A stretch of 64,000 nt of DNA from an uncultured Planctomycetia bacterium (GTDB taxonomy: Bacteria > Omnitrophota > Gorgyraeia > Duberdicusellales > 4484-171). Shown one piece after another: positions 1 to 64,000 of this stretch (positions are counted from its first letter, which is position 1; each line of letters begins with the position of its first letter). The stretch covers positions 76,643 through 140,642 of the forward strand of contig CAZVQU010000002.1 in NCBI GenBank assembly GCA_964629655.1, read 5' to 3'. Both the position numbers and the translations under genes were made by a program. The notes below the pieces were generated by a model. That model saw only the letters and a program-made list of their open reading frames with translations, was not told the DNA's origin and ran no database searches.

Positions 1-58
1 ATACAGATAATTTTCCTTGGTCATTTATTGAAAGTTCTCACTCTAACCACAAAAAACC

Positions 59-367
59 ATGAATGAAGCAAGATTCCCTTTAAAGCTAACCTTTTACAAA
101 AAAGGAGATATGATCTACTACTCACAACTAGATCTGTTTCATCTCCTAGAAAAAGCCTTAAGAAGAACTGAACTTCCGGTTTACTTCACCGAAGGATTTA
201 ACCCTCATGTTAAAATTAGTTTCCCCTTTGCTTTAAAATTAGGTATCGAAGGCAGAGTAGAAGCTGTTCTTTACTTTATAGAAGAAGTATCAGCATCTGA
301 GCTTAAAAAAAATCTTTCAGTAGAACTTCCTCAAGGATTAGAAATCCTTAATATCGAAGAAATATAA
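59..367 (+). CDS. DUF2344-like (radical-SAM-linked, TIGR03936-type) short protein
   Basis: Motifs LDLFHLLEKALRR and GFNPHVKISF match the N-terminal half of DUF2344. An in-frame stop at 8-10 limits it to ~102 aa. Confidence 0.45.
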   Translation: MNEARFPLKLTFYKKGDMIYYSQLDLFHLLEKALRRTELPVYFTEGFNPHVKISFPFALKLGIEGRVEAVLYFIEEVSASELKKNLSVELPQGLEILNIEEI

Positions 368-407
368 TTATAGTTGATTTAGAAGATAAGGAACTTTCCG
401 GTGAGAC

Positions 408-767
408 TTAACGGATAAGGAACTGTATCTTTATTTTTTTAGCCTTAAAAAACTTACTGGTAAATTTTTTAGCCAGTTCCTTATTATATTTCTTGCAAGA
501 GAAGATGTTAATATAGGCTGTGCCCCAGAAGTCTGAAAAATGACCAGTTATAGAGCTGGTTTCGATTAGCTGGACTAAAGAATATCCTTTAGTAAAGGCC
601 TCTTTTTCGCCAAAATAAGGAAGCAGGGTCTTGCCGTACTTTTTCATTTTTATCAACTTACACAATTTATTAGTATATTCTTGTAATTTCTTCTTAGAAG
701 AGATTATACTCTTATCACATCCATAAAGGTCCATGACTAATTCGTAACCAAATGTCTTCTTTGTCAT
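408..767 (-). CDS. speH: S-adenosylmethionine decarboxylase proenzyme (class 1, pyruvoyl-dependent)
   Basis: GYELVMDLYGCD, the ETS|S processing-site motif and AYINIFSC resemble the SpeH/SpeD family. There is an AGGAGG RBS upstream. Confidence 0.7.
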   Translation of the reverse strand: MTKKTFGYELVMDLYGCDKSIISSKKKLQEYTNKLCKLIKMKKYGKTLLPYFGEKEAFTKGYSLVQLIETSSITGHFSDFWGTAYINIFSCKKYNKELAKKFTSKFFKAKKIKIQFLIR

Positions 768-1032
768 TTAATCACCTCCTTTAAAATACTCGATAAAATC
801 GAGAATTTTAAACCCTGAGTATTATTCAAAGGACCTAAGGGTTGGATTGATATACTTTTATTTTTGGAGAAGAGAAAGGGGTAGGTAGCACAAAAAAATC
901 CGCCAGAAGAGCGAATTCTTGCACAATCGGTACATTCGTCAGTCAGGGGGTATCTTTCGGTCACCATCCTTTTTTCTTATTTCTCTTGCTTTGTATAGCA
1001 TAAAAGCTAATTGTCCATTAATTTCTCTTATT

Positions 1033-1110
1033 ATTGCACAATTTTACTCTACTTGCAAGGACTTTTTAGTGAGACTTAGCCGAAATGCAGTTGAGGCTTT
1101 AGTCGAATTA
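1033..1110. repeat. Copy 1 of an ~80-nt conserved non-coding element flanking the polyamine genes
   Basis: ~85% identical to 3512..3591, with a shared core cttgcaaggacttttta...agacttagc...gaggct.tagtcgaatta. It lies between the CANSDH stop and the speH upstream region. Confidence 0.6.
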
Positions 1111-1116
1111 TGAGAC

Positions 1117-2352
1117 TCAGGCTTGTAAGGCTGGAACTTCAACTTCCTGGATTTTTGTTGGCAACCCGATTTCTTTAAGCAAATCTATAAACGGGTCCGG
1201 GTCTAGTTCTTCAACATTAACCATGGTTGCAACATCCCATATTCCTTGAGCAATTAGTATAGCGGCGGCTACCGGCGGAACGCCAGCAGTGTAGCAAATA
1301 GCTTGAGATTCTACCTCCTTAAAACACTGGACATGGTCGCAGGTGTTATAGATAAAAATCTCCTTATCTTTTCCTCCCTTTTGGCCTTTAATAAGGTTGC
1401 CAATGCAGGTTTTCCCAGTATAGTTAGGTGCCAATGAAAGAGGATCAGGTAAAACAGCTTTTAGAACCTTTAAAGGCACTACTTCAACTCCTTCAGCAGT
1501 TTTTACCGGATTTACTGAGGTTAAACCCAGCTCAGTAAGCACGTTAAAAACATTTATATAGTGATCGCTAAAACCCATCCAGAACCGGATAGTGTTAGCA
1601 TCAATATTTTTTGATAAGGAATGAATTTCATCATGGCCGCTTAAATAGATAGTTTGCTTACCGACAACCGGAAAGTCGTAAGTTCTTTTTATCTTGTGGA
1701 TATCTTCTTCAACCCATTTTCTATCAATCCAACTCCAAACCTTTATGAACTCTCTGAAATTTATCTCAGGATCAAAGTTAGTTGCAAAATATTTGCCGTG
1801 ATTTCCGGCATTAACATCCATCATGTCGATGGTGTCAATTGTGTCAAAGTGATGCTTAACCGCCAAAGCACAGTAGGCATTTACAACTCCCGGATCAAAG
1901 CCCACACCTAAAATAGTGGTAATCCCTTTTTCTTTGCACTCATCTTTACGCTTCCACTCATAGTTTGCATACCAAGGTGGACTCTCACAAGGCTTATCCG
2001 GCTCCTCATGCACAGCAGTATCCATGTAAGCTACACCAGTTTGCATGCAAGCCTCGAGAAGTGACTTGTTCACATATGTCGTTGCAAGATTGATTATTAT
2101 CTGCGAACTTGTATCTTTTATCAACTTTACTGTGGCTGGTATATCAAAGACATCTATCTGACGCGAGTATAGCTTCTTACTGGCATCTTTTATGTTATTC
2201 TTTCTTTTAATACTTTCGATTATTGCATCGCACTTATCCTGTTTTCTCGATGCAATGCAAATATCGCCTAAAATATCATTATTCTGTGCACACTTGTGTG
2301 CGGCTACATGAGCAACCCCGCCGGCACCGACAATTAATACGTTCTTTTTCAT
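1117..2352 (-). CDS. Carboxynorspermidine/carboxyspermidine dehydrogenase (saccharopine dehydrogenase family)
   Basis: N-terminal Rossmann motif VLIVGAGGVAHV. It is ~410 aa and adjacent to nspC. Confidence 0.7.
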   Translation of the reverse strand: MKKNVLIVGAGGVAHVAAHKCAQNNDILGDICIASRKQDKCDAIIESIKRKNNIKDASKKLYSRQIDVFDIPATVKLIKDTSSQIIINLATTYVNKSLLEACMQTGVAYMDTAVHEEPDKPCESPPWYANYEWKRKDECKEKGITTILGVGFDPGVVNAYCALAVKHHFDTIDTIDMMDVNAGNHGKYFATNFDPEINFREFIKVWSWIDRKWVEEDIHKIKRTYDFPVVGKQTIYLSGHDEIHSLSKNIDANTIRFWMGFSDHYINVFNVLTELGLTSVNPVKTAEGVEVVPLKVLKAVLPDPLSLAPNYTGKTCIGNLIKGQKGGKDKEIFIYNTCDHVQCFKEVESQAICYTAGVPPVAAAILIAQGIWDVATMVNVEELDPDPFIDLLKEIGLPTKIQEVEVPALQA

Positions 2353-2397
2353 TTCTTATCTCCTGCTTCTGTTTAGGGTTCGCCTAAACAGCGCCTT

Positions 2398-3510
2398 TTA
2401 TGATAGACTCTTTAGAAAATCCTTATATTCAAAGCGCCGAACCAAACGCACTGACCCGTTCTTCTTTTTTACAACAATTGAAGGCATTTTGAGCCCGTTA
2501 AACCAATTCTTTTTAACCATTGTGTACCCGGCCGCGTCACTAATTCTAATAATGCTCCCGACTTTTAACCGAGATTTAAAGCGATAGGTACCAAATACAT
2601 CACCAGCTAAGCAAGACCGCCCGGCTACCATGTATTTGAACTTGCCCTGGCCGGAGTTGCCTATCTTAGCATTTATTCGATAAACTAGCAAGTCTAACAT
2701 GTGAGCTTCAGTAGAGGAATCAACAATCGCAATATCTATTTCATTATGAACAATGTCTACTACCCTAGTTACCAACTCGGCGGATTGAGTTATAGCTGCC
2801 TCTCCGGGTTCTAGGTAAACCCGGACTCCGAATTTATCACTAAAATTCTTTAGTAACTTAGTAAATCTTTTTACCGGGTAACCTTTTTTGGTAAAGTGAA
2901 TTCCGCCGCCTAAACTAACCCACTCCATTTTTTTTAACAACTCTGGGTAGACACGGCTAATAAAATCAAGGCTCGAAGAAAAGTTACTGTAATTGTCATT
3001 TTCACAGTTAAAGTGAAACATTAAACCGCTAATTAAGGGTGTAACCTCCGAAAGGAGTTTTTTATCGACCACACCCAGCCTTGAAAATTTACGAGCCGGA
3101 TCAGCCAGGTCAAAATGCGAAAAACTAATCTGAGGATTTACTCTTAAGCCCATCTTTAACGAACTGACGTCACTGCGATATCTCTTTAATTGAGATATCG
3201 AGTTAAAAATAATCTTATCGGCGTATTGTTTGACCTTCCTTACCTCATCCTGAGAAAAAGCCACACTATAGGCATGAACTTCTTTACCGAGCTTTTCTCT
3301 TCCCAGGCGGGCCTCATATAATGAACTACTGGTTGTTCCATCAATGTATTTTCTCATAAGGGGAAAAACCGAGAAGGTTGAAAAACACTTTAGAGCCAAG
3401 ACGCACTTGGCGCCAGAATTATCCCTAACGTACTTTATGGTTTTAAGGTTTTTTAATAGTTTCTTCTCGTGAATTAGATAATAGGGCGTTGGCAAAATCA
3501 TAATTGGCAT
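2398..3510 (-). CDS. nspC: Carboxynorspermidine decarboxylase
   Basis: N-terminal TPYYLIHEKKL and the overall PLP-decarboxylase fold pattern match NspC. It neighbours CANSDH and speH. Confidence 0.75.
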   Translation of the reverse strand: MPIMILPTPYYLIHEKKLLKNLKTIKYVRDNSGAKCVLALKCFSTFSVFPLMRKYIDGTTSSSLYEARLGREKLGKEVHAYSVAFSQDEVRKVKQYADKIIFNSISQLKRYRSDVSSLKMGLRVNPQISFSHFDLADPARKFSRLGVVDKKLLSEVTPLISGLMFHFNCENDNYSNFSSSLDFISRVYPELLKKMEWVSLGGGIHFTKKGYPVKRFTKLLKNFSDKFGVRVYLEPGEAAITQSAELVTRVVDIVHNEIDIAIVDSSTEAHMLDLLVYRINAKIGNSGQGKFKYMVAGRSCLAGDVFGTYRFKSRLKVGSIIRISDAAGYTMVKKNWFNGLKMPSIVVKKKNGSVRLVRRFEYKDFLKSLS

Positions 3511-3511
3511 A

Positions 3512-3591
3512 TATTAGCAATATTTAATTATTCTTGCAAGGACTTTTTAATCAGACTTAGCTGAAACAAAGGTGAGGCTGTAGTCGAATTA
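3512..3591. repeat. Copy 2 of the ~80-nt conserved element
   Basis: Immediately upstream of the nspC start (minus strand) and upstream of tRNA-Thr (plus strand). See copy 1. Confidence 0.6.
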
Positions 3592-3651
3592 TTCCTTGAG
3601 AATTGTCATCATTTCTGTTAAAATCTGAAAACGCGTAGCTTTTCCTTTTCT

Positions 3652-3724
3652 GCCGAGGTAGCTCAGTTGGCAGAGCAGTGCATTCGTAATGCACAGGTCG
3701 AGAGTTCGACTCTCTCCCTCGGCT
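3652..3724 (+). tRNA. tRNA-Thr (anticodon CGT)
   Basis: Cloverleaf GCCGAGG / GCTC-AGTTGGCA-GAGC / GTGCA-TTCGTAA-TGCAC / GAGAG-TTCGACT-CTCTC / CCTCGGC plus discriminator T. CCA is not encoded. Confidence 0.85.
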
Positions 3725-3775
3725 TGGTAGAACGAGGTAGGAGCAAGGATACAAAGGCGTAACCTGGAAACCTAG

Positions 3776-5020
3776 ATGGTTTTAAAATACTTTAAAATTT
3801 TAGCTAAAAGGAACTTTTTCTGCCTTTGGTTTGGCCAAATCATCTCTCAATTTGGCGACCGGCTTACCCAGATAGCCCTGGTGGGGCTGGTCTCCCGAAT
3901 TTCAATGTCTTCCTCACGCCTAGCTCTAGTAATGAGTATGGCTATAATTCCGGTATTTATTATCTCGCCTATCTCAGGAGTATATATCGATCGTTGGAGC
4001 AAGAGAAAGACCATGTATGTCAGCGATCTCCTCAGAGGCTTATTCATACTTTTAATTCCGGTGTTTTTCTTAAAAATCCAATCCTTTATTGTAGTCTACG
4101 TCCTTATATTTCTCTCATTTAGCGCCGGAAGGTTCTTTGTTCCGGCTAAGATGGCATTTATCCCGGAAATTTCTAAAAAAGAAGACCTCTTTCTAGCTAA
4201 CTCTCTGATTTCAATAACCGCTACTATCGCTGCTGTTATTGGTTTTGGCTTAGGCGGGATTATTGTCGAGAAGTGGGGAATTACTGCTGCTTTCAGCTTA
4301 GACGCTGCCACTTTCTTTATTTCAGCCTTAGCAGTATTTCTTATTACTACCAAGGAAAAGGGAAGTTTTAAAGTCGGTGACATTATCCATCTGGGCAAAA
4401 ACGTGGTAAGTGAGGTTAAGCAATCCTTCATCTGGGAATTTCGTGAAGGGATAAAGTATATCCTTAACTCCAATGAGACCAAATACGCTTTCAAGATGTT
4501 TCTCTTTCTTTTCTCCTATGTCGGCGGGCTGTATGTTGTCTTCATTCGTTTTATCCAGGAAGCTTTATCATCCCTAACCAGTGACTTAGGTTTCATCACT
4601 GTTTCTTTGGGTGCCGGCATCTTTTTGGGATCTTTAATCTATGGGCGGATTGCCGATAAGTTTTCGGTAAAAAAAGTTATAAATTTAAGCTTGCTACTTA
4701 CCTCGCTGTATCTTATATTCTTTGTTGTATCTCTGCGCGCTTATCCTCAGACACTCTATGCAATAGCTCTGGCTTTTGTATTAGGAATGATTACTTCCCC
4801 GGTATTTGTAGGGGTAAATGCCTTGATACACAAAGAGAGCGACCAAAAGGTCCTAGGAAGAATTTTCAGCGGTTTGGAATTTACCTCACACTTAGGATTT
4901 TTAATTTCAATGTTTATCTGTTCAGCTCTGGCTGACTTCTTCAACCCCTTTACAATCATAGTATCACTTGGTATAATCGGATTCTTCTTATCAGTCATAT
5001 TCACATTTACCCATGATTAA
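3776..5020 (+). CDS. MFS transporter
   Basis: ~12 predicted TM helices and an MFS-like N-terminal motif FGDRLTQIAL. ~414 aa. Confidence 0.65.
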   Translation: MVLKYFKILAKRNFFCLWFGQIISQFGDRLTQIALVGLVSRISMSSSRLALVMSMAIIPVFIISPISGVYIDRWSKRKTMYVSDLLRGLFILLIPVFFLKIQSFIVVYVLIFLSFSAGRFFVPAKMAFIPEISKKEDLFLANSLISITATIAAVIGFGLGGIIVEKWGITAAFSLDAATFFISALAVFLITTKEKGSFKVGDIIHLGKNVVSEVKQSFIWEFREGIKYILNSNETKYAFKMFLFLFSYVGGLYVVFIRFIQEALSSLTSDLGFITVSLGAGIFLGSLIYGRIADKFSVKKVINLSLLLTSLYLIFFVVSLRAYPQTLYAIALAFVLGMITSPVFVGVNALIHKESDQKVLGRIFSGLEFTSHLGFLISMFICSALADFFNPFTIIVSLGIIGFFLSVIFTFTHD

Positions 5021-6305
5021 ATTAGCAGAATATAAAGAACCTCAGCATAATTTATCCAGCGAGGAATTTCTTAGCCCCTCTAAGCTTTATCTTCCTTTGT
5101 CTCAGCATACCGGAACTCCCTCAATACCCTGCGTTAGGAAAGGGGACGAGGTTAACGAGGGAGAAGTTATTGCTAAGGCAAGTGGGGCAATATCAGCGCA
5201 ACTCCATGCTCCCAGAAAGGGGAAAGTGATTGATATCATCAATTGGTACCATCCAACCCTAAAAAGAACTCCGGCAATCATTCTTCAATGCCAAGACGGG
5301 AAAAAGGAATACTTCCCGAAAAAAGACAATGACATTGAACTATTAAGTAAAGAAAAAATATTAGAAGCTGTCTCTGGTTCTGGCCTCATCGGTATGGGCG
5401 GAGCTGCTTTTCCGACTCATGTGAAATTAAGCCCTTCCAGGAAAATTGATACCCTGATAATCAATGGTTGCGAGTGCGAGCCTTACTTAGCCTGTGACTA
5501 TCGATTGATGATAGAAAATATGAGCGAAATATTCAAAGGGATTAAGTTAATCTGTAAGTTGATTAACCCTAAAGAAATAATATTTGCTATTGAGAAAAAT
5601 AAACTAGCAGCGATAAAAAAAGTTAATCTCCTGGTTAATACGAAAAGGTTTGATCTACCACCGATGCGCTCTTTTGTCTTAGATACTGACTACCCTCAGG
5701 GAGGAGAAAAGCAGCTTATCCAGATAACAACCAAGAAGAAAGTTCCTCCCGAGAAACTTCCACTTGATGTCGGCTGCCTGGTTCATAATGTTGCTACTTG
5801 CTTTGCAATTTATGAAGCTGTTTGTCTCAATAAGCCCTTGATTGAAAGATTGGTTAGTTTTTGCGGTGATGCCCTAAAGGCTCCTAAAAACATCTGGGTA
5901 AAGATTGGAACAACTCTGCAAGAATTAGTTGATAAGAAAATTTTAGAGTTTAGAAAGGAGCCGAAAAAAATCATCTGTGGTGGCCCAATGATGGGAATTG
6001 CTTTAGAGAGTTTAAACTATCCGATTCTTAAAAATGCCGGAGGCTTTTTATTTTTGGTTGATCAGGTTGATGATTCAAAAGAGGAGCCCTGCCTGCGCTG
6101 TAGCCGCTGTGTTGATACTTGTCCAATGGATTTGCTCCCTCTGGAGTATGTAAAACGGGTCCGGAAAGAAGAATATGGGTCATTATCTGAATTTAATATA
6201 GTTGATTGCATTGAATGCGGATGCTGTACTCATGGCTGTCCTGCAAAAATACCTATTGTCCATTATATAAAAACAGGGAAGAACTATGAATGTAATAGTA
6301 AGTAA
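5013..6305 (+). CDS. rnfC: Rnf electron transport complex subunit C
   Basis: GMGGAAFPTHVK and two 4Fe-4S motifs (CLRCSRCVDTCP, CIECGCCTHGCP). First gene of a cluster in rnfCDGEAB order. Confidence 0.85.
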   Translation: MIKLAEYKEPQHNLSSEEFLSPSKLYLPLSQHTGTPSIPCVRKGDEVNEGEVIAKASGAISAQLHAPRKGKVIDIINWYHPTLKRTPAIILQCQDGKKEYFPKKDNDIELLSKEKILEAVSGSGLIGMGGAAFPTHVKLSPSRKIDTLIINGCECEPYLACDYRLMIENMSEIFKGIKLICKLINPKEIIFAIEKNKLAAIKKVNLLVNTKRFDLPPMRSFVLDTDYPQGGEKQLIQITTKKKVPPEKLPLDVGCLVHNVATCFAIYEAVCLNKPLIERLVSFCGDALKAPKNIWVKIGTTLQELVDKKILEFRKEPKKIICGGPMMGIALESLNYPILKNAGGFLFLVDQVDDSKEEPCLRCSRCVDTCPMDLLPLEYVKRVRKEEYGSLSEFNIVDCIECGCCTHGCPAKIPIVHYIKTGKNYECNSK

Positions 6306-7212
6306 TCCACCCCACTTAAGGTCAAAGCTAAACACACCCTTTCTCATGAAGCAGGTAATAATTGCTCTCTCGCCAGCAGTAGTTGCGTCAACATACTTCT
6401 TTGGAGTGAGAGCTGTTATACTTATTGCCAACTGTGTATTAAGCGCCGTTGTCAGTGAAAGAATAATTTTGTTTATGCGCAAGAAACCCTCAGCAATAAG
6501 TGACTATAGCGCTGTTGTAACCGGCTTACTTCTGGCTCTTACCCTTCCACCTTCTCTGCCTTGGTATGCGGCTAGTTTAGGCTCAATAGTCGCTATTGGC
6601 ATAGGAAAACATATCTTCGGCGGATTAGGCGCAAACATCTTTAATCCGGCCTTAATCGGGCGAGCCTTTCTTATGGCTGCCTACCCTAAAATACTCACTA
6701 GTTTTATAAAGCCCGGTTCAATCGATGCCGTAAGCTGCGCCACTCCACTGGTCTTACGAAAGTTCAGCCAGGTGATAACGCCTACTTCAAGCTTATTTTT
6801 TGGTAAGGTTTCAGGAAGTTTAGGCGAGACCTCGGCGATTTGTTTAATTATCGGAGGGCTATATCTCTTAATAAGAAAAGTCGCTGGTTGGCGTATTCCT
6901 TTAAGTTTACTGCTTACTGCAACTATTACTTCAGCAATTTTCTTTCTCATTGACCATAACTGGGGCTCGGTCTGGTTTCATTTATTCGGCGGCGGATTAC
7001 TATTAGGAGCTTTTTTCATGGCTACTGATCCGGTTACTACCCCAACCACTAAAAGAGGACGGTATATCTTTGGCCTCGGTTGCGGAATACTGCTAATGAT
7101 AATAAGGTACTTTAGCGGATTGCCTGAGGGAGTTATGTATTCGATTCTTTTCATGAATGCACTAACACCTTTGATTAACCGTTATGCAAAACCACGGAGG
7201 TTTGGAATATGA
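6286..7212 (+). CDS. rnfD: Rnf complex subunit D
   Basis: Polytopic membrane protein of NqrB/RnfD type, with GGLLLGAFFMATDPVT. Confidence 0.8.
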   Translation: MNVIVSNPPHLRSKLNTPFLMKQVIIALSPAVVASTYFFGVRAVILIANCVLSAVVSERIILFMRKKPSAISDYSAVVTGLLLALTLPPSLPWYAASLGSIVAIGIGKHIFGGLGANIFNPALIGRAFLMAAYPKILTSFIKPGSIDAVSCATPLVLRKFSQVITPTSSLFFGKVSGSLGETSAICLIIGGLYLLIRKVAGWRIPLSLLLTATITSAIFFLIDHNWGSVWFHLFGGGLLLGAFFMATDPVTTPTTKRGRYIFGLGCGILLMIIRYFSGLPEGVMYSILFMNALTPLINRYAKPRRFGI

Positions 7213-7763
7213 AAGAGGTCTTTAGAATAACCTCAGTACTAACCTTGGTTTGCCTTATCTGTGCACTTTTGCTCTCAGTTGTTTATGGTTTAGCGAATAA
7301 AAAAATCGAGATGAATAAAGAGAAGCGGGTCGAAGAAGCATTAACTACTTTGGCTCCGGAAGCAGCAAGGGTAGAAAAAGTTACCTTGGAGAAAGAAACG
7401 CTATATCAGCTCTTTAATCAAAAGGGAAGTTTGACCGGATATGGATTCATAGCTTCTGGCCAAGGTTATCAAGGCAAGATAAAAATGCTAGTGGTCAGTG
7501 ACAGATCTCTAAGCTATTTGAAAGGTATTGAAGTTGTAGAATCTTTAGAAACACCGGGACTTGGTGCAAAAATTCAGGAAAAACCCTTTAAAGGTCAATT
7601 TAAAGGTTTAGGAGTAGCTAAGGATATGGCTTGCGTAAAAGACGAGGTAACGAAACCGGGACAGATAAAAGCAATCACCGGGGCAACAGTTTCCTCACGA
7701 GCAGTAGTAAATATCTTAAATACCAGGATAAGAGAAATACGGGAACTTATCAGCAAAAAATAA
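7209..7763 (+). CDS. rnfG: Rnf complex subunit G (FMN-binding)
   Basis: TGATVSSRAV flavinylation motif and an N-terminal anchor. Confidence 0.8.
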   Translation: MKEVFRITSVLTLVCLICALLLSVVYGLANKKIEMNKEKRVEEALTTLAPEAARVEKVTLEKETLYQLFNQKGSLTGYGFIASGQGYQGKIKMLVVSDRSLSYLKGIEVVESLETPGLGAKIQEKPFKGQFKGLGVAKDMACVKDEVTKPGQIKAITGATVSSRAVVNILNTRIREIRELISKK

Positions 7764-7784
7764 CTTCGAGAGAAGAGAATTATT

Positions 7785-8360
7785 ATGAAAGATTTTATTA
7801 GAGGTTTATGGAAAGATCATCCGGTATTTCGCCAACTCTTGGGTATGTGCCCAGCCTTAGCTGTAACCACCTCAGCAATAAACGGGATTTCTATGGGTTT
7901 GGCGGTAATCTTCGTTTTATCCTTCTCTTCACTGGTAGTTTCATTAATTAAAAAAATAGTTCCTCACCAGGTGCGGATTGCAGTTTACACTGTGATCATC
8001 GCAACTTTTGTTACAATCGTTGATTTATTCCTAAAAGCCCAATTCCCGGAAATTAGCCGTGCTCTAGGGCCTTACGTTCCTTTAATTATTGTTAATTGCA
8101 TTATCCTTGGCCGATGTGAGGCATTTGCTTCTAAGAATAGCATAACAAGCTCTTTGCGTGACGCTTTGGGTATGGGTATTGGCTTTAGCTGGGGATTATT
8201 TATCTTAGGCTCAATCCGGGAAATTCTCGGGGCCGGAAGCATTTTGGGAGTAAGGATACTGCCGGGAAACTACAACCCTTTGATTGTGATGATTCTTCCG
8301 GCAGGAGCATTTTTGGTTCTAGGTCTTTTGGTAGCTATAATGAATAAGGTTGAAGAGTAA
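7785..8360 (+). CDS. rnfE: Rnf complex subunit E
   Basis: GLWKDHPVFRQLLGMCPALAVT matches the RnfE/RsxE N-terminus. Confidence 0.8.
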   Translation: MKDFIRGLWKDHPVFRQLLGMCPALAVTTSAINGISMGLAVIFVLSFSSLVVSLIKKIVPHQVRIAVYTVIIATFVTIVDLFLKAQFPEISRALGPYVPLIIVNCIILGRCEAFASKNSITSSLRDALGMGIGFSWGLFILGSIREILGAGSILGVRILPGNYNPLIVMILPAGAFLVLGLLVAIMNKVEE

Positions 8361-8363
8361 AAG

Positions 8364-8945
8364 ATGAAAGATTTGATTTTAATATTTATCTCAACCCTCT
8401 TAATAAATAACCTGGTTCTCTCCTATTTTCTAGGGATCTGCCCCTTCTTGGGAGTTTCAGGTAAGATTGAATCTGCTTTTGGAATGGGTATGGCGGTTAC
8501 TTTTGTAATGACCCTAGCTACTAGCATTGGCTGGCTTATCTATAACCTTATCTTAGTTAAATTTGGTTTACATTACCTGGAGTATGTAGTATTTATACTG
8601 GTAATTGCCTCATTGGTCCAAATTGTCGAGATGTTTATACGAAAATACTCCAGCTCTCTCTACCAATCATTGGGGATATACTTACCCTTAATCACCACCA
8701 ATTGTGCAATTCTCGGTTCAGCTTTATTCATGGTAACTAGAAACTACCAATTCCTCGAGGCTGTTGTTTTTGGCTTCTCCGGTGGCCTGGGGTTTTCATT
8801 AGTCTTATTAATTATGGCTGGAATTCGCGAGGAGATTCACTACGTTGATATACCTCGGGCATTTCAAGGGGCAGCTTTAACTTTAATTACTGCCGGTTTA
8901 CTTGCCCTTGTATTTATGGGGTTTTCCGGATTAATCGCATCGTAA
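8364..8945 (+). CDS. rnfA: Rnf complex subunit A
   Basis: LVLSYFLGICPFLGVSGKIESAFGMGMAVTFVMTLA matches RnfA. Confidence 0.8.
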   Translation: MKDLILIFISTLLINNLVLSYFLGICPFLGVSGKIESAFGMGMAVTFVMTLATSIGWLIYNLILVKFGLHYLEYVVFILVIASLVQIVEMFIRKYSSSLYQSLGIYLPLITTNCAILGSALFMVTRNYQFLEAVVFGFSGGLGFSLVLLIMAGIREEIHYVDIPRAFQGAALTLITAGLLALVFMGFSGLIAS

Positions 8946-8947
8946 AA

Positions 8948-9757
8948 ATGAAAGAAATCATAATCCCAATATTAGTCCTCGGATTAAGTGGTTTTGCCTT
9001 TTCTCTGCTCTTAGCTTTACTAAGCAAAAGATTAAAAGTAGAGGAAGACCCCCAGACAGCAAAAATCTTAGAATTACTTCCGGGGTTAAATTGCGGTGCC
9101 TGCGGATTTAGCGGTTGTCGAGCCTTTGCCGAAGCTGTAGCAAAAGAGTGCAATGTCTTCTCAGGATGCTTACCAGCCACAGCTGAAGTTAATAAGCAAA
9201 TAGCTGAAACTCTGGGGGTAATCGGCTGCGTTTCGTCGCATACCCAAGTAGTTATCTGCCATTGTTCGGCAAAAAAGGGCGAAAAAAAAGCATCATCAAA
9301 ATACCTTGGCCCGAACACCTGCGGGGCTGCCAACATAAGTGGCGGAGTAATTGATTGTGCTTATGGTTGCCTAGCCCTTGGCGACTGTATAACCGCATGC
9401 CCGGTAGGCGCCTTAACCATTCAGGAACAAGCTATCAGTGTTGATTTTGAAAAATGTACTGGCTGCGGACAATGTATAAAAGTTTGTCCACGCGATCTCT
9501 TTGAACTTGTTCCAATTAAAAAAAATCTTTCTGTCTACAATGTCGCTTGCAGTAATAAGGAGACCTCTCTGGGCGTAAAGAAAGTTTGCAGCAAAGGGTG
9601 TATTAGTTGCACTCTCTGTACCAGAGTCGAGGACTCCCCATACCAGATGAAAGATAACCTCTCAGTAATTGACTACGGGAGGAAAGATAGCCAAAAGGCT
9701 TTGGAAGAAGGCAAGGGCAAGTGCCCGACAAAGTGTATAAGGCGCCAAAATTTATAA
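8948..9757 (+). CDS. rnfB: Rnf complex subunit B (Fe-S)
   Basis: N-terminal TM helix, CGACGFSGC and several CxxCxxCxxxCP ferredoxin motifs. Confidence 0.8.
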   Translation: MKEIIIPILVLGLSGFAFSLLLALLSKRLKVEEDPQTAKILELLPGLNCGACGFSGCRAFAEAVAKECNVFSGCLPATAEVNKQIAETLGVIGCVSSHTQVVICHCSAKKGEKKASSKYLGPNTCGAANISGGVIDCAYGCLALGDCITACPVGALTIQEQAISVDFEKCTGCGQCIKVCPRDLFELVPIKKNLSVYNVACSNKETSLGVKKVCSKGCISCTLCTRVEDSPYQMKDNLSVIDYGRKDSQKALEEGKGKCPTKCIRRQNL

Positions 9758-9758
9758 G

Positions 9759-10151
9759 ATGTTTAGAGAAATTGTTAGTGTAATCGGAGCCTGGAACAGC
9801 AAAGTTAGGGTAAAGTTTACCAAGAAGGAAATGTGCTCCTGCTGTAAGCTCTCTGGTGTCTGCGGCATGGGTAGGGAAGTCTTGACCCTAGATAATCATA
9901 GCCTTACCCTAAAAGCCGGGGATAACATTGAAATTGGGATCGAAGAAAAAAAGACCCTCCTGGCCAGCTTGATTATGTTTCTTATGCCGGCACTACTCTT
10001 TGTATCCAGCCTAGTTTTCTTCAAAAAATACGGTGAGGTCTTAAGCTTTTCTCTTGCCATATCAATGCTTTGCGTCTATTATGTAGGTGTTAAGCTAATA
10101 TTAAAGAAAAAAAGTAAAGAATTCAATCTAAAAATCTTGCGTAAAATATAG
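9759..10151 (+). CDS. RseC/MucC-family (SoxR-reducing-system-like) membrane protein
   Basis: CSCC...GVCG cysteine cluster followed by two TM helices, resembling E. coli RseC. It directly follows rnfB, as in rsx-rseC arrangements. Confidence 0.6.
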   Translation: MFREIVSVIGAWNSKVRVKFTKKEMCSCCKLSGVCGMGREVLTLDNHSLTLKAGDNIEIGIEEKKTLLASLIMFLMPALLFVSSLVFFKKYGEVLSFSLAISMLCVYYVGVKLILKKKSKEFNLKILRKI

Positions 10152-10155
10152 ACTA

Positions 10156-10767
10156 ATGCCAGTAAAAAGAAATATTGCAGTCTTGGCCTCAGGAAACGGA
10201 ACCAATTTTCAAGCCCTGGCTAAAGCTATTTGCAAACAAAAACTAAAAGCCAAAATAAAACTCTTAATTACCGACAATAAAAATTCTTTTGTGCGTAAGC
10301 GGGCTAAGTGTTTAGGCATAAAGGATATCTTTATTAATCCCAGGGAATTTAAATCCGATCTGAAGTTTGATAAAAGAATCGTTAAGATTTTGAGGGAAGA
10401 AGGAATTGATTTAATAATTTTAGCCGGCTACATGAGAATTGTCTCATCCTTCTTTGTGAAAAGCTTTAACCAAAAAATTTTAAATATCCATCCGGCACTC
10501 CTGCCTGCTTTCAAGGGTACAAACGCTATTTCAAGAGCATTCAGGTATGGCTGCAAGGTAACCGGAGTAACTGTTCACTTCATTGATGAAAAAATTGATC
10601 ACGGACCAATAATCTTACAGGAAACTATAGAGATAAAAAAAGGGATGAGCGAGGCCAAGCTCGAAGAAAAAATCCATAGACTCGAACATAAATTATATCC
10701 CCAAGCTTTAAAGCTTATCTTAAATAGAAAAGTAAGAGTAAGAGGAAGATATGTCAAAATTATTTAA
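10156..10767 (+). CDS. purN: Phosphoribosylglycinamide formyltransferase
   Basis: IAVLASGNGTNFQAL, HPALLPAF and the overall PurN pattern. Confidence 0.8.
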   Translation: MPVKRNIAVLASGNGTNFQALAKAICKQKLKAKIKLLITDNKNSFVRKRAKCLGIKDIFINPREFKSDLKFDKRIVKILREEGIDLIILAGYMRIVSSFFVKSFNQKILNIHPALLPAFKGTNAISRAFRYGCKVTGVTVHFIDEKIDHGPIILQETIEIKKGMSEAKLEEKIHRLEHKLYPQALKLILNRKVRVRGRYVKII

Positions 10768-11212
10768 ACTTGCCCTTATCGGGTTCTGGTTTTTCTCTTC
10801 AGGACTCCTCTTAGCCGAAGCCTTACCCTTAGGGATAGGAGAAAAAATAATTGACGTTAAGGTCAATAAGAGAAAAGTCGAAACCGGTGAAATTTTTACC
10901 TACGAGATAATCGTGCAGGGAAACTTAGAATCATCAGCCCAATTAAAATTGCCGGAGTTTAAAAATTTTAAGGTTGTTTCCCAAAGCCAATCCCGGAACT
11001 ATTCGACCAAGGGCGGTGTAGCGAAAACAACTATCAACTTTTCTTACCATATTTTCGCCCCTAATCCTGGAGTCTATACTATTGAACCGGCTATCCTTGA
11101 GAGTGGAGAGAATAAATACCCGAGCCGGGCAATCACCATAAAGGCTAGAGGAAAACCCTTGGAAGAAAAGAGAAAAATCCTCCCTTACATTGAAAAAGGA
11201 ACAAATCTTTAA
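10751..11212 (+). CDS. BatD-like N-terminal-domain secreted protein
   Basis: Signal peptide and weak similarity to the BatD N-domain. Much shorter than full BatD. Confidence 0.35.
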   Translation: MSKLFKLALIGFWFFSSGLLLAEALPLGIGEKIIDVKVNKRKVETGEIFTYEIIVQGNLESSAQLKLPEFKNFKVVSQSQSRNYSTKGGVAKTTINFSYHIFAPNPGVYTIEPAILESGENKYPSRAITIKARGKPLEEKRKILPYIEKGTNL

Positions 11213-12036
11213 AATTCTACTTTAGATAAAGGAGCAAGGTTCTCAGGAGTATAGACTCTTACATCACCAGTCAAAAGGTTATTCACCTCTATCTCGTCTA
11301 TAACCCCGGGAGAGTTATAGATATCTAAAACTTCCTTTGTTGCCATTCTAGCTTCATCAAAAGGGTCTATTAATCCCTCTTGGGGTTTAGTTATTTTTAT
11401 ATTGAAATTTACTTTTAAATTATTGCCCCAATAGTGGGTAGAAACTTTGTTTAGTTGAAAATTCTCATTGAGCAAAGGTGAGTTAAACTTTTTTTCAAGA
11501 TCCTGAGCCACCAACGAAGCAATAAATTCACCAAGAGGTATATCATACTCCTGCATATGGGCACCGTAGAAATCACCGGCTGCATTTGGATTTGAAAAAG
11601 AAACGAAGACCGTTCTCCTGTTGCGTTCCTCATGAGAGATAAAACCTAAATTAAATTTTACCATATCAGGGATATACCCTATTGTGTAGGCATCGAAACC
11701 GATTTCCTTTATGCTTGAGGCCAAGATACAATAGAATTTTGGCCGATCTTCCATGCTTAAAAATACCCGGCCTAGAGTAAGTAAAATCTTTACCCAGACA
11801 TTTTGGACATCTTCACTCCATTGCCCATCTTCGGTAATCAATTCCTCCAGCGGCGCATAAACCCAGATAGTCTCACCAGATAATCTAGGCCTAACAAGAA
11901 CATTAAACTCATCTTTGCAGATGTCCCGTATTGATTTCTGAATATTCTTGCGCGAGTGAGTGGCAGGGATTGTGCAAGATGAGAGAAAAATTAGAATAAG
12001 GCTAATTAGGAGAGTTTTGGGAACGTTCTTTGCCAT
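11209..12036 (-). CDS. Hypothetical lipoprotein
   Basis: MAKNVPKTLLISLILIFLSSC lipobox. The longest ORF runs to 12102 and would overlap ftsH. No SD is visible for any candidate start, so the start is uncertain. Confidence 0.45.
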   Translation of the reverse strand: MAKNVPKTLLISLILIFLSSCTIPATHSRKNIQKSIRDICKDEFNVLVRPRLSGETIWVYAPLEELITEDGQWSEDVQNVWVKILLTLGRVFLSMEDRPKFYCILASSIKEIGFDAYTIGYIPDMVKFNLGFISHEERNRRTVFVSFSNPNAAGDFYGAHMQEYDIPLGEFIASLVAQDLEKKFNSPLLNENFQLNKVSTHYWGNNLKVNFNIKITKPQEGLIDPFDEARMATKEVLDIYNSPGVIDEIEVNNLLTGDVRVYTPENLAPLSKVEF

Positions 12037-13681
12037 GCCTTTTAAATATTTCAACAATCTCATCATATTCAAGTTCGCTCTTTTGAAGTAATTCTTTTGC
12101 AAAATATTCCAAGAGTTCTTTCTCGCTATTTAATATTTCACTAACCTCATTAAGGCAGTTTTTTAATATCTTCTGCACATCACCATCAATCTTACGCTTC
12201 GTCTCTTCTGAGAGAGGAGAAGCTTGACCGTAAGATAAAGAGGGATTTAATGCCTCGAAATTACCTAAAATACCACTTTCGCCCATACCGTAACGATAGA
12301 CCATGTCATGAGCAAGTTTTAAAGCCGAATCAAAATCACCGGACACGCCTGAGCTAGTAGTCCCGAATTTAGCTTTCTCAGCCGCATACCCACCTAAACA
12401 AGTTTTAATATTAGCAATAAACCACTCTCTTGACGGTGCATACATTTCTTCCTTGGGTCTATGGCCTACGTAGCCCAGAGCACCTCGACGCGGAACAATT
12501 GAAGCCTTTATAACATCGTCAGTAGGATGAGTGAGGTAGGCAACAATTGCGTGGCCGGATTCGTGGTAAGCAGTCCACTTTTTTTCTTTTTCACTCAAAA
12601 CAATCTGGCTCTGCAAACCAAAGACTACCCGATCGTAAGCCTCAGAGAGATCCTTGTAGGTAATCTTCCCGCACTTATTGCGAATAACAATCAAAGATGC
12701 CTCACGTACCATATTGGCAATATCAGCCGGAGAAAAGCCTATGGTTCTCTTAGCTAAAACACCGCTATCGATTTCAGGATCAGACTGAGCCTTGCTCAAA
12801 TAATATTCAAATAATTTCTTTCTATCTTCAAGTCGGGGTTTGCTTACATAAATTTTACGATCAAACCGACCGGCCCGCATAAGCGCCGAATCCAATTCAC
12901 TCTCACTGACATTAGTAGCAGCAACAACTACAATATTGTTCTCAGTCTGACGCAAACCATCCATCTCGGTAAGAAGCTGATTCACCGTAGCGTTATACGA
13001 CATGCCGCCGCCGAAACCTGAAACTCCAACTCGGGGACGAGCTATGGTATCAATTTCATCGATAAATACAAGACAACCGCCATGAAGATCAGCCAAGGCT
13101 CTGGCTTCTTTGAATAAAGACTTTAGGCGAGCTGCCCCCATGCCTACGAACATACCCATAAACTCACTTCCAACAGTTGCTAAAAAGGGGAGGCCAGTCT
13201 CAGTCGCAAGTGCTTTAGCTAAATAAGTCTTACCACAGCCAGGGGGCCCTGACATAAGAATACCTTTGATAATCTTTCCGCCAACACGTTTAAGCTGAGT
13301 TCGGTCTTTAAGTAAGCTTATTACCTCAGCTACTTCCCGTTTAGATGACTCCATCCCAACGACATCAGACCACTTTACATTCACGCTAGCACTTTTTATT
13401 CTTTTCTGGCCCATCTTAGTTAAACCACCGCCAAACATAAACCAATAGTGAAAGCCCATGTATATACTGGCAAAAGCAATTGCTGTGACTATAGCCATAA
13501 ACATCTGAAAAGGGATGCTAGCCAGGGTAGTCCGCTTATAGAATGACTCTAGCCCTATAAATTGTTGAATTCCAATAACCAGTAGGAAGACCACTCCTGA
13601 GACAAGGATAAGGAGAAGAGTAATCAGAACAATTTTTAGCCAGTGCGATTTAATTAGTTTTCCGAGGTTTTTGCCAGTCAT
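12002..13681 (-). CDS. ftsH: ATP-dependent zinc metalloprotease FtsH (short periplasmic loop)
   Basis: Walker A GPPGCGKTYLAKA, Walker B LVFIDEID and zinc site HESGHA. Two N-terminal TM helices are separated by only ~15 residues. Confidence 0.85.
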   Translation of the reverse strand: MTGKNLGKLIKSHWLKIVLITLLLILVSGVVFLLVIGIQQFIGLESFYKRTTLASIPFQMFMAIVTAIAFASIYMGFHYWFMFGGGLTKMGQKRIKSASVNVKWSDVVGMESSKREVAEVISLLKDRTQLKRVGGKIIKGILMSGPPGCGKTYLAKALATETGLPFLATVGSEFMGMFVGMGAARLKSLFKEARALADLHGGCLVFIDEIDTIARPRVGVSGFGGGMSYNATVNQLLTEMDGLRQTENNIVVVAATNVSESELDSALMRAGRFDRKIYVSKPRLEDRKKLFEYYLSKAQSDPEIDSGVLAKRTIGFSPADIANMVREASLIVIRNKCGKITYKDLSEAYDRVVFGLQSQIVLSEKEKKWTAYHESGHAIVAYLTHPTDDVIKASIVPRRGALGYVGHRPKEEMYAPSREWFIANIKTCLGGYAAEKAKFGTTSSGVSGDFDSALKLAHDMVYRYGMGESGILGNFEALNPSLSYGQASPLSEETKRKIDGDVQKILKNCLNEVSEILNSEKELLEYFAKELLQKSELEYDEIVEIFKRHGKERSQNSPN

Positions 13682-13837
13682 AAAATCACCTTATTTACAA
13701 TACCATAGATCCCGGAATTTGTCCATATAGCAGACGCCCCGAAAAATAAAAAAAACTCTTCCAAAGCTTAAAAAACCGTTTATAATATGAACGTAACAAT
13801 ACGTGGTTTGGAAACTAAACAGGCAAGGAGGCCCCGG

Positions 13838-14497
13838 ATGAAAAAAGAATTTCAGAAGCTTTCTTTTATTCTGTGTTTTACTTTGGGTTTTACATTTCTT
13901 ATTGTAACTATTGCTTTACCGGAACAGCTTACTCTCACCACCTATTATCCTTCTCCTTACGGAGTCTACGCAGAGCTCCGGGCACAACAAATGGCCATAG
14001 GAGATGCCTATTATGATCAAGCTACATATCCGACTATTGATGCCAATGCCGATTTAATAGTAGAGGGCCGCGTCGGCATCGGGATGGTGGCTCCCACTGA
14101 AATGCTGGAAATCTCGGGTGGAAAGTTAAAAGTGGCTAGCACAATAATTGATGACGGTGATATAAGCCGTTCCGATAGTGGCATTCTTAGTTTGGGTTCA
14201 GCAACTACAGTTGCAGTGGCATCTGTCCCTCCTTTTTCCGCGCCAATAATGCTTGATTCAGACAATGGTTCATTTCTTGTTAACCCAGCTGGGACTTCTG
14301 TATTTGACACAATTGATTTAAATGGAGAGTCTCGAAACAATTGGTCGATCAAGCAATGGAAACTTGTAAGCTGCACAGGGGTTGGTGCTGGCGGTCATTG
14401 CACACCAGCTTGCGGTGCTGGTTGGAGCTTAATTAGTAACATGGCAATTTCATCTTATGCCTATTGGACACATGTCGGGTTGTGTAAGGAAAACTAA
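13838..14497 (+). CDS. Secreted Cys-rich hypothetical protein, paralog 1
   Basis: Signal peptide, ANADLIVEGRVGIG motif and C-terminal CTG...HCTPACGAGWSLIS...WTHVGLC. ATG with AAGGAGG at -6. ~60% identity to paralog 2. Confidence 0.7.
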   Translation: MKKEFQKLSFILCFTLGFTFLIVTIALPEQLTLTTYYPSPYGVYAELRAQQMAIGDAYYDQATYPTIDANADLIVEGRVGIGMVAPTEMLEISGGKLKVASTIIDDGDISRSDSGILSLGSATTVAVASVPPFSAPIMLDSDNGSFLVNPAGTSVFDTIDLNGESRNNWSIKQWKLVSCTGVGAGGHCTPACGAGWSLISNMAISSYAYWTHVGLCKEN

Positions 14498-14529
14498 GTT
14501 CAAAAACAAAACAGGCAAGGAGGCCCTGG

Positions 14530-15210
14530 GTGTTTAAATTAAAAACCTTTACTCTTTTTTTTCTCTCGGGTTTCTTTTTGCTAGCCTCTAATTCCAGTGC
14601 TTTTGCCGGAACAGTCACCTTCACCACTTTCTACCCTATACCTTTTGGGGTTTACGACGAGCTCCGGGTAAAAAGAATGGCCATAGGAGATACCTATTAT
14701 GAACCATCTTCATATTGCTGGCCCGGTGGTCCTTGTGGATCTTCGAATATTGATGCTAATGCTGATTTAGTAGTCGAAGGCCGCGTCGGCATCGCAACAA
14801 TGACTCCCTCCGAAAGTCTGGAAATTTTAGGTGGAAGGTTAAAAGTGGCTAATACAATGGTAGATGCTAACGGGATAAACCGTTCCGATAATGGCACTCT
14901 TACTTTGGGTTTAACAACTACAGCTGCAGTGGCATCTGTTCCTCCTTTTTCCGCACCAGAAATGATTGATTCAGACAATGGTTCCTTTCTTGTTAACCCA
15001 GCTGGGACTTCTGTATTTAACATAATTGAATTAGGTGGAGTACAGCGGAGCACTTGGCCGGTCGAAGGATGGAAACTTGTATCATGCACCGGAGCTGATG
15101 CTGATGATCATTGCACGCCAAGTTGTGGTGCTGGTTGGAGCCTAATCAGCGATATACCAATCTCATCTTATGACCATTGGACACATCTTGGATTGTGTAA
15201 ACAAGATTAG
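14530..15210 (+). CDS. Secreted Cys-rich hypothetical protein, paralog 2
   Basis: GTG start with identical leader (aaacaggcaaggaggccctgg). Same motifs as paralog 1. Confidence 0.7.
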   Translation: MFKLKTFTLFFLSGFFLLASNSSAFAGTVTFTTFYPIPFGVYDELRVKRMAIGDTYYEPSSYCWPGGPCGSSNIDANADLVVEGRVGIATMTPSESLEILGGRLKVANTMVDANGINRSDNGTLTLGLTTTAAVASVPPFSAPEMIDSDNGSFLVNPAGTSVFNIIELGGVQRSTWPVEGWKLVSCTGADADDHCTPSCGAGWSLISDIPISSYDHWTHLGLCKQD

Positions 15211-15266
15211 AAATATCTAAAAGAAATATCTTGCCAAAGTTACCCTATATGCTATAATTCCTGCCT

Positions 15267-16259
15267 ATGGATTTTGAACAGAAAAGCCCGGATGAAATCT
15301 TACAAAGCTTAAAGGAAAAGTTTAATTTCCGCAAACCGCAAGGTGCCGGTCTGCCGTTAATAGTAGGAATTTTTCTTATTATATTCCTTTTAAAAGGAGC
15401 CTTCTACACTATCCAGCCCAGCGAAGTAGGAGTAATCTTGCGTTTCGGTAAATTCGTAAAAACTACTTCACCAGGCCTTCATTTTAAACTGCCGCTGGGA
15501 ATTGAAAAAGCGATTCCGGTACCGGTAGAAAAAATCTACACCAGTGAGTTTGGGTTTCGAACCCGCTCAGCAGGCGTAAAAACAGTATATAGCCAAAAAT
15601 CATACGACGATGAGTCCTTAATGCTTACCGGGGACTTGAATGTCTTGGACTTAGAGTGGATTGTCCAATTTAAAATAAAGGACCCTTTTATGGCCTTATT
15701 CAATGTCCGCAGCGTTGATAAAACAATAAGAGATATTTCAGAATCAGTTATGCGCAGAATTGTTGGCAACCATGCTTTTAATGAGGTGCTTACTACTAAG
15801 CGTATCGATATAAATAACCAGGCTCAAGATGAGATGCAAAAAATTCTTGATTCCTACGGAATTGGGATTCAAATTGTAAAAATTAAATTACAGGACGTTA
15901 ACCCTCCTAAACAGGTAAAGCCGGCTTTTAACGAAGTAAACCAAGCAAAACAGGAAAGGGAGAAGCTAAAAAACCAAGCCTGGGAGGTATATAATCAAAA
16001 AATACCTCAGGCTAAGGGTGAAGCCTTGAAAAGGATTAGGGAAGCTGAAGGGTATGCCCTTGAAAAAATTAACAGAGCCAAGGGTGATGCCAAGAGGTTT
16101 CTTCTTTTGTACGAAGAATATGCCAGGGCTAAGGAAGTAACTTCCAGACGTCTTTATCTGGAACAGATGCAAGACGTTTTAACTAAAGCTGGTAAAAAAT
16201 TTATAGTTGATCCTAAAGAAAAAGGGATTTTACCTTTACTAAAGCTGGGAAATGAATAA
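15267..16259 (+). CDS. hflK: Protease modulator HflK (SPFH/band-7)
   Basis: SPFH domain and the HflK-type coiled-coil tail NEVNQAKQEREKLKNQAWEVYNQ. Confidence 0.75.
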   Translation: MDFEQKSPDEILQSLKEKFNFRKPQGAGLPLIVGIFLIIFLLKGAFYTIQPSEVGVILRFGKFVKTTSPGLHFKLPLGIEKAIPVPVEKIYTSEFGFRTRSAGVKTVYSQKSYDDESLMLTGDLNVLDLEWIVQFKIKDPFMALFNVRSVDKTIRDISESVMRRIVGNHAFNEVLTTKRIDINNQAQDEMQKILDSYGIGIQIVKIKLQDVNPPKQVKPAFNEVNQAKQEREKLKNQAWEVYNQKIPQAKGEALKRIREAEGYALEKINRAKGDAKRFLLLYEEYARAKEVTSRRLYLEQMQDVLTKAGKKFIVDPKEKGILPLLKLGNE

Positions 16260-17211
16260 CAAAAACTTAGGCTTAATTATTCCGATTATCATTGTGGTCC
16301 TTATTCTAATAGGCAACCCGTTTTATATTGTTGGAGAAGGAAAGCAAGCAATAATTACTCAATTTGGCCAGCCTATCGGTGATCCGGTAAGTTCTGCCGG
16401 CCTGCATTTGAAACTTCCTTTCATTCAAAAGGTTACTTCTTTTGAAAAGCGGATATTGGAGTGGGATGGTTTTCCCAGTGAAATACCTACAAAAGACAAA
16501 CGATACATCTGGATAGATACTACTGCTCGCTGGAAAATAGTTGACGCCCTGAAGTTTTTCAAATCTGTTGCTAACGAAAGGGGCGCTCACGCAATACTTG
16601 ACGGTATAATTGATGCTGCTGTTAGGGATGCTGTTACCGCCCAAAATTCAGTCGAGGTTGTACGTTCGTCAAATCGGCTAATTCAGATAATTCAGAAACA
16701 AAAAATACTGTTAAAAGAAGAGTTCATTGACGAGGGAGCCTTAGCAACCATAAGAATGGGCCGAGAAAAAATTAGAAAAGAGATTGTCGAAAAGGCAAGA
16801 AACGATTTAGGTACACGCTATGGTATTATGCTTATAGATGTGCGGATTAAAAGAGTGAACTATATAGAGAAAGTCCGGCGTAATGTCTATGAACGGATGA
16901 TTGCTGAACGAAAACGGGCTGCCGAGCAGTATCGTTCAGAGGGAAGGGGTATTCGCGCAGAGGTCGAGGGAAAAACCGAGAAAGAGCTTAAAGAAATTCT
17001 GTCTAAAGCTTACAAGAAATCTCAGGAAATCAAAGGTGGCGCTGATGCTGAATCTACCAAGATCTATGCTGACGCTTACAATAAAGACCCTGAATTTTTC
17101 TCTTTCCTGAAAACCTTGGAGACCTATAACGCAACCGTAGATGAAGATACTACTGTTATTCTTACTACTGAAGGAGAATACTTTAAATATTTAACTGATA
17201 TCTCTCCCTGA
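16252..17211 (+). CDS. hflC: Protease modulator HflC
   Basis: N-terminal TM helix and SPFH domain. Start overlaps hflK. Confidence 0.75.
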   Translation: MNNKNLGLIIPIIIVVLILIGNPFYIVGEGKQAIITQFGQPIGDPVSSAGLHLKLPFIQKVTSFEKRILEWDGFPSEIPTKDKRYIWIDTTARWKIVDALKFFKSVANERGAHAILDGIIDAAVRDAVTAQNSVEVVRSSNRLIQIIQKQKILLKEEFIDEGALATIRMGREKIRKEIVEKARNDLGTRYGIMLIDVRIKRVNYIEKVRRNVYERMIAERKRAAEQYRSEGRGIRAEVEGKTEKELKEILSKAYKKSQEIKGGADAESTKIYADAYNKDPEFFSFLKTLETYNATVDEDTTVILTTEGEYFKYLTDISP

Positions 17212-17248
17212 AATATCTTTTCCCTAAAACCTAAGAAAAGATAAGAGC

Positions 17249-18100
17249 ATGAGTACAGCCATTTTACTTATTTCCTGCCCAGATCAAAAAGGCATTACCG
17301 CCTGCGTTACTGACTTCATCTACCAAAATAACGGAAACATTGAACACGCTGACCAACACATTGACTTTCAATTTAATACTTTCTTCATGCGGATTGAATG
17401 GTCTCTGAATGGTTTTAGGCTATCCAAAGAGAAAATAGCTAAAGAATTCTCATCCCTGGCTAAGAAGTTTAATGTAGGCTGGGAGCTTCATTTTAGCGAT
17501 ACTCCGGCAAAGGTAGCGATTTTTGCCTCTTATTCTACCCATTGCCTATACGACCTTCTTCTCAAATATAAGGAATCCTATTTTAACTGTCAAATACCTC
17601 TCATTATCAGCAATACTACAAAAACCAAACATATCGCCAAAGATTTTGGTATAAAGTTTATCCACTTACCCAAAGATACCAAGAATAAGGAAGAAATTGA
17701 GAAAAAAGAAATTGCTCTGCTCAAAAAGGAGAGCATCGATACTGTTGTCTTAGCCCGTTATACCCAAATTCTGACAAAGCAATTTGTTGATCAATTTCCT
17801 AATAAAATTATTAATATTCACCACTCATTTCTGCCGGCATTTATCGGGAATAATCCTTATCAGCAAGCCTACAAAAGAGGGGTGAAGATAATCGGTGCTA
17901 CCGGCCACTATGTTACTGAAAATTTAGATGCTGGCCCGATTATCGAACAGGATACTGCCCAAATAAGCCACCGCGACTCTGTGGAGGATTTAAAGAGAAA
18001 AGGGCAAGAACTAGAAAGAGTGGTTTTAAGCCAGGCTCTTCGCTGGCACCTCGAACGAAAAATACTGGTCTACAACAATAAAACCGTAATCTTCGATTAA
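17249..18100 (+). CDS. purU: Formyltetrahydrofolate deformylase
   Basis: N-terminal ACT-like domain plus a formyltransferase domain (HHSFLPAF, GATGHYV). Confidence 0.8.
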   Translation: MSTAILLISCPDQKGITACVTDFIYQNNGNIEHADQHIDFQFNTFFMRIEWSLNGFRLSKEKIAKEFSSLAKKFNVGWELHFSDTPAKVAIFASYSTHCLYDLLLKYKESYFNCQIPLIISNTTKTKHIAKDFGIKFIHLPKDTKNKEEIEKKEIALLKKESIDTVVLARYTQILTKQFVDQFPNKIINIHHSFLPAFIGNNPYQQAYKRGVKIIGATGHYVTENLDAGPIIEQDTAQISHRDSVEDLKRKGQELERVVLSQALRWHLERKILVYNNKTVIFD

Positions 18101-18115
18101 CACTACTCATAACAA

Positions 18116-19447
18116 GTGGGGGAAAAAGGGGAAATGAAAATTTTATCTAAGATGCTTCTGGTTACCCTAATCGGACTTACCCTGATAGCTGGCTGCGCAG
18201 CTGGAAAGCCTAAAGAAGACAAATTGGTTATTTGGCATTGGATGACTGATAGAAGAGATGCTTTTGCTGAATTAGCCCAAAAATATACCCAGGAAAGCGG
18301 ACTAAAGGTAGAGTTTAGGCTCTTCTTTCCTCCGGAGATATACTCCCAGAAAGTAATCGCTGCTGCCCGGGCAAAGACCCTTCCCGATATATTTGGAATC
18401 TTGGGTGAAAGAAAAACCTTATCGTCTTTTATTAAGGCTGGGTACATCTTAAACCTTTCCCCTTACATGAAGGAAAAAATAGACAGCCGGAGAGAGACCA
18501 CTATAAAGTGGAAAGATAATTTTTATCCTCAAACCTTAAAAATAGTTACTTTTCACGAAAACAATACCTATGGTGTTAACGCGGGTATCTACGGAGTCCC
18601 GATTGACACTACAATTATGCAATTTGTTTACAATAAAACCTTATTCGAGGAAGCTGGCCTGGACCCTGAAAAAAGCCCTAAAACAGTGGCTGAATTTATA
18701 TCTTTAGCCCAAACCATAAGAGAGAAATCCTCTGTAGCCGGATTTATCTGCGGATGGGGAGAGGGTTGGCTGCTTAATGCCCTGGCTACTGAATGGGCAA
18801 TAAATTCTATGGGTGAAGATAAATTCTTGAAAACCATTGAAGGGAAAATATCATACACTGATCCCGATTGGATAGATGTTTTCGCCTTATTTGCCAAGCT
18901 AAAGGATTCAGGAATTCTATCTCCTAATATTGCAACAATGACCAACAAAGAAGCCGAGGCAGCTTTTGCTAGAGGCAAAGCAGCTTTTTCCTTTAATGGT
19001 AGTTGGTCAGTAAATGTCTATAGACAACTCTCTGAAGACTTAGATTATGCTTTTTTCTCTCTACCCAAAATATCTAGTGATCATCCGGTAAAAGTATGGG
19101 GTGGAGCAGGTTCTTCTTTTATGGTTGATCCTAATTCTCTTAAAAAAGACCAAGCCGTAAAATTTTTAAAGTGGCTTAGCGCAAAAGAACAGCAGGAATT
19201 CTTGGCTAAAGAAACCAACAACTTACCGGCGATTAAGGATGTTGTCGAGAAATTACCGCCAATACTTAAAAATTTACTCCCTACCTTCGAAAACCTGACT
19301 CATCCTGACATCTGGCCAAAGAACGAGGATTCTCGGGTTATTGAAATTATGAACAGGGGCTTGCAACAAATCGTCATGGACCTAAAGACTCCCGAGGAAG
19401 TTGCTCAGGAAATACAGCTAAAAAAAGAAAAGGTATCACGCAGATGA
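18116..19447 (+). CDS. Carbohydrate ABC transporter substrate-binding lipoprotein (family 1)
   Basis: LIAGCAAG lipobox and an extracellular solute-binding family-1 pattern. ~443 aa. Confidence 0.7.
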   Translation: MGEKGEMKILSKMLLVTLIGLTLIAGCAAGKPKEDKLVIWHWMTDRRDAFAELAQKYTQESGLKVEFRLFFPPEIYSQKVIAAARAKTLPDIFGILGERKTLSSFIKAGYILNLSPYMKEKIDSRRETTIKWKDNFYPQTLKIVTFHENNTYGVNAGIYGVPIDTTIMQFVYNKTLFEEAGLDPEKSPKTVAEFISLAQTIREKSSVAGFICGWGEGWLLNALATEWAINSMGEDKFLKTIEGKISYTDPDWIDVFALFAKLKDSGILSPNIATMTNKEAEAAFARGKAAFSFNGSWSVNVYRQLSEDLDYAFFSLPKISSDHPVKVWGGAGSSFMVDPNSLKKDQAVKFLKWLSAKEQQEFLAKETNNLPAIKDVVEKLPPILKNLLPTFENLTHPDIWPKNEDSRVIEIMNRGLQQIVMDLKTPEEVAQEIQLKKEKVSRR

Positions 19448-20352
19448 ATACGACTTTAAAAGATAAGGCGGCAAATTTCTCATTCATCTTACCGGCTCTG
19501 GTTATTTTCTCACTCTTCTACATTTACCCCTTCTTCTATAGCTTTATCTTAAGCTTAACCAATTATAATATAATCGGTGAATTCAGCTTTCAGGAATCTT
19601 TTGTCGGTCTAAGGAACTTTCAAGATATCGCCAGTGACAATGACTGGTGGAAATCAATGTATAACGGTGCTTTTATCACCTTCTGGGCTCTATCGTTTCA
19701 AAATGTCTTAGCTTTCATGCTGGCCTTAGCAGTAAGCCGAGTAATAAGGATGAATAAGTTTTATCGAGTTATATTCTTTATTCTTCCGGTTCTCTCGGAA
19801 ATTGTTATCGGCCTGCTTTTGCGACGGCTTATGCTTTCTGAGCCTACCGGACGCGATGTCTTAAACCACTTAGTTAATAACCTTGGTTTAGGCTTCCTGG
19901 CTCAAGATTGGATCAGCGGAGAAAGGGTGCGTCTGATTACGGCCTTAGTTCATTGCTGGAAGGGATTTGGCTGGGCTTTTGTAATTTTCCTAGCCGGATT
20001 ACAAAGCATACCTGAACAATTATATGAAGCAGCCAGAATTGATGGTGCAAATGCCTGGCAAAGTTTTCGTAAGATAACCTTGCCGCTTCTCATGCCGGTT
20101 ATTACTTTAATTATGGTCCTTACGATTCTCGGGACTATGTCAGCCTTTGCTATGATTCTGGCTTTAAATCAAGGGGCCGGAGGAGAGACTACAGTTCCAA
20201 TAATGATGATCTATAATCATCTGGGAACCGGCTTAGCCGGATTAGCCTGCGCTGAAGGCTTGGTTCTAGGAGTGGTTCTTATGGCAATATCATTTACAAT
20301 GTTCTTTGTTTCCAAGAAAATAAGGAAAAAATACGGTGTATTACCAGACTAA
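19444..20352 (+). CDS. Sugar ABC transporter permease (MalF/UgpA-like)
   Basis: Six TM helices and EAA-loop region EAARIDGANAWQSFRKITLP. Confidence 0.75.
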   Translation: MNTTLKDKAANFSFILPALVIFSLFYIYPFFYSFILSLTNYNIIGEFSFQESFVGLRNFQDIASDNDWWKSMYNGAFITFWALSFQNVLAFMLALAVSRVIRMNKFYRVIFFILPVLSEIVIGLLLRRLMLSEPTGRDVLNHLVNNLGLGFLAQDWISGERVRLITALVHCWKGFGWAFVIFLAGLQSIPEQLYEAARIDGANAWQSFRKITLPLLMPVITLIMVLTILGTMSAFAMILALNQGAGGETTVPIMMIYNHLGTGLAGLACAEGLVLGVVLMAISFTMFFVSKKIRKKYGVLPD

Positions 20353-21172
20353 AAAAATAGTTACTTTAATAATTCTCCATACCTTTTTATTAAGTATAGC
20401 TCTAAGCTGTATCTTCCCGTTCTTCTGGATGATAAATGCCTCATTTAAGAGTAACGCTGAGTTTAACAGCGACTACGGCTTAAAGCCGGCTTCTAGCCTC
20501 ATCTTAGACAATTACAAAGAGGTTGTTGTTGAGAGCGGGTTTTGGCGCTATTTTTTAAATAGCGTTCTCTACACTTTTACCACAGTCCTTTTAATTGTAT
20601 TTGTCTCATCCTTAGCTGCTTATTCTTTCTCGCGGTTGCAATTTCCCGGGAAAAATATTATATTTTATATGTTCTTGGCAGCAATGATGATACCTCTTCC
20701 GGCTGGTTTTGTTCCGGTCTATGTATTGTTGCAACAGCTAGGGCTCTTAAACCGAACCGGTTATGTTCTGGCCATGAGCAATATGGGCCTATCAATAAGC
20801 ATCTACCTCTTAAAGACCTTCTTCGACCAGCTACCTCGAGATCTAGAGGATGCAGCCAGGATTGATGGCTGCAATAAACTACAGACCTGGTGGAATGTGG
20901 GAATGCCCCTGGTTACCCCGGCTCTGGGAGTAGTTGTGATTTTTAATGCTTTGAATGTATGGAATGAGTTTGTTTTAGCCTCGATTATCTTTGTAAATAA
21001 AAAATATATGCCCTTGCAAGCTGCTCTTCTGCAGTATTCCGGTGAGCAAGTAACTAATCATGTTCTGGTTATGACTGCCTTAACCGTTACGGCTCTGCCG
21101 ATAATTGTCCTCTACGTTCTGATGCAGAAACAATTTGTTAAAGGGATAACCGCAGGAGCAATGGTAGGATGA
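20336..21172 (+). CDS. Sugar ABC transporter permease (MalG/UgpE-like)
   Basis: EAA-loop EDAARIDGCNKLQTWWNVGMP. Confidence 0.75.
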   Translation: MYYQTKKIVTLIILHTFLLSIALSCIFPFFWMINASFKSNAEFNSDYGLKPASSLILDNYKEVVVESGFWRYFLNSVLYTFTTVLLIVFVSSLAAYSFSRLQFPGKNIIFYMFLAAMMIPLPAGFVPVYVLLQQLGLLNRTGYVLAMSNMGLSISIYLLKTFFDQLPRDLEDAARIDGCNKLQTWWNVGMPLVTPALGVVVIFNALNVWNEFVLASIIFVNKKYMPLQAALLQYSGEQVTNHVLVMTALTVTALPIIVLYVLMQKQFVKGITAGAMVG

Positions 21173-23457
21173 GAAAAAAATTTAAGTTAATATTGTTCTT
21201 CAGTCTTTGTTTTCTATTTTCATCACTTAGTCTCTATGCCAAAGACAGTTCTTCTGATTATGTAAACAAGGCCTGGGCTCGTTTAGGAAAAAGAGAGTTT
21301 AGTGATGTCCATACTCTGGTTGATCAGTGTATTGAAGAATACTCTTCTCTGGCCCAAGATCAAGCCAGGACTTTGGGAAGCTTTCCGACCAAAGGTGAAG
21401 AAGATAACTTCAAGATTATGAATGATGTTGCAACCTGTTACTTTATTAAAGGCGAGTCTTTAATGCGCGAAGGAAAAACCGAAGAAGCAAAAGCTATTTT
21501 TGGGGAAGTTATTGATAAATACCCTTATGCTCAAAGTTTTGACCCTCGAGGATGGTATTGGTCAATAAAAGAAAAATCTGAAATAACCCTAAAAAAACTT
21601 GAAACCGGCCGGGTAGAGGAAGAGGAAGACGAGGAGGAAGGCGTAATAAGTAAGATTAAGCTCTATGATGCTGGAGGAGAATTTCCGGTTAATTATGACC
21701 GTTATGGAAAGTTTCAAAATGTCAGTGAGGAGAATTATAAGTACGTTGTTATAAATCCCGTTGAGTTAGCCAAGGCAACCGGGGAAGGAATTTATCCTAA
21801 TTCTACTTCAGTTAAGTTTGACCCGGAATTTGCTAAGGTTAAAAAAACATTATTCAAGATTGACCACTGGAAGATTGCCAATAGCCGGGATTTAAGCACT
21901 GCTTTTTATAAATGGCACATAACTCCTGAGTCAGAAGCATTAAAGCAATTCATGCGGGCTGATTTGCTAGAGCGAAGCGGCCTGATTAAACATGCGATTA
22001 AGGGTTACTATGCGGTTCTGGTTCATTTTCCACGCAGTTATGGCTGGACCTATTGGCATACTCCCTGGTATGTTGGCAAGGCTGCGCTATATCGATTAAA
22101 GTATCTCTTGCGCAATAACCCTCAATTCGACCTTACTCTTGAGGGCGGAGAAATCAAAATAATTAATGGTTACGACAATGACGTCCGCAATGATATTTTC
22201 CTGGTAAACCCTGGAAAACTAAGGCCCCTTACTTTTTGGGAGAAAAAATTTGCTTTTGGTGGTGGTTGCGGCAAGAAGAAAAGGAATTTGGAAAAAGTCG
22301 TTGAGACCAAGGGAGAAAAGGTAAAATTAGTCAAATATGATAGCGGAGATTGGCAATTATTAGTGGATGATGAGCCGTTTATGATTAAGGGAATGACCTA
22401 CGGGCCAACCCGGGTAGGTGAATCCCCTGATGACGGGACTATGCAGGATTGGACCACCCAGGACCTAAATAAAAACTCTATCATTGACTCACCCTATGAA
22501 AGTTGGGTTGATAAAGACCGAAATAGCCAACAAAATAAAGGTGAAATCGCTGTTGGCGACTTCCAATTAATGAAGGAAATGGGGGTGAACACCCTAAGGC
22601 TCTATCACCAGCCGTTTAAATTAAATAAAGAAATTCTTCGACAAATGTACCAAAAATATGGTATATATATACTAATGGGCGATTTCCTTGGAAAGTACGC
22701 CCTGGGGAGTGGAGCAGACTGGCAAGAGGGTACTGATTACGATAACCTTGAGCATCAAGAGAATATGCTCAAAAGCGTAGAAAAGATGGTTCAGGAATTC
22801 AAAGATGAACCATATGTCCTTATCTGGCTGCTGGGTAATGAAAATGTCTACGGATTAGGGTGTAACGCTGATAAAAATCCAGAAAGTTTCTTTAAATTTG
22901 CTAACAAGGCAGCCAAGCGAATTAAATCTCTGGATCCCCAAAAAAGACCGGTTGCTATTGCTTCCGGAGATGTGCTCTATCTAGACATATTCGCCAAAAA
23001 TTGTCCGGATATAGATATTTTTGGAGCTAATTGCTATCGGGGAAGATATGGGTTTCTAGATTTTTGGGATGAGGTAAAGAGAGTAGCTGATAAGCCAGCA
23101 ATGATTACTGAGTATGGCACTTCTTCCTATGCTAAGGGTTACTCTCAAGAAGAATCCGAAAACTATCAAGCTCAGTATCATAAAGAATGCTGGGCAGATA
23201 TTCTTTGCAATTCTTCAGGTTTTAGTGCTGGTAACGCTTTAGGAAGTGTTGTCTTTGAATGGCTAGATGAGTGGTGGAAAGCTTATGAACCTGCCTACCA
23301 TGACAAAAAAGGAGTGGCAGCTGGTCCTTTCTTAGATGGATATTACCACGAAGAGTGGTTTGGGGTATGCGGACAAGGAGATGGTATGAATTCTCCTTAC
23401 TTAAGAGAGCTTAAACCTGCTTACTTCATATACAGGGAGTTGTGGAGTCAAAACTAA
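21169..23457 (+). CDS. Secreted protein with GH2-like (clan GH-A) TIM-barrel domain
   Basis: Signal peptide. The C-terminal half has WLLGNENVYG (LacZ WSLGNE-like acid/base) and ITEYGTSSY (candidate nucleophile). Paralogous to 24712..25989. Confidence 0.5.
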   Translation: MRKKFKLILFFSLCFLFSSLSLYAKDSSSDYVNKAWARLGKREFSDVHTLVDQCIEEYSSLAQDQARTLGSFPTKGEEDNFKIMNDVATCYFIKGESLMREGKTEEAKAIFGEVIDKYPYAQSFDPRGWYWSIKEKSEITLKKLETGRVEEEEDEEEGVISKIKLYDAGGEFPVNYDRYGKFQNVSEENYKYVVINPVELAKATGEGIYPNSTSVKFDPEFAKVKKTLFKIDHWKIANSRDLSTAFYKWHITPESEALKQFMRADLLERSGLIKHAIKGYYAVLVHFPRSYGWTYWHTPWYVGKAALYRLKYLLRNNPQFDLTLEGGEIKIINGYDNDVRNDIFLVNPGKLRPLTFWEKKFAFGGGCGKKKRNLEKVVETKGEKVKLVKYDSGDWQLLVDDEPFMIKGMTYGPTRVGESPDDGTMQDWTTQDLNKNSIIDSPYESWVDKDRNSQQNKGEIAVGDFQLMKEMGVNTLRLYHQPFKLNKEILRQMYQKYGIYILMGDFLGKYALGSGADWQEGTDYDNLEHQENMLKSVEKMVQEFKDEPYVLIWLLGNENVYGLGCNADKNPESFFKFANKAAKRIKSLDPQKRPVAIASGDVLYLDIFAKNCPDIDIFGANCYRGRYGFLDFWDEVKRVADKPAMITEYGTSSYAKGYSQEESENYQAQYHKECWADILCNSSGFSAGNALGSVVFEWLDEWWKAYEPAYHDKKGVAAGPFLDGYYHEEWFGVCGQGDGMNSPYLRELKPAYFIYRELWSQN

Positions 23458-23494
23458 TATGAACTTGCGTAAAAAGCAAAACAAAGGAGGCAAA

Positions 23495-24673
23495 ATGCGT
23501 AAAGTACTTCTAACTATGGTTTGTTGGGCATTTATTTGCACAACAGCTTTAAATGGTTTCTGTGAAAAGCCGGAAAAAGATTTTTATGTCTATAGTGACA
23601 TGAACTCGCCGCTTAATCACTTCATACCAAGTGGTTGGATGGGAGATCATAATGACATAAGGTTCAATGGGCAAGCAACCGATGAGGTAGCTGCCGGAGC
23701 AACCTCAATTAAGCTAGTCTACACTGCTAAAGGTTCTCAAGGCAATAAGTGGGCTGGGATTTACTGGCAATCTGCACAAAATAACTGGGGCAGCAGAGAA
23801 AGCGGCTATGACTTAAGTGACTTTAATAAATTATTGTTTAAAGCCAAAGGCGCCCAAGGCGGAGAGGTTATAACAGAGATCAATATCGGTGGTATAACGA
23901 CTAACCCCGTTACCGGAGAACCAGTGGCTTTTCCAGACAGTCTTGAAGTTAAATCCGGTCCGATAAGACTAACTAACAAATGGCAGGAATATTCGGTTAA
24001 TTTAGCCGATAAAGACCTCTCTTACGTTAACGGTGGATTAGCGATAGTCTTTAACACTGCTCATGCCGGGGGAGAACAAACAGTCTACTTAGATGATATT
24101 CGCTACACTAAGGAAGAAGGATTGCAGAAAGAGAAAAAGGGAGTAAACCTACCTTTTTATGTTTACGCTGACAGTGTCTCTCTAGATAACCATTATGTTG
24201 CTAGTGGCTGGATGCCAGCAACTGCATCTAAGGATCTAGAATTGAATACTGGTTGGCAAAACTACCCCTTCAGCGGCAATACTTGTATCCGGGTAGGTTA
24301 CAGGAATCTTTCCGGGACTCGTTGGGCCGGAATCTTCTGGCAAAACCCGGCAAATAACTGGGGAACCATACCTAATGCCGGTTTTGATTTACAAGGAGCA
24401 AATAAGCTTACCTTCTGGGCCAGAGGAGACAAAGGAGGAGAGCTAATAACTGAATTTAAAATGGGTGGGCTTGCTAGCGGAGAATACTTTGATTCAGATA
24501 GCGCAAGTATTAGTCAGACTCAATTGACTAAAGAGTGGAAAAAGTACGAGATCGACCTAAGAGGCAGAGATCTCTCTTATGTAATTGGCGGTTTTTGTTG
24601 GTCTACAAGCATTGATGTAAATGATCCTGAAGGTATTGTATTCTACCTTGATGAGATTAAATACGAGAAGTAG
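23495..24673 (+). CDS. Secreted tandem-repeat protein (putative carbohydrate-binding module x2)
   Basis: Two ~190-aa internal repeats (WAGIYWQSAQNNWG...DLSDFNKLLFKAKGAQGGE and WAGIFWQNPANNWG...DLQGANKLTFWARGDKGGE). AAAGGAGG RBS. Signal peptide. Confidence 0.45.
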   Translation: MRKVLLTMVCWAFICTTALNGFCEKPEKDFYVYSDMNSPLNHFIPSGWMGDHNDIRFNGQATDEVAAGATSIKLVYTAKGSQGNKWAGIYWQSAQNNWGSRESGYDLSDFNKLLFKAKGAQGGEVITEINIGGITTNPVTGEPVAFPDSLEVKSGPIRLTNKWQEYSVNLADKDLSYVNGGLAIVFNTAHAGGEQTVYLDDIRYTKEEGLQKEKKGVNLPFYVYADSVSLDNHYVASGWMPATASKDLELNTGWQNYPFSGNTCIRVGYRNLSGTRWAGIFWQNPANNWGTIPNAGFDLQGANKLTFWARGDKGGELITEFKMGGLASGEYFDSDSASISQTQLTKEWKKYEIDLRGRDLSYVIGGFCWSTSIDVNDPEGIVFYLDEIKYEK

Positions 24674-24711
24674 GATTCCAACCAAACCTTAAAAATTGAC
24701 CTGCAATAGTT

Positions 24712-25989
24712 ATGAAGAAAGCTATAGGAATTTTCTGTATCTTGGGGACTATATTTTGCCTCGTAATTACTAACCTATCCGCGGCAGCCCCTGTAGGGAC
24801 GGCTTCGCCAAAACCAATTGAAATAAAACCTACCGAAGAGGGTGGGTACTTACTCTACGTAAATAAAAAACCCTTCCTGATAAAAGGTATCGGCTATAGT
24901 CCTACCCCGATAGGTAAAGGTTATGACTATGACTTATTCTCTGATCCTAACAAACCTTGGCTTGTCGATGGCAAACTAATGAAAAAAGCCAGGATAAATT
25001 GCGTAAGGATATATTCACCGGGAAAAGACCTGGAAAAAACAAGAGAGTTTATAAGAGACATGTACAAGAAGTACGGTATCTACACTATTATGAGCGATTG
25101 GTTAGGCTTATGGGATTATCCCCGGGCGAATTATTCTGACCAAGCTTTCAAAGACATGACAATGAGCAGAATTCTAAAAGTAGTTGAAGCCTTAAAAGAC
25201 GAGAAAGGACTTCTTCTATGGATTCTTGGCAATGAGAATAATTATACCTTCTCAGGTAAAATCGGTTTTTGGACTTCTAAGGAAATAGAAAAAATAGAGG
25301 AACCGCGCCAAAAACAAAAAAGAAGGGCTGAAATCTACTACACCTTTGTTAATGACCTGGCAAAAGAAATTAAAAAGATTGACCCGGTTCATCCGGTAAC
25401 CCTGGGAAACGGCGAGGACGGTTTCCTGACGGTTGCTTCAGGCATCTGTAAAGATATCGACGCTCTATCAATAATTATCTATCGCGGGAAAAGATTTGGC
25501 AATCTCTTTAATAATATCCGAAACTCCTTTGATAAGCCAATCTTACTGTCAGAATTCGGCTGTGACTCTTACAATGCTCATAAAGATTTTGAAGATCAGG
25601 AGATTCAAAGTGAATTCCTGCTAGCGCAATGGGAAGACCTCTACAGCAATACTGCTTTTAGCGGGATAAAAAATGGTAATGCCATAGGTGGAGTGTCTTT
25701 TGAATGGAGCGATGAGTGGTGGAAGTACAATGAGAGCTATGAAGAAGGCTGGCCTATCCACAATAAAGAAGCTACCTGGTCTCACGGAGCCTATTTCTAT
25801 GATATAAGAGCTAAGGATAACCTCAATATGAATGAAGAGTGGTTCGGAATTGTTAGTTTATCCGAACAAATTGTTAATGGCTTAAATAAAAGGTTGCCTA
25901 AAAAATCGTACTATGCTTTATCCAAGTATCTGCCTACTTTGAGATTCGGCTCTCTACGCAGGGCCAAAAAGAAAAGGCTAAGAAGATAA
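24712..25989 (+). CDS. GH2-like (clan GH-A) TIM-barrel protein, paralog
   Basis: WILGNENNYT, LSEFGCDSY and FEWSDEWWKY parallel the motifs of 21169..23457. Signal peptide. Confidence 0.5.
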   Translation: MKKAIGIFCILGTIFCLVITNLSAAAPVGTASPKPIEIKPTEEGGYLLYVNKKPFLIKGIGYSPTPIGKGYDYDLFSDPNKPWLVDGKLMKKARINCVRIYSPGKDLEKTREFIRDMYKKYGIYTIMSDWLGLWDYPRANYSDQAFKDMTMSRILKVVEALKDEKGLLLWILGNENNYTFSGKIGFWTSKEIEKIEEPRQKQKRRAEIYYTFVNDLAKEIKKIDPVHPVTLGNGEDGFLTVASGICKDIDALSIIIYRGKRFGNLFNNIRNSFDKPILLSEFGCDSYNAHKDFEDQEIQSEFLLAQWEDLYSNTAFSGIKNGNAIGGVSFEWSDEWWKYNESYEEGWPIHNKEATWSHGAYFYDIRAKDNLNMNEEWFGIVSLSEQIVNGLNKRLPKKSYYALSKYLPTLRFGSLRRAKKKRLRR

Positions 25990-26077
25990 AATAGACCCTC
26001 CTTTTTTTCCTTAAGATACACTTTAAATTCCTAAATAAATCTTTTCTATACATTCCTAATTTGGTATAATATTATTG

Positions 26078-26719
26078 ATGAGAAATTATTGGGGTTTGGC
26101 CTTAAGCCTATCTTTCCTCTTTCATACCGCTATCCTTACCGGAATTCCTCAACGTGTTGAGAAAGCTTTCTCTAAAAAAGACAAAATGGCTAAGGCTGAG
26201 AAAACAAAGGAAATTAGGATATCTCCTCAACGAATAGAGAAGATAAACAGAAAACCTCTGGTTAATCCAGCTGGCCCCAAGCCTCTGCCTTATGTTGAAA
26301 ACATTATGAGTAAATTAATACAAAGTAATAATTTTTCACCTCTGCAAAAACCGCAAATTTTTGAAAAAGACGTAAAGGAAATAGTTTTTAAAGAGATCCC
26401 TGAGAAGGTCGATAAAATTTTAAAAAAGAATCCAGCTTATATGGGCTACTACCGTTTAATTCGGGAGAGAATCAGGAATAGTGCCTTTCTTAACTACAGT
26501 AGCCAAAAAAGAGGCGAAGTCTTATTGAGCTTCCTCATTGGCAAAGATGGCTCTCTAGAGGAAGTCGATCTTGACCCCCAATCAGTAAAAAATAGGAATT
26601 TAAGGGGAATTGCCCTAAGGAGTGTCCGGGAATCTGCCCCTTTTCCTGAATTTCCCGAAGGATTACAGCAATATACCCGCCTTCAATTTAATATCTCTAT
26701 ATACTTCAAGAATAACTGA
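26078..26719 (+). CDS. TonB-family protein (possibly leaderless mRNA)
   Basis: N-terminal anchor and a C-terminal TonB-like domain (GEVLLSFLIGKDGSLEEVDL). Extended -10 TGGTATAAT at 26062-26070 leaves ~7 nt to the ATG. Confidence 0.55.
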   Translation: MRNYWGLALSLSFLFHTAILTGIPQRVEKAFSKKDKMAKAEKTKEIRISPQRIEKINRKPLVNPAGPKPLPYVENIMSKLIQSNNFSPLQKPQIFEKDVKEIVFKEIPEKVDKILKKNPAYMGYYRLIRERIRNSAFLNYSSQKRGEVLLSFLIGKDGSLEEVDLDPQSVKNRNLRGIALRSVRESAPFPEFPEGLQQYTRLQFNISIYFKNN

Positions 26720-26785
26720 TCTGTTTAGACCGGGTTTAAACAAATACTATGTTTTTTCGCTTTCTCGTTTTTTTTCATAAATGGG

Positions 26786-26814
26786 TTGACATTTCAAGGT
26801 AAATATAGTATATA
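26786..26814 (+). promoter_or_regulatory. Sigma70-like promoter (TTGACA-17-TATATA)
   Basis: -35 at 26786-26791 and -10 at 26809-26814. About 95 nt upstream of the 1180-aa ORF. Confidence 0.5.
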
Positions 26815-26826
26815 TTCCTTTAGGGA

Positions 26827-26874
26827 GGCGACAGAGATTCTGTGTAGACAGGGTCTAAATGTCGTCTTTTTTTT
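26827..26874 (+). terminator. Leader hairpin plus U8 tract (candidate attenuator)
   Basis: GGCGACA...UGUCGUC 7-bp stem enclosing sub-hairpins, followed by TTTTTTTT at 26867-26874. It sits between the promoter and the RBS. Confidence 0.45.
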
Positions 26875-26884
26875 ATTGGATAAA

Positions 26885-26900
26885 CTGAAAACGTTTTCAG
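26885..26900 (+). promoter_or_regulatory. Perfect 16-bp palindrome CTGAAAACGTTTTCAG overlapping the RBS
   Basis: Exact inverted repeat. Its 3' arm abuts AGGAGG of the giant gene. Candidate operator or RBS-sequestering hairpin. Confidence 0.45.
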
Positions 26901-26910
26901 GAGGAGAAAA

Positions 26911-29900
26911 ATGCTTAGCAAAATCAATAACTTTTTCAAATCAATCATCTGCTTGTTAACCTTAGTATCATTCCTAGGCACAACCACTATTACGACCTAT
27001 GCTCAGAGCCTAAGATTACCCGCTCCTAACCAGTTTATACCTTTATCTAATACCTACTCCTTGCCGATCTTAAAAGGTATAAAGATTAACCCTGAAAACC
27101 CCTTTGATGTAGAGTTTATAATCGATTCGGCTGATACGGATCAGATAAAAAAGGAAGAGGCAACCCGCCTTATAATGTACTTCCTGGCGGCATTAACCAT
27201 CCCTAAGGAAGATATCTGGGTCAACCTATCCCCCTATGAACAAGACAGAGTTGTCTCGGGCAACCTTGCCTTAACTGATTTAGGAAAAGATCTTCTAAGT
27301 CAAGACTACGTCTTAAAACAACTAACAGCATCTGTTACTTATCCTGAAAGTAAAGTTGGGGCTGATTTCTGGGCCAAGACCTACAAAGAAGTCTTAGAAG
27401 TGGCCCGAACTACTAATTTGCCAATTAATACCTTTAATAAGATCTGGATAATGCCGGATAAATCTGAGGTCTATGAGAACGGTAACCTCGGGTTCATCAC
27501 CAAAGCAAGCTTAAAGGTAATGCTCGAAGAAGACTATCTGGCAATGAATAATGCTAAAGATCAAAACCAAGGCCTAAGGGGAAATAGCCAAGCTCTGGCC
27601 AAGAAGATAAATGAAGCATCATCGAAGATAATGCGTCAGGTAGTATTACCTAAGATAAACCAAGATGTAAACAATGGTAAGAATTTCGCCACATTGCGTC
27701 AGGTTTATAATTCGATTGTTCTAGGTTTATGGTTTAAAGAGAAGTTCAAAGAGAGTGCCTATAAGCACTATATCAATCAAAATAAAATCAAAGGAATCGA
27801 CATAAAAGATAAGCAAGCCATAGAGAAAATCTATACCCAATATGTAGAAGCCTTTAAACAAGGTCTCTATGACTACATAAAACCAACTTATGACCCTGGT
27901 TCAAGGAAAATGCTAAAGAGAAGATACTACTCCGGAGGGTTTACCCTGGCCAGTAGCACTATTTCAACTAGGAAAACATTGCCCCAGGGTGTTCATTCCT
28001 TAGCCGAATTAGTTTCAGGAAGACCCTTTAAAGTGAACGGTAAAACCCTAGTTGAAACAGTTGAAAACATATGGAGTGAAGTAGATGCATCGAAGAGTCA
28101 ATCTCCTAAAGCCGGCAGTTCGAGCGCGATTAGCATAAATGACTTAAAAATTGCTGTAAATGAACAAAGACTCTTCTATTCACTTAGTGATAATAGAAAA
28201 TTCCCTCGGAATTCTCACGGTCGAGAAGCATTCTATGCGGCTGTTTTAGGTGACGTTGGGAAAAAAGTAGTGGTAACAGGTAAAGGGCTTGAAGTCGAGA
28301 TGGCCAAAGGGGATAGATTCAAAAGATTTCTTGAGAAAGAATCCTATAGCGTTGGTGATATTGGGGTAGAGAAAATCTATCAAGGAGAAGATAACTTTTT
28401 CCAGATGGGATACAAAATCGATGGTCAAGAACTATTGCTTACCTTTAAGAGAAGCACAAACCCTGAAACTGACGGATACTCTGTTCTAGTGCAACCAAGA
28501 ATGAGAATCATCATCAATGGTTATGGAGTTATTGGTAAGAAAGTAGCAGATCTATTGAGGAAGTCAGGTTATGAAATAATCGCTGCAGTAAATACTGGTC
28601 GATTAAGTGCTGATGGAAAAGCTAAACAGCTAACTCATGATGCGATATATAAAGGTTATCCGTTATTTACCGCTTTCGGTGCGGAGAAGTACTTAACCAG
28701 TGCTCGGGAAGCATACTTACCCTACCAAGGAAGCATAACAGACCTTCTAGAGCAATTAAGGAAAGATGGCAAAACTGCTATTGTTGTAGATGCTTCAACT
28801 GGTGGCAAAGGAGATAAAGAAACAAGAACAGGTTGGTTGAATCGAGAACAGCTTTACAAGCCGTATGATGACGTAATTAAAGCAGTTGTATATCAAGGGG
28901 GCGAAAGCCCAGAGGTTGCTGATGCCGCTTTTTCTCTTGATACTGCTGATTGGAGTGAGCTCAATGGCCTTTTTGGAGTACAGATTGTCTCCTGTAATAC
29001 TACCGGGATGAATCGTACCTATAGTGCGCTGAGACAAGCCTTGCTGGAAGCGGGTATTGATGCAAAGATCGTTATTGATAACAATGCACTTAGAAGAGAA
29101 GGGGATCCCGGTGCTGAGAAACCTGGAAAAACAGATGAGGTTCAGCTTAACGGTAGCAATACGGCTTTGTCGAAACAAATCGAAACGTCTTTGAATATAG
29201 GGGGAGCTAATGTTGATACTGTAACGACGTCGGCCAAAGGATTTTATGTCCATATAGCTACTTTAAGAAGTGATCTTAGCATAGAGGAGTTAAAAGAAAG
29301 GCTTTTCTCAGATAGGGCCGCGTACTTGGAGAGGCTAGATCAAGACATTCCAATTTCCCATATTCAAATAATCCAGGATAAGAGTTCAAAATTCGAAACA
29401 TCAAACTTATACAAGCAGGTATTTGAATCGAGTTCTCATTCTCCTGAGGAAGTTATGGTAGTTAACGTAATGCCTTCTGATATCCCGGGAGAAATAAAGG
29501 TAGTCTTTGGTTATTCCATGGATATAAAAGTGCCCAATAAAACAGATCCAGCAGTCTATGGAATAAATGCACTTTTCGCCCCGCTTAGAAATAGGCTTGA
29601 TGTATACCTTGATAACTTAGCATACATTCCTGGAGGGAATTTGGGCAGTCAGTTGGGAGGGATCTCGGTTGTTCCTAAATATCACCATGGAGACGACCTC
29701 AAACAAACCTTTAGAGATGTAGATAGTGCTGTTTTAGGAGCTGTAAATACACCGGCTTCTATGGTTCCAAGCACTCACTATCATGTTCATGTTGCAACGA
29801 TAAAAAGCAAAGGATTAACTGCCCCGATGGTAAGGGGAGCTTTAAAACAACACTCTCGCATGGCACTAGTAGATTTTCCGAATGGTATTTTTTCAAGCGC

Positions 29901-30453
29901 ACTGTTGTTTGAGGTAATCAACTCCGGGATAGGTGAAGAGGTAATCGGTGGTTCGCATCCCATGGTAATCATTTCCCAGGTAAAAGAGTCTCATATTCCA
30001 GGAGAAATAAAGGTTATCTATGCTGTTCCGCAAGAATCCGATGTAGTACCAGAAAACGCTAATGCTGTTCATGCTATCTTAGGAACATTCTCTAAGGGAG
30101 AATCGCGTAGAATAGTTGATGAAATATTACAACTGGATAGGATTAAACAGGGAATCGAAGTAAGGCTTCCAGTTGTAGAAAACTTGATAGTAACCTCCGG
30201 CGAGACGAAGAAAGCCCAAACAGCAGCAAGTTCGGGGATAAATTCAGAAGCTTCCCGCACGATAACGGAGAAGGCTTCAAGGCCATGGCAAACAGGTGGT
30301 ATTGACCTACAAAGCACAGTGGCAAAAACAGCACCGGGTTCAACAAGTTTAAGTTTTAACCTAACTGACTTTGATTTAGCTAATTTTAGCGGTCTCAAAT
30401 TCAAAGTTACTAAGGTCGAACAGATAACCGTTGGAGAGCTAGACAGTTTCTAA
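26911..30453 (+). CDS. 1180-aa signal-peptide protein containing an archaeal-type (type II) GAPDH domain plus a second partial catalytic-domain copy
   Basis: Residues ~531-700 read IIINGYGVIGKKVAD ... VYQGGESPEVADAAFSLD ... VQIVSCNTTGMNRT (archaeal GAPDH SCNTT catalytic motif, Cys codon 28993-28995). Downstream segments VPKYHHGDD, HYHVHVATIK and IPGEIKVIYAVPQESDVVPEN repeat archaeal-GAPDH C-domain motifs a second time. The N-terminal ~500 aa have no recognisable domain. Confidence 0.6.
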   Translation: MLSKINNFFKSIICLLTLVSFLGTTTITTYAQSLRLPAPNQFIPLSNTYSLPILKGIKINPENPFDVEFIIDSADTDQIKKEEATRLIMYFLAALTIPKEDIWVNLSPYEQDRVVSGNLALTDLGKDLLSQDYVLKQLTASVTYPESKVGADFWAKTYKEVLEVARTTNLPINTFNKIWIMPDKSEVYENGNLGFITKASLKVMLEEDYLAMNNAKDQNQGLRGNSQALAKKINEASSKIMRQVVLPKINQDVNNGKNFATLRQVYNSIVLGLWFKEKFKESAYKHYINQNKIKGIDIKDKQAIEKIYTQYVEAFKQGLYDYIKPTYDPGSRKMLKRRYYSGGFTLASSTISTRKTLPQGVHSLAELVSGRPFKVNGKTLVETVENIWSEVDASKSQSPKAGSSSAISINDLKIAVNEQRLFYSLSDNRKFPRNSHGREAFYAAVLGDVGKKVVVTGKGLEVEMAKGDRFKRFLEKESYSVGDIGVEKIYQGEDNFFQMGYKIDGQELLLTFKRSTNPETDGYSVLVQPRMRIIINGYGVIGKKVADLLRKSGYEIIAAVNTGRLSADGKAKQLTHDAIYKGYPLFTAFGAEKYLTSAREAYLPYQGSITDLLEQLRKDGKTAIVVDASTGGKGDKETRTGWLNREQLYKPYDDVIKAVVYQGGESPEVADAAFSLDTADWSELNGLFGVQIVSCNTTGMNRTYSALRQALLEAGIDAKIVIDNNALRREGDPGAEKPGKTDEVQLNGSNTALSKQIETSLNIGGANVDTVTTSAKGFYVHIATLRSDLSIEELKERLFSDRAAYLERLDQDIPISHIQIIQDKSSKFETSNLYKQVFESSSHSPEEVMVVNVMPSDIPGEIKVVFGYSMDIKVPNKTDPAVYGINALFAPLRNRLDVYLDNLAYIPGGNLGSQLGGISVVPKYHHGDDLKQTFRDVDSAVLGAVNTPASMVPSTHYHVHVATIKSKGLTAPMVRGALKQHSRMALVDFPNGIFSSALLFEVINSGIGEEVIGGSHPMVIISQVKESHIPGEIKVIYAVPQESDVVPENANAVHAILGTFSKGESRRIVDEILQLDRIKQGIEVRLPVVENLIVTSGETKKAQTAASSGINSEASRTITEKASRPWQTGGIDLQSTVAKTAPGSTSLSFNLTDFDLANFSGLKFKVTKVEQITVGELDSF

Positions 30454-30634
30454 GCTGCAACTAAACAAAAAGGGGAAGAAGTTCTTTCAATAAGGAACTA
30501 ATATAGAGACAGGAAGCAGTTCTTGCTCCCTAATCGCCTACCGCAGAGTATATTATAACCGCTATCTTATATGATTTAACCTACAGGGTTGACAGACTCC
30601 CTAATAATTGTTATCCTATTTAAAAATATCAAAA

Positions 30635-31465
30635 ATGGAAAGAGTTCCAGTTGTAAGCGGACAATTTTATCCAGAGGACCCTTCAGGTTTGAAGGTAATG
30701 ATTGAGGATTTTAGACCTCAGGGTTCCTTACCGCTACAGGAGTCTTCCAAGAAAATGTCAGCCAAGGGAATAGTCCTGCCCCATGCCGGCTATGTTTATT
30801 CCGGCCGGGTAGCAGTAAATACGATAAGTAAAATTTTACCTAAAAAGCGGCTACTGATACTAGGACCAAACCATACTGGCCGAGGATCCCAGTTTAGTCT
30901 TTGGTCCAAGGGCTCTTGGAAAATCCTTGATAAAGCAATTAAGATTGATCAAGAATTAGCTACGGCCATTTTAAGCAAAGGAAAAAATATAGACGAAGAT
31001 ACCTCGGCCCATACCTTAGAACATTCTATTGAGGTAGAGCTGCCGATTCTCGATTATTTTTTTAGTGATTTTAAGTTTGTGCCGATAGCTTGTCAAAGAG
31101 GAGCTATCCTTGACTACCAGGAGGCTGCTAAAGGGATCTTTGAGGCGATAAAAAGTTTAGGGAATTCGGAAGATATTCTTTTAGTTGCATCAACTGACCT
31201 TACCCACTATGAGAGCGACCAAGTAGCAAGAAAAAAGGATCGACGGGCAATAGAGACAATTATTGATTTAGACGAAGAAGAGTTAGTTAAACGGGTCCGG
31301 AAAGAAGACATAACCCTCTGCGGAGAAGCACCATTGGCAATATTTATCTCTTGTCTTAAAAGGCTCGGTGCCAGAAAATCTCAGGTAGCGCTATATCAAA
31401 CCAGCGGCGATGTTATTGGAGATAAAAGCGCAGTGGTAGGTTATGTCGGCATAATTGTTAACTAA
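30635..31465 (+). CDS. MEMO1-family protein (AmmeMemoRadiSam system protein B)
   Basis: PVVSGQFYP, PHAGYVYSG and LGPNHTG motifs. The ORF could start at 30608. Confidence 0.7.
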   Translation: MERVPVVSGQFYPEDPSGLKVMIEDFRPQGSLPLQESSKKMSAKGIVLPHAGYVYSGRVAVNTISKILPKKRLLILGPNHTGRGSQFSLWSKGSWKILDKAIKIDQELATAILSKGKNIDEDTSAHTLEHSIEVELPILDYFFSDFKFVPIACQRGAILDYQEAAKGIFEAIKSLGNSEDILLVASTDLTHYESDQVARKKDRRAIETIIDLDEEELVKRVRKEDITLCGEAPLAIFISCLKRLGARKSQVALYQTSGDVIGDKSAVVGYVGIIVN

Positions 31466-31491
31466 ACTTACTAACTATTAGGAGGTGGATT

Positions 31492-31833
31492 TTGAACCAG
31501 GATTCAAAGAAAAAAGTAGACCAAGACTGGAAAGACCAAGTGGGCAAAGAAAAGGAAGCAGCCCAAAGTAAGGATCAGGCCTATCATCAACCCACTTTCA
31601 CTGTCTTTGTCTCTTCTCTGGGTATGCAAGCGATGATCGCCATGGGTAAGCTTGAAAACCCGGTAACAAAGAAAAAAGAAAAAAACTACGATCAGGCCCG
31701 TTTCTTGATCGATACTCTCGGGGTAATCCAAGAAAAAACAAAGGGTAATCTCGATGAGGAAGAGGATAAGGCTCTTCAAGAGTATCTCTTTAATTTACGG
31801 ATGCTGTACATTGGAGAAAAGAAAAGTGATTAG
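31492..31833 (+). CDS. DUF1844-like protein
   Basis: PTFTVFVSSLGMQAMIAMG...NPVT...IDTLGVIQEKTKGNL matches the DUF1844 pattern. GGAGGTG RBS. Confidence 0.55.
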   Translation: MNQDSKKKVDQDWKDQVGKEKEAAQSKDQAYHQPTFTVFVSSLGMQAMIAMGKLENPVTKKKEKNYDQARFLIDTLGVIQEKTKGNLDEEEDKALQEYLFNLRMLYIGEKKSD

Positions 31834-31996
31834 TAAAGAACTTCTGGAAATTATTGCTTGCCCGGAATGCAAGAAAGATGTAATCTTAAAAGAGAGGAAA
31901 ATAGTCTGCACCGGCTGCGGCCGGCGATACCCGATAAAAAACAACATACCTATAATGATGGTAGAGGAGGCAGAATTAAATGGCGATGTTAAGTAA
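31826..31996 (+). CDS. Trm112-family small zinc-ribbon protein
   Basis: LLEIIACPECK...CTGCGRRYPI. GTG start chosen. The ORF-track version starts at 31754, inside the previous gene. Confidence 0.5.
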   Translation: MISKELLEIIACPECKKDVILKERKIVCTGCGRRYPIKNNIPIMMVEEAELNGDVK

Positions 31997-32438
31997 AATT
32001 CTAGTTATCCATGGGCCTAATTTACACCTTTTAGGAAAACGGGAGCCTGAAATCTACGGAAATTTCACCCTGCACCAGATTGATGAAGAGCTAAAGCTTA
32101 AAGCTTCGCAGAAAACTATAACAATTGAGGCTTTTCAATCTAACTCTGAAGGGGAGATAGTGGAAAGAATCACCGATACTGAGTATGATCTTTTAATCAT
32201 AAACCCTGCTGCCTACACCCACACCTCTGTGGCTATACGTGATGCCCTCCTAGGGGTAAATAAGCCAACTATAGAGGTACATCTTTCTAATATTTACAAG
32301 CGCGAAGAATTCCGCAAGAAATCTCTAATCAGCGATTTAGTGTTAGGGGTTATTGCTGGTTTTGGTAAGGAGAGTTATCTTCTGGCCTTTGACGCGGCAA
32401 TCGCCTTCTTTAGGGATAAATCTTCGGAAGCAAAGTGA
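31980..32438 (+). CDS. aroQ: 3-dehydroquinate dehydratase, type II
   Basis: ILVIHGPNLHLLGKREPEIYG and HLSNI motifs. Confidence 0.85.
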   Translation: MAMLSKILVIHGPNLHLLGKREPEIYGNFTLHQIDEELKLKASQKTITIEAFQSNSEGEIVERITDTEYDLLIINPAAYTHTSVAIRDALLGVNKPTIEVHLSNIYKREEFRKKSLISDLVLGVIAGFGKESYLLAFDAAIAFFRDKSSEAK

Positions 32439-33499
32439 AGACAAGAATTCGCAATTGTACAAAAAAGCTTAAAGAGCTTAATCTCGACTCCATCCTAATT
32501 ACTGAGGCAGTTAATATTGCTTACCTTACCGGCTTCTCGGCTGTCAATGGCTATCTGCTTCTAACTCAGGACGAAAGACTAGTCTACTTTACTAATTTCT
32601 TGTACCAGGAGGCTGCCAAGAGAATAAAGGGCTGGGAATTGGTCATAAGCAGCAGTAAGGATAATATCTTTACCCTTATCGCTGAGAAAATTAAGGAATT
32701 AGACTTAAGCACCCTCGGTTTTGAAGCTAAGAAGCTCCCTCTCTTAGAGTATAAAACCATAAACGGTTACCTATCTGCAGCAGCAATTGACTTTATTGAA
32801 ACTAAAGATTTAATCGAAGCGGTCAGGATGGTTAAGGATAAACAGGAGATATCCTGTATCAGGAAGGCGATTGAAGTAAGTAAAGAGGCCTTTGAATTTA
32901 CTAAAGAAATTTTTAATCCTGGGATGAGCGAAAAAGACTTAAGCATTGAAATCGAAAGGTTCCTGCGTCTTAAGGGTAACGGGGAGCTAGCCTTCCCAAG
33001 CATAGTTGCCTCTGGAGAAAATACGGTTTTTCCCCATCATCAACCCGGAGATAAAAAAATAAGTAATGAAATTCTCCTAATTGACTTGGGCTCAAAATAT
33101 TGTGGATATTGCGCTGACTTGACAAGGGTGTTTTTCTGGGGTAGAATGCCTCTTCTTTTAAGGAAAATATACGACACGATAAGGAAAGCTCAAGAGCTAA
33201 GCATAAGGAAAATACGCGATGGCATCAAGGCTTCTGAGGTAGATAAGGTGGCTCGTAAGATCATTGACAAAAAAGGCTGGGGTAAGTATTTTGGCCATGG
33301 TTTAGGCCATGGAGTCGGCCTTTGTGTCCATGAACCTCCGATAATCGGACCGAATTGCGACCAAGCCTTAAAAGAAGGAATGGTTGTAACCATAGAGCCG
33401 GCTATATACTTTAAGAATAAATTCGGGATACGTCTAGAGGAGATGATCCTGGTAGGAAAAAAAGGGGGAGAGGTCTTAAGTGGGAATTTCCATCGGTGA
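32435..33499 (+). CDS. pepP: Xaa-Pro aminopeptidase (M24B)
   Basis: HGLGHGVGLCVHEPP and a creatinase-like N-domain. Confidence 0.8.
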   Translation: MKTRIRNCTKKLKELNLDSILITEAVNIAYLTGFSAVNGYLLLTQDERLVYFTNFLYQEAAKRIKGWELVISSSKDNIFTLIAEKIKELDLSTLGFEAKKLPLLEYKTINGYLSAAAIDFIETKDLIEAVRMVKDKQEISCIRKAIEVSKEAFEFTKEIFNPGMSEKDLSIEIERFLRLKGNGELAFPSIVASGENTVFPHHQPGDKKISNEILLIDLGSKYCGYCADLTRVFFWGRMPLLLRKIYDTIRKAQELSIRKIRDGIKASEVDKVARKIIDKKGWGKYFGHGLGHGVGLCVHEPPIIGPNCDQALKEGMVVTIEPAIYFKNKFGIRLEEMILVGKKGGEVLSGNFHR

Positions 33500-34040
33500 G
33501 TTGAAACCGGCAATGGCCATCATTTATAACGGGGAACTATACAGCATCCTTGATTGTGAACACGCAAAGTTAGGAAGAGGTTCGGCTTTTTGTCGGGTTA
33601 GGATCAAGAATTTAAAAACTGGTCAGATTCGCGATTGTACCTTGCGGGATTCTGATAATGTTCAAATAGCTTTTATCGAAAAGAGGAAATTGCAATATCT
33701 CTATGCCTCGGATATTCATTACCACTTTCTGGATTTGGAAACTTACGAAGACTTGGTCTTAGATGAGTCTCAGATAAGCGATAAAACAGACTGGCTCAAG
33801 GATAATCTTGAATTAACTGGTCTTTATTACGAGAGTGAGCTGATTGATCTGGAGATACCATTATCTCTGGAATTAAAGGTAGTTGAAACTATGCCCGGAT
33901 ACCGAGGTAATACTGTAAAAGCAGGAACTAAAACTGCAAAGCTTGAAACTGGCTTAGTCATTACTGTTCCGCTTTTCATCAACAACGGAGATATCCTAAA
34001 GGTTGATACCCGAACTCGAGAATACTTGGGAAGAAAATAA
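33480..34040 (+). CDS. efp: Elongation factor P
   Basis: GELKPAMAIIYNGELY ... CRVRIKNLKTGQ ... KVDTRTREYLGR. GTG start. Confidence 0.85.
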   Translation: MGISIGELKPAMAIIYNGELYSILDCEHAKLGRGSAFCRVRIKNLKTGQIRDCTLRDSDNVQIAFIEKRKLQYLYASDIHYHFLDLETYEDLVLDESQISDKTDWLKDNLELTGLYYESELIDLEIPLSLELKVVETMPGYRGNTVKAGTKTAKLETGLVITVPLFINNGDILKVDTRTREYLGRK

Positions 34041-34055
34041 TTTAGGAGGGTTTTT

Positions 34056-34487
34056 ATGGAAACAAAAAAGCTAAAAGAGTTCATTAAATTCATGGAGGAT
34101 AATAACCTCAATGAGCTGGAAGTCGAAGAAGGCGGAAAACGAATTCGCTTAAAGAAGAATTCTTCTGATCAACCAGTGGTTATCTCTCAAGCACCCTCTC
34201 AAGCCCAAACTCCAGCAGCGTCGGAGAGTGAACCAAGTGATTCAAACACCCTAGAGATAAAATCACCTATGGTCGGAACTTTCTACGCAGCGCCGGGACC
34301 GGGAGCAAAACCTTATGTTGAAATAGGCACAGCTGTAAAGCCTGGCGACATAGTCTGCATTGTTGAGGCTATGAAGCTGATGAACGAGATTAAGGCTGAA
34401 GTCAGTGGCAGGGTTGTTCAGATTTTAGTTGAAAATGGTGGTCCAATAGAGTTTGGCCAGATCCTATTTGTTGTTGAACCAGCATAA
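34056..34487 (+). CDS. accB: Acetyl-CoA carboxylase biotin carboxyl carrier protein
   Basis: EAMKLMNEI biotinylation motif. AGGAGG RBS. Confidence 0.85.
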
Positions 34488-34501
34488 GCTTAAGCAAAAA
34501 T

Positions 34502-35854
34502 ATGTTTTCCAAAGTTTTAGTTGCCAATCGTGGAGAAATAGCTATCCGGATAATCCGGGCCTGCAAAGACTTAGGCCTTAAGACCGTAGCTGTCTACTCC
34601 GAAGCTGATAAAAATTCCCTGCATTTAGAATTTGCTGATGAGGCTATTTGCATCGGAAAACCCACATCAACTGATAGTTACCTTAATATCTCCCGCCTAA
34701 TTAGCGCAGCTGAAGTTACTGATTGTGATGCTATTCATCCTGGCTATGGCTTTTTAGCTGAAAATCCCGATTTCGCTGAAGTTTGCGAATCCTGCGGCAT
34801 AAAATTTATTGGTCCGACTGCTGAGAATATCCGTCTCATGGGCGATAAGGTCCAGGCAAAAAGAAGTATGCGCAAGGCAAACATCCCCTTAATTCCGGGA
34901 AGCGAAGGCGGAATCAAGAATAAAGAAGAAGCTTTAGAGTTAGCCAGAAAGATGGGCTACCCTGTAATTTTAAAAGCTAAGGCTGGCGGAGGAGGAAAAG
35001 GCATGCGCATTTGTCATAGCGACGTCAGGCTAGTTGGTGCTCTGATGACCGCCCAATCCGAAGCTGAAGCTGCTTTTGGTGATTCAGAAATTTATATGGA
35101 AAAATTTCTTGAAAACCCCAGGCATATCGAAGTTCAAATTGTTGCTGATAACCATGGTAATGCAATTTATCTCGGAGAAAGAGATTGCAGTATTCAGAGA
35201 AGGCATCAAAAAGTTATTGAAGAAACTCCATCACCAGCCGTAGATAGCCGTTTAAGGAAAAAACTAGGTGAGTTGTGTCTCCGAGGCGTAAAGGCTATAA
35301 ATTATCAGAACGTTGGTACAATAGAATTTTTACTTGACGATGATGGTAATTTTTACTTTATGGAGATGAATACAAGAATCCAGGTAGAACATCCGATAAC
35401 CGAAGAAGTAACCGGCATAGATCTAGTTAAATTACAGATACTTCTTGCCGCCGGTGAAAAATTAAAGATAAAACAGGATGATGTTCGAATAAAAGGCTCG
35501 GCAATTGAATGCCGGATTAATGCTGAGGATCCTGATAAAGGCTTTATGCCTTCTCCAGGAGCAATAAATTTTTGCTATACTCCCGGCGGTAAAGACGTTC
35601 GAATCGATACCCATATATACTCCGGGTATCATATCCCGCCTTATTACGATTCCCTTATTGCCAAGGTAATAACTAAAGGCAAAAACCGTTCTGAAGCCTT
35701 AAAAAATATGGATAGAGCCTTAGGAGAATTTTTAATTGAGCCGATAAAGACAACTGTCGGCTTTTGTAAGGAAGTAATTAATAATCCTGACTTTAAGAGA
35801 GGGAAATACCATACCGGATTCTTAGAAAAGTTTTTAGGGAATCAAAGCGAATAA
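34502..35854 (+). CDS. accC: Biotin carboxylase
   Basis: ATP-grasp domain, GGGGKGMR and [11 protein letters not shown]. Confidence 0.9.
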
Positions 35855-35867
35855 AAAGGAGGTTATA

Positions 35868-36446
35868 ATGGGTTTTTTAACAGTATTGATCTATATTATC
35901 TTATCCCTTACCACCGGCTTAATCCTCGCTGGCTTATCTTTAAACATTATTACTGTAGATACAATTGCCGCTTGTTTGGATGGAATTCCAGCAGATTTCC
36001 CTTTAAGATGGGTTTCTCTCCTGGTAGGTCTGCTTCTGATACTCCTTTGCTTACGTTATGTACAAGCATCTTTCCGACACTTAAGAAAGGATAAGTCGAT
36101 AACCTTTGAGTCTGAGGAGGGAAAAGTAAGCATAACCTTAGTTGCCATTGAGGAAATGCTAAGAAAAATGTTAGAGGCCAAGACCGAAGTCTCAAGGATA
36201 AGGCCCAAAGTTCTCTTAAAAAAGAAAGGCATTGAAGTAGTTGCCCGCGGTGTATTAACTACTGAAGTAAATTTAGTTGAATTTACTAAAGAGATACAGG
36301 AACAAATCAGAGAAAAAGTACATGCTCTCTTGGGAGAGGATAAACAGGTTCAGGTTAATTTAGAAATTAGAAAGATTGCCTTAAGCAAGAAAGACTTAAT
36401 GGCCGAAGACAAAGAACCTGAGATACCTTTTAGAAATTACGAATAA
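35868..36446 (+). CDS. Membrane-anchored Asp23/Gls24-like (AmaP-like) protein
   Basis: Two N-terminal TM helices and an Asp23-like C-region. AAGGAGG RBS. Confidence 0.4.
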   Translation: MGFLTVLIYIILSLTTGLILAGLSLNIITVDTIAACLDGIPADFPLRWVSLLVGLLLILLCLRYVQASFRHLRKDKSITFESEEGKVSITLVAIEEMLRKMLEAKTEVSRIRPKVLLKKKGIEVVARGVLTTEVNLVEFTKEIQEQIREKVHALLGEDKQVQVNLEIRKIALSKKDLMAEDKEPEIPFRNYE

Positions 36447-36479
36447 ACTAAAAACCTAACAAACTACGGGAGGCAAACG

Positions 36480-37505
36480 ATGAAAATTGGTATTCTTACT
36501 GGTGGAGGAGATTGTCCGGGTCTAAATCCGGTTATCCGAGCAGTAGTCAGAAAAACTATACTTGATGGCAAAGAAGTTATCGGCTTACGCTACGGATGGA
36601 AAGGCCTGATAGAAAAAGATACTGTACCCTTAGATATACGCTCGGTATCAGGAATCCTTCATAGAGGGGGAACTATCCTCGGTACATCTCGCACCAATCC
36701 TTACAAAAAAGAAGGCGATTCTAAAAAGGCTATGGCGAATTTTAAAGAACTCGGCTTGGATGCCTTGATTGCCATAGGAGGAGAAGACACCTTAGGCGCA
36801 GCAACAAAGCTCTTCAAGGAAGGCTTAAATATTGTAGGGGTCCCGAAAACGATAGACAATGATCTTGGCGCAACCGATTTTACATTTGGTTTTGACACCG
36901 CAGTAAATATTGTAACTGACTGTCTTGATCGGTTACACACCACTGCTGAATCCCATAACCGAATTATGGTAGTTGAAGTTATGGGTCGTCACGCCGGCTG
37001 GATTGCGGCGTATTCGGGGATAGCCGGAGGGGCCGACTACATACTTATCCCCGAGACTCCGATTGACATTGAAGAAGTATGCCAATCGATAAAAAAGCGC
37101 CACGAGAGAGGTAAAGACTTTAGTATTGTTGTGGTAGCTGAAGGTGCTTTTTTCAAAAATGAAAATGTAGCCCTTCAAGAAAAAAAGCTGGATGCCTTTG
37201 GCCATGTAAGATTAGGCGGGATCGGCCACACCCTAGGTGAAATGGTTGAGAAAAAAACCGGGTACGAGACAAGAGTAACAGTCCTCGGACACATTCAAAG
37301 AGGTGGTTCACCGTCAGCATTTGACAGGGTCTTGGGAACAAGGTTCGGTGTAAAAGCCTATGAACTGGTGAGAGATGGCAAATTCGGAAGAATGGCTAGT
37401 TTAAAAGGAGATAAAATTGTCGATGTTCCTTTGGAAGAAGCAATCGCGGAATTAAAGACTCTCGACATGGAACTCTATGATATTGCAAAAATATTCTTTG
37501 GCTAA
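36480..37505 (+). CDS. pfp: 6-phosphofructokinase, PPi-dependent-type signature
   Basis: GGGDCPGLN. IGGEDTLGA and PKTIDND carry Asp and Lys at the E. coli Gly104/Gly124 positions, the known PPi-PFK discriminators. Confidence 0.7.
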   Translation: MKIGILTGGGDCPGLNPVIRAVVRKTILDGKEVIGLRYGWKGLIEKDTVPLDIRSVSGILHRGGTILGTSRTNPYKKEGDSKKAMANFKELGLDALIAIGGEDTLGAATKLFKEGLNIVGVPKTIDNDLGATDFTFGFDTAVNIVTDCLDRLHTTAESHNRIMVVEVMGRHAGWIAAYSGIAGGADYILIPETPIDIEEVCQSIKKRHERGKDFSIVVVAEGAFFKNENVALQEKKLDAFGHVRLGGIGHTLGEMVEKKTGYETRVTVLGHIQRGGSPSAFDRVLGTRFGVKAYELVRDGKFGRMASLKGDKIVDVPLEEAIAELKTLDMELYDIAKIFFG

Positions 37506-37519
37506 AAAAAGTTTATCTT

Positions 37520-38092
37520 ATGGAAAAAAATATCAAAACAGCTCTAGAAAAGCACACCGAAGCCTTAAAGCTTCTTGAGAAGCAAAGCCCAACCATTGCC
37601 AAAATTGCTCTTTTGTTTAACCAGAGCCTGGAAGCTGGAGGCAAAATTATCTTTATCGGTAACGGCGGTAGCGCTGCCGATGCCCAACACCTAGCAGCAG
37701 AATTAGTAGGTCGGTTTAAAAAGAACCGAAAAGCCTTAGCTGCAATTGCTCTTACTACTAACACTTCTATTCTTACTGCCCTAGGCAATGACTTCGGATT
37801 TGATCAAGTATTCTCTCGACAAGTTGAGTCTTTAGCTAAAAAAGAAGACCTTTTAGTTGGAATATCTACATCAGGAAAGTCGAACAACATCATAAAAGCT
37901 ATCAAAAAAGCTAAAGATATCGGATTAAAAGTCGTTGGATTCTTAGGCAAAGATGGCGGAGATATGAAAAGTCTCGTTGACATTAATTTGACTATTTCTC
38001 TGGATAATACGCCAAGCATACAAGAAATGCATATACTTGCCGGTCATATTATTTGCGGAATAGTCGAAAATAACTTTAGCAATGATGGGTAA
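37520..38092 (+). CDS. gmhA: D-sedoheptulose-7-phosphate isomerase (SIS domain)
   Basis: GNGGSAADAQHLAAELVGRF. Confidence 0.8.
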   Translation: MEKNIKTALEKHTEALKLLEKQSPTIAKIALLFNQSLEAGGKIIFIGNGGSAADAQHLAAELVGRFKKNRKALAAIALTTNTSILTALGNDFGFDQVFSRQVESLAKKEDLLVGISTSGKSNNIIKAIKKAKDIGLKVVGFLGKDGGDMKSLVDINLTISLDNTPSIQEMHILAGHIICGIVENNFSNDG

Positions 38093-38546
38093 GATTAAGA
38101 ACCTCAAGGGTTTAGAGACTGTAATCTCCAGGCTAAAACGTAAAGGCAAAAAAATAGTCTTTACTAACGGCTGTTTTGACATCCTTCACTTAGGACATTT
38201 AAAAATTCTTAGCGAAGCTAAACGAAGAGGAGATGTATTAATCGTAGGGCTAAACTCTGACTCCTCGATACAAAAAATAAAAGGTTTGAAACGTCCTATT
38301 CTTGCCCAGAAGACTCGGGCAAAGCTTCTGGCAAACATGATTCAAGTAGACTACGTAGTCATATTTAGCGAAGCCACTCCCTACAATTTAATTAAAAAAA
38401 TTAAGCCCGACATTTTAGTCAAGGGTGGCGATTGGAAAAAAGACAAAATCGTAGGAAAAAAGCTAGTTAAAAAGGTTTATCGCGTAAAACTCTGTTCGGG
38501 ACATTCTACTACCCGCATAATCAATAAAATAAAAAAAAGTGGTTGA
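38082..38546 (+). CDS. D-glycero-beta-D-manno-heptose-1-phosphate adenylyltransferase (HldE domain II / RfaE2)
   Basis: FTNGCFDILHLGHLKIL cytidylyltransferase motif. Confidence 0.8.
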   Translation: MMGKIKNLKGLETVISRLKRKGKKIVFTNGCFDILHLGHLKILSEAKRRGDVLIVGLNSDSSIQKIKGLKRPILAQKTRAKLLANMIQVDYVVIFSEATPYNLIKKIKPDILVKGGDWKKDKIVGKKLVKKVYRVKLCSGHSTTRIINKIKKSG

Positions 38547-38964
38547 TAAAGGAGTGCTCCGCGTTATTGACGCCAACTTTAACCGTTGCAAGGAAGGCTT
38601 GCGGGTTATCGAGGACATATTTCGTTTTATCCTAAAACACGACAGTTTGCGAAAAATTCTGCGTAAGCTGCGCCACAGCCTAGATGAAATAGCTCAAGAA
38701 GAAATCCTTAAAAAAGCGATTTTAAGCCGTAACTCCAAAAAAGACCTCGGTAAGGAGTGCGATAGCCTAGAGTTAAAGCGCAAAAACGTAAATAGCCTCC
38801 TTTATGCTAATTTTCAGAGAGTTAAGGAATCCTTAAGAGTGCTTGAAGAGTTCTTTAAGCTAATTCTCCCCCAACGTGTGCCAAAAATTAAAGAAATACG
38901 GTATGAAATCTATGAACTTGAAAAGAAAATCCTCAAAAAATGGCCTCCTTTACGTAATCCTTGA
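38539..38964 (+). CDS. Hypothetical protein, possible ThiE-associated N-terminal domain
   Basis: GTG start. RVIDANFNRCKEGLRVIEDIFRF. It overlaps the following thiE in a different frame. Confidence 0.4.
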   Translation: MVDKGVLRVIDANFNRCKEGLRVIEDIFRFILKHDSLRKILRKLRHSLDEIAQEEILKKAILSRNSKKDLGKECDSLELKRKNVNSLLYANFQRVKESLRVLEEFFKLILPQRVPKIKEIRYEIYELEKKILKKWPPLRNP

Positions 38965-39580
38965 CAAAGAAGTAACTGATAAGGCTGGGATCAATGTCTT
39001 CTCGCTGGCTGATAGATTAGCTCATTTTGGAGTTGATATTTTTCAACTTAGAGCGAAAGGAATCTCTGATAAAGAATACTTGTCTATAGCTATAAAACTC
39101 TCGAAAATTATTCGAAGGAGAAAAAAATTATTTATTGTAAATGACCGAGCCGACATTGCTCACCTTTCAAGAGCTTCCGGGCTTCATTTAGGAGAGACTG
39201 ACATCTCCCTTAGCCAGGCTAGGAAAATCGTAGGAAAACAGGCAATTATCGGCAAGACTGTCCATTCTTTGGAAGAATTAAAGAGACTTAATGATCAGAA
39301 ACGCAAGCAAGGGGGAAGGATAGATTACACCAGCTTCGGACCAGTATTTAGGACAAAGACAAAACCTAACCTAAAACCTTTGACTTCTAAAAAATTAAAG
39401 GCTTTAATCGCCGAAGGTGGAAAACTAATGTTTGCTATCGGCGGAATAACTCAGTATAATATAGAATCTTTGCTGGAATCCGGCATAAAAAATATTGCAA
39501 TTTGCCGGGGAATCATCCTGGCAAAAAATCTAAAAACATGTGTTAAAGAGTATAAAAAATGTTTAAAGAAAGCTTCTTAA
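38903..39580 (+). CDS. thiE: Thiamine-phosphate synthase
   Basis: LYVILD, HLGETD and FAIGGIT motifs. Alternative GTG start at 38876. Confidence 0.75.
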   Translation: MKSMNLKRKSSKNGLLYVILDKEVTDKAGINVFSLADRLAHFGVDIFQLRAKGISDKEYLSIAIKLSKIIRRRKKLFIVNDRADIAHLSRASGLHLGETDISLSQARKIVGKQAIIGKTVHSLEELKRLNDQKRKQGGRIDYTSFGPVFRTKTKPNLKPLTSKKLKALIAEGGKLMFAIGGITQYNIESLLESGIKNIAICRGIILAKNLKTCVKEYKKCLKKAS

Positions 39581-40812
39581 AAACTCTGGCCAAAAAGGAA
39601 GCTGTTTCGGCAGCTTTCCTAAAAAAACAATTGCGCGAAGGAAGAATAGTCATCCCTTTAAATAAAAAACGAAAGATATCGAAACCCTGTGCTGTCGGCG
39701 AGGGCTTAAAAGTAAAGATTAATACTAACATTGGGCTATCTACCTCGGTCATTAACATCCAAAATGAAGTAAAAAAAGTAGAGTGTGCGATCAAGCACGG
39801 AACTGATACTATTATGGATTTAAGTGTCAGTGATAACTTAGCGGTGTTGAGAAAGCAACTACTTAAGAAGTCTTCGGTCCCTCTGGGCACGGTTCCAATG
39901 TATGAGATAGCCTTAGAAGCAAAGAGGAGACGGGGGAGAATCGAAGACATCAACTTTGATGATATTTGGGATGTATTGAAGATGCAAGCTGAGGATGGAG
40001 TAGACTTCTTTACTATCCATGCCGGAATCCTGAAAAAAAATATCAGTATGTTAAAGCGTAAGAAACGGGTTGGCGGAGTTGTCAGCAGAGGCGGGGCCTT
40101 GCTTACCTACTGGATGTCGATTAATAAACAAGAAAATCCTTTTTACAAAAATTTTGATAAGATTCTACAACTAGCTAAGGCCTACAATATTACCTTGAGC
40201 TTAGGTGATGCTCTCAGGCCCGGTGCAATATCTGATTCAACTGACGCTTTGCAAATCTCAGAATTAAGAACCTTAGGCCAACTAGCCAAACGATGTCGGG
40301 AAAAAGGAGTACAGGTAATGATCGAGGGACCTGGCCATATTCGTTTAGACGAAATCGCCATGAACATGATGCTTGAGAAGAAAATTTGTTCAAATAGCCC
40401 TTTCTATGTCTTAGGACCTTTGCCAACTGATATCGCTGCTGGTTATGACCATATCACCTCAGCTATTGGCGGAGCAATTGCTGCACTACACGGAGCAGAC
40501 TTCCTATGCGTCGTCACTCCGGCAGAGCATCTACGCCACCCGACTGTCGATGACATTCGAAAGGGAGTCATTGCTTCAAAAATTGCTGCCCATTCAGTTG
40601 ACGTTTTACGGTTTAAGGACGAATGGGAAAAAGATCGCAAATTATCTCTCTGGCGAGCTAGAAGAAAGTGGGATAAGATCATGCCCTTGGTAGTTGATAA
40701 GGATAAAGCTAAGGAATACCGAAAGAAATCAAAGCCTTCAGAGGATATCTGTGCGATGTGCGGAAATTTCTGCTCTTTAAAGATAATTGAAGAGTGTAAA
40801 CTCTTAAAATAA
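39559..40812 (+). CDS. thiC: Phosphomethylpyrimidine synthase
   Basis: KINTNIG and C-terminal CAMCGNFCSLK. Confidence 0.9.
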   Translation: MFKESFLKTLAKKEAVSAAFLKKQLREGRIVIPLNKKRKISKPCAVGEGLKVKINTNIGLSTSVINIQNEVKKVECAIKHGTDTIMDLSVSDNLAVLRKQLLKKSSVPLGTVPMYEIALEAKRRRGRIEDINFDDIWDVLKMQAEDGVDFFTIHAGILKKNISMLKRKKRVGGVVSRGGALLTYWMSINKQENPFYKNFDKILQLAKAYNITLSLGDALRPGAISDSTDALQISELRTLGQLAKRCREKGVQVMIEGPGHIRLDEIAMNMMLEKKICSNSPFYVLGPLPTDIAAGYDHITSAIGGAIAALHGADFLCVVTPAEHLRHPTVDDIRKGVIASKIAAHSVDVLRFKDEWEKDRKLSLWRARRKWDKIMPLVVDKDKAKEYRKKSKPSEDICAMCGNFCSLKIIEECKLLK

Positions 40813-40839
40813 TCTTTTAGATATTGAAGTGGTGAGTGT

Positions 40840-40913
40840 GCGGGCGTGGTTCAATGGCAGAATATGACCTTCCCAAGGTCGAGACGGCGGTTCGATTCCG
40901 CTCGCCCGCTCCA
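40840..40913 (+). tRNA. tRNA-Gly (anticodon CCC)
   Basis: GCGGGCG acceptor stem, anticodon loop TTCCCAA, TTCGATT T-loop. CCA is encoded. Confidence 0.85.
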
Positions 40914-41022
40914 TATTTTTTGTAGTTCTTTTATATTGAACTATTTTTGTTTTAAGGTAATATATAGCTTCCGGAAGTTATTTAGAAAACTCTTAATAAA
41001 ACTTTTCAGCTAGTCTTTAATA

Positions 41023-41655
41023 ATGCTTAGGCTAACGTTTTTATCTACAATTATATTTTTTCTTGCTTGCGCTCCGTCTAGAATTCCCAAGAGAAGATCC
41101 CACCTTCTGCCATCTAAACATAGTGGCATTCAGTACTCGATAAAAAAAGGCGACTCTCTCTGGAAAATATCAAAGCAACACAATGTTAGTGTCGAGAGGT
41201 TAATGCGAGAAAATAACATATCTTCCCCCTACAATCTACAGGTAGGAGAAAAAATATTTATACCCCGCTATCAGTTAAAAACTAGCAAGGGCTTCCTTTG
41301 GCCGATAAAAGGGGATATCGTTAATTACTTTAATGAAAACGTCGACAGCTCTCTAAACAGAGGAGTAAATATTCAAGCAACCTCTGAGAACAGAGAAGTT
41401 AAAGCTTCTACCCAGGGAAGAGTGGCATTTTCTAACCCCCTTAAAGGCTGGGGTAAGACTATTATATTAAAGCATGATTCAAATCTCTATACTGTCTATG
41501 CAAATCTCGACGAAACGTCAGTTATGCAAGGAAACAATGTTAGTGCGGGTGAGGCTCTCGGCACGGTTGCCTCAGGAAAAAATGGAAGCTATGTGCTTCA
41601 CTTTGAAGTAAGAAAAAGGAATATTCCCCAAGACCCTTTGAAATACCTTAACTAA
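41023..41655 (+). CDS. LysM-domain M23 peptidase (NlpD-like)
   Basis: LysM (YSIKKGDSLWKISKQHNVS) plus an M23 core (HFEVRK). Confidence 0.75.
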   Translation: MLRLTFLSTIIFFLACAPSRIPKRRSHLLPSKHSGIQYSIKKGDSLWKISKQHNVSVERLMRENNISSPYNLQVGEKIFIPRYQLKTSKGFLWPIKGDIVNYFNENVDSSLNRGVNIQATSENREVKASTQGRVAFSNPLKGWGKTIILKHDSNLYTVYANLDETSVMQGNNVSAGEALGTVASGKNGSYVLHFEVRKRNIPQDPLKYLN

Positions 41656-41656
41656 A

Positions 41657-43234
41657 ATGAGCAGCGAACCTTGGATGGTTAAACTTTCAGCCTTAGACAA
41701 AAGAGTAAAAGCTTTTACTCTCGGCTATCGCCAAAACATCGCCCTCCTGGGAGGAGATAAGGAAGAAATATCTTATCTTTTGAGTAACTATCTTCAACGA
41801 AATAAATCTGATGAGCTTACCTATCTTTATGCTAGTTCGGCTTATGCCGGAAAAAAAGAATTCTTCAAAGCCATAGCTTTTTCTTTGCTTAGCGACTATA
41901 CCCGCAAAAGCGAAAGTCTTGACAACCTGATAAACTACGCCAGCCCTGTTCTTGTATCGACTACAAATTTCATTAAAGATTGCTTAAAGAAAGATAATCT
42001 CAGTTTTCTAGACGTTCTTGAAACTATAAATAAGTTTATTAATGAGAGCAACCGCAATTGTGTATTGATTATCGAAGAATTCCTAAATCTTGCTGAAATG
42101 TTTAAAGACTTTTACCAAGATTTCTCAAAATTCATTATAATTCAAAGAAATTGCATGATTGTTTTAACCACCTCAAATTCCCGTGATGCCGAAAAAGTCC
42201 TTTCCGGAGAACTAAATCTACTCTTTGGTAATTTCGAAAAAGTTTTCTTGGGCGAAAATGTCTCTTTGGCTAATTACTTTTACTTCAAAAACCTCCTCCA
42301 GCCTTTATCACCATCACCGTTATTTCTATCCTTTTTTGTTAATATGCTTGGTGCAAATATTGTTTACTATGATTTAATGGCAGGGGTCATAAAGGAAAAT
42401 TATCAAAGCGAGGACGAAGAAACTTCGTTAGCAACAATAGTTGAAAAAACTCTTTACTCAAGAGAGACTTATCTCTTCCAGAAATTCATTAAAAAAATTG
42501 ACCTGATAAAATTTTACTTTAAAGATTCAATCCTGACTCTGAAATTGTTGTTTGCCCTAAGCCAGGGCTACTTACGAAAAGGAGAGCTAGTCTCTTTGGG
42601 CATCTATAATTCCAAAGATCTAAATAGCCGGTTGCAAAAACTTCTTGATTTAAATTATATCGAAAGCTTAGGAAATATTTATAAAATCAGAGACTCTTTA
42701 TTTTCGTTCTGGTTAACCTCCGTCTTTAAGCTGTACTTCTCACCTCCTGTCCTTAACCCACAGCAGAAACAGGCCTTGCTTAAAAAAGGTCTGGGGGAGA
42801 AACTCACACTCTTTAAAGAAGAGTTCGCCAAGGATAAGCTGAAGAAGGTTATGCAACTGTTTTCTTCATTCAAAAACGACAGTTTATGCTTGGGAAAAAA
42901 TAGGTATCAACTTCCTGCAGTGGAGAATGCTAAAGTAATCTCCTATCCTACCCGGGATTTTCATCTGCTTATCGGGGAAGGCAAGGAAATTGTTTTTGCC
43001 GGGATCAAGGAAAGGGATGTTGAAGATAATGATATCTTTGATTTTATTGAAAAAGGTAGTAATATAAAAGGGAAGAAGGTTAAAAAAATATTTGTATCTT
43101 TGGATAGCTTACCGCCAACAGCAAGATTAATTGCTAAAAACAATAAGCTTACTATTTGGGATATAAACGAGGTTAATCGTCTCTTAACTGTATATAATAA
43201 ACCCATTGTTTCCTCGGAAATAGGCGTTGAATAA
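41657..43234 (+). CDS. Archaeal-ATPase/DUF234-like protein with degenerate P-loop
   Basis: Overall AAA-like layout and DUF234-like RDSLFSFWLTSVF. Walker A is replaced by LLGGDKEE. Confidence 0.35.
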   Translation: MSSEPWMVKLSALDKRVKAFTLGYRQNIALLGGDKEEISYLLSNYLQRNKSDELTYLYASSAYAGKKEFFKAIAFSLLSDYTRKSESLDNLINYASPVLVSTTNFIKDCLKKDNLSFLDVLETINKFINESNRNCVLIIEEFLNLAEMFKDFYQDFSKFIIIQRNCMIVLTTSNSRDAEKVLSGELNLLFGNFEKVFLGENVSLANYFYFKNLLQPLSPSPLFLSFFVNMLGANIVYYDLMAGVIKENYQSEDEETSLATIVEKTLYSRETYLFQKFIKKIDLIKFYFKDSILTLKLLFALSQGYLRKGELVSLGIYNSKDLNSRLQKLLDLNYIESLGNIYKIRDSLFSFWLTSVFKLYFSPPVLNPQQKQALLKKGLGEKLTLFKEEFAKDKLKKVMQLFSSFKNDSLCLGKNRYQLPAVENAKVISYPTRDFHLLIGEGKEIVFAGIKERDVEDNDIFDFIEKGSNIKGKKVKKIFVSLDSLPPTARLIAKNNKLTIWDINEVNRLLTVYNKPIVSSEIGVE

Positions 43235-43239
43235 GAATA

Positions 43240-43737
43240 ATGAGAATTTTAGTACTTTCTGATACTCACATACCAGTAACCGCACCTAAGTTACCTGATA
43301 TAATAGAAGCGGAAGCCAAAGCCAGTGATTGCTGCCTTCACTGCGGAGATTATATTGTTTACCCGGTCTATGAAACCCTAAGCCAGTGGACTAAAATCTA
43401 CGGTGTTTGCGGAAACATGGATGGAGAAGTCATCAAAACAAAACTACCTGAAAAGCAAATCCTGAAATTTGAGGGAATTACCTTAGCCCTTACTCACGGC
43501 GGAGGACATCCCAAGAAAATACTCGAACATGTAAATAAAGAATTTGTTTGTGAGGCTAAAGATATTGACATTTTTGTCTTTGGCCACTCCCACACACCTC
43601 TTAATGAAGAAATTGGTCAAAAGATTTACTTTAATCCTGGCTCACCCACAGATACAATGTTTACTCCTTACCGTTCTTATGGTATCCTAGAAATAAGCGG
43701 TAAAGAGATTAAAAGGAGGATCGTAAAAATTGGATAG
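43240..43737 (+). CDS. Metallophosphoesterase (YfcE/MJ0936 family)
   Basis: ILVLSDTH, GNMD and GHSHTP motifs. Confidence 0.8.
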   Translation: MRILVLSDTHIPVTAPKLPDIIEAEAKASDCCLHCGDYIVYPVYETLSQWTKIYGVCGNMDGEVIKTKLPEKQILKFEGITLALTHGGGHPKKILEHVNKEFVCEAKDIDIFVFGHSHTPLNEEIGQKIYFNPGSPTDTMFTPYRSYGILEISGKEIKRRIVKIG

Positions 43738-44203
43738 ACTTTGGGCTCCCTGGAGAATAAAGTATGTCAGTAGAAAAAAACAGAGGGGCTGCGTATTCTG
43801 TAAGGCTCTTAAAGAAAGGAAAGACAAAAAAAATTTTATTGTTCTACGTTCTAAGCATTGCTTTGCAATTTTAAACACTTACCCTTACAACAACGGCCAT
43901 GTGATGATCGTTCCTAAAAGGCATGTTAAGTCATTAGAAGCTCTGACGGCTGCTGAATTACTAGACATGAACAAAGTTCTTATTAAAATTAAATCTACAT
44001 TAAAAATAATCCTTAATCCCGGAGGTTTTAATATTGGCATGAACGTCGGTAAGGTTGCCGGAGCCGGAATCGCTAACCACATCCATACTCATATTGTTCC
44101 CCGTTGGCTAGGGGATATTAATTGTATGCCGATTATCGCTAATACCAAGGTAGTCTCGCAGAGCTTGGAAGAATTATATATAAAGCTAAAGAAAAATCTT
44201 TAA
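43730..44203 (+). CDS. HIT-family hydrolase
   Basis: Histidine triad HIHTHIV. Confidence 0.8.
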   Translation: MDRLWAPWRIKYVSRKKQRGCVFCKALKERKDKKNFIVLRSKHCFAILNTYPYNNGHVMIVPKRHVKSLEALTAAELLDMNKVLIKIKSTLKIILNPGGFNIGMNVGKVAGAGIANHIHTHIVPRWLGDINCMPIIANTKVVSQSLEELYIKLKKNL

Positions 44204-44223
44204 TCTTGATTTGATATTGCAGC

Positions 44224-45261
44224 ATGACTTATAAAACTGTATTTTCATCATTCCATACTATATACCGTCTTGCTACTACCTCTGGTGATCTAACCAGCTT
44301 TACTGTTGGGGCATGCCGGCTATTTCGAAGTCTACTTAAAGCCAGCAAAGTAGTCATGATCTGCACTAACGGTACACCTCAGACCTTTCTTAAAATTCGC
44401 CTAGAGAATAAAAAACAATTTGTAAAAAAAGGCGGTAAATCTATTCTTACTCGTATCGAAAAAGAAATCCTCAAGCAAGAGAAGGAGATGTCTTTTGGCC
44501 GCAGGCTTATCTACCCGTTTATCTTTAACGAGACTTTGGGTGCAATTTACGTAAAGAGAGACTCATCCCTAAAACTATACAACGAAGCTGAAAGAATGTG
44601 GTTTTCATCCCTTTGCGAGGAGATAAGCGTTGGTTTGAAGGTTATAAATCTCTACCGGGAACAACAAAAACTAATGCTAAACTATGTGAATTCTCTAACT
44701 AAATTCTTAAACCAATACGTGCCAACATCCTATCTACATACAAAGACTATGCTCCGATTGATTAAAGCTACCGGTAAAGCCATGCGTTTGTCCGAAATTG
44801 AAACTAAAGCTCTGATAAATGCCTCACTTCTCCATGATGCCGGGAAAATGCAGGTTCCTTCCAAGCTCCTCAAAAAGCAAAAACCCCTTACTGATGAAGA
44901 ATTTAAATTAATGGCCAAGCACCCTCGAAAAGGGGTAGAGTTGATTAAAAACCTAGAGATATTAAAGCCCGCTATCCCAATAATCCTACATCACCACGAG
45001 AGATATGATGGCCAGGGCTACCCTTCAAAGCTTAAGAAGGATAAAATACCCTTGGGTTCACGTATTCTCTCAGTTTTAGACTCTTTTGATGCCATGTTTT
45101 TCGGCCGTCCATATCGAAAAGGAAGATCTTTGGAAGAAATCGAGCAAGAGCTTAAAAAGCAAAAAAGTAGGCAATTTGACCCTAAGATTGTTGATGTTTT
45201 CTTAAAGATTTTAAAGAGAAAAACTATCCGGGAACACCTAAAAATATCCCCCAAAAAGTAG
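44224..45261 (+). CDS. HD-GYP domain protein (c-di-GMP phosphodiesterase family) with N-terminal GAF-like region
   Basis: LLHDAGK ... HHERYDGQGYP. Confidence 0.75.
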   Translation: MTYKTVFSSFHTIYRLATTSGDLTSFTVGACRLFRSLLKASKVVMICTNGTPQTFLKIRLENKKQFVKKGGKSILTRIEKEILKQEKEMSFGRRLIYPFIFNETLGAIYVKRDSSLKLYNEAERMWFSSLCEEISVGLKVINLYREQQKLMLNYVNSLTKFLNQYVPTSYLHTKTMLRLIKATGKAMRLSEIETKALINASLLHDAGKMQVPSKLLKKQKPLTDEEFKLMAKHPRKGVELIKNLEILKPAIPIILHHHERYDGQGYPSKLKKDKIPLGSRILSVLDSFDAMFFGRPYRKGRSLEEIEQELKKQKSRQFDPKIVDVFLKILKRKTIREHLKISPKK

Positions 45262-45314
45262 GAATTTCACCCCAGAGCGCTTGATTTTTTCCAAAAATCC
45301 TTTATAATGTATCT

Positions 45315-45839
45315 ATGCGTGGGAAACAGCTTTATCTTTTTAGTCACCGCAAAGACAATGAAAAGGGTAGTTCTCGGCCAAAGGTCATCCTGCCTCTAGA
45401 CACCCTTATTTTACTGGGTGTAATTGCAATTCTCCTCTTTACCATGTCCTTTTCCATGGGGGTAGAAAAGGGTAAAAATATTGCCCGTGGAGTAATGGTA
45501 GCAAAGGAAAAGATAGCGATTCCGGCCCAAAACCAGGATACCGTAACAACTAAAAATACAAACATAAATAAGGATAGTGAAGATAATCAACGAACAAAAG
45601 AGGAAGTTGGAGAAGAACGAGAACGCTATCACGTGCAAGTAGCTAGTTTTAAAAAAGAAAATTCAGCCAGCAAAGAGATTGAAAGGCTGGAAAATAACGG
45701 CTATCCGGTAGTTGTAACGAAAAAAGGAGATTACGTAGTAATCTACGTTGGCGGCTTTGAAAATGAGAGAGAAGCCAGAAGCAATTTTAAAGACCTGAGG
45801 AAAAGGTACAAAGATTGCATCTTTAAAAATAGTTTGTAA
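45315..45839 (+). CDS. SPOR-domain membrane protein
   Basis: TM helix and a C-terminal SPOR domain (YHVQVASFKKENSASKEIERLE). Confidence 0.65.
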   Translation: MRGKQLYLFSHRKDNEKGSSRPKVILPLDTLILLGVIAILLFTMSFSMGVEKGKNIARGVMVAKEKIAIPAQNQDTVTTKNTNINKDSEDNQRTKEEVGEERERYHVQVASFKKENSASKEIERLENNGYPVVVTKKGDYVVIYVGGFENEREARSNFKDLRKRYKDCIFKNSL

Positions 45840-45849
45840 GGAGGTTACA

Positions 45850-46125
45850 ATGGGTTTGCATCCATCATTGAAGGGGGCAGAAAAATTAGGCGGCTCCCGC
45901 TCAGTAATGAAACGTACTGAAAGAATAAAGTGGTTAAAAGAGAAAGGAAAGTGGACTGAAGATGACCCGGTATTGGGTCTACCAAAGATAAAAATCGTAA
46001 AGCTAAAAGCATTGAAGAAAGAAAAGAAAGAGGCTGAAGAGGGCGCTGTTGAGGGAGAAGGACAAGTTCAGGACAAAGAACAAACACAGAAGCCCGTAGA
46101 AGACAAGAAAAAACCTACTAAATAA
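45850..46125 (+). CDS. Small Lys/Glu-rich hypothetical protein
   Basis: Strong AAGGAGG RBS. 91 aa. Confidence 0.45.
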   Translation: MGLHPSLKGAEKLGGSRSVMKRTERIKWLKEKGKWTEDDPVLGLPKIKIVKLKALKKEKKEAEEGAVEGEGQVQDKEQTQKPVEDKKKPTK

Positions 46126-46160
46126 AAGATAGAACCTCGATTTGATCAAGGCAAATAATA

Positions 46161-46772
46161 ATGCCAATTCTTATTCTCATTCTTCTTGTATCGATAACTT
46201 TCCATGAATATGCCCACGGATTGATGGCCTCTAAGTTAGGGGATCCCACTCCTAAGCAATCGGGCCGGCTAAGTTTAAACCCCCTTGTCCATATTGACCT
46301 CTTTGGAACGATTATCCTTCCGATTGTTCTTTTGATTCTATCAACCCGGCTTATCGGCCAGCCTTTTGCTATCGGATACGCTAAGCCGGTTCCAATAAAT
46401 CCTTATCATTTCAAAAATCCAAAGAAAGATACTGCTTTAGTAGGGCTAGCCGGACCATTAATGAACATTTTAATCGCCGTAGCCCTATCGCTATTAATTA
46501 GAGTAAGATTTCCTCTATTTATTGAAGCGATCGTCTTGGGAATAATGATAAATCTAATCTTGGCAATATTTAATCTTACTCCAATACCGCCTTTAGACGG
46601 CTCTAAGCTATTACTTCCTTTTCTACCTAAAAAAACTGCTCGTAATTACCTTAAGCTCGAGCCTTATGGCTTTTTTATTATAGCCCTGCTTCTTATGAGT
46701 GGTTTCTTTAAATGGTTTATCTTCCCCTTAGTGACTCTAATATTAGTTAATCTCTTGGGAATAAGTATATAG
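46161..46772 (+). CDS. Site-2 protease family (M50) zinc metalloprotease
   Basis: HEYAHG HExxH motif in TM1. ~6 TM helices. Confidence 0.7.
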   Translation: MPILILILLVSITFHEYAHGLMASKLGDPTPKQSGRLSLNPLVHIDLFGTIILPIVLLILSTRLIGQPFAIGYAKPVPINPYHFKNPKKDTALVGLAGPLMNILIAVALSLLIRVRFPLFIEAIVLGIMINLILAIFNLTPIPPLDGSKLLLPFLPKKTARNYLKLEPYGFFIIALLLMSGFFKWFIFPLVTLILVNLLGISI

Positions 46773-46782
46773 AGGGAAAAAA

Positions 46783-47868
46783 GTGAAAACGATAAGTGTT
46801 AAATTAAAAAAGAATCCTTACAAAATCCGCATTGGCTATAGACTTCTGAAAGAGGTTCCCAAATACATAAAAAGCCTTAAACTTGGCAATTTCGGCTTAG
46901 TTATTACCTCTCCGAAGATCCTCTCGCTCCACGGAAAGGGGATCAGAAGGGCTTTTGGTAGCAAAAACTATAAGATAACTACGGTTATCGACGGCGAAAA
47001 GGCTAAATCCAAAAAGTGGCTAAACAAAGTAATAAGCGAGGTAGTAAAGGCCGACGCCTTAAACCGAAAAATATTTATTATATGCCTTGGCGGAGGCACT
47101 ATCGGTGATTTAGGGGGTTTTGTAGCCTCGATCTACAAGCGCGGCATACCCTACATCCAGATTCCGACCACACTCCTGGGACAAATCGACTCTAGTATCG
47201 GCGGTAAAACTGCGATTGACCTAAAAGAGGCAAAAAATATCCTCGGCGCCTTTTACCAGCCTAAGGCTGTATTTATTGATCCCGGGTTCTTAAAAACCCT
47301 CTCAGTGAGAGAGATGAGACAAGGTTTAGCTGAAGCGATAAAGTATGGGGTAATAAAAGATAAAGAATTCTTTGATTTTCTCAAAAAAAATCATAAGAAA
47401 ATCTTAAAACTCGACTCAATCTGCATCTTAAAGTTGATTTCAGTCTGCACAGGCATAAAAGCAAAGATAGTAGCTGCAGATGAGCGAGAAAAAAGGGGAT
47501 TGCGGACAATTCTTAACTTTGGACACACTCTTGCTCATGCTTTAGAAAGTTCTCTGCAATATAAGCGGTTATCTCACGGAGAAGCAGTTTCTTTGGGAAT
47601 GCTTTACGCAGCTCACCTTTCAAAAGTTCTCAAAAAATGCTCTGAGGAAGAAGTTAACCAGATAGAGGAAATCCTCAAGCTGTTTTTCCTTCCAATCAAG
47701 GTAAAGTTTAGAGTTCTAACTCTTTATAAGTCATTGACTTATGACAAGAAGTTTGTTTCAGGAAAAATCCGAATGGTAATCTTACGAAAAATCGGAAGAG
47801 TAGAGGTAGTTGAAGGAATTTCTCCCCAAAATATCAAAAGAACCCTTAAACTTTTCGCCTCACGTTGA
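46783..47868 (+). CDS. aroB: 3-dehydroquinate synthase
   Basis: LGGGTIGDLGGFVAS and a metal-binding His cluster. Confidence 0.85.
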   Translation: MKTISVKLKKNPYKIRIGYRLLKEVPKYIKSLKLGNFGLVITSPKILSLHGKGIRRAFGSKNYKITTVIDGEKAKSKKWLNKVISEVVKADALNRKIFIICLGGGTIGDLGGFVASIYKRGIPYIQIPTTLLGQIDSSIGGKTAIDLKEAKNILGAFYQPKAVFIDPGFLKTLSVREMRQGLAEAIKYGVIKDKEFFDFLKKNHKKILKLDSICILKLISVCTGIKAKIVAADEREKRGLRTILNFGHTLAHALESSLQYKRLSHGEAVSLGMLYAAHLSKVLKKCSEEEVNQIEEILKLFFLPIKVKFRVLTLYKSLTYDKKFVSGKIRMVILRKIGRVEVVEGISPQNIKRTLKLFASR

Positions 47869-47929
47869 CAAAGACATATATATATGTTATATTCTAATGT
47901 ACCGTCCGAATGTAAACGTTTTAAAAAAT

Positions 47930-48259
47930 ATGAGTGATAAGAGAAAATTTCCTAGAGTAGATGTTTCGTTTCCGATTGAATACAAGCCACTTCCGGCCCG
48001 AAATTATTTTTACACTGTAAGTAAAGATTTAAGTCTTGGCGGAGTAAAGATTGTAAGCAATTATTTTCTGCCTAAAAACGATACCGTGAAGGTAAACGTA
48101 AACCTTATTGACAGCATACTGGGCCTGAAGGCAAAAGTAGCTTGGTGCAACAAGGAAAGGCTATCAGAAAGGTATTCTACCGGACTAGAATTCGTAGAAA
48201 CTACCGAGAGTTCCAAAAAGCGTTTATTCCAATTTCTAAACCGAATATTCAACGTCTAA
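47930..48259 (+). CDS. PilZ-domain protein
   Basis: RKFPRV plus a downstream D/S...G c-di-GMP motif. The ORF track starts earlier, at 47810. Confidence 0.6.
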   Translation: MSDKRKFPRVDVSFPIEYKPLPARNYFYTVSKDLSLGGVKIVSNYFLPKNDTVKVNVNLIDSILGLKAKVAWCNKERLSERYSTGLEFVETTESSKKRLFQFLNRIFNV

Positions 48260-48260
48260 A

Positions 48261-48410
48261 ATGGCAAAAGCAGAAGAAAAAAGAAAAAATTGTCTTAGTT
48301 GCAATAAATCCTTAAGAAGGGTAGATTGGTATTACCGGAACAACGGTTATTACTGCAACAAGTCTTGCTTCAAAACCCACCTGGCAAAAAAAGAATCTGC
48401 GCAAAGTTAA
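48261..48410 (+). CDS. 49-aa C4 zinc-ribbon protein
   Basis: MAKAEEKRKNCLSCNK...YYCNKSCF. Its TAA overlaps the ATG of the next PilZ gene (TAATG). Not in the ORF track (<60 aa). Confidence 0.45.
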   Translation: MAKAEEKRKNCLSCNKSLRRVDWYYRNNGYYCNKSCFKTHLAKKESAQS

Positions 48411-48763
48411 TGAAAGAAAAACGACAATGCCCCCGCGTAGAGAAAATCCTGCCAATAAAGTTATCGGTCAGTGATTTTGACGTCCTTACTGAAACCAATA
48501 ATATTAGCGCCAGCGGAGCCTATTTTCCAGTAGACAAACCGCTAGAGTTAATGAGCAAGCTAAATGTTGTTCTTCTGATTCCGCTTAAGAGGAATCGGGG
48601 TAAGACCATAGAGAAAATTAACTGTGTCGGAGTTATTGTCCGTTGTGAAATCTCTGCAGAGAGCACAAAGCACCCTTATCGGGCAGCAATGTATTTTAGC
48701 GATTTAAGTGACCGTGACCGAAAAATACTTCGTACCTTTGTAAATCCTTTTCTAAAATCGTAA
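48410..48763 (+). CDS. PilZ-domain protein
   Basis: RQCPRV and ISASGAYF. Confidence 0.6.
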   Translation: MKEKRQCPRVEKILPIKLSVSDFDVLTETNNISASGAYFPVDKPLELMSKLNVVLLIPLKRNRGKTIEKINCVGVIVRCEISAESTKHPYRAAMYFSDLSDRDRKILRTFVNPFLKS

Positions 48764-48779
48764 TTAAGTCTTCTTTAAC

Positions 48780-49310
48780 ATGCTCGAGATCCACTTGCCC
48801 TTGCCGGTAAAATTTATCTGCGGTTTTATCTACACGACTGAAAAAGTCTATCAGGAAGCAAAAAAAGTTTTGGAAAGAAAATTCGGTTCGATAGACTTTG
48901 AGAGTGAGAGGATTGACTTTGATTTTACTGAATACTACTATCCGGAAATGGGTAAGCCTCTTAGCAGGCGTTTTATATCTTTTAAGAAACTGCGCAAGCC
49001 TGAGCAATTTGTAAAGATTAAACTTGATTGTATAAAACTGGAGAAAAAGTTTGCCCTTGGCTTGCACCGACAAATAAATATTGACCCCGGCTATATTAAC
49101 GAAGCTAAGCTGATTTTAACTACTACTAAAGACTTTGCTCATCGGATCTATCTTGGTAAAGGAATTTATGCTGAGCTGACTCTTTCTTATGTGAACGATC
49201 ACTTCTCTGAAGTACCGACAACCTTCCCCGATTACCGGACCTCACAATACAAAGAGATCTTCTCCCAGATCAGAAGAATATACCGTCAACAGATACAGGT
49301 AAATAAGTAA
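48780..49310 (+). CDS. DUF4416-like hypothetical protein
   Basis: PVKFICGFIY N-terminus. Confidence 0.35.
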   Translation: MLEIHLPLPVKFICGFIYTTEKVYQEAKKVLERKFGSIDFESERIDFDFTEYYYPEMGKPLSRRFISFKKLRKPEQFVKIKLDCIKLEKKFALGLHRQINIDPGYINEAKLILTTTKDFAHRIYLGKGIYAELTLSYVNDHFSEVPTTFPDYRTSQYKEIFSQIRRIYRQQIQVNK

Positions 49311-49343
49311 TTAGATAACTTGGTAAGCTTTAAAGAATACGCC

Positions 49344-49727
49344 TTATATATGTAGCAGATTTTTTATAGCTGTTATCACTTCTTGGCTCTGGACAGTTTT
49401 AGCAATAAAATTGTTACCGCCTATCTCGCTAACTACCTTGGCTCCCAGCTCTTTTCGGGTAACTACTGCCGTAAGAAATATTATCGGGATTCTTCTGGTA
49501 TCAGGGTCGTTTAAGAGAATACTGGCCACATCTGTACCTGAAACCCCTGGCAAAACAATGTCGAGAAGAATCAAATCCGGGCGTTCTTTCCTGGCTAGGT
49601 CAATTCCCTCCTGGCCATCGTGAGCAACTATTACCGAGAATTCACCACTAGCTTCAAGATTGCGCGCCATGAAATAACAATAATCTTCTTCATCGTCAAC
49701 CAACAAGATTCGTCTCTTCTCAGGCAT
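49344..49727 (-). CDS. Stand-alone response regulator receiver (CheY-like)
   Basis: ILLVDDE, phospho-Asp region LILLDIVLPG, and a conserved T/K. Confidence 0.8.
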   Translation of the reverse strand: MPEKRRILLVDDEEDYCYFMARNLEASGEFSVIVAHDGQEGIDLARKERPDLILLDIVLPGVSGTDVASILLNDPDTRRIPIIFLTAVVTRKELGAKVVSEIGGNNFIAKTVQSQEVITAIKNLLHI

Positions 49728-49811
49728 TTTTCATCCCTCCATTTGTAACTCTCTACATATCTATTATAGTATGATATAATAGCTGCTGGCAACTAAAATA
49801 ATTAATTTTTT

Positions 49812-50750
49812 ATGGTTACAGATTTAGAAAAAAAAGCTGCATTAGCTAAAACCTCTGCCAACTGCTTAGAAAAACGCTTAGAAAGTTGTGATATCTGCCC
49901 TCGAGACTGCAAGGTAAACCGTCTAAGGGGTGAAACAGGTTACTGCGGAACTGATCAAGACATGGTGGTTTACAGCGCTTTCTTACACCACGGAGAAGAA
50001 CCGGGAATAAGCGGACAAAAAGGGAGCGGTACTATATTCTTCTCTGGCTGTAACCTCAAGTGCATCTATTGCCAGAATTATAAATTCTCCCACACTGTAG
50101 TGGGCAAGAAAGTTTCGGTAATTGATTTAGCTAAAATTATGCTCGACCTTCAGGAGCAGGGAGCTCACAATATAAATCTAGTAACTCCTACGCATTTCCT
50201 GCCACAAATTTTAAATACCTTGGCTTTAGCATTTAAAGGCGGCCTTAGTATTCCGATTGTCTATAATACTTCGGGGTATGAGAAAGAAGAGACCGTTAAG
50301 TATCTTGAAGGAATAGTAGACATCTACTTAACCGACCTTAAATATATGGAGATTTCACTGGCAAAACTATATTCTAAGGCCTCAGGATACCCTGAATTTG
50401 CCTCTAGAAGCCTCCTGGAAATGGATAGGCAGGTTGAACCCCTAACCAGCAAAAATTTGCTAAAAAAAGGGGTAGTTATCAGACACCTTGTGCTTCCTAA
50501 TCACGTCAATCAATCAAAAAAACTGCTATCCTGGATAAAAGGAAATACTCCTAGGGTTTTAGTAAGCGTGATGTTTCAATACCAACCTTACTATAGAGCT
50601 TATCTTCATCCTCAGATAAACCGGTCAATAAATTACCAGGAATACCTTGAAATTAAGAATTTTGTCGAGGAATTGAGGCTTGGAGGCTGGGTCCAAGAAC
50701 ATACCCCCGAAGAGGATTTAGCCGGACCTTATTTTGAACCAAATATCTAA
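49812..50750 (+). CDS. AmmeMemoRadiSam-system radical SAM enzyme (AmrS-like)
   Basis: CNLKCIYCQN CxxxCxxC. N-terminal CDICPRDC...GETGYCG. Confidence 0.7.
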   Translation: MVTDLEKKAALAKTSANCLEKRLESCDICPRDCKVNRLRGETGYCGTDQDMVVYSAFLHHGEEPGISGQKGSGTIFFSGCNLKCIYCQNYKFSHTVVGKKVSVIDLAKIMLDLQEQGAHNINLVTPTHFLPQILNTLALAFKGGLSIPIVYNTSGYEKEETVKYLEGIVDIYLTDLKYMEISLAKLYSKASGYPEFASRSLLEMDRQVEPLTSKNLLKKGVVIRHLVLPNHVNQSKKLLSWIKGNTPRVLVSVMFQYQPYYRAYLHPQINRSINYQEYLEIKNFVEELRLGGWVQEHTPEEDLAGPYFEPNI

Positions 50751-50817
50751 AATTGTGGTATAATTGCTTACCTGTTAAGTGACTAGTGACTACTTAGATA
50801 AAAGGAGGAAGGCTGAG

Positions 50818-51513
50818 ATGAAAAAAGCAATAGTTTTCTTGGTTATAAGTTGTTTTTACCTTTCAATAACTGTTTTAGCCGAAAGTGATCTCTCACGGGT
50901 AGGTAAAAAATTTAGATCTTTTACTAAAGAATCTCGAAAAGGGATTGCCGAACTTTCTGAGGAAGAGTTCGAAGCCTTGGTAGATGATGTTATCGAGATA
51001 TCCCTGAAAGAGTTTGAGAGAGACTTTGGTGATCTTCCTAATTACACGCCGGTCTCCCAAGAAGAAAAAGAAGCCGGAAAACAAGAAGTCATGAAGCTGA
51101 TCAGGGCCAATCCTGAACTGTTAGAAGAATCAAGAGATGAAACCGGAGAAATTACTGCTAAAAATTTAGTTGAAACACTGAATAATTATAGCAAAAAAGA
51201 AACAAAGGAGACCTATCTTATCGTAGCCCAGGGCAATATAGCAATGCTAGAAACATCTTTAGCTTTATACGAACTTGATAATGGGTTTTACCCTAGCACT
51301 AGCCAGGGCTTACTGGCATTACTTGAGAAACCAACATCAGGACCAACACCAACCGCCTGGAACGGTCCTTATCTGCCTAAGATGATTGAAGACCCTTGGG
51401 AAAATTCTTATCACTATGTTTACCCCGGTATTCACAATAAAGACAAATTTGATATCTCATCCTACGGTCCGGATGAGGTTGAAAGCGACGACGACATTAA
51501 CAACTGGGACTAA
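50818..51513 (+). CDS. Sec-signal-peptide protein with C-terminal GspG (T2SS major pseudopilin) globular domain
   Basis: LYELDNGFYPSTSQGL ... DPWENSYHYVYPG ... SYGPDEVESDDDINNW matches the GspG C-domain. There is no GFTLIE prepilin motif. AAGGAGG RBS. Confidence 0.55.
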   Translation: MKKAIVFLVISCFYLSITVLAESDLSRVGKKFRSFTKESRKGIAELSEEEFEALVDDVIEISLKEFERDFGDLPNYTPVSQEEKEAGKQEVMKLIRANPELLEESRDETGEITAKNLVETLNNYSKKETKETYLIVAQGNIAMLETSLALYELDNGFYPSTSQGLLALLEKPTSGPTPTAWNGPYLPKMIEDPWENSYHYVYPGIHNKDKFDISSYGPDEVESDDDINNWD

Positions 51514-51642
51514 AAATAAATTTAGCTAATGCCTCGAGAAAGAATAACTAGAAGGCAGAAAAATATATCCCGGTTGCTACGGGAAAAGAAGCAGGCTCAC
51601 AAAGGTAAATTAAAGGCCTTGAAGAAAAAGTAGGAGGTGGCT

Positions 51643-51774
51643 ATGAGCTGGAAGATGTTTTTGCAAATCGTGCTGTTGATCGTTATTGCTGCGGTAGTAA
51701 TGCTAGGATCAAAATGCGCTCTTTATAAGGGCGGGCTTAAGTGCTATAAGAGCACAATGCATATGAAGCGGTAG
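51643..51774 (+). CDS. 43-aa small membrane protein (putative)
   Basis: TAGGAGGTGG RBS 5 nt upstream and a single TM helix. Confidence 0.35.
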   Translation: MSWKMFLQIVLLIVIAAVVMLGSKCALYKGGLKCYKSTMHMKR

Positions 51775-51845
51775 GTAAAGGTAGCTGAGAATTACTATCC
51801 TAAATAATCGGGCTCGGAGGAGAAAGGAATTAAGATTGGTTTGCC

Positions 51846-52124
51846 CTAGCGAGTCTTTTTAGTGAAAAATCCCACTTTCTTCTCTTTTTCCGGGCCTTTT
51901 ATAATTATATGATGGATATTGCAAGTAGGGATAATGGCCAGGTCTTCTTCGCCTAAGTTCACATCTATTATTATTAAAGGTTCAAAATTAACTACATTCG
52001 GTTCAATAATCTTATAAATTGAGTTAGTTTCGTAAGATTTACCATCGTTAAGGTAGATAACAGCTGTATTGCTTTTATTTTTCTTTAAAAATTCTTCAGT
52101 GGTCTTTATGGCAATGATATCCAT
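51846..52124 (-). CDS. Hypothetical protein
   Basis: 92-aa ORF with GGAGG-like RBS. No recognisable motif. Confidence 0.35.
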   Translation of the reverse strand: MDIIAIKTTEEFLKKNKSNTAVIYLNDGKSYETNSIYKIIEPNVVNFEPLIIIDVNLGEEDLAIIPTCNIHHIIIKGPEKEKKVGFFTKKTR

Positions 52125-52267
52125 AGTTTACCTCCTTATATATATTCTAAAGGGAAATACTCAGGTGTCAATTTCATTCTTAATATAGCCCTTATTTTTT
52201 GTTAATATTTTTCTTGAAAAAGGGGGCAATAAACTGTAAATTAGTATAGTAAATCCAAAGGAGCAAT

Positions 52268-53773
52268 ATGAAAATTTACCTAGCTGGTTTTAATGTCGAC
52301 ACCGAAGTATTACGGCAATTAGAAGAAGCGGGCGGAAAACGCACCGATATAACCCCTGAAGTTCTTTCAGCTGCTTATGCCCGAATAAGCCGGGACCCTC
52401 GGCCAATAAATGAGATCAGAAAGACTTCCCGGGAAGAAGTAGATAAATCCCGTAAATCTAACTCTGCTATTATCTTTAAAATGGGGCACCATTCAGTTGC
52501 TGAACATGCTGTATTTAATCTAGATATACTCGGGGTCTCAAGGTATGTGATGGAGGAAGTAGAAAAATTCAGGCTTTGCGCTTATACTGAAAAATCCCAA
52601 CGTTATATCACCCTTGATAAGGATCACGTCATCCCTGATGAGATAAAAGGCTCCTCGCTTGAGAAAACTTTTCTAGATATGATTCAGGAGCAGAATGAAA
52701 TGTATTTTACTCTCCTTGAGAAGCTGAAAAAGCATGTCTTTAATAAAAATCCTGAACTGGCAAAAGATCCTAAGAAACACAACCTCTTAGAAGGCTGGGC
52801 CAAAGAGGATGCCCGATATATTGTAGCCCTAGCTACTGAAACCCAGGTCGGCCAAACTATTAACGCCCGCAATGCTGAACTGTTGCTACGAAGATTTGCA
52901 TCACACCCATTATCCGAAGTTAAGAAGTTAGGACGGGCAATATATGAGCAAATTTCCAGTATTGCTCCTTCGATTGTAATTTTTCATGAGGTCAATGACC
53001 GCGATAGCAAGACCTATCCTGAATTGAAAAAACTTAGTGATAGAATTTTAGATGATGCTTGCAACCATAAAGAAAAAGAGGACGTAGAGTTGGTTGAGCA
53101 CACTCAAGATGCTGATAATATTATCGCTGCTTCCCTGCTCCACGCCTCATCAGGCCTTTCCTTTGAGAAGTGCAAGAATAAAGTAAAAAGCCTTGGTGAA
53201 AGGGAAAAGTTGGAGATTTTTAAAACATCTTGGCGAAATATGCAGCTTTATGATTCGATGCTAAGAGAATTTGAATATGTGAATTTGACCTTTAATATTA
53301 TTCTTTCATCTGCCTGCTTTGGCCAGCTTAAAAGGCACCGGATGTCAACAATCACTTCTCAAGCCTATGACCCCAGCCTGGGAATTACCATTCCTGAATC
53401 AATTAAAGAAATTGGCATGGAGGATGAGTTTAACAGGGTTGTTGATAAGACTAATCGGGTATATAATCAAATAAATAAAGAAATCCCTTTAGCAGCTCCT
53501 TATGTACTGACCAATGCCCATAAAAGGAGGGTATTAATACGAGTAAATGCTAGAGAGCTCTACCATATTTCACGACTAAGGGAAGATGCTCACGCCCAAT
53601 GGGATATTCAGAATATTTCAAGAGTTATGGCTAGTAAGGCAAAAAAAGTAATGCCTCTTACCTTTGCGCTCATCGGTGGTAAAGATAAGTATAGCCAAAT
53701 CTATGCAAAGCTTTACGGAGAACTTCCCAAGGTAACCCAAGTGGCTTTACCGGGAGCAAGGAAGATAGGCTAG
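52268..53773 (+). CDS. thyX: FAD-dependent thymidylate synthase ThyX, tandem-domain form
   Basis: C-terminal half carries the ThyX signature RHRMSTITS. The N-terminal half is a degenerate ThyX-like repeat. Confidence 0.7.
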   Translation: MKIYLAGFNVDTEVLRQLEEAGGKRTDITPEVLSAAYARISRDPRPINEIRKTSREEVDKSRKSNSAIIFKMGHHSVAEHAVFNLDILGVSRYVMEEVEKFRLCAYTEKSQRYITLDKDHVIPDEIKGSSLEKTFLDMIQEQNEMYFTLLEKLKKHVFNKNPELAKDPKKHNLLEGWAKEDARYIVALATETQVGQTINARNAELLLRRFASHPLSEVKKLGRAIYEQISSIAPSIVIFHEVNDRDSKTYPELKKLSDRILDDACNHKEKEDVELVEHTQDADNIIAASLLHASSGLSFEKCKNKVKSLGEREKLEIFKTSWRNMQLYDSMLREFEYVNLTFNIILSSACFGQLKRHRMSTITSQAYDPSLGITIPESIKEIGMEDEFNRVVDKTNRVYNQINKEIPLAAPYVLTNAHKRRVLIRVNARELYHISRLREDAHAQWDIQNISRVMASKAKKVMPLTFALIGGKDKYSQIYAKLYGELPKVTQVALPGARKIG

Positions 53774-53813
53774 GAGAAAACATTCCAGGTGAAGTCTAGC
53801 TTTAAACCAGGAG

Positions 53814-54278
53814 GTGGACATGAAAGATATAAAAGAAATTCTAAAAGAACACTCATTTTTTAAAGACTTAAAGCCAGAGTATCTTGATTTTATCGCTGGC
53901 TGCGCGTCTAATGTAGTATTCAGAGAGGGCGAGACGATTCTTAAGGAAGGCGAGGATGCGAATAAATTTTGTCTTATCCGGCATGGTAAGATAGCAATCG
54001 ATATCCCCTTAAGTAAAGAGAGAGGAATTACCATCCAAACAATTAAAGACGGTGATATCCTTGGTTGGTCCTGGCTTATACCTCCGCATAATTACCGTTT
54101 CAATGCCAGAGCAGTTACAGAAACCCGGGCAATCTCCTTTGACGGAAAGTGCTTAAGAGAAAAATGTGAGAGTAAGCCTGACCTAGGCTACGAACTGCTT
54201 AAAAGATTGGCTGCGGTTTTTATTAGCCGGCTTGAGATGACCCGGATGCAAGTTATTAATAGCCAAGGCAGAAAATAA
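53814..54278 (+). CDS. Cyclic-nucleotide-binding-domain protein (no DNA-binding domain)
   Basis: cNMP-binding pattern GETILKEGEDANKFCLIRHGKIAI...TETRAISF. Confidence 0.65.
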   Translation: MDMKDIKEILKEHSFFKDLKPEYLDFIAGCASNVVFREGETILKEGEDANKFCLIRHGKIAIDIPLSKERGITIQTIKDGDILGWSWLIPPHNYRFNARAVTETRAISFDGKCLREKCESKPDLGYELLKRLAAVFISRLEMTRMQVINSQGRK

Positions 54279-54334
54279 ACAGGAGGTTTTCGATTTTGAA
54301 AAATATTAAAGTGGGGAATAAAAAGGGAGGTAGC

Positions 54335-54694
54335 ATGAAGAAACCGAGCACAGAATTTATAATTGGCGCAATTGTGTTCACTTTAATCGCCATAGGATCT
54401 TTCGGGGTATACCTATCGCTGCTGGAACAAACACAAAAGCTCACTAACCTTGAAGATAAAACTCAACTTATTTTTGATAGCCAAATAAAAATATATGATA
54501 GGGTAGCGAAACTTATCGAGGTAAAAGCTGTGAATCGGGGAGAAATCCAAAGCTGGAAAGAAAAGTACAATGCCTTTTTAAACAGCATAAAAAAAGGCAT
54601 AGACACTCTCACAGAAGTCGATTCGGAAAATATTAAAGCAGAAAAGAAGGGTAAAAAGAAAGATAAGAAGAAAGGTAGGAAGAAAGCTAAATAG
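54335..54694 (+). CDS. Membrane protein with Lys-rich tail
   Basis: GGGAGG RBS and one TM helix. Confidence 0.4.
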   Translation: MKKPSTEFIIGAIVFTLIAIGSFGVYLSLLEQTQKLTNLEDKTQLIFDSQIKIYDRVAKLIEVKAVNRGEIQSWKEKYNAFLNSIKKGIDTLTEVDSENIKAEKKGKKKDKKKGRKKAK

Positions 54695-54760
54695 TAAGAG
54701 TAATAGTAGCCTAATTAAAGGGTATTGCGTAAGTAATAAAAACTGATTACGGTATCGGAT

Positions 54761-55342
54761 ATGGAGTTATTTAGCAAATTTAAAAGCCTGTTTGTCCCCA
54801 GGGAAGAGGAGAAATCCCGTCGCAAAACCACAAAAAAGATTAAAAGAAAGACCACGAGAACTAAGAAAAAACTTAAAAAGAAACCAAAAGTTAAGGTCAA
54901 AAAGAAGGTTTTAAAGAAGAAGAAAAAAATATTAAAAAAGAGAAAAAAAGTAGTAAAAAAGAGAAAGAAGATAAAGAAGGTCAAGAAAAAGGTAGTAAAA
55001 AAGAAAGTAAGCCTCAAGGTTAAGAAAAAACCTTCCAATAAGCGCCAGCCCACAAAGATCAAAAAGAAATCAGCTGCAGCTTTAAAGAAGTTGTTTAAGG
55101 AAGAGGAAATCGGTATCATAACCCATTATTTTGGAAAAATATCCGTAGGAATCATTAAGCTTAGATCCACCCTTAGGGTCGGGGAAAGAATCCACATAAA
55201 GGGCGCACACGATAATTTTACCCAGACAGTTAAATCAATGCAAATTAACCATAACGATGTTCCAATGGCCGGAAGAGGCGATGAAATCGGCATCAAAGTC
55301 CCTGCCCCGGTACATGAAAACGATCGGGTGTATAGAGTATAA
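54761..55342 (+). CDS. Histone-H1-like poly-Lys domain fused to a beta-barrel domain resembling translation-factor domain 2
   Basis: ~100 residues of K/R-rich low complexity, then IGIITHYFGKISVGIIKL...GERIHIKG...DEIGIKV. Confidence 0.45.
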   Translation: MELFSKFKSLFVPREEEKSRRKTTKKIKRKTTRTKKKLKKKPKVKVKKKVLKKKKKILKKRKKVVKKRKKIKKVKKKVVKKKVSLKVKKKPSNKRQPTKIKKKSAAALKKLFKEEEIGIITHYFGKISVGIIKLRSTLRVGERIHIKGAHDNFTQTVKSMQINHNDVPMAGRGDEIGIKVPAPVHENDRVYRV

Positions 55343-55427
55343 TACCGGTTGAGATCTAATCTCAACCAGATGGAATGAAAGTGAAATGATTACTATCGTT
55401 TCCTGCTCAACGATTTGCTAAGCTAAT

Positions 55428-57158
55428 ATGAAAAGGAAATTGATTTGGGTTTTGGCCTTGGGCCTGCTTGTTATAAGCACTTTTTGTGTTTATCAATTAT
55501 GCTACAGTAATACATCTTCCCGCGAATATGAAGATCTACACGTTAATGACGACCTCAGTTATGGTGATTCACCACTCGAGCAACTCCTAGCCAGCAGCAA
55601 AAGAGATAACTCACACTACGTTACCATACTTAACAACGGTGACGATGCTTTGCTGGCCAGAATACATCTTATCCGTAAAGCACAAAAATCAATCCTTATC
55701 CAAACATTCATCTGGGGTAGTGACGAGACTAGCCGTTTTGTAGCCTATGAATTAATTCAGGCCGCAAAAAGGGGAGTCAAAATCAAGCTCATCCTTGATT
55801 ATTTAATATCATCCAAAGATTTTGAGTTAATTACCTCCTTAACTGCTGCTCATCCTAATCTTGAAATTAAATTATACAATCCGATTTCAAAAAACATTGT
55901 CCCTTCAAAACTAGCGATGCTTAAAAAAGCCTTCCTTAATTTTAGAGGCTTTAACCAGAGAATGCATAATAAGATATTTATAGTTGACGATCGAATAGCT
56001 ATTACCGGCGGCCGGAATTATCAAAACGACTATTACGACAGAGGAATAACCAGAAATTTTAAAGACTACGATGTAGCAGTTACCGGTAAGCTAGTTAAAG
56101 AAATGACCGATTCATTTATCGAGTATTGGATACATCCTTTATCTGTACCAAGTGGAGATATGAAAGATGTCCAGCGTTTAATCCGGACTAACAAATATAA
56201 AAAATATTCCTCAAGAGAGGCTTGTGTGCTTTCGGACTTGTTCACAGAACTAGAAGCTTGCGAGGCAGATACAAGTTGTATCGCAAAAAGAATCTATGAT
56301 ATTAGCTACATGGTTAAAAAAATCAGATTTATCGCTGATAAGCCTGGCAAGATTGGGCAAGTTGGAAAGGATAAAGTCACAAAAACGACTTATGAACTTG
56401 GTAATTTTTTCCAACAAGCCCAAAGGTCCCTGGTTATACAAACACCTTACGTTGTTATCGGAGAGAGGAATACTAGGTATTTTAAAAAATTAGCCAGAGA
56501 TAAACCAGATCTAAAAGTTTTAATATCCAGTAATAGTTTATCCTCGGCTGATCATATACACGCTTATGCTTTTTCTTATAAGAATAAAAAGAAATATCTC
56601 AAGACCTTTCGCTGGCAAATGTTTGAGCTAAAACTTCGACCGAAAGATGTTGATCTACTGATTACACCAATCAATAAGGAAAAACGATCCCGGGATTATA
56701 TTACCTGCCTTCATTCTAAGGTTTATGTTGTTGATAGTGAAAAGGTCTGGATCGGCTCATTCAACCTTGATCCCCGTTCAGCTAATTTAAATACTGAAGT
56801 TGGCGTGATTATTGACGATAAAACAGTAGCTATAGCCATTGAAGGAGATATACGACGTGACATGGCCACTCAAAACAGCTGGACGATTGCCAAACGCAAG
56901 CAACCGCCGGTAATATCACACTTTAGCGGATTATTATCTAGTATTATGGAGTTAGTTCCGATTGTTGATATATGGCCATTTACTTACTCGGGAAGCTTTG
57001 AATTAAAACCGGGGAGAACTGCTATGTCGTTTTTTAATAAAGGTTTTTATAGCAATTACCGGTATGCCGGGCCATTTCCCGATGTCCAATTAACCGAAAA
57101 AGAAATTAAAGCCCGGCTAATAAAGACATTCTTGGGGCCGATACAGCCGTTATTATGA
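55428..57158 (+). CDS. Phospholipase D family protein (two HKD motifs)
   Basis: HNKIFIVDDRIAITGGRN and HSKVYVVDSEKVWIGSFNLDPRS. Confidence 0.8.
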   Translation: MKRKLIWVLALGLLVISTFCVYQLCYSNTSSREYEDLHVNDDLSYGDSPLEQLLASSKRDNSHYVTILNNGDDALLARIHLIRKAQKSILIQTFIWGSDETSRFVAYELIQAAKRGVKIKLILDYLISSKDFELITSLTAAHPNLEIKLYNPISKNIVPSKLAMLKKAFLNFRGFNQRMHNKIFIVDDRIAITGGRNYQNDYYDRGITRNFKDYDVAVTGKLVKEMTDSFIEYWIHPLSVPSGDMKDVQRLIRTNKYKKYSSREACVLSDLFTELEACEADTSCIAKRIYDISYMVKKIRFIADKPGKIGQVGKDKVTKTTYELGNFFQQAQRSLVIQTPYVVIGERNTRYFKKLARDKPDLKVLISSNSLSSADHIHAYAFSYKNKKKYLKTFRWQMFELKLRPKDVDLLITPINKEKRSRDYITCLHSKVYVVDSEKVWIGSFNLDPRSANLNTEVGVIIDDKTVAIAIEGDIRRDMATQNSWTIAKRKQPPVISHFSGLLSSIMELVPIVDIWPFTYSGSFELKPGRTAMSFFNKGFYSNYRYAGPFPDVQLTEKEIKARLIKTFLGPIQPLL

Positions 57159-57295
57159 GTGTAGGCCTGGATAGGACGTCCGCAAAGGATGCTCTTTTCT
57201 GATAAAACAATTACCCATTAACAACATATTGGTGTATAATTAGCAAAGACGGGGAATCGTTCCCTGGTAATTTTTTTGCTAAATTAACCAAAAAA

Positions 57296-58897
57296 ATGGA
57301 GACTAACAGAATGAAAACCTTTAAAGGCCTTGGGTTATCTGAGGCAACTTTGGAAATATTAAAGAAAAGAGGTTTTGAAGTGCCTACGTCGATTCAGGAA
57401 AGAGTGATTCCGACTATACTCACTCAAAGCTATGACATCGTTGGCCAAGCTCAGACTGGAACCGGAAAAACTGCTGCTTTTGGCCTTCCGATACTTGAGA
57501 AGATGAAAGGACATACCGGGGTAGTGCAGGTTTTGGTGCTTACTCCGACTCGAGAGTTAGCGATTCAGGTAGCTGAGGAGATCTACTCACTCAAGGGGAA
57601 AAAAAGATTAAGTATTGTTCCGATATATGGCGGACAGTCAATATCTCTACAGTTACGCAGCTTAAAAAAAGGAGTTGATATTGTAGTCGGCACCCCGGGG
57701 AGAATACTTGATCATATCCGACGCCGTACTTTAAAACTGAAAAACATATCCTACCTTGTTTTGGATGAAGCCGATGAGATGTTAAACATGGGTTTTCTTG
57801 AAGACGTTAAGAAAATCATGGCTGAGACCGGTCCAGATAAACGAACTATGCTATTCTCAGCCACAATGCCCAATGAAATAATGCAAATTGCTAAAAAATA
57901 TATGGGCGAATACAAGTTGTTTAAAGTGTCTGAGGGACAACTGACTGTTAGCCAAACCGATCAGATTTATTTTGAAGTTTCAGTAAGTGATAAATTTGAA
58001 GCCCTCTGCAGAATCATAGACATAGAAGAGGAGTTCTATGGACTTATTTTTTGCCGGACCAAAGTAGATGTTGATAATGTTGCCAACCGTTTAATTGAAC
58101 GTGGTTATGACGCCGACGCCTTACACGGGGACATGTCACAGGCATTAAGAGGAAAAATACTCAGTAAATTCAAAAAGCAGACAATTAATGTCTTGGTAGC
58201 TACTGATGTCGCTTCACGCGGTATTGACGTACAGAATCTCACCCATGTTATTAACTATTCTCTTCCTCAGGACCCCGAATCATATGTCCACAGGATCGGA
58301 CGTACCGGAAGAGCCGGCAAAAAAGGAAATGCCATAACTTTTATTACACCGGCAGAGTATCGAAAATTACAATTTATCAAAAGAAAGGCTCAGACCGATA
58401 TCCGTAAAGCAAAATTACCACGGGTTAAGGATGTAATCCGGGCAAAAAAAATCAGAATTAAGACTCGTCTCACCGATATTGTAAAGGCTGAACTTACCGA
58501 TGAATACCGCCGGATGTCTCAAGAGCTGCTTAGGGAAAATAATCCTGAAGATATACTAGCTGCTATTTTGCAGAATTCTTTTGGTAAGGAGCTCGATGAG
58601 AAAAAATACAGCGAGATCGGAAACATCGGAAGCAAAGGCATCGACTTAAAAGGTAAGACCCGACTGTTCGTACGAGGAGGAAAAGGAGACGGGTTGACAA
58701 TTATTAAGCTCATCGATATTATCAAAAATAAGTGTAACATTGACGGACGAAAAATACAGGATATTCAGCTTTTTGATAAGTTTTCTTTTATCAGTCTTCC
58801 CTTTAATGAAGCTGAGAAGGTTTTGGCCTATTTTGGAAGTACAAGAGGAGGGTCCCGTCTAGTTATTGTTAAGGCTAAGAAAAAACGGTCAAAATAA
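57296..58897 (+). CDS. DEAD-box ATP-dependent RNA helicase (DeaD/CsdA-like with C-terminal extension)
   Basis: AQTGTGKT, DEAD, SAT and HRIGRTGRAG motifs. Confidence 0.9.
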   Translation: METNRMKTFKGLGLSEATLEILKKRGFEVPTSIQERVIPTILTQSYDIVGQAQTGTGKTAAFGLPILEKMKGHTGVVQVLVLTPTRELAIQVAEEIYSLKGKKRLSIVPIYGGQSISLQLRSLKKGVDIVVGTPGRILDHIRRRTLKLKNISYLVLDEADEMLNMGFLEDVKKIMAETGPDKRTMLFSATMPNEIMQIAKKYMGEYKLFKVSEGQLTVSQTDQIYFEVSVSDKFEALCRIIDIEEEFYGLIFCRTKVDVDNVANRLIERGYDADALHGDMSQALRGKILSKFKKQTINVLVATDVASRGIDVQNLTHVINYSLPQDPESYVHRIGRTGRAGKKGNAITFITPAEYRKLQFIKRKAQTDIRKAKLPRVKDVIRAKKIRIKTRLTDIVKAELTDEYRRMSQELLRENNPEDILAAILQNSFGKELDEKKYSEIGNIGSKGIDLKGKTRLFVRGGKGDGLTIIKLIDIIKNKCNIDGRKIQDIQLFDKFSFISLPFNEAEKVLAYFGSTRGGSRLVIVKAKKKRSK

Positions 58898-58944
58898 TCG
58901 GGAGTGCTAGCAGATAATCATTTTTTTAAAAAAAGGAGGTAAGC

Positions 58945-59334
58945 ATGGCATCAGTATTTCTAGCTCAACTTCTTGGACCTTATTGCATAATCGTAGCAAT
59001 AGGAGTTCTTCTTAACCAGAAAATCTATCATAAGGTTATGGAGGATTTCTTTAAAAACTCTGCAGTAGTTTACATCGGCGGAATATTTGCGCTTTTCCTT
59101 GGACTTCTCATCGTACTAACTCACAATATATGGACAGCTAACTGGGCTGTATTTATTACAATTTTTGGTTGGTCTGGAATCATCAAAGGTGTCTGCATAA
59201 TTGTCTTCCCGAATAAATTGGCCAAATTTGTCGAGATATACCAAAAAAAGCCAGCCCTATTAGTGGTTAATTTACTCTTGGTTCTTGCTATTGGCGCAAT
59301 TTTAACCTTTTTTGGCTACTTTTACTTTGCATAG
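58945..59334 (+). CDS. Hypothetical membrane protein
   Basis: Four predicted TM helices. AGGAGG RBS. Confidence 0.5.
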   Translation: MASVFLAQLLGPYCIIVAIGVLLNQKIYHKVMEDFFKNSAVVYIGGIFALFLGLLIVLTHNIWTANWAVFITIFGWSGIIKGVCIIVFPNKLAKFVEIYQKKPALLVVNLLLVLAIGAILTFFGYFYFA

Positions 59335-59391
59335 AACTCATTTGTTTAGGTTCAATCTCAAACTGAAACTAAAAATTCGGAGTAACTAGGA

Positions 59392-60357
59392 ATGAGAAAA
59401 ATAATTATGTATAGTGGGATTATTATCTTTCTTATTTTGTCCCTTCTCGCGATTGCTCTGGCCAGTGCTGAATCAGAATTATTACCTTCTCATAAGCAAA
59501 AGATCTTGAAAATTCTTAATACTATCGAAAAAGAAAAAGAGGAGATGGCAAGACTGAGAAAGAAACAAGCCGATTTAGAAAAGGGTGAAGATGAAGACTA
59601 CAATAATCTTCCTTTGGTAAGAGATTTGCAAAGAGAGGGCAAAGAGATTGTGGCTTCTTCGGTAGGTAAACAGTTAGAAAAAAATATACAAGAGTGGAAT
59701 AACTCCGCTCAAACCAAACCAATGGCTGATTTCCTTAATCAGGAAGAGGAAGCAGCCCTCCAGCAACTAATGTATATATCCGATGAGCTAGATGAGATAT
59801 ACGCCGATGAGTTGGCCAAGCTATCTCGGCTTAAACACAGCTCAGAAGAAATTTTAGTTTACAATAATGAGAAGTTAAGGAATTTTAAAGAAAAATACGG
59901 TAGCGATGCTATTGCTGAAATTAGAGAAGAGTTCGGAGCCAGGAAAAAAGGAAAACGCAAGGAAGGGGAAACATTAGATGCAACTGCCAACTACTACAAC
60001 TGTCTTCGTGCCTGTTGTATAAAGATGGGCGGTGAATGGGTAACCGATGCAGAAAGCCAGAAGCTAACTGACAAGATATCCCAAGCCATAGAAGAGGCGA
60101 ATGAAAGCCTCTCAGGAGCGGATCAGGTAAGGACAGACTTTATGCAGGGGGACGACGCACCCTGCTTCATTAGACTTCCTCCGATGATTAAACCATATCC
60201 TGATGAAAAAGGTTGCTATTTTAATAAATGTAGCGAGAGGAATAGTAAGACTTTCTTTTTAAATGAAGATTGCGCCGATACAAATGCCTGTGGCGAAAGA
60301 GCTCGGAAGGACTACGTTGAAGAACAGGAAATAATGATAAAGAAATACCGGCGTTAA
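59392..60357 (+). CDS. Secreted hypothetical protein with Cys-rich C-terminus
   Basis: Signal peptide. No recognisable motif. Confidence 0.45.
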   Translation: MRKIIMYSGIIIFLILSLLAIALASAESELLPSHKQKILKILNTIEKEKEEMARLRKKQADLEKGEDEDYNNLPLVRDLQREGKEIVASSVGKQLEKNIQEWNNSAQTKPMADFLNQEEEAALQQLMYISDELDEIYADELAKLSRLKHSSEEILVYNNEKLRNFKEKYGSDAIAEIREEFGARKKGKRKEGETLDATANYYNCLRACCIKMGGEWVTDAESQKLTDKISQAIEEANESLSGADQVRTDFMQGDDAPCFIRLPPMIKPYPDEKGCYFNKCSERNSKTFFLNEDCADTNACGERARKDYVEEQEIMIKKYRR

Positions 60358-60410
60358 AATATAGACAGATTCATTAAAGCGACTATCAGTAAAGCAAGGA
60401 AAGAGGTAAT

Positions 60411-60800
60411 ATGTACACAAAAAAAATCGTAGACAAAAGGGAATATATAAGATTTAACTCCGAAGGTAAAATTAATCTTCAAATTCAAAAGAAAGGACAA
60501 GACCAAACTCCTTCTGATAAGACTTCTACCATAGCTAAAAATTTGAGCATTAAAGGGATTTGTTTTATCTACGATAAGAATTTAACACCCGGCGATATTA
60601 TTAAGTTGGAAATCGTTCTTCTTCCTCAAACGCGGCCTTTGCATTTAGAAGGACAGGTAAAGTGGGTTAACCCCCTAAAGCCAACCGAGAATACAGAAGT
60701 ATTTGAGACCGGGGTAGAGCTTTTTACACTTAAAGAAAATGACGAAAGCCGATTTATTAAATATACATTTGAAAAAGTGATCGGGTGTTTAAGCCAATAA
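60411..60800 (+). CDS. PilZ-like domain protein
   Basis: REYIRF and LSIKGICFIY fit a PilZ-like pattern. Confidence 0.4.
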   Translation: MYTKKIVDKREYIRFNSEGKINLQIQKKGQDQTPSDKTSTIAKNLSIKGICFIYDKNLTPGDIIKLEIVLLPQTRPLHLEGQVKWVNPLKPTENTEVFETGVELFTLKENDESRFIKYTFEKVIGCLSQ

Positions 60801-60899
60801 CTGCACATTTAAGGAAGCCGGTTGCGGATATCCTCAACCGCCCCCCTGAAGTACAGCTAACCGAATTATACTCACAATCTAACTAACAAAAGGAGTTAT

Positions 60900-61571
60900 A
60901 TGCAACTAAATGGACCATTAGCACTTCATTCGAACAACCAGAATACCGGCTTAGCTGACATGGACGCTTCAGCTGTAAGAGACCAAGTTAGGAAAGCTAC
61001 TTTAGATTTCAAAAACTCCTGGCGTAATTTAGCCCAGGCTTTACATACAGTATTTACCGATAAGCTTTACCGTAATTGGGGTTACGATAAATTTGATCAA
61101 TACACCGAAAAAGAAGTCCACATACGAAAGCACACTGCAATGAAGCTTATTCGTTCTTATGCTTTTCTTGAGTCAGAAGAGGAATCACTGCACCTAACCT
61201 ACGGAGGAGAAGATAAGTCTTCTGAGAATAGGCCTGCTTTAACCCTTGAGGCCACTGATATCCTCCGCAAGGCAAAAAAATCCTTAGATGAAGACGGTTA
61301 TCAAAAGGTAAAAAAAGATCTTATAGATGAAAGTAAAGGGTCAAAGGAAGTAAAAAAGGACTTAACCGCACTAATAATGAAACGCCGAAAAGATATTAAT
61401 CCCGAGGAAGAAAGAACTAAGAATAGAAAGATAACTATCAACCGCTTTTTAGGCCTTTTAAGGGCATTTAAAAGTGAAATTGAAGTGCTTAAGATACTTC
61501 CCGGCACCGTAGCCGAGGAAATCGAACAACTACTTAAAAGCATCCAAAAACATGAGATTGAAAAAACTTGA
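60900..61571 (+). CDS. Hypothetical protein
   Basis: AAGGAG RBS. No recognisable motif. Confidence 0.4.
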   Translation: MQLNGPLALHSNNQNTGLADMDASAVRDQVRKATLDFKNSWRNLAQALHTVFTDKLYRNWGYDKFDQYTEKEVHIRKHTAMKLIRSYAFLESEEESLHLTYGGEDKSSENRPALTLEATDILRKAKKSLDEDGYQKVKKDLIDESKGSKEVKKDLTALIMKRRKDINPEEERTKNRKITINRFLGLLRAFKSEIEVLKILPGTVAEEIEQLLKSIQKHEIEKT

Positions 61572-61602
61572 AATATTTTATATTACGCTTAACATCTAAT
61601 AT

Positions 61603-63522
61603 ATGCTTACTCTAAATAACCTTTCGAAAAGCTACGGGGTAAGGACCCTTTTTGAAGGCATAAACCTTACTATTAACCGAGGAGTCAAGTGTGGTTTGGT
61701 CGGGCCTAACGGAACCGGCAAAAGTACTCTTTTTTCGATCATTCTCGGTTTAGAAGAATCAACATCGGGGGTAGTGCAGATAAATAAAAATGTCCATATC
61801 GGATATTTGCCGCAGGAAGCATCTTTTAAATCTAAGGCCTCTGTTTTATCTGAGACAATGAAAGGTGATGAAACCATAAAGCGTCTGGTTAAAGAAAAGC
61901 AAGAGATGGAGGAACAGGGTGAAGCCGGATCAAAACACTACGGAAATATCTTACATGATTTAGAATTCAGGGGTTACTTTAGTTTAGAGCATAAAGCTGA
62001 GAAAATCCTTACCGGCTTAGGTTTCAATGAAAAAACACTTCAACAACCGGTAAATGAACTCAGCGGCGGATGGCAAATGCGAGTCTTACTTGCCCGGCTC
62101 CTGACCTGCCATTACGATATACTTCTTCTTGATGAGCCAATGAACCATCTTGACCTAGCTGCGGCCATATGGTTTAAGGATTACCTGCTGGGCTTCTCAG
62201 GAACCTTTATTATGATTTCACACGATAAAGACTTTCTAGATCAAGTAACTAACCACATACTGGTGTTAGAGAATGAAACCATAGTTAAAGTTAAAGGTAA
62301 CTACCAAAATTACCAAAAGATACAACAAGAAAAGTTAAGCCACCTCTTAAAGCAATCAATCGAACAGGAAAAAAAACGCAAGCAACTACAGGATTTTATC
62401 TACCAGTTTCACGGCCAACCGACTAAAGCTGCTCAGGTCCGGGCCAAAAGAAGAATTATCGAAAAAATGGAAGCGATAAACGTGCCTTTGCGCCGCCGGG
62501 ATAGTATAAGAAATTTCACCTTTCCCAGCACTGAGAAAAGCGGATATCAGGTTATCGAATTAAAAAAGATATCGAAGTCATACGGGGATATAAAAGTATA
62601 CCAGGATTTTGATTTTGAAATAAGCCGGGAAGAAAAGGCAGTATTAGTAGGCGAGAATGGAGCCGGAAAATCTACCCTGCTTAAAATATTGGCCGGAGTA
62701 ATCGACGCTGATAGCGGACAACGCTGTTTGGGCCACAATGTAACTATAGGCTACTTCTCACAGCAGCGCATGGAAGTCTTAAGCTCCACAAACACAGTAT
62801 ATGATGAAGTATATTACGCTGCCAGAGGTAATCTATCCGGAGAAAGAGTAAGAACAATATTGAGTTTATTCCTATTCACCGGAGATGATGTTGAAAAAAA
62901 AGTAAGCGTCTTATCGGGAGGGGAGAAGAGCCGTCTTATTTTAGCAAAACTACTGATTAACCCCCCAAACTTTCTTCTACTTGATGAACCTACAATCCAC
63001 TTGGATATTGATGCTGTAGAGGCCTTAATCAAGGCCCTTACGGCTTACCAAGGAACTCTGGTATTTATAAGCCATGATATACACTTTGTCCGTTCTGTAG
63101 CTAATACTGTCTTCGATGTTAAGGACGGGGAGATAAGGAAATTTCCCGGTAACTTTGATTATTACTGGAGAAGAGTCAAAAGCGGAGAACTAGACAAAGA
63201 AACAGCCGTATCAAAAGATAAATTAAAACCTAAAAAAATTAAGTCAAAGAAAAAAAATAAACCAACAGTCGAAAAGGAAGTTATCAATCCCAAGAAGCAT
63301 AACTTTAAAACCGCCAAAATGATAAAGACACTGAGAAAGGAAAAGGAGAAACTTGAGCTTGAAAATTATGCTAAAAGCCGCAGCTTAAATAATAAAAAGG
63401 GGTTCCACAGCAAACAGACAGACCAGGCTTATCGTAAGCGCTTGAAGGAAATTGAGATACGCCTCAAAGAGATAGCCGAGGAAATTCCCCGGCTTAAGGA
63501 TTCATTCATTAAAACGGCTTGA
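61603..63522 (+). CDS. ABC-F family ATPase (two ABC domains, no TM domain)
   Basis: Two Walker A sites (GPNGTGKST, GENGAGKST) and two LSGG signatures with a linker. C-terminal basic coiled-coil. Confidence 0.85.
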   Translation: MLTLNNLSKSYGVRTLFEGINLTINRGVKCGLVGPNGTGKSTLFSIILGLEESTSGVVQINKNVHIGYLPQEASFKSKASVLSETMKGDETIKRLVKEKQEMEEQGEAGSKHYGNILHDLEFRGYFSLEHKAEKILTGLGFNEKTLQQPVNELSGGWQMRVLLARLLTCHYDILLLDEPMNHLDLAAAIWFKDYLLGFSGTFIMISHDKDFLDQVTNHILVLENETIVKVKGNYQNYQKIQQEKLSHLLKQSIEQEKKRKQLQDFIYQFHGQPTKAAQVRAKRRIIEKMEAINVPLRRRDSIRNFTFPSTEKSGYQVIELKKISKSYGDIKVYQDFDFEISREEKAVLVGENGAGKSTLLKILAGVIDADSGQRCLGHNVTIGYFSQQRMEVLSSTNTVYDEVYYAARGNLSGERVRTILSLFLFTGDDVEKKVSVLSGGEKSRLILAKLLINPPNFLLLDEPTIHLDIDAVEALIKALTAYQGTLVFISHDIHFVRSVANTVFDVKDGEIRKFPGNFDYYWRRVKSGELDKETAVSKDKLKPKKIKSKKKNKPTVEKEVINPKKHNFKTAKMIKTLRKEKEKLELENYAKSRSLNNKKGFHSKQTDQAYRKRLKEIEIRLKEIAEEIPRLKDSFIKTA

Positions 63523-63551
63523 GTCGATCGTTTTTCAGGATATAATAAATT

Positions 63552-63722
63552 ATGAAGTTTTTATTATTTATATTTCGAATATTCTTATTTTACTTTATAC
63601 TGAAAGTTCTCCTCCGGGCTTTTCTCTTCTTTGTTCTTTCCTCAAGAGCCGCCAGACAGAAAAAGTCAAAACAGGCCCACTCCGGAAAAAATATTATTGA
63701 TGCCGAGTATAAAGAGCTCTGA
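63552..63722 (+). CDS. 56-aa small membrane protein (DUF4834-like ending ...DAEYKEL), putative
   Basis: One TM helix then a basic stretch. No clear SD. Confidence 0.3.
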   Translation: MKFLLFIFRIFLFYFILKVLLRAFLFFVLSSRAARQKKSKQAHSGKNIIDAEYKEL

Positions 63723-63724
63723 CT

Positions 63725-64000
63725 GTGATAATTGAAATTGAAGGTATCGGGCCGGTATTATTTAAAAAGTCTAAATTCCCCAGAAAGAATCTTACCATAT
63801 CTATAAAACCATCAAATCCGGTTAAAGTTATAATGCCTAGAGGATTATCGTTTAAACAAGCTAAAGATTTCCTTCGGCAAAAGAAAGATTGGATAAATAA
63901 GAGTTTAGACAGGCTCAATTTTTTAAAGGAGAAACATAAAAGTACTTTACAGGATATCTCATCTTTAAGCCCTAACCAGCAAAAGATAAAACTTATTCAG
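63725..64000 (+). CDS. DUF45/YgjP-like (WLM/M48-related) protein, 5' partial, runs off window
   Basis: GTG start. IEIEGIGPVLFKKSKFPRKNLTISIKPSNPVKVIMPRGLSFKQAKDFLRQKKDWINK resembles the DUF45 N-terminus. Confidence 0.45.
   Translation, partial: MIIEIEGIGPVLFKKSKFPRKNLTISIKPSNPVKVIMPRGLSFKQAKDFLRQKKDWINKSLDRLNFLKEKHKSTLQDISSLSPNQQKIKLIQ

What the first reader, a model, noticed from the sequence alone, without database searches (positions are those of the whole stretch)
50818..51513. GspG pseudopilin globular domain delivered by a Sec signal peptide instead of a prepilin leader
The C-terminal 100 residues match the type II secretion major pseudopilin domain (LYELDNGFYPSTSQGL...DPWENSYHYVYPG...SYGPDEVESDDDINNW). 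The N-terminus is instead a classical signal peptide (MKKAIVFLVISCFYLSITVLA) followed by ~110 acidic residues. No GFTLIE processing site or hydrophobic alpha1-N helix is present. This could be a soluble periplasmic pseudopilin-domain protein, acting as a decoy or adaptor, rather than a pilus subunit. No other T2SS or type IV pilus genes are in the window.
Basis: partly seen in the sequence, partly recalled or inferred. Interest (0 to 1): 0.5.

Follow-up and report, generated by a model that had tools for sequence, protein, structure and literature searches.

The report
Pseudopilin head exported without its pilus helix
An uncultured Omnitrophota bacterium encodes a conserved copy of the type II secretion pseudopilin GspG that has swapped its pilus-building N-terminal helix for an ordinary secretion signal plus a unique helical domain, so it most likely works as a free periplasmic protein rather than a filament subunit.

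Summary
ORF 50818-51513 (231 aa) has a GspG globular domain at residues 132-231 (Pfam PF08334, E=2.3e-27). It has no prepilin leader, no Glu5 and no hydrophobic alpha1-N helix. The N-terminus is a Sec/SPase-I-type signal peptide, followed by an acidic, helical, orphan 110-aa region.

It is a real gene. At least 22 orthologues exist in one narrow Omnitrophota clade, always in the same housekeeping neighbourhood. dN/dS is 0.15-0.18 in both halves.

The calcium-loop ligands are kept. The inter-subunit salt-bridge pair needed for pseudopilus assembly (PulG D48/R87) is oppositely charged in 99/101 canonical relatives but in only 1/17 family members. This argues the protein no longer polymerises.

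No T2SS or type IV pilus genes are in the window. Metagenomes hold at least three further non-prepilin GspG-head architectures: two Sec-type forms with short linkers, and one zinc-ribbon plus TM form. The phenomenon is therefore wider than this gene.

The function (decoy, adaptor or something unrelated) is inferred, not shown. Cleavage and localisation are untested.

Verdict: a new variant of a known kind, of moderate interest. The closest analogue is Geobacter PilA-C.

The parts
50756..50764 (+). Extended -10 promoter-like element TGGTATAAT, inside an AAAATTGTGrTATAATT block that is invariant or nearly so and lies directly after the stop of the upstream radical-SAM gene
   Evidence: Alignment of six orthologous intergenic regions (A3). 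The consensus scan did not list it because there is no -35 match. Promoter function is inferred.
50804..50808 (+). Shine-Dalgarno GGAGG, 9 nt upstream of ATG 50818
   Evidence: Sequence. The AAAAGGAGG block is conserved in orthologous loci.
50818..50880 (+). Signal peptide, residues 1-21 (MKKAIVFLVISCFYLSITVLA), with predicted SPase I site after V-L-A
   Evidence: Hydropathy. In 17 orthologues, position -1 is A or G, position -3 is V/A/I, and S at -6 is nearly invariant. It resembles other SPI-type N-termini of this genome and differs from its lipoproteins. Cleavage is not tested.
50881..50952 (+). Residues 22-45: low-confidence (probably disordered) segment holding the conserved motif D-L-S-x-x-G-K-K-L-K-S-F (S26 and K30 invariant)
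   Evidence: pLDDT below 50 for residues 1-41
50953..51210 (+). Residues 46-131: lineage-specific acidic helical domain (helices 48-70, 81-97, 100-104, and the start of helix 114-155)
51211..51510 (+). Residues 132-231: GspG (T2SSG) globular head, including alpha1-C
   Evidence: dN/dS is 0.155.
51463..51495 (+). Residues 216-226 (Y-G-P-D-E-V-E-S-D-D-D): calcium-binding loop. D219/S223/D225/D226 align with PulG D117/S122/D124/D125.
   Evidence: Alignment with PulG and 101 canonical relatives. Ligand identities come from PMC13081927. Calcium binding itself is inferred.
51511..51513 (+). Stop codon TAA

Best explanation
The gene encodes a diverged paralogue of the Omnitrophota major pseudopilin GspG. 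The class III (prepilin) leader and the hydrophobic alpha1-N polymerisation helix have been replaced. In their place are a Sec/SPase-I signal peptide, a short conserved disordered segment, and a lineage-specific acidic helical domain whose last helix is continuous with alpha1-C.

**Shown.**
- This architecture.
- Conservation and purifying selection on both halves.
- Retention of the GspG fold core and calcium-loop ligands.
- Loss of the inter-subunit salt-bridge signature of filament-forming GspG.
- A stand-alone genomic position, with what looks like its own promoter and a Shine-Dalgarno site.

**Inferred.**
- The precursor is exported by Sec and cleaved after Ala21.
- It folds in the periplasm as a soluble, very acidic (net about -20), calcium-stabilised, monomeric or non-filamentous protein.
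- The new helical domain covers or replaces what alpha1-N used to do.

**Most speculative step.** Because the head surface is still GspG-like, the protein would bind something that normally recognises the pseudopilin head, such as assembly-platform, secretin or pseudopilus components, or their cargo. It would then modulate T2SS/T4P-type machinery rather than being built into it.
For: **GspG head.**

**No prepilin motif or upstream start.**

**A conserved family.** 17 full-length orthologous clusters plus 5 metagenome loci share the same N-terminal design. Synteny is conserved in housekeeping surroundings.

**Selection.** dN/dS against the 89%-identical orthologue is 0.18 for the N-domain and 0.155 for the head.

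**Calcium ligands conserved.**

**Filament interface lost.**
- PulG D48/R87 equivalents are oppositely charged in 99/101 canonical relatives, with charge-swap covariation. They are oppositely charged in 1/17 family members.
- The R88 equivalent is basic in 100/101 canonical relatives against 9/17 family members.
- These bridges are reported as essential for pilus assembly (PMC13081927).

**Signal peptide.**
- Small residues at -1 and -3 and Ser at -6 are conserved.
- The peptide matches other SPI-type signals of the same genome. Its true lipoproteins have LIAG|C or FLA|C followed by polar residues.

**Extracytoplasmic folding.** Four family members carry a paired-Cys variant (EC..PDC) in the N-domain, consistent with folding outside the cytoplasm.

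**Specificity of the architecture.** 101/103 nearest non-family relatives and 77/80 genome loci carry the prepilin motif. The exceptions are truncated or aberrant gene calls, a contig-end fragment, or (two of the loci) family members.
Against: - No signal-peptide predictor could be run, so cleavage and solubility are unproven.
- The most conserved part of the signal is [S/G]-C-F-C-L-S, which resembles a lipobox.
- The AF2 models are only moderate (mean pLDDT 66 and 71), from a 16-17-sequence alignment. The calcium-loop region is modelled with low confidence.
- No T2SS genes or partner could be tied to this genome. Only 64 kb of a 599-kb contig is visible.
- Gene neighbourhood gives no functional hint.
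- Loss of the salt bridge shows relaxed filament constraint. It does not say what the protein does instead.
Confidence: 0.6

Rival explanations
1. **Membrane-tethered variant.** The N-terminal hydrophobic segment is not removed by SPase I. It stays either as a signal anchor (a bitopic inner-membrane protein) or as a lipoprotein signal cleaved before Cys12. The helical domain and GspG head are then held at the membrane, for instance next to the assembly platform.
For: The hydrophobic stretch is 18 residues long. The motif [VIA][IVMFL][SG]-C is present in 16/17 members and is the best-conserved part of the signal. A related type D form (L114/L132) clearly uses a zinc ribbon plus a TM helix.
Against: Cys12 lies only 8 residues after the KK. 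It is followed by 9 more hydrophobic residues and then a canonical V-x-A site. My recollection of PROSITE PS51257 is that it requires Cys at positions 15-35 with no charged residue in the 10 preceding positions, which fails here. Real lipoproteins in this genome look different, and Cys within SPI h-regions is common in this genome. Small residues at -1 and -3 and Ser at -6 are conserved as expected for SPase I.
Confidence: 0.2
2. **Split-pilin head, as in Geobacter PilA-N/PilA-C.** The Sec-exported head docks non-covalently on a short, headless prepilin encoded elsewhere in the genome, and the pair polymerises into a filament.
For: A precedent exists. GSU1497 is a pilin globular domain encoded separately with its own signal peptide (PMC5174107). 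Short conductive-type pilins are predicted in many Omnitrophota (PMC10066038).
Against: No prepilin-type ORF lies in any frame of the 64-kb window, nor next to the gene in any orthologous locus. In Geobacter the two genes are adjacent. The head-to-head filament contacts (positions 48/87/88) are degraded. The protein carries an extra 110-aa domain that PilA-C lacks.
Confidence: 0.08
3. **Neo-functionalised module unrelated to type II secretion.** The GspG head is reused simply as a stable calcium-binding scaffold in a very acidic periplasmic, surface or secreted protein. It could buffer cations, act in the matrix or envelope, or mediate host contact. It would have no interaction with T2SS/T4P machines.
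For: The gene is a stand-alone locus among housekeeping genes in every genome. It has a strongly acidic composition: head net charge is -13 against -5.6 in canonical relatives, and the whole protein is -10 to -34. It has an orphan N-domain. Tandem duplication and subtype divergence occur in some genomes.
Against: Nothing positive points to an alternative activity. The head remains 55-63% identical to neighbouring canonical GspG, with the same invariant core motifs, so recognition surfaces may persist.
Confidence: 0.25
4. **Annotation or assembly artefact.** This would be a canonical gspG with a mis-called start, a frameshift or a chimeric contig.
For: None found.
Against: An in-frame stop lies directly upstream. 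Identical sequence is seen on 6 independent contigs. Orthologues at 53-89% identity share the same architecture. Purifying selection acts on the N-terminal half.
Confidence: 0.01

Closest known systems
GspG / PulG / XcpT / EpsG, the major pseudopilin (endopilin) of the type II secretion system (Pfam PF08334, TIGR01710)
   Same: Both have the same globular head: alpha1-C, the alpha-beta loop, the beta-sheet and a C-terminal calcium loop with D117/S122/D124/D125 equivalents. The window protein is 34-48% identical to solved structures and 55-63% identical to Omnitrophota GspG.
   Different: The window protein has no class III leader, no Gly-1/Phe+1/Glu+5, and no hydrophobic alpha1-N. It has a Sec-type signal and a 110-aa orphan helical domain instead. 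The inter-subunit salt-bridge pair is lost, the protein is more acidic, and the gene is not in a gsp operon (canonical operons).
Geobacter sulfurreducens PilA-C (GSU1497, 'Spc')
   Same: Both are a type IV-filament subunit head domain made as a separate polypeptide with its own non-prepilin signal peptide (PMC5174107).
   Different: PilA-C derives from a type IVa pilin, not from GspG. It is encoded next to its partner PilA-N and, from my own knowledge (Gu et al. 2021, not read here), is built into the filament with it. The window protein has no adjacent pilin, has an extra N-domain, and has degraded filament contacts.
Laboratory constructs of N-terminally truncated pseudopilins or pilins exported with a Sec signal
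   Same: Both have the same design: the alpha1-N helix is removed so that the head is soluble. PDB 1T92 is titled 'N-terminal truncated pseudopilin PulG'. The abstract of bioRxiv 10.64898/2026.02.09.704877 covers expression of soluble minor pilins.
   Different: Those are artificial. Here evolution has produced and maintained the design, and added a new helical domain.
Other non-prepilin GspG-head ORFs found here in metagenomes: type B (L113), type C (L138/L142/L150) and type D (L114/L132)
   Same: All have a PF08334 head of the same 'YDLSSYGPD' subfamily without N_methyl. Types B and C have Sec-like signals, and all are stand-alone genes.
   Different: Types B and C have only a 25-30-aa linker instead of the 110-aa domain. 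Type D has a cytoplasmic zinc ribbon plus a TM helix, and in L114 keeps the K48/E87 pair (L132 has D/E). Whether all share one origin is unresolved: bootstrap support is 8-14 of 47.

Membership tests
T2SS major pseudopilin GspG (TIGR01710 / PF07963+PF08334) | T2SSG globular domain | tested here: met
   PF08334 E=2.3e-27. PDB GspG chains match at E down to 2.6e-21. Foldseek probability is 1.0.
T2SS major pseudopilin GspG (TIGR01710 / PF07963+PF08334) | Class III (prepilin) signal: short basic leader, Gly-1, Phe/Met+1, Glu+5 (N_methyl, PF07963) | tested here: not met
   There is no PF07963 hit and no motif in the ORF or in any frame of the window. It is present in 101/103 nearest non-family relatives.
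T2SS major pseudopilin GspG (TIGR01710 / PF07963+PF08334) | Hydrophobic alpha1-N helix contiguous with alpha1-C (the polymerisation core) | tested here: not met
   TIGR01710 aligns only from profile position 35. Residues 114-131 preceding alpha1-C are hydrophilic.
T2SS major pseudopilin GspG (TIGR01710 / PF07963+PF08334) | Calcium-binding loop ligands (PulG D117, S/T122, D124/D125) | tested here: met
   D219, S223, D225 and D226 are aligned and conserved in 15-17 of 17 members. Ligand identities come from PMC13081927. Binding itself is not measured.
T2SS major pseudopilin GspG (TIGR01710 / PF07963+PF08334) | Inter-subunit salt bridges (PulG E44/D48 with R87/R88) needed for assembly | tested here: not met
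   Positions 48/87 are oppositely charged in 99/101 canonical relatives against 1/17 family members. Position 88 is basic in 100/101 against 9/17.
T2SS major pseudopilin GspG (TIGR01710 / PF07963+PF08334) | Encoded in a gsp operon (gspE-F-G-H-I-J-K...) | tested here: not met
   The window and all orthologous loci show radical SAM, then this gene, then small ORFs, then ThyX. The nearest canonical GspG genes sit after GspE/GspF. The rest of the genome is not visible.
Sec/SPase I secretory precursor | Basic n-region, hydrophobic h-region, and c-region with small uncharged residues at -3 and -1 | tested here: met
   The peptide reads MKK / AIVFLVISCFYL / SITVLA|E. Across 17 orthologues, -1 is A/G and -3 is V/A/I. 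It is similar to other exported proteins of the window. This is a rule-based inspection only; no SignalP was run.
Sec/SPase I secretory precursor | Actual cleavage and periplasmic or extracellular location | not testable with these tools
   This needs N-terminal sequencing or fractionation.
Bacterial lipoprotein (SPase II) | Lipobox L-[AS]-[GA]-C placed after an adequate h-region, with Cys followed by a polar mature sequence | tested here: not met
   V-I-S-C12 fits the residue pattern. However, Cys lies only 8 residues after KK and is followed by FYLSITVLA. Genuine lipoproteins in the window are LIAG|CAAGKPKED and FLA|CAPSR. The PROSITE position rule is recalled from memory.
Split pilin head (Geobacter PilA-C/GSU1497 type) | Head domain with its own non-prepilin signal peptide | tested here: met
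   The precedent is in PMC5174107.
Split pilin head (Geobacter PilA-C/GSU1497 type) | Adjacent or co-occurring short headless prepilin partner | tested here: not met
   No prepilin motif lies in six frames of the 64-kb window, and none is among the neighbours in orthologous loci. Presence elsewhere in the genome is not testable.

The most novel reading that the evidence does not exclude
Omnitrophota, and perhaps other phyla rich in type IV-filament machines, contain an unrecognised class of pseudopilin heads that have been detached from the filament. These heads are exported by Sec, or anchored by unrelated TM segments. Four distinct N-terminal designs were seen here. They would act as free periplasmic regulators, decoys or adaptors of T2SS/T4P-like machines. 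Alternatively, they could act as detachable heads for short headless pilins. Either way, this would be a new layer of control or modularity in type IV-filament systems.
Probability: 0.2. Interest if true: 0.7.

Novelty: new variant of a known kind. Interest (0 to 1): 0.45.

Why it matters
Type IV-filament subunits are defined by their class III signal and by the hydrophobic helix that drives polymerisation. The head is thought to function only as part of the fibre.

This gene is a naturally maintained, selected pseudopilin head that enters the periplasm by the general Sec route. It has shed the filament contacts but kept the calcium site. That shows the head can have a life of its own. It offers a natural soluble probe for what recognises the GspG head (platform, secretin, cargo).

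It also matters for annotation. TIGR01710 just passes its cut-off, so pipelines will call this protein 'type II secretion system major pseudopilin GspG'. That label may inflate T2SS calls in Omnitrophota MAGs.

The practical impact is limited until a function or partner is shown.

Tried and rejected
**1. Cryptic upstream start restoring a prepilin leader: rejected.** An in-frame stop lies at 50776-50778. The GTG-50779 extension has no motif.

**3. N-domain as an internal duplication of alpha1-C: rejected.** I compared ISLKEFERDFGDLP with TSLALYELDNGFYP. hhalign found only the overlapping LIIA residues. 114 of 1000 shuffles reached the local alignment score.

**4. Conserved 5'-UTR hairpin: not supported.** RNAalifold found no consensus structure. 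Single-sequence folds are significant in only 3 of 6 species, and not in the window.

**5. Phage origin: no evidence.** No relatives were found in 2.9 million viral contigs.

**6. Single origin of all non-prepilin forms: unresolved.** An NJ tree groups them, but bootstrap support is 8-14 of 47.

**7. Canonical T2SS in the same genome: could not be tested.**
- The nearest canonical GspG genes (P0018, P0019) lie in gspE-F-G operons, but on contigs of other samples or MAGs.

**8. Lipoprotein reading: considered and judged less likely**.

**9. Organism names from the cluster look-up: none returned**. The phylum was instead assigned from ThiC relatives, where every named hit is Omnitrophica/Omnitrophota. 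The two GTDB representative MAGs that carry the family are labelled 'uncultured Planctomycetia'. I regard that as a labelling issue.

Full report
**What is there**

The ORF 50818-51513 (+) encodes 231 aa. A GGAGG lies 9 nt upstream of the ATG. An in-frame stop lies at 50776-50778. The only possible extension (GTG 50779) adds 13 polar residues.

Residues 132-228 match Pfam T2SSG (PF08334, E=2.3e-27). TIGR01710 'major pseudopilin GspG' scores 89.5 bits against a cut-off of 88.85, but aligns only to profile positions 35-134, so the N-terminal third of the model is unmatched. Solved GspG-family heads (XcpT 2KEP, PulG 1T92/5O2Y, EHEC GspG 3G20, EpsG 3FU1/4LW9) match at E=1e-21 to 1e-14. Foldseek places the AF2 model on them with probability 1.0.

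Residues 1-21 are MKK followed by 18 uncharged residues ending V-L-A before Glu22. Residues 22-131 are acidic, with 18 K/R against 28 D/E. There is no N_methyl hit and no G-F-T-L-I-E-type motif in the ORF or anywhere in the six frames of the window.

**It is a real, selected gene family**

A search of 5.8e9 proteins returned 17 clusters with the same length and architecture (53-100% identity, full coverage, PF08334 only). After these there is a sharp drop to roughly 140-aa canonical GspG proteins that match only the head.

- Of those 103 further hits, 101 carry a prepilin motif. The other two are a truncated and an aberrant gene call.
- In GTDB species representatives, 77 of 80 related loci are canonical. 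The exceptions are two family members and one contig-end fragment.
- A metagenome scan added five more members.

All orthologues sit in the same place: PilZ, PilZ, DUF4416, response regulator (minus strand), radical SAM, this gene, small ORFs, a 92-aa ORF (minus strand), an optional PilZ, then a double-domain ThyX.

Nei-Gojobori dN/dS against the 89%-identical orthologue is 0.18 for the N-domain and 0.155 for the head. More distant pairs give 0.19-0.56 and 0.11-0.31.

All named ThiC relatives of the window, from 91% down to 65% identity, are Candidatus Omnitrophica/Omnitrophota. About 20 ThiC clusters lie at 82% identity or above before a gap to 74%. The family therefore appears to fill one genus- or family-level clade.

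**The N-terminal half**

AF2 was run on 16-17-sequence alignments and gave mean pLDDT of 66 and 71. It predicts residues 1-41 as low-confidence. It then predicts helices 48-70, 81-97 and 100-104, and a 42-residue helix 114-155 that runs without a break into alpha1-C of the GspG head. pLDDT across this region is mostly about 70-89.

The domain has no detectable relatives.
- A profile search of 1.84e9 representative proteins found only the family itself.
- An apparent resemblance to alpha1-C is not significant.

Compared with canonical relatives, the start of alpha1-C has become more hydrophobic (L-I-I-A at 134-137) and has lost conserved charged positions. These are K/R at 133 and D at 140. This is what one would expect if the new helices pack on it, but that is inference.

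Four members replace EFERDFGDxPDY with EC(R)Q(T)PDC, a Cys pair that arises together. This fits an oxidising, extracytoplasmic location.

**The export signal**

Across the family, position -1 is A (14) or G (3), position -3 is V, A or I, and Ser at -6 is nearly invariant. The residues after the site are acidic or small.

Other exported proteins of the same window serve as calibrators.
- SPase-I-type signals look the same and often contain Cys in the h-region, for example MRKKFKLILFFSLCFLFSSLSLYA|KD.
- The two clear lipoproteins have LIAG|C and FLA|C after 15 or more residues, followed by polar sequence.

The conserved [S/G]-C-F-C-L-S core does fit a lipobox residue pattern. However, Cys12 comes only eight residues after the lysines and is followed by nine hydrophobic residues. 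I therefore favour Sec/SPase I with cleavage at 21|22. I keep a tethered form as a rival, and stress that no predictor or experiment was available.

**Does it still behave like a filament subunit?**

I aligned the family with 101 canonical relatives and PulG. The core motifs are invariant in both groups: Y-E-L-D-N-G-x-Y-P-x-T-x-Q-G-L, D-P-W, Y-x-Y-x-x-P-G and N-W. The calcium ligands reported for PulG/OutG are conserved as D219/S223/D225/D226. Those ligands are D117, S/T122 and D125, with D124 possibly contributing (PMC13081927).

The same paper states that salt bridges between E44/D48 of one subunit and R87/R88 of the next are essential for pilus assembly.
- In the canonical Omnitrophota-like set, the 48/87 pair is oppositely charged in 99/101 sequences and shows charge-swap covariation (K-E 58, D-K 37, K-D 3, D-R 1).
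- In the family it is oppositely charged in 1/17, and position 48 is mostly A/S/T/V/M/L.
- Position 88 is basic in 100/101 canonical sequences against 9/17 family members.
- The head is also much more acidic, with net charge -13 against -5.6.

Together with the missing alpha1-N and Glu5, this is direct sequence evidence that the constraints of filament assembly have been lifted while the constraints of folding remain.

**Context and partners**

Pfam scans of about 60 ORFs across the window found no GspC-M, secretin, PilB/C/M-Q or prepilin peptidase genes. They found only three PilZ c-di-GMP receptor domains.

The gene appears to be its own transcription unit. An AAAATTGTGrTATAATT block containing an extended -10 element (TGnTATAAT) is invariant or nearly so in six species, directly after the upstream stop codon.

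The nearest canonical GspG genes (58-63% identical heads) lie in ordinary gspE-gspF-gspG-minor-pseudopilin operons, but on contigs from other samples. Whether this clade has a T2SS could not be established. Omnitrophota in general are rich in T4aP, Tad and T2SS-like loci and in predicted short pilins (PMC10066038; bioRxiv 10.64898/2026.06.07.730766).

**The phenomenon is wider than this gene**

Among the 80 best metagenome loci, I found three further architectures with a strong PF08334 head (E of about 1e-28 to 1e-30) and no prepilin motif.

| Type | Loci | N-terminal design | PulG 48/87 equivalents |
|---|---|---|---|
| B | L113, on a 171-kb contig | MKKVIVWVIGLVLGISFVFIPKICWA\|DG plus about 25 aa | F/K |
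| C | L138, L142, L150 | MKKILFSLVSLLIFLSLVFSA\|KPAESK plus about 30 aa | E/G, D/G |
| D | L114, L132 | Zinc ribbon plus TM helix plus about 35 aa | K/E in L114, D/E in L132 |

All are stand-alone genes. Types B and C have lost the 48/87 pair. Only L114 of type D keeps an opposite-charge pair; L132 has D and E, which carry the same charge.

An NJ tree unites all non-prepilin forms, but bootstrap support is weak. Family A is recovered in 43/47 replicates, A+B+C in 14/47, and all forms in 8/47. Single or repeated origin is therefore open.

In one MAG contig the family gene is tandemly duplicated into two subtypes.

**Comparison with what is known**

The protein works like, and descends from, GspG's head. 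It fails four defining features of a major pseudopilin: the class III signal, alpha1-N, the assembly salt bridges and the operon context. I therefore do not file it as GspG, even though TIGR01710 narrowly passes its cut-off.

The closest natural analogue is Geobacter PilA-C/GSU1497, a pilin head made separately with its own signal peptide (PMC5174107). That head is encoded beside its short-pilin partner. Here there is none within 64 kb.

The closest artificial analogue is the truncated, Sec-exported pseudopilin used for structural work (for example 1T92). Full-text searches for PF08334/T2SSG, and for soluble or signal-peptide pseudopilins, found no description of such natural proteins.

**Verdict**

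The finding is real and the anatomical interpretation is right. The 'not a pilus subunit' claim is now supported by independent sequence evidence. The 'decoy or adaptor' function remains a hypothesis.

It is a new variant of a known kind. It is of moderate interest to type II secretion and type IV filament specialists, and useful as an annotation warning.

Noticed in passing
window 51529-51633 (+): An uncalled 34-aa, very basic ORF (MPRERITRRQKNISRLLREKKQAHKGKLKALKKK) starts 15 nt after the stop of the GspG-like gene. It is 94-97% identical in protein across species whose GspG-like genes are only 55-61% identical. Codon changes are 11-13 synonymous against 1-2 nonsynonymous. It has no Pfam or NCBIfam hit and is not listed by the gene callers of the source assemblies.
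   Followed up: partly
window 51643-51774 (+): A 43-aa single-TM peptide (MSWKMFLQIVLLIVIAAVVMLGSK...) with its own GGAGG site is conserved at 67-78% identity in L005, L007 and L090. A terminator-like hairpin follows at 51838-51855. It may be co-transcribed with the GspG-like gene.
   Followed up: partly
L008 10001-10675 and 10715-~11400; L009 2772-3446 and 3486-3950: The Sec-type GspG gene is tandemly duplicated in MAG contig CAZHVO010000014.1 and in one ENA contig. One copy is of the two-Cys 'ECRQTPDCE' subtype and the other of the P0009/P0003 subtype. The window has a single copy.
   Followed up: yes
L113 9830-10267; L142 777-1202; L150 1359-1784; L138 1971-2420; L114 4421-4975; L132 3-509: These are other non-prepilin GspG-head proteins in metagenomes. 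Two are Sec-signal forms with short linkers. One has an N-terminal zinc ribbon plus a TM helix. None lies next to T2SS genes.
   Followed up: partly
alignment of P0018-P0120: Canonical Omnitrophota-like GspG proteins show clean charge-swap covariation at the PulG D48/R87 inter-subunit positions (K-E in 58, D-K in 37). This is a sequence-only signature of filament assembly that could be used to classify pseudopilin paralogues.
   Followed up: yes
P0009, P0017 (L005 9953-10609): Two family members carry a 10-residue deletion in the alpha3-beta1 loop (window residues about 174-183). That loop is reported to set secretion specificity in PulG/OutG (PMC13081927).
   Followed up: no
window 50750-50766: The block AAAATTGTGGTATAATT (extended -10, TGnTATAAT) is nearly invariant in six species immediately after the radical-SAM stop codon. 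The following 25-30 nt are variable and palindromic in some species, but do not form a consistent hairpin.
   Followed up: yes
window 52268-53773 (+): ThyX is 501 aa with two Thy1 (PF02511) stretches, about twice the usual length. This suggests a fused tandem ThyX. It is conserved in all orthologous loci (501-510 aa).
   Followed up: no
window 51846-52124 (-): A 92-aa ORF on the opposite strand has no Pfam or NCBIfam match. It is present at the same position in every orthologous locus and has a near-consensus sigma-70 promoter (TTGACA-16-TAGAAT, 52171-52144).
   Followed up: no
window 47810-48763 and 60411-60800: There are three stand-alone PilZ-domain proteins in 64 kb, and a fourth next to the locus in some relatives. 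This points to heavy use of c-di-GMP receptors in this clade.
   Followed up: no
window 26911-30453 (+) and 21169-25989 (+): A 1180-aa secreted protein has no significant Pfam domain. It lies downstream of two signal-peptide-bearing GH2/GH72-like TIM-barrel proteins and a sugar ABC transporter (18116-21172). This may be an extracellular polysaccharide-degradation locus.
   Followed up: no
L010, L011 record titles: The two GTDB representative MAGs that carry the family are labelled 'uncultured Planctomycetia bacterium'. Yet every named ThiC relative of the window is Omnitrophota, so the MAGs are probably mislabelled.
   Followed up: partly
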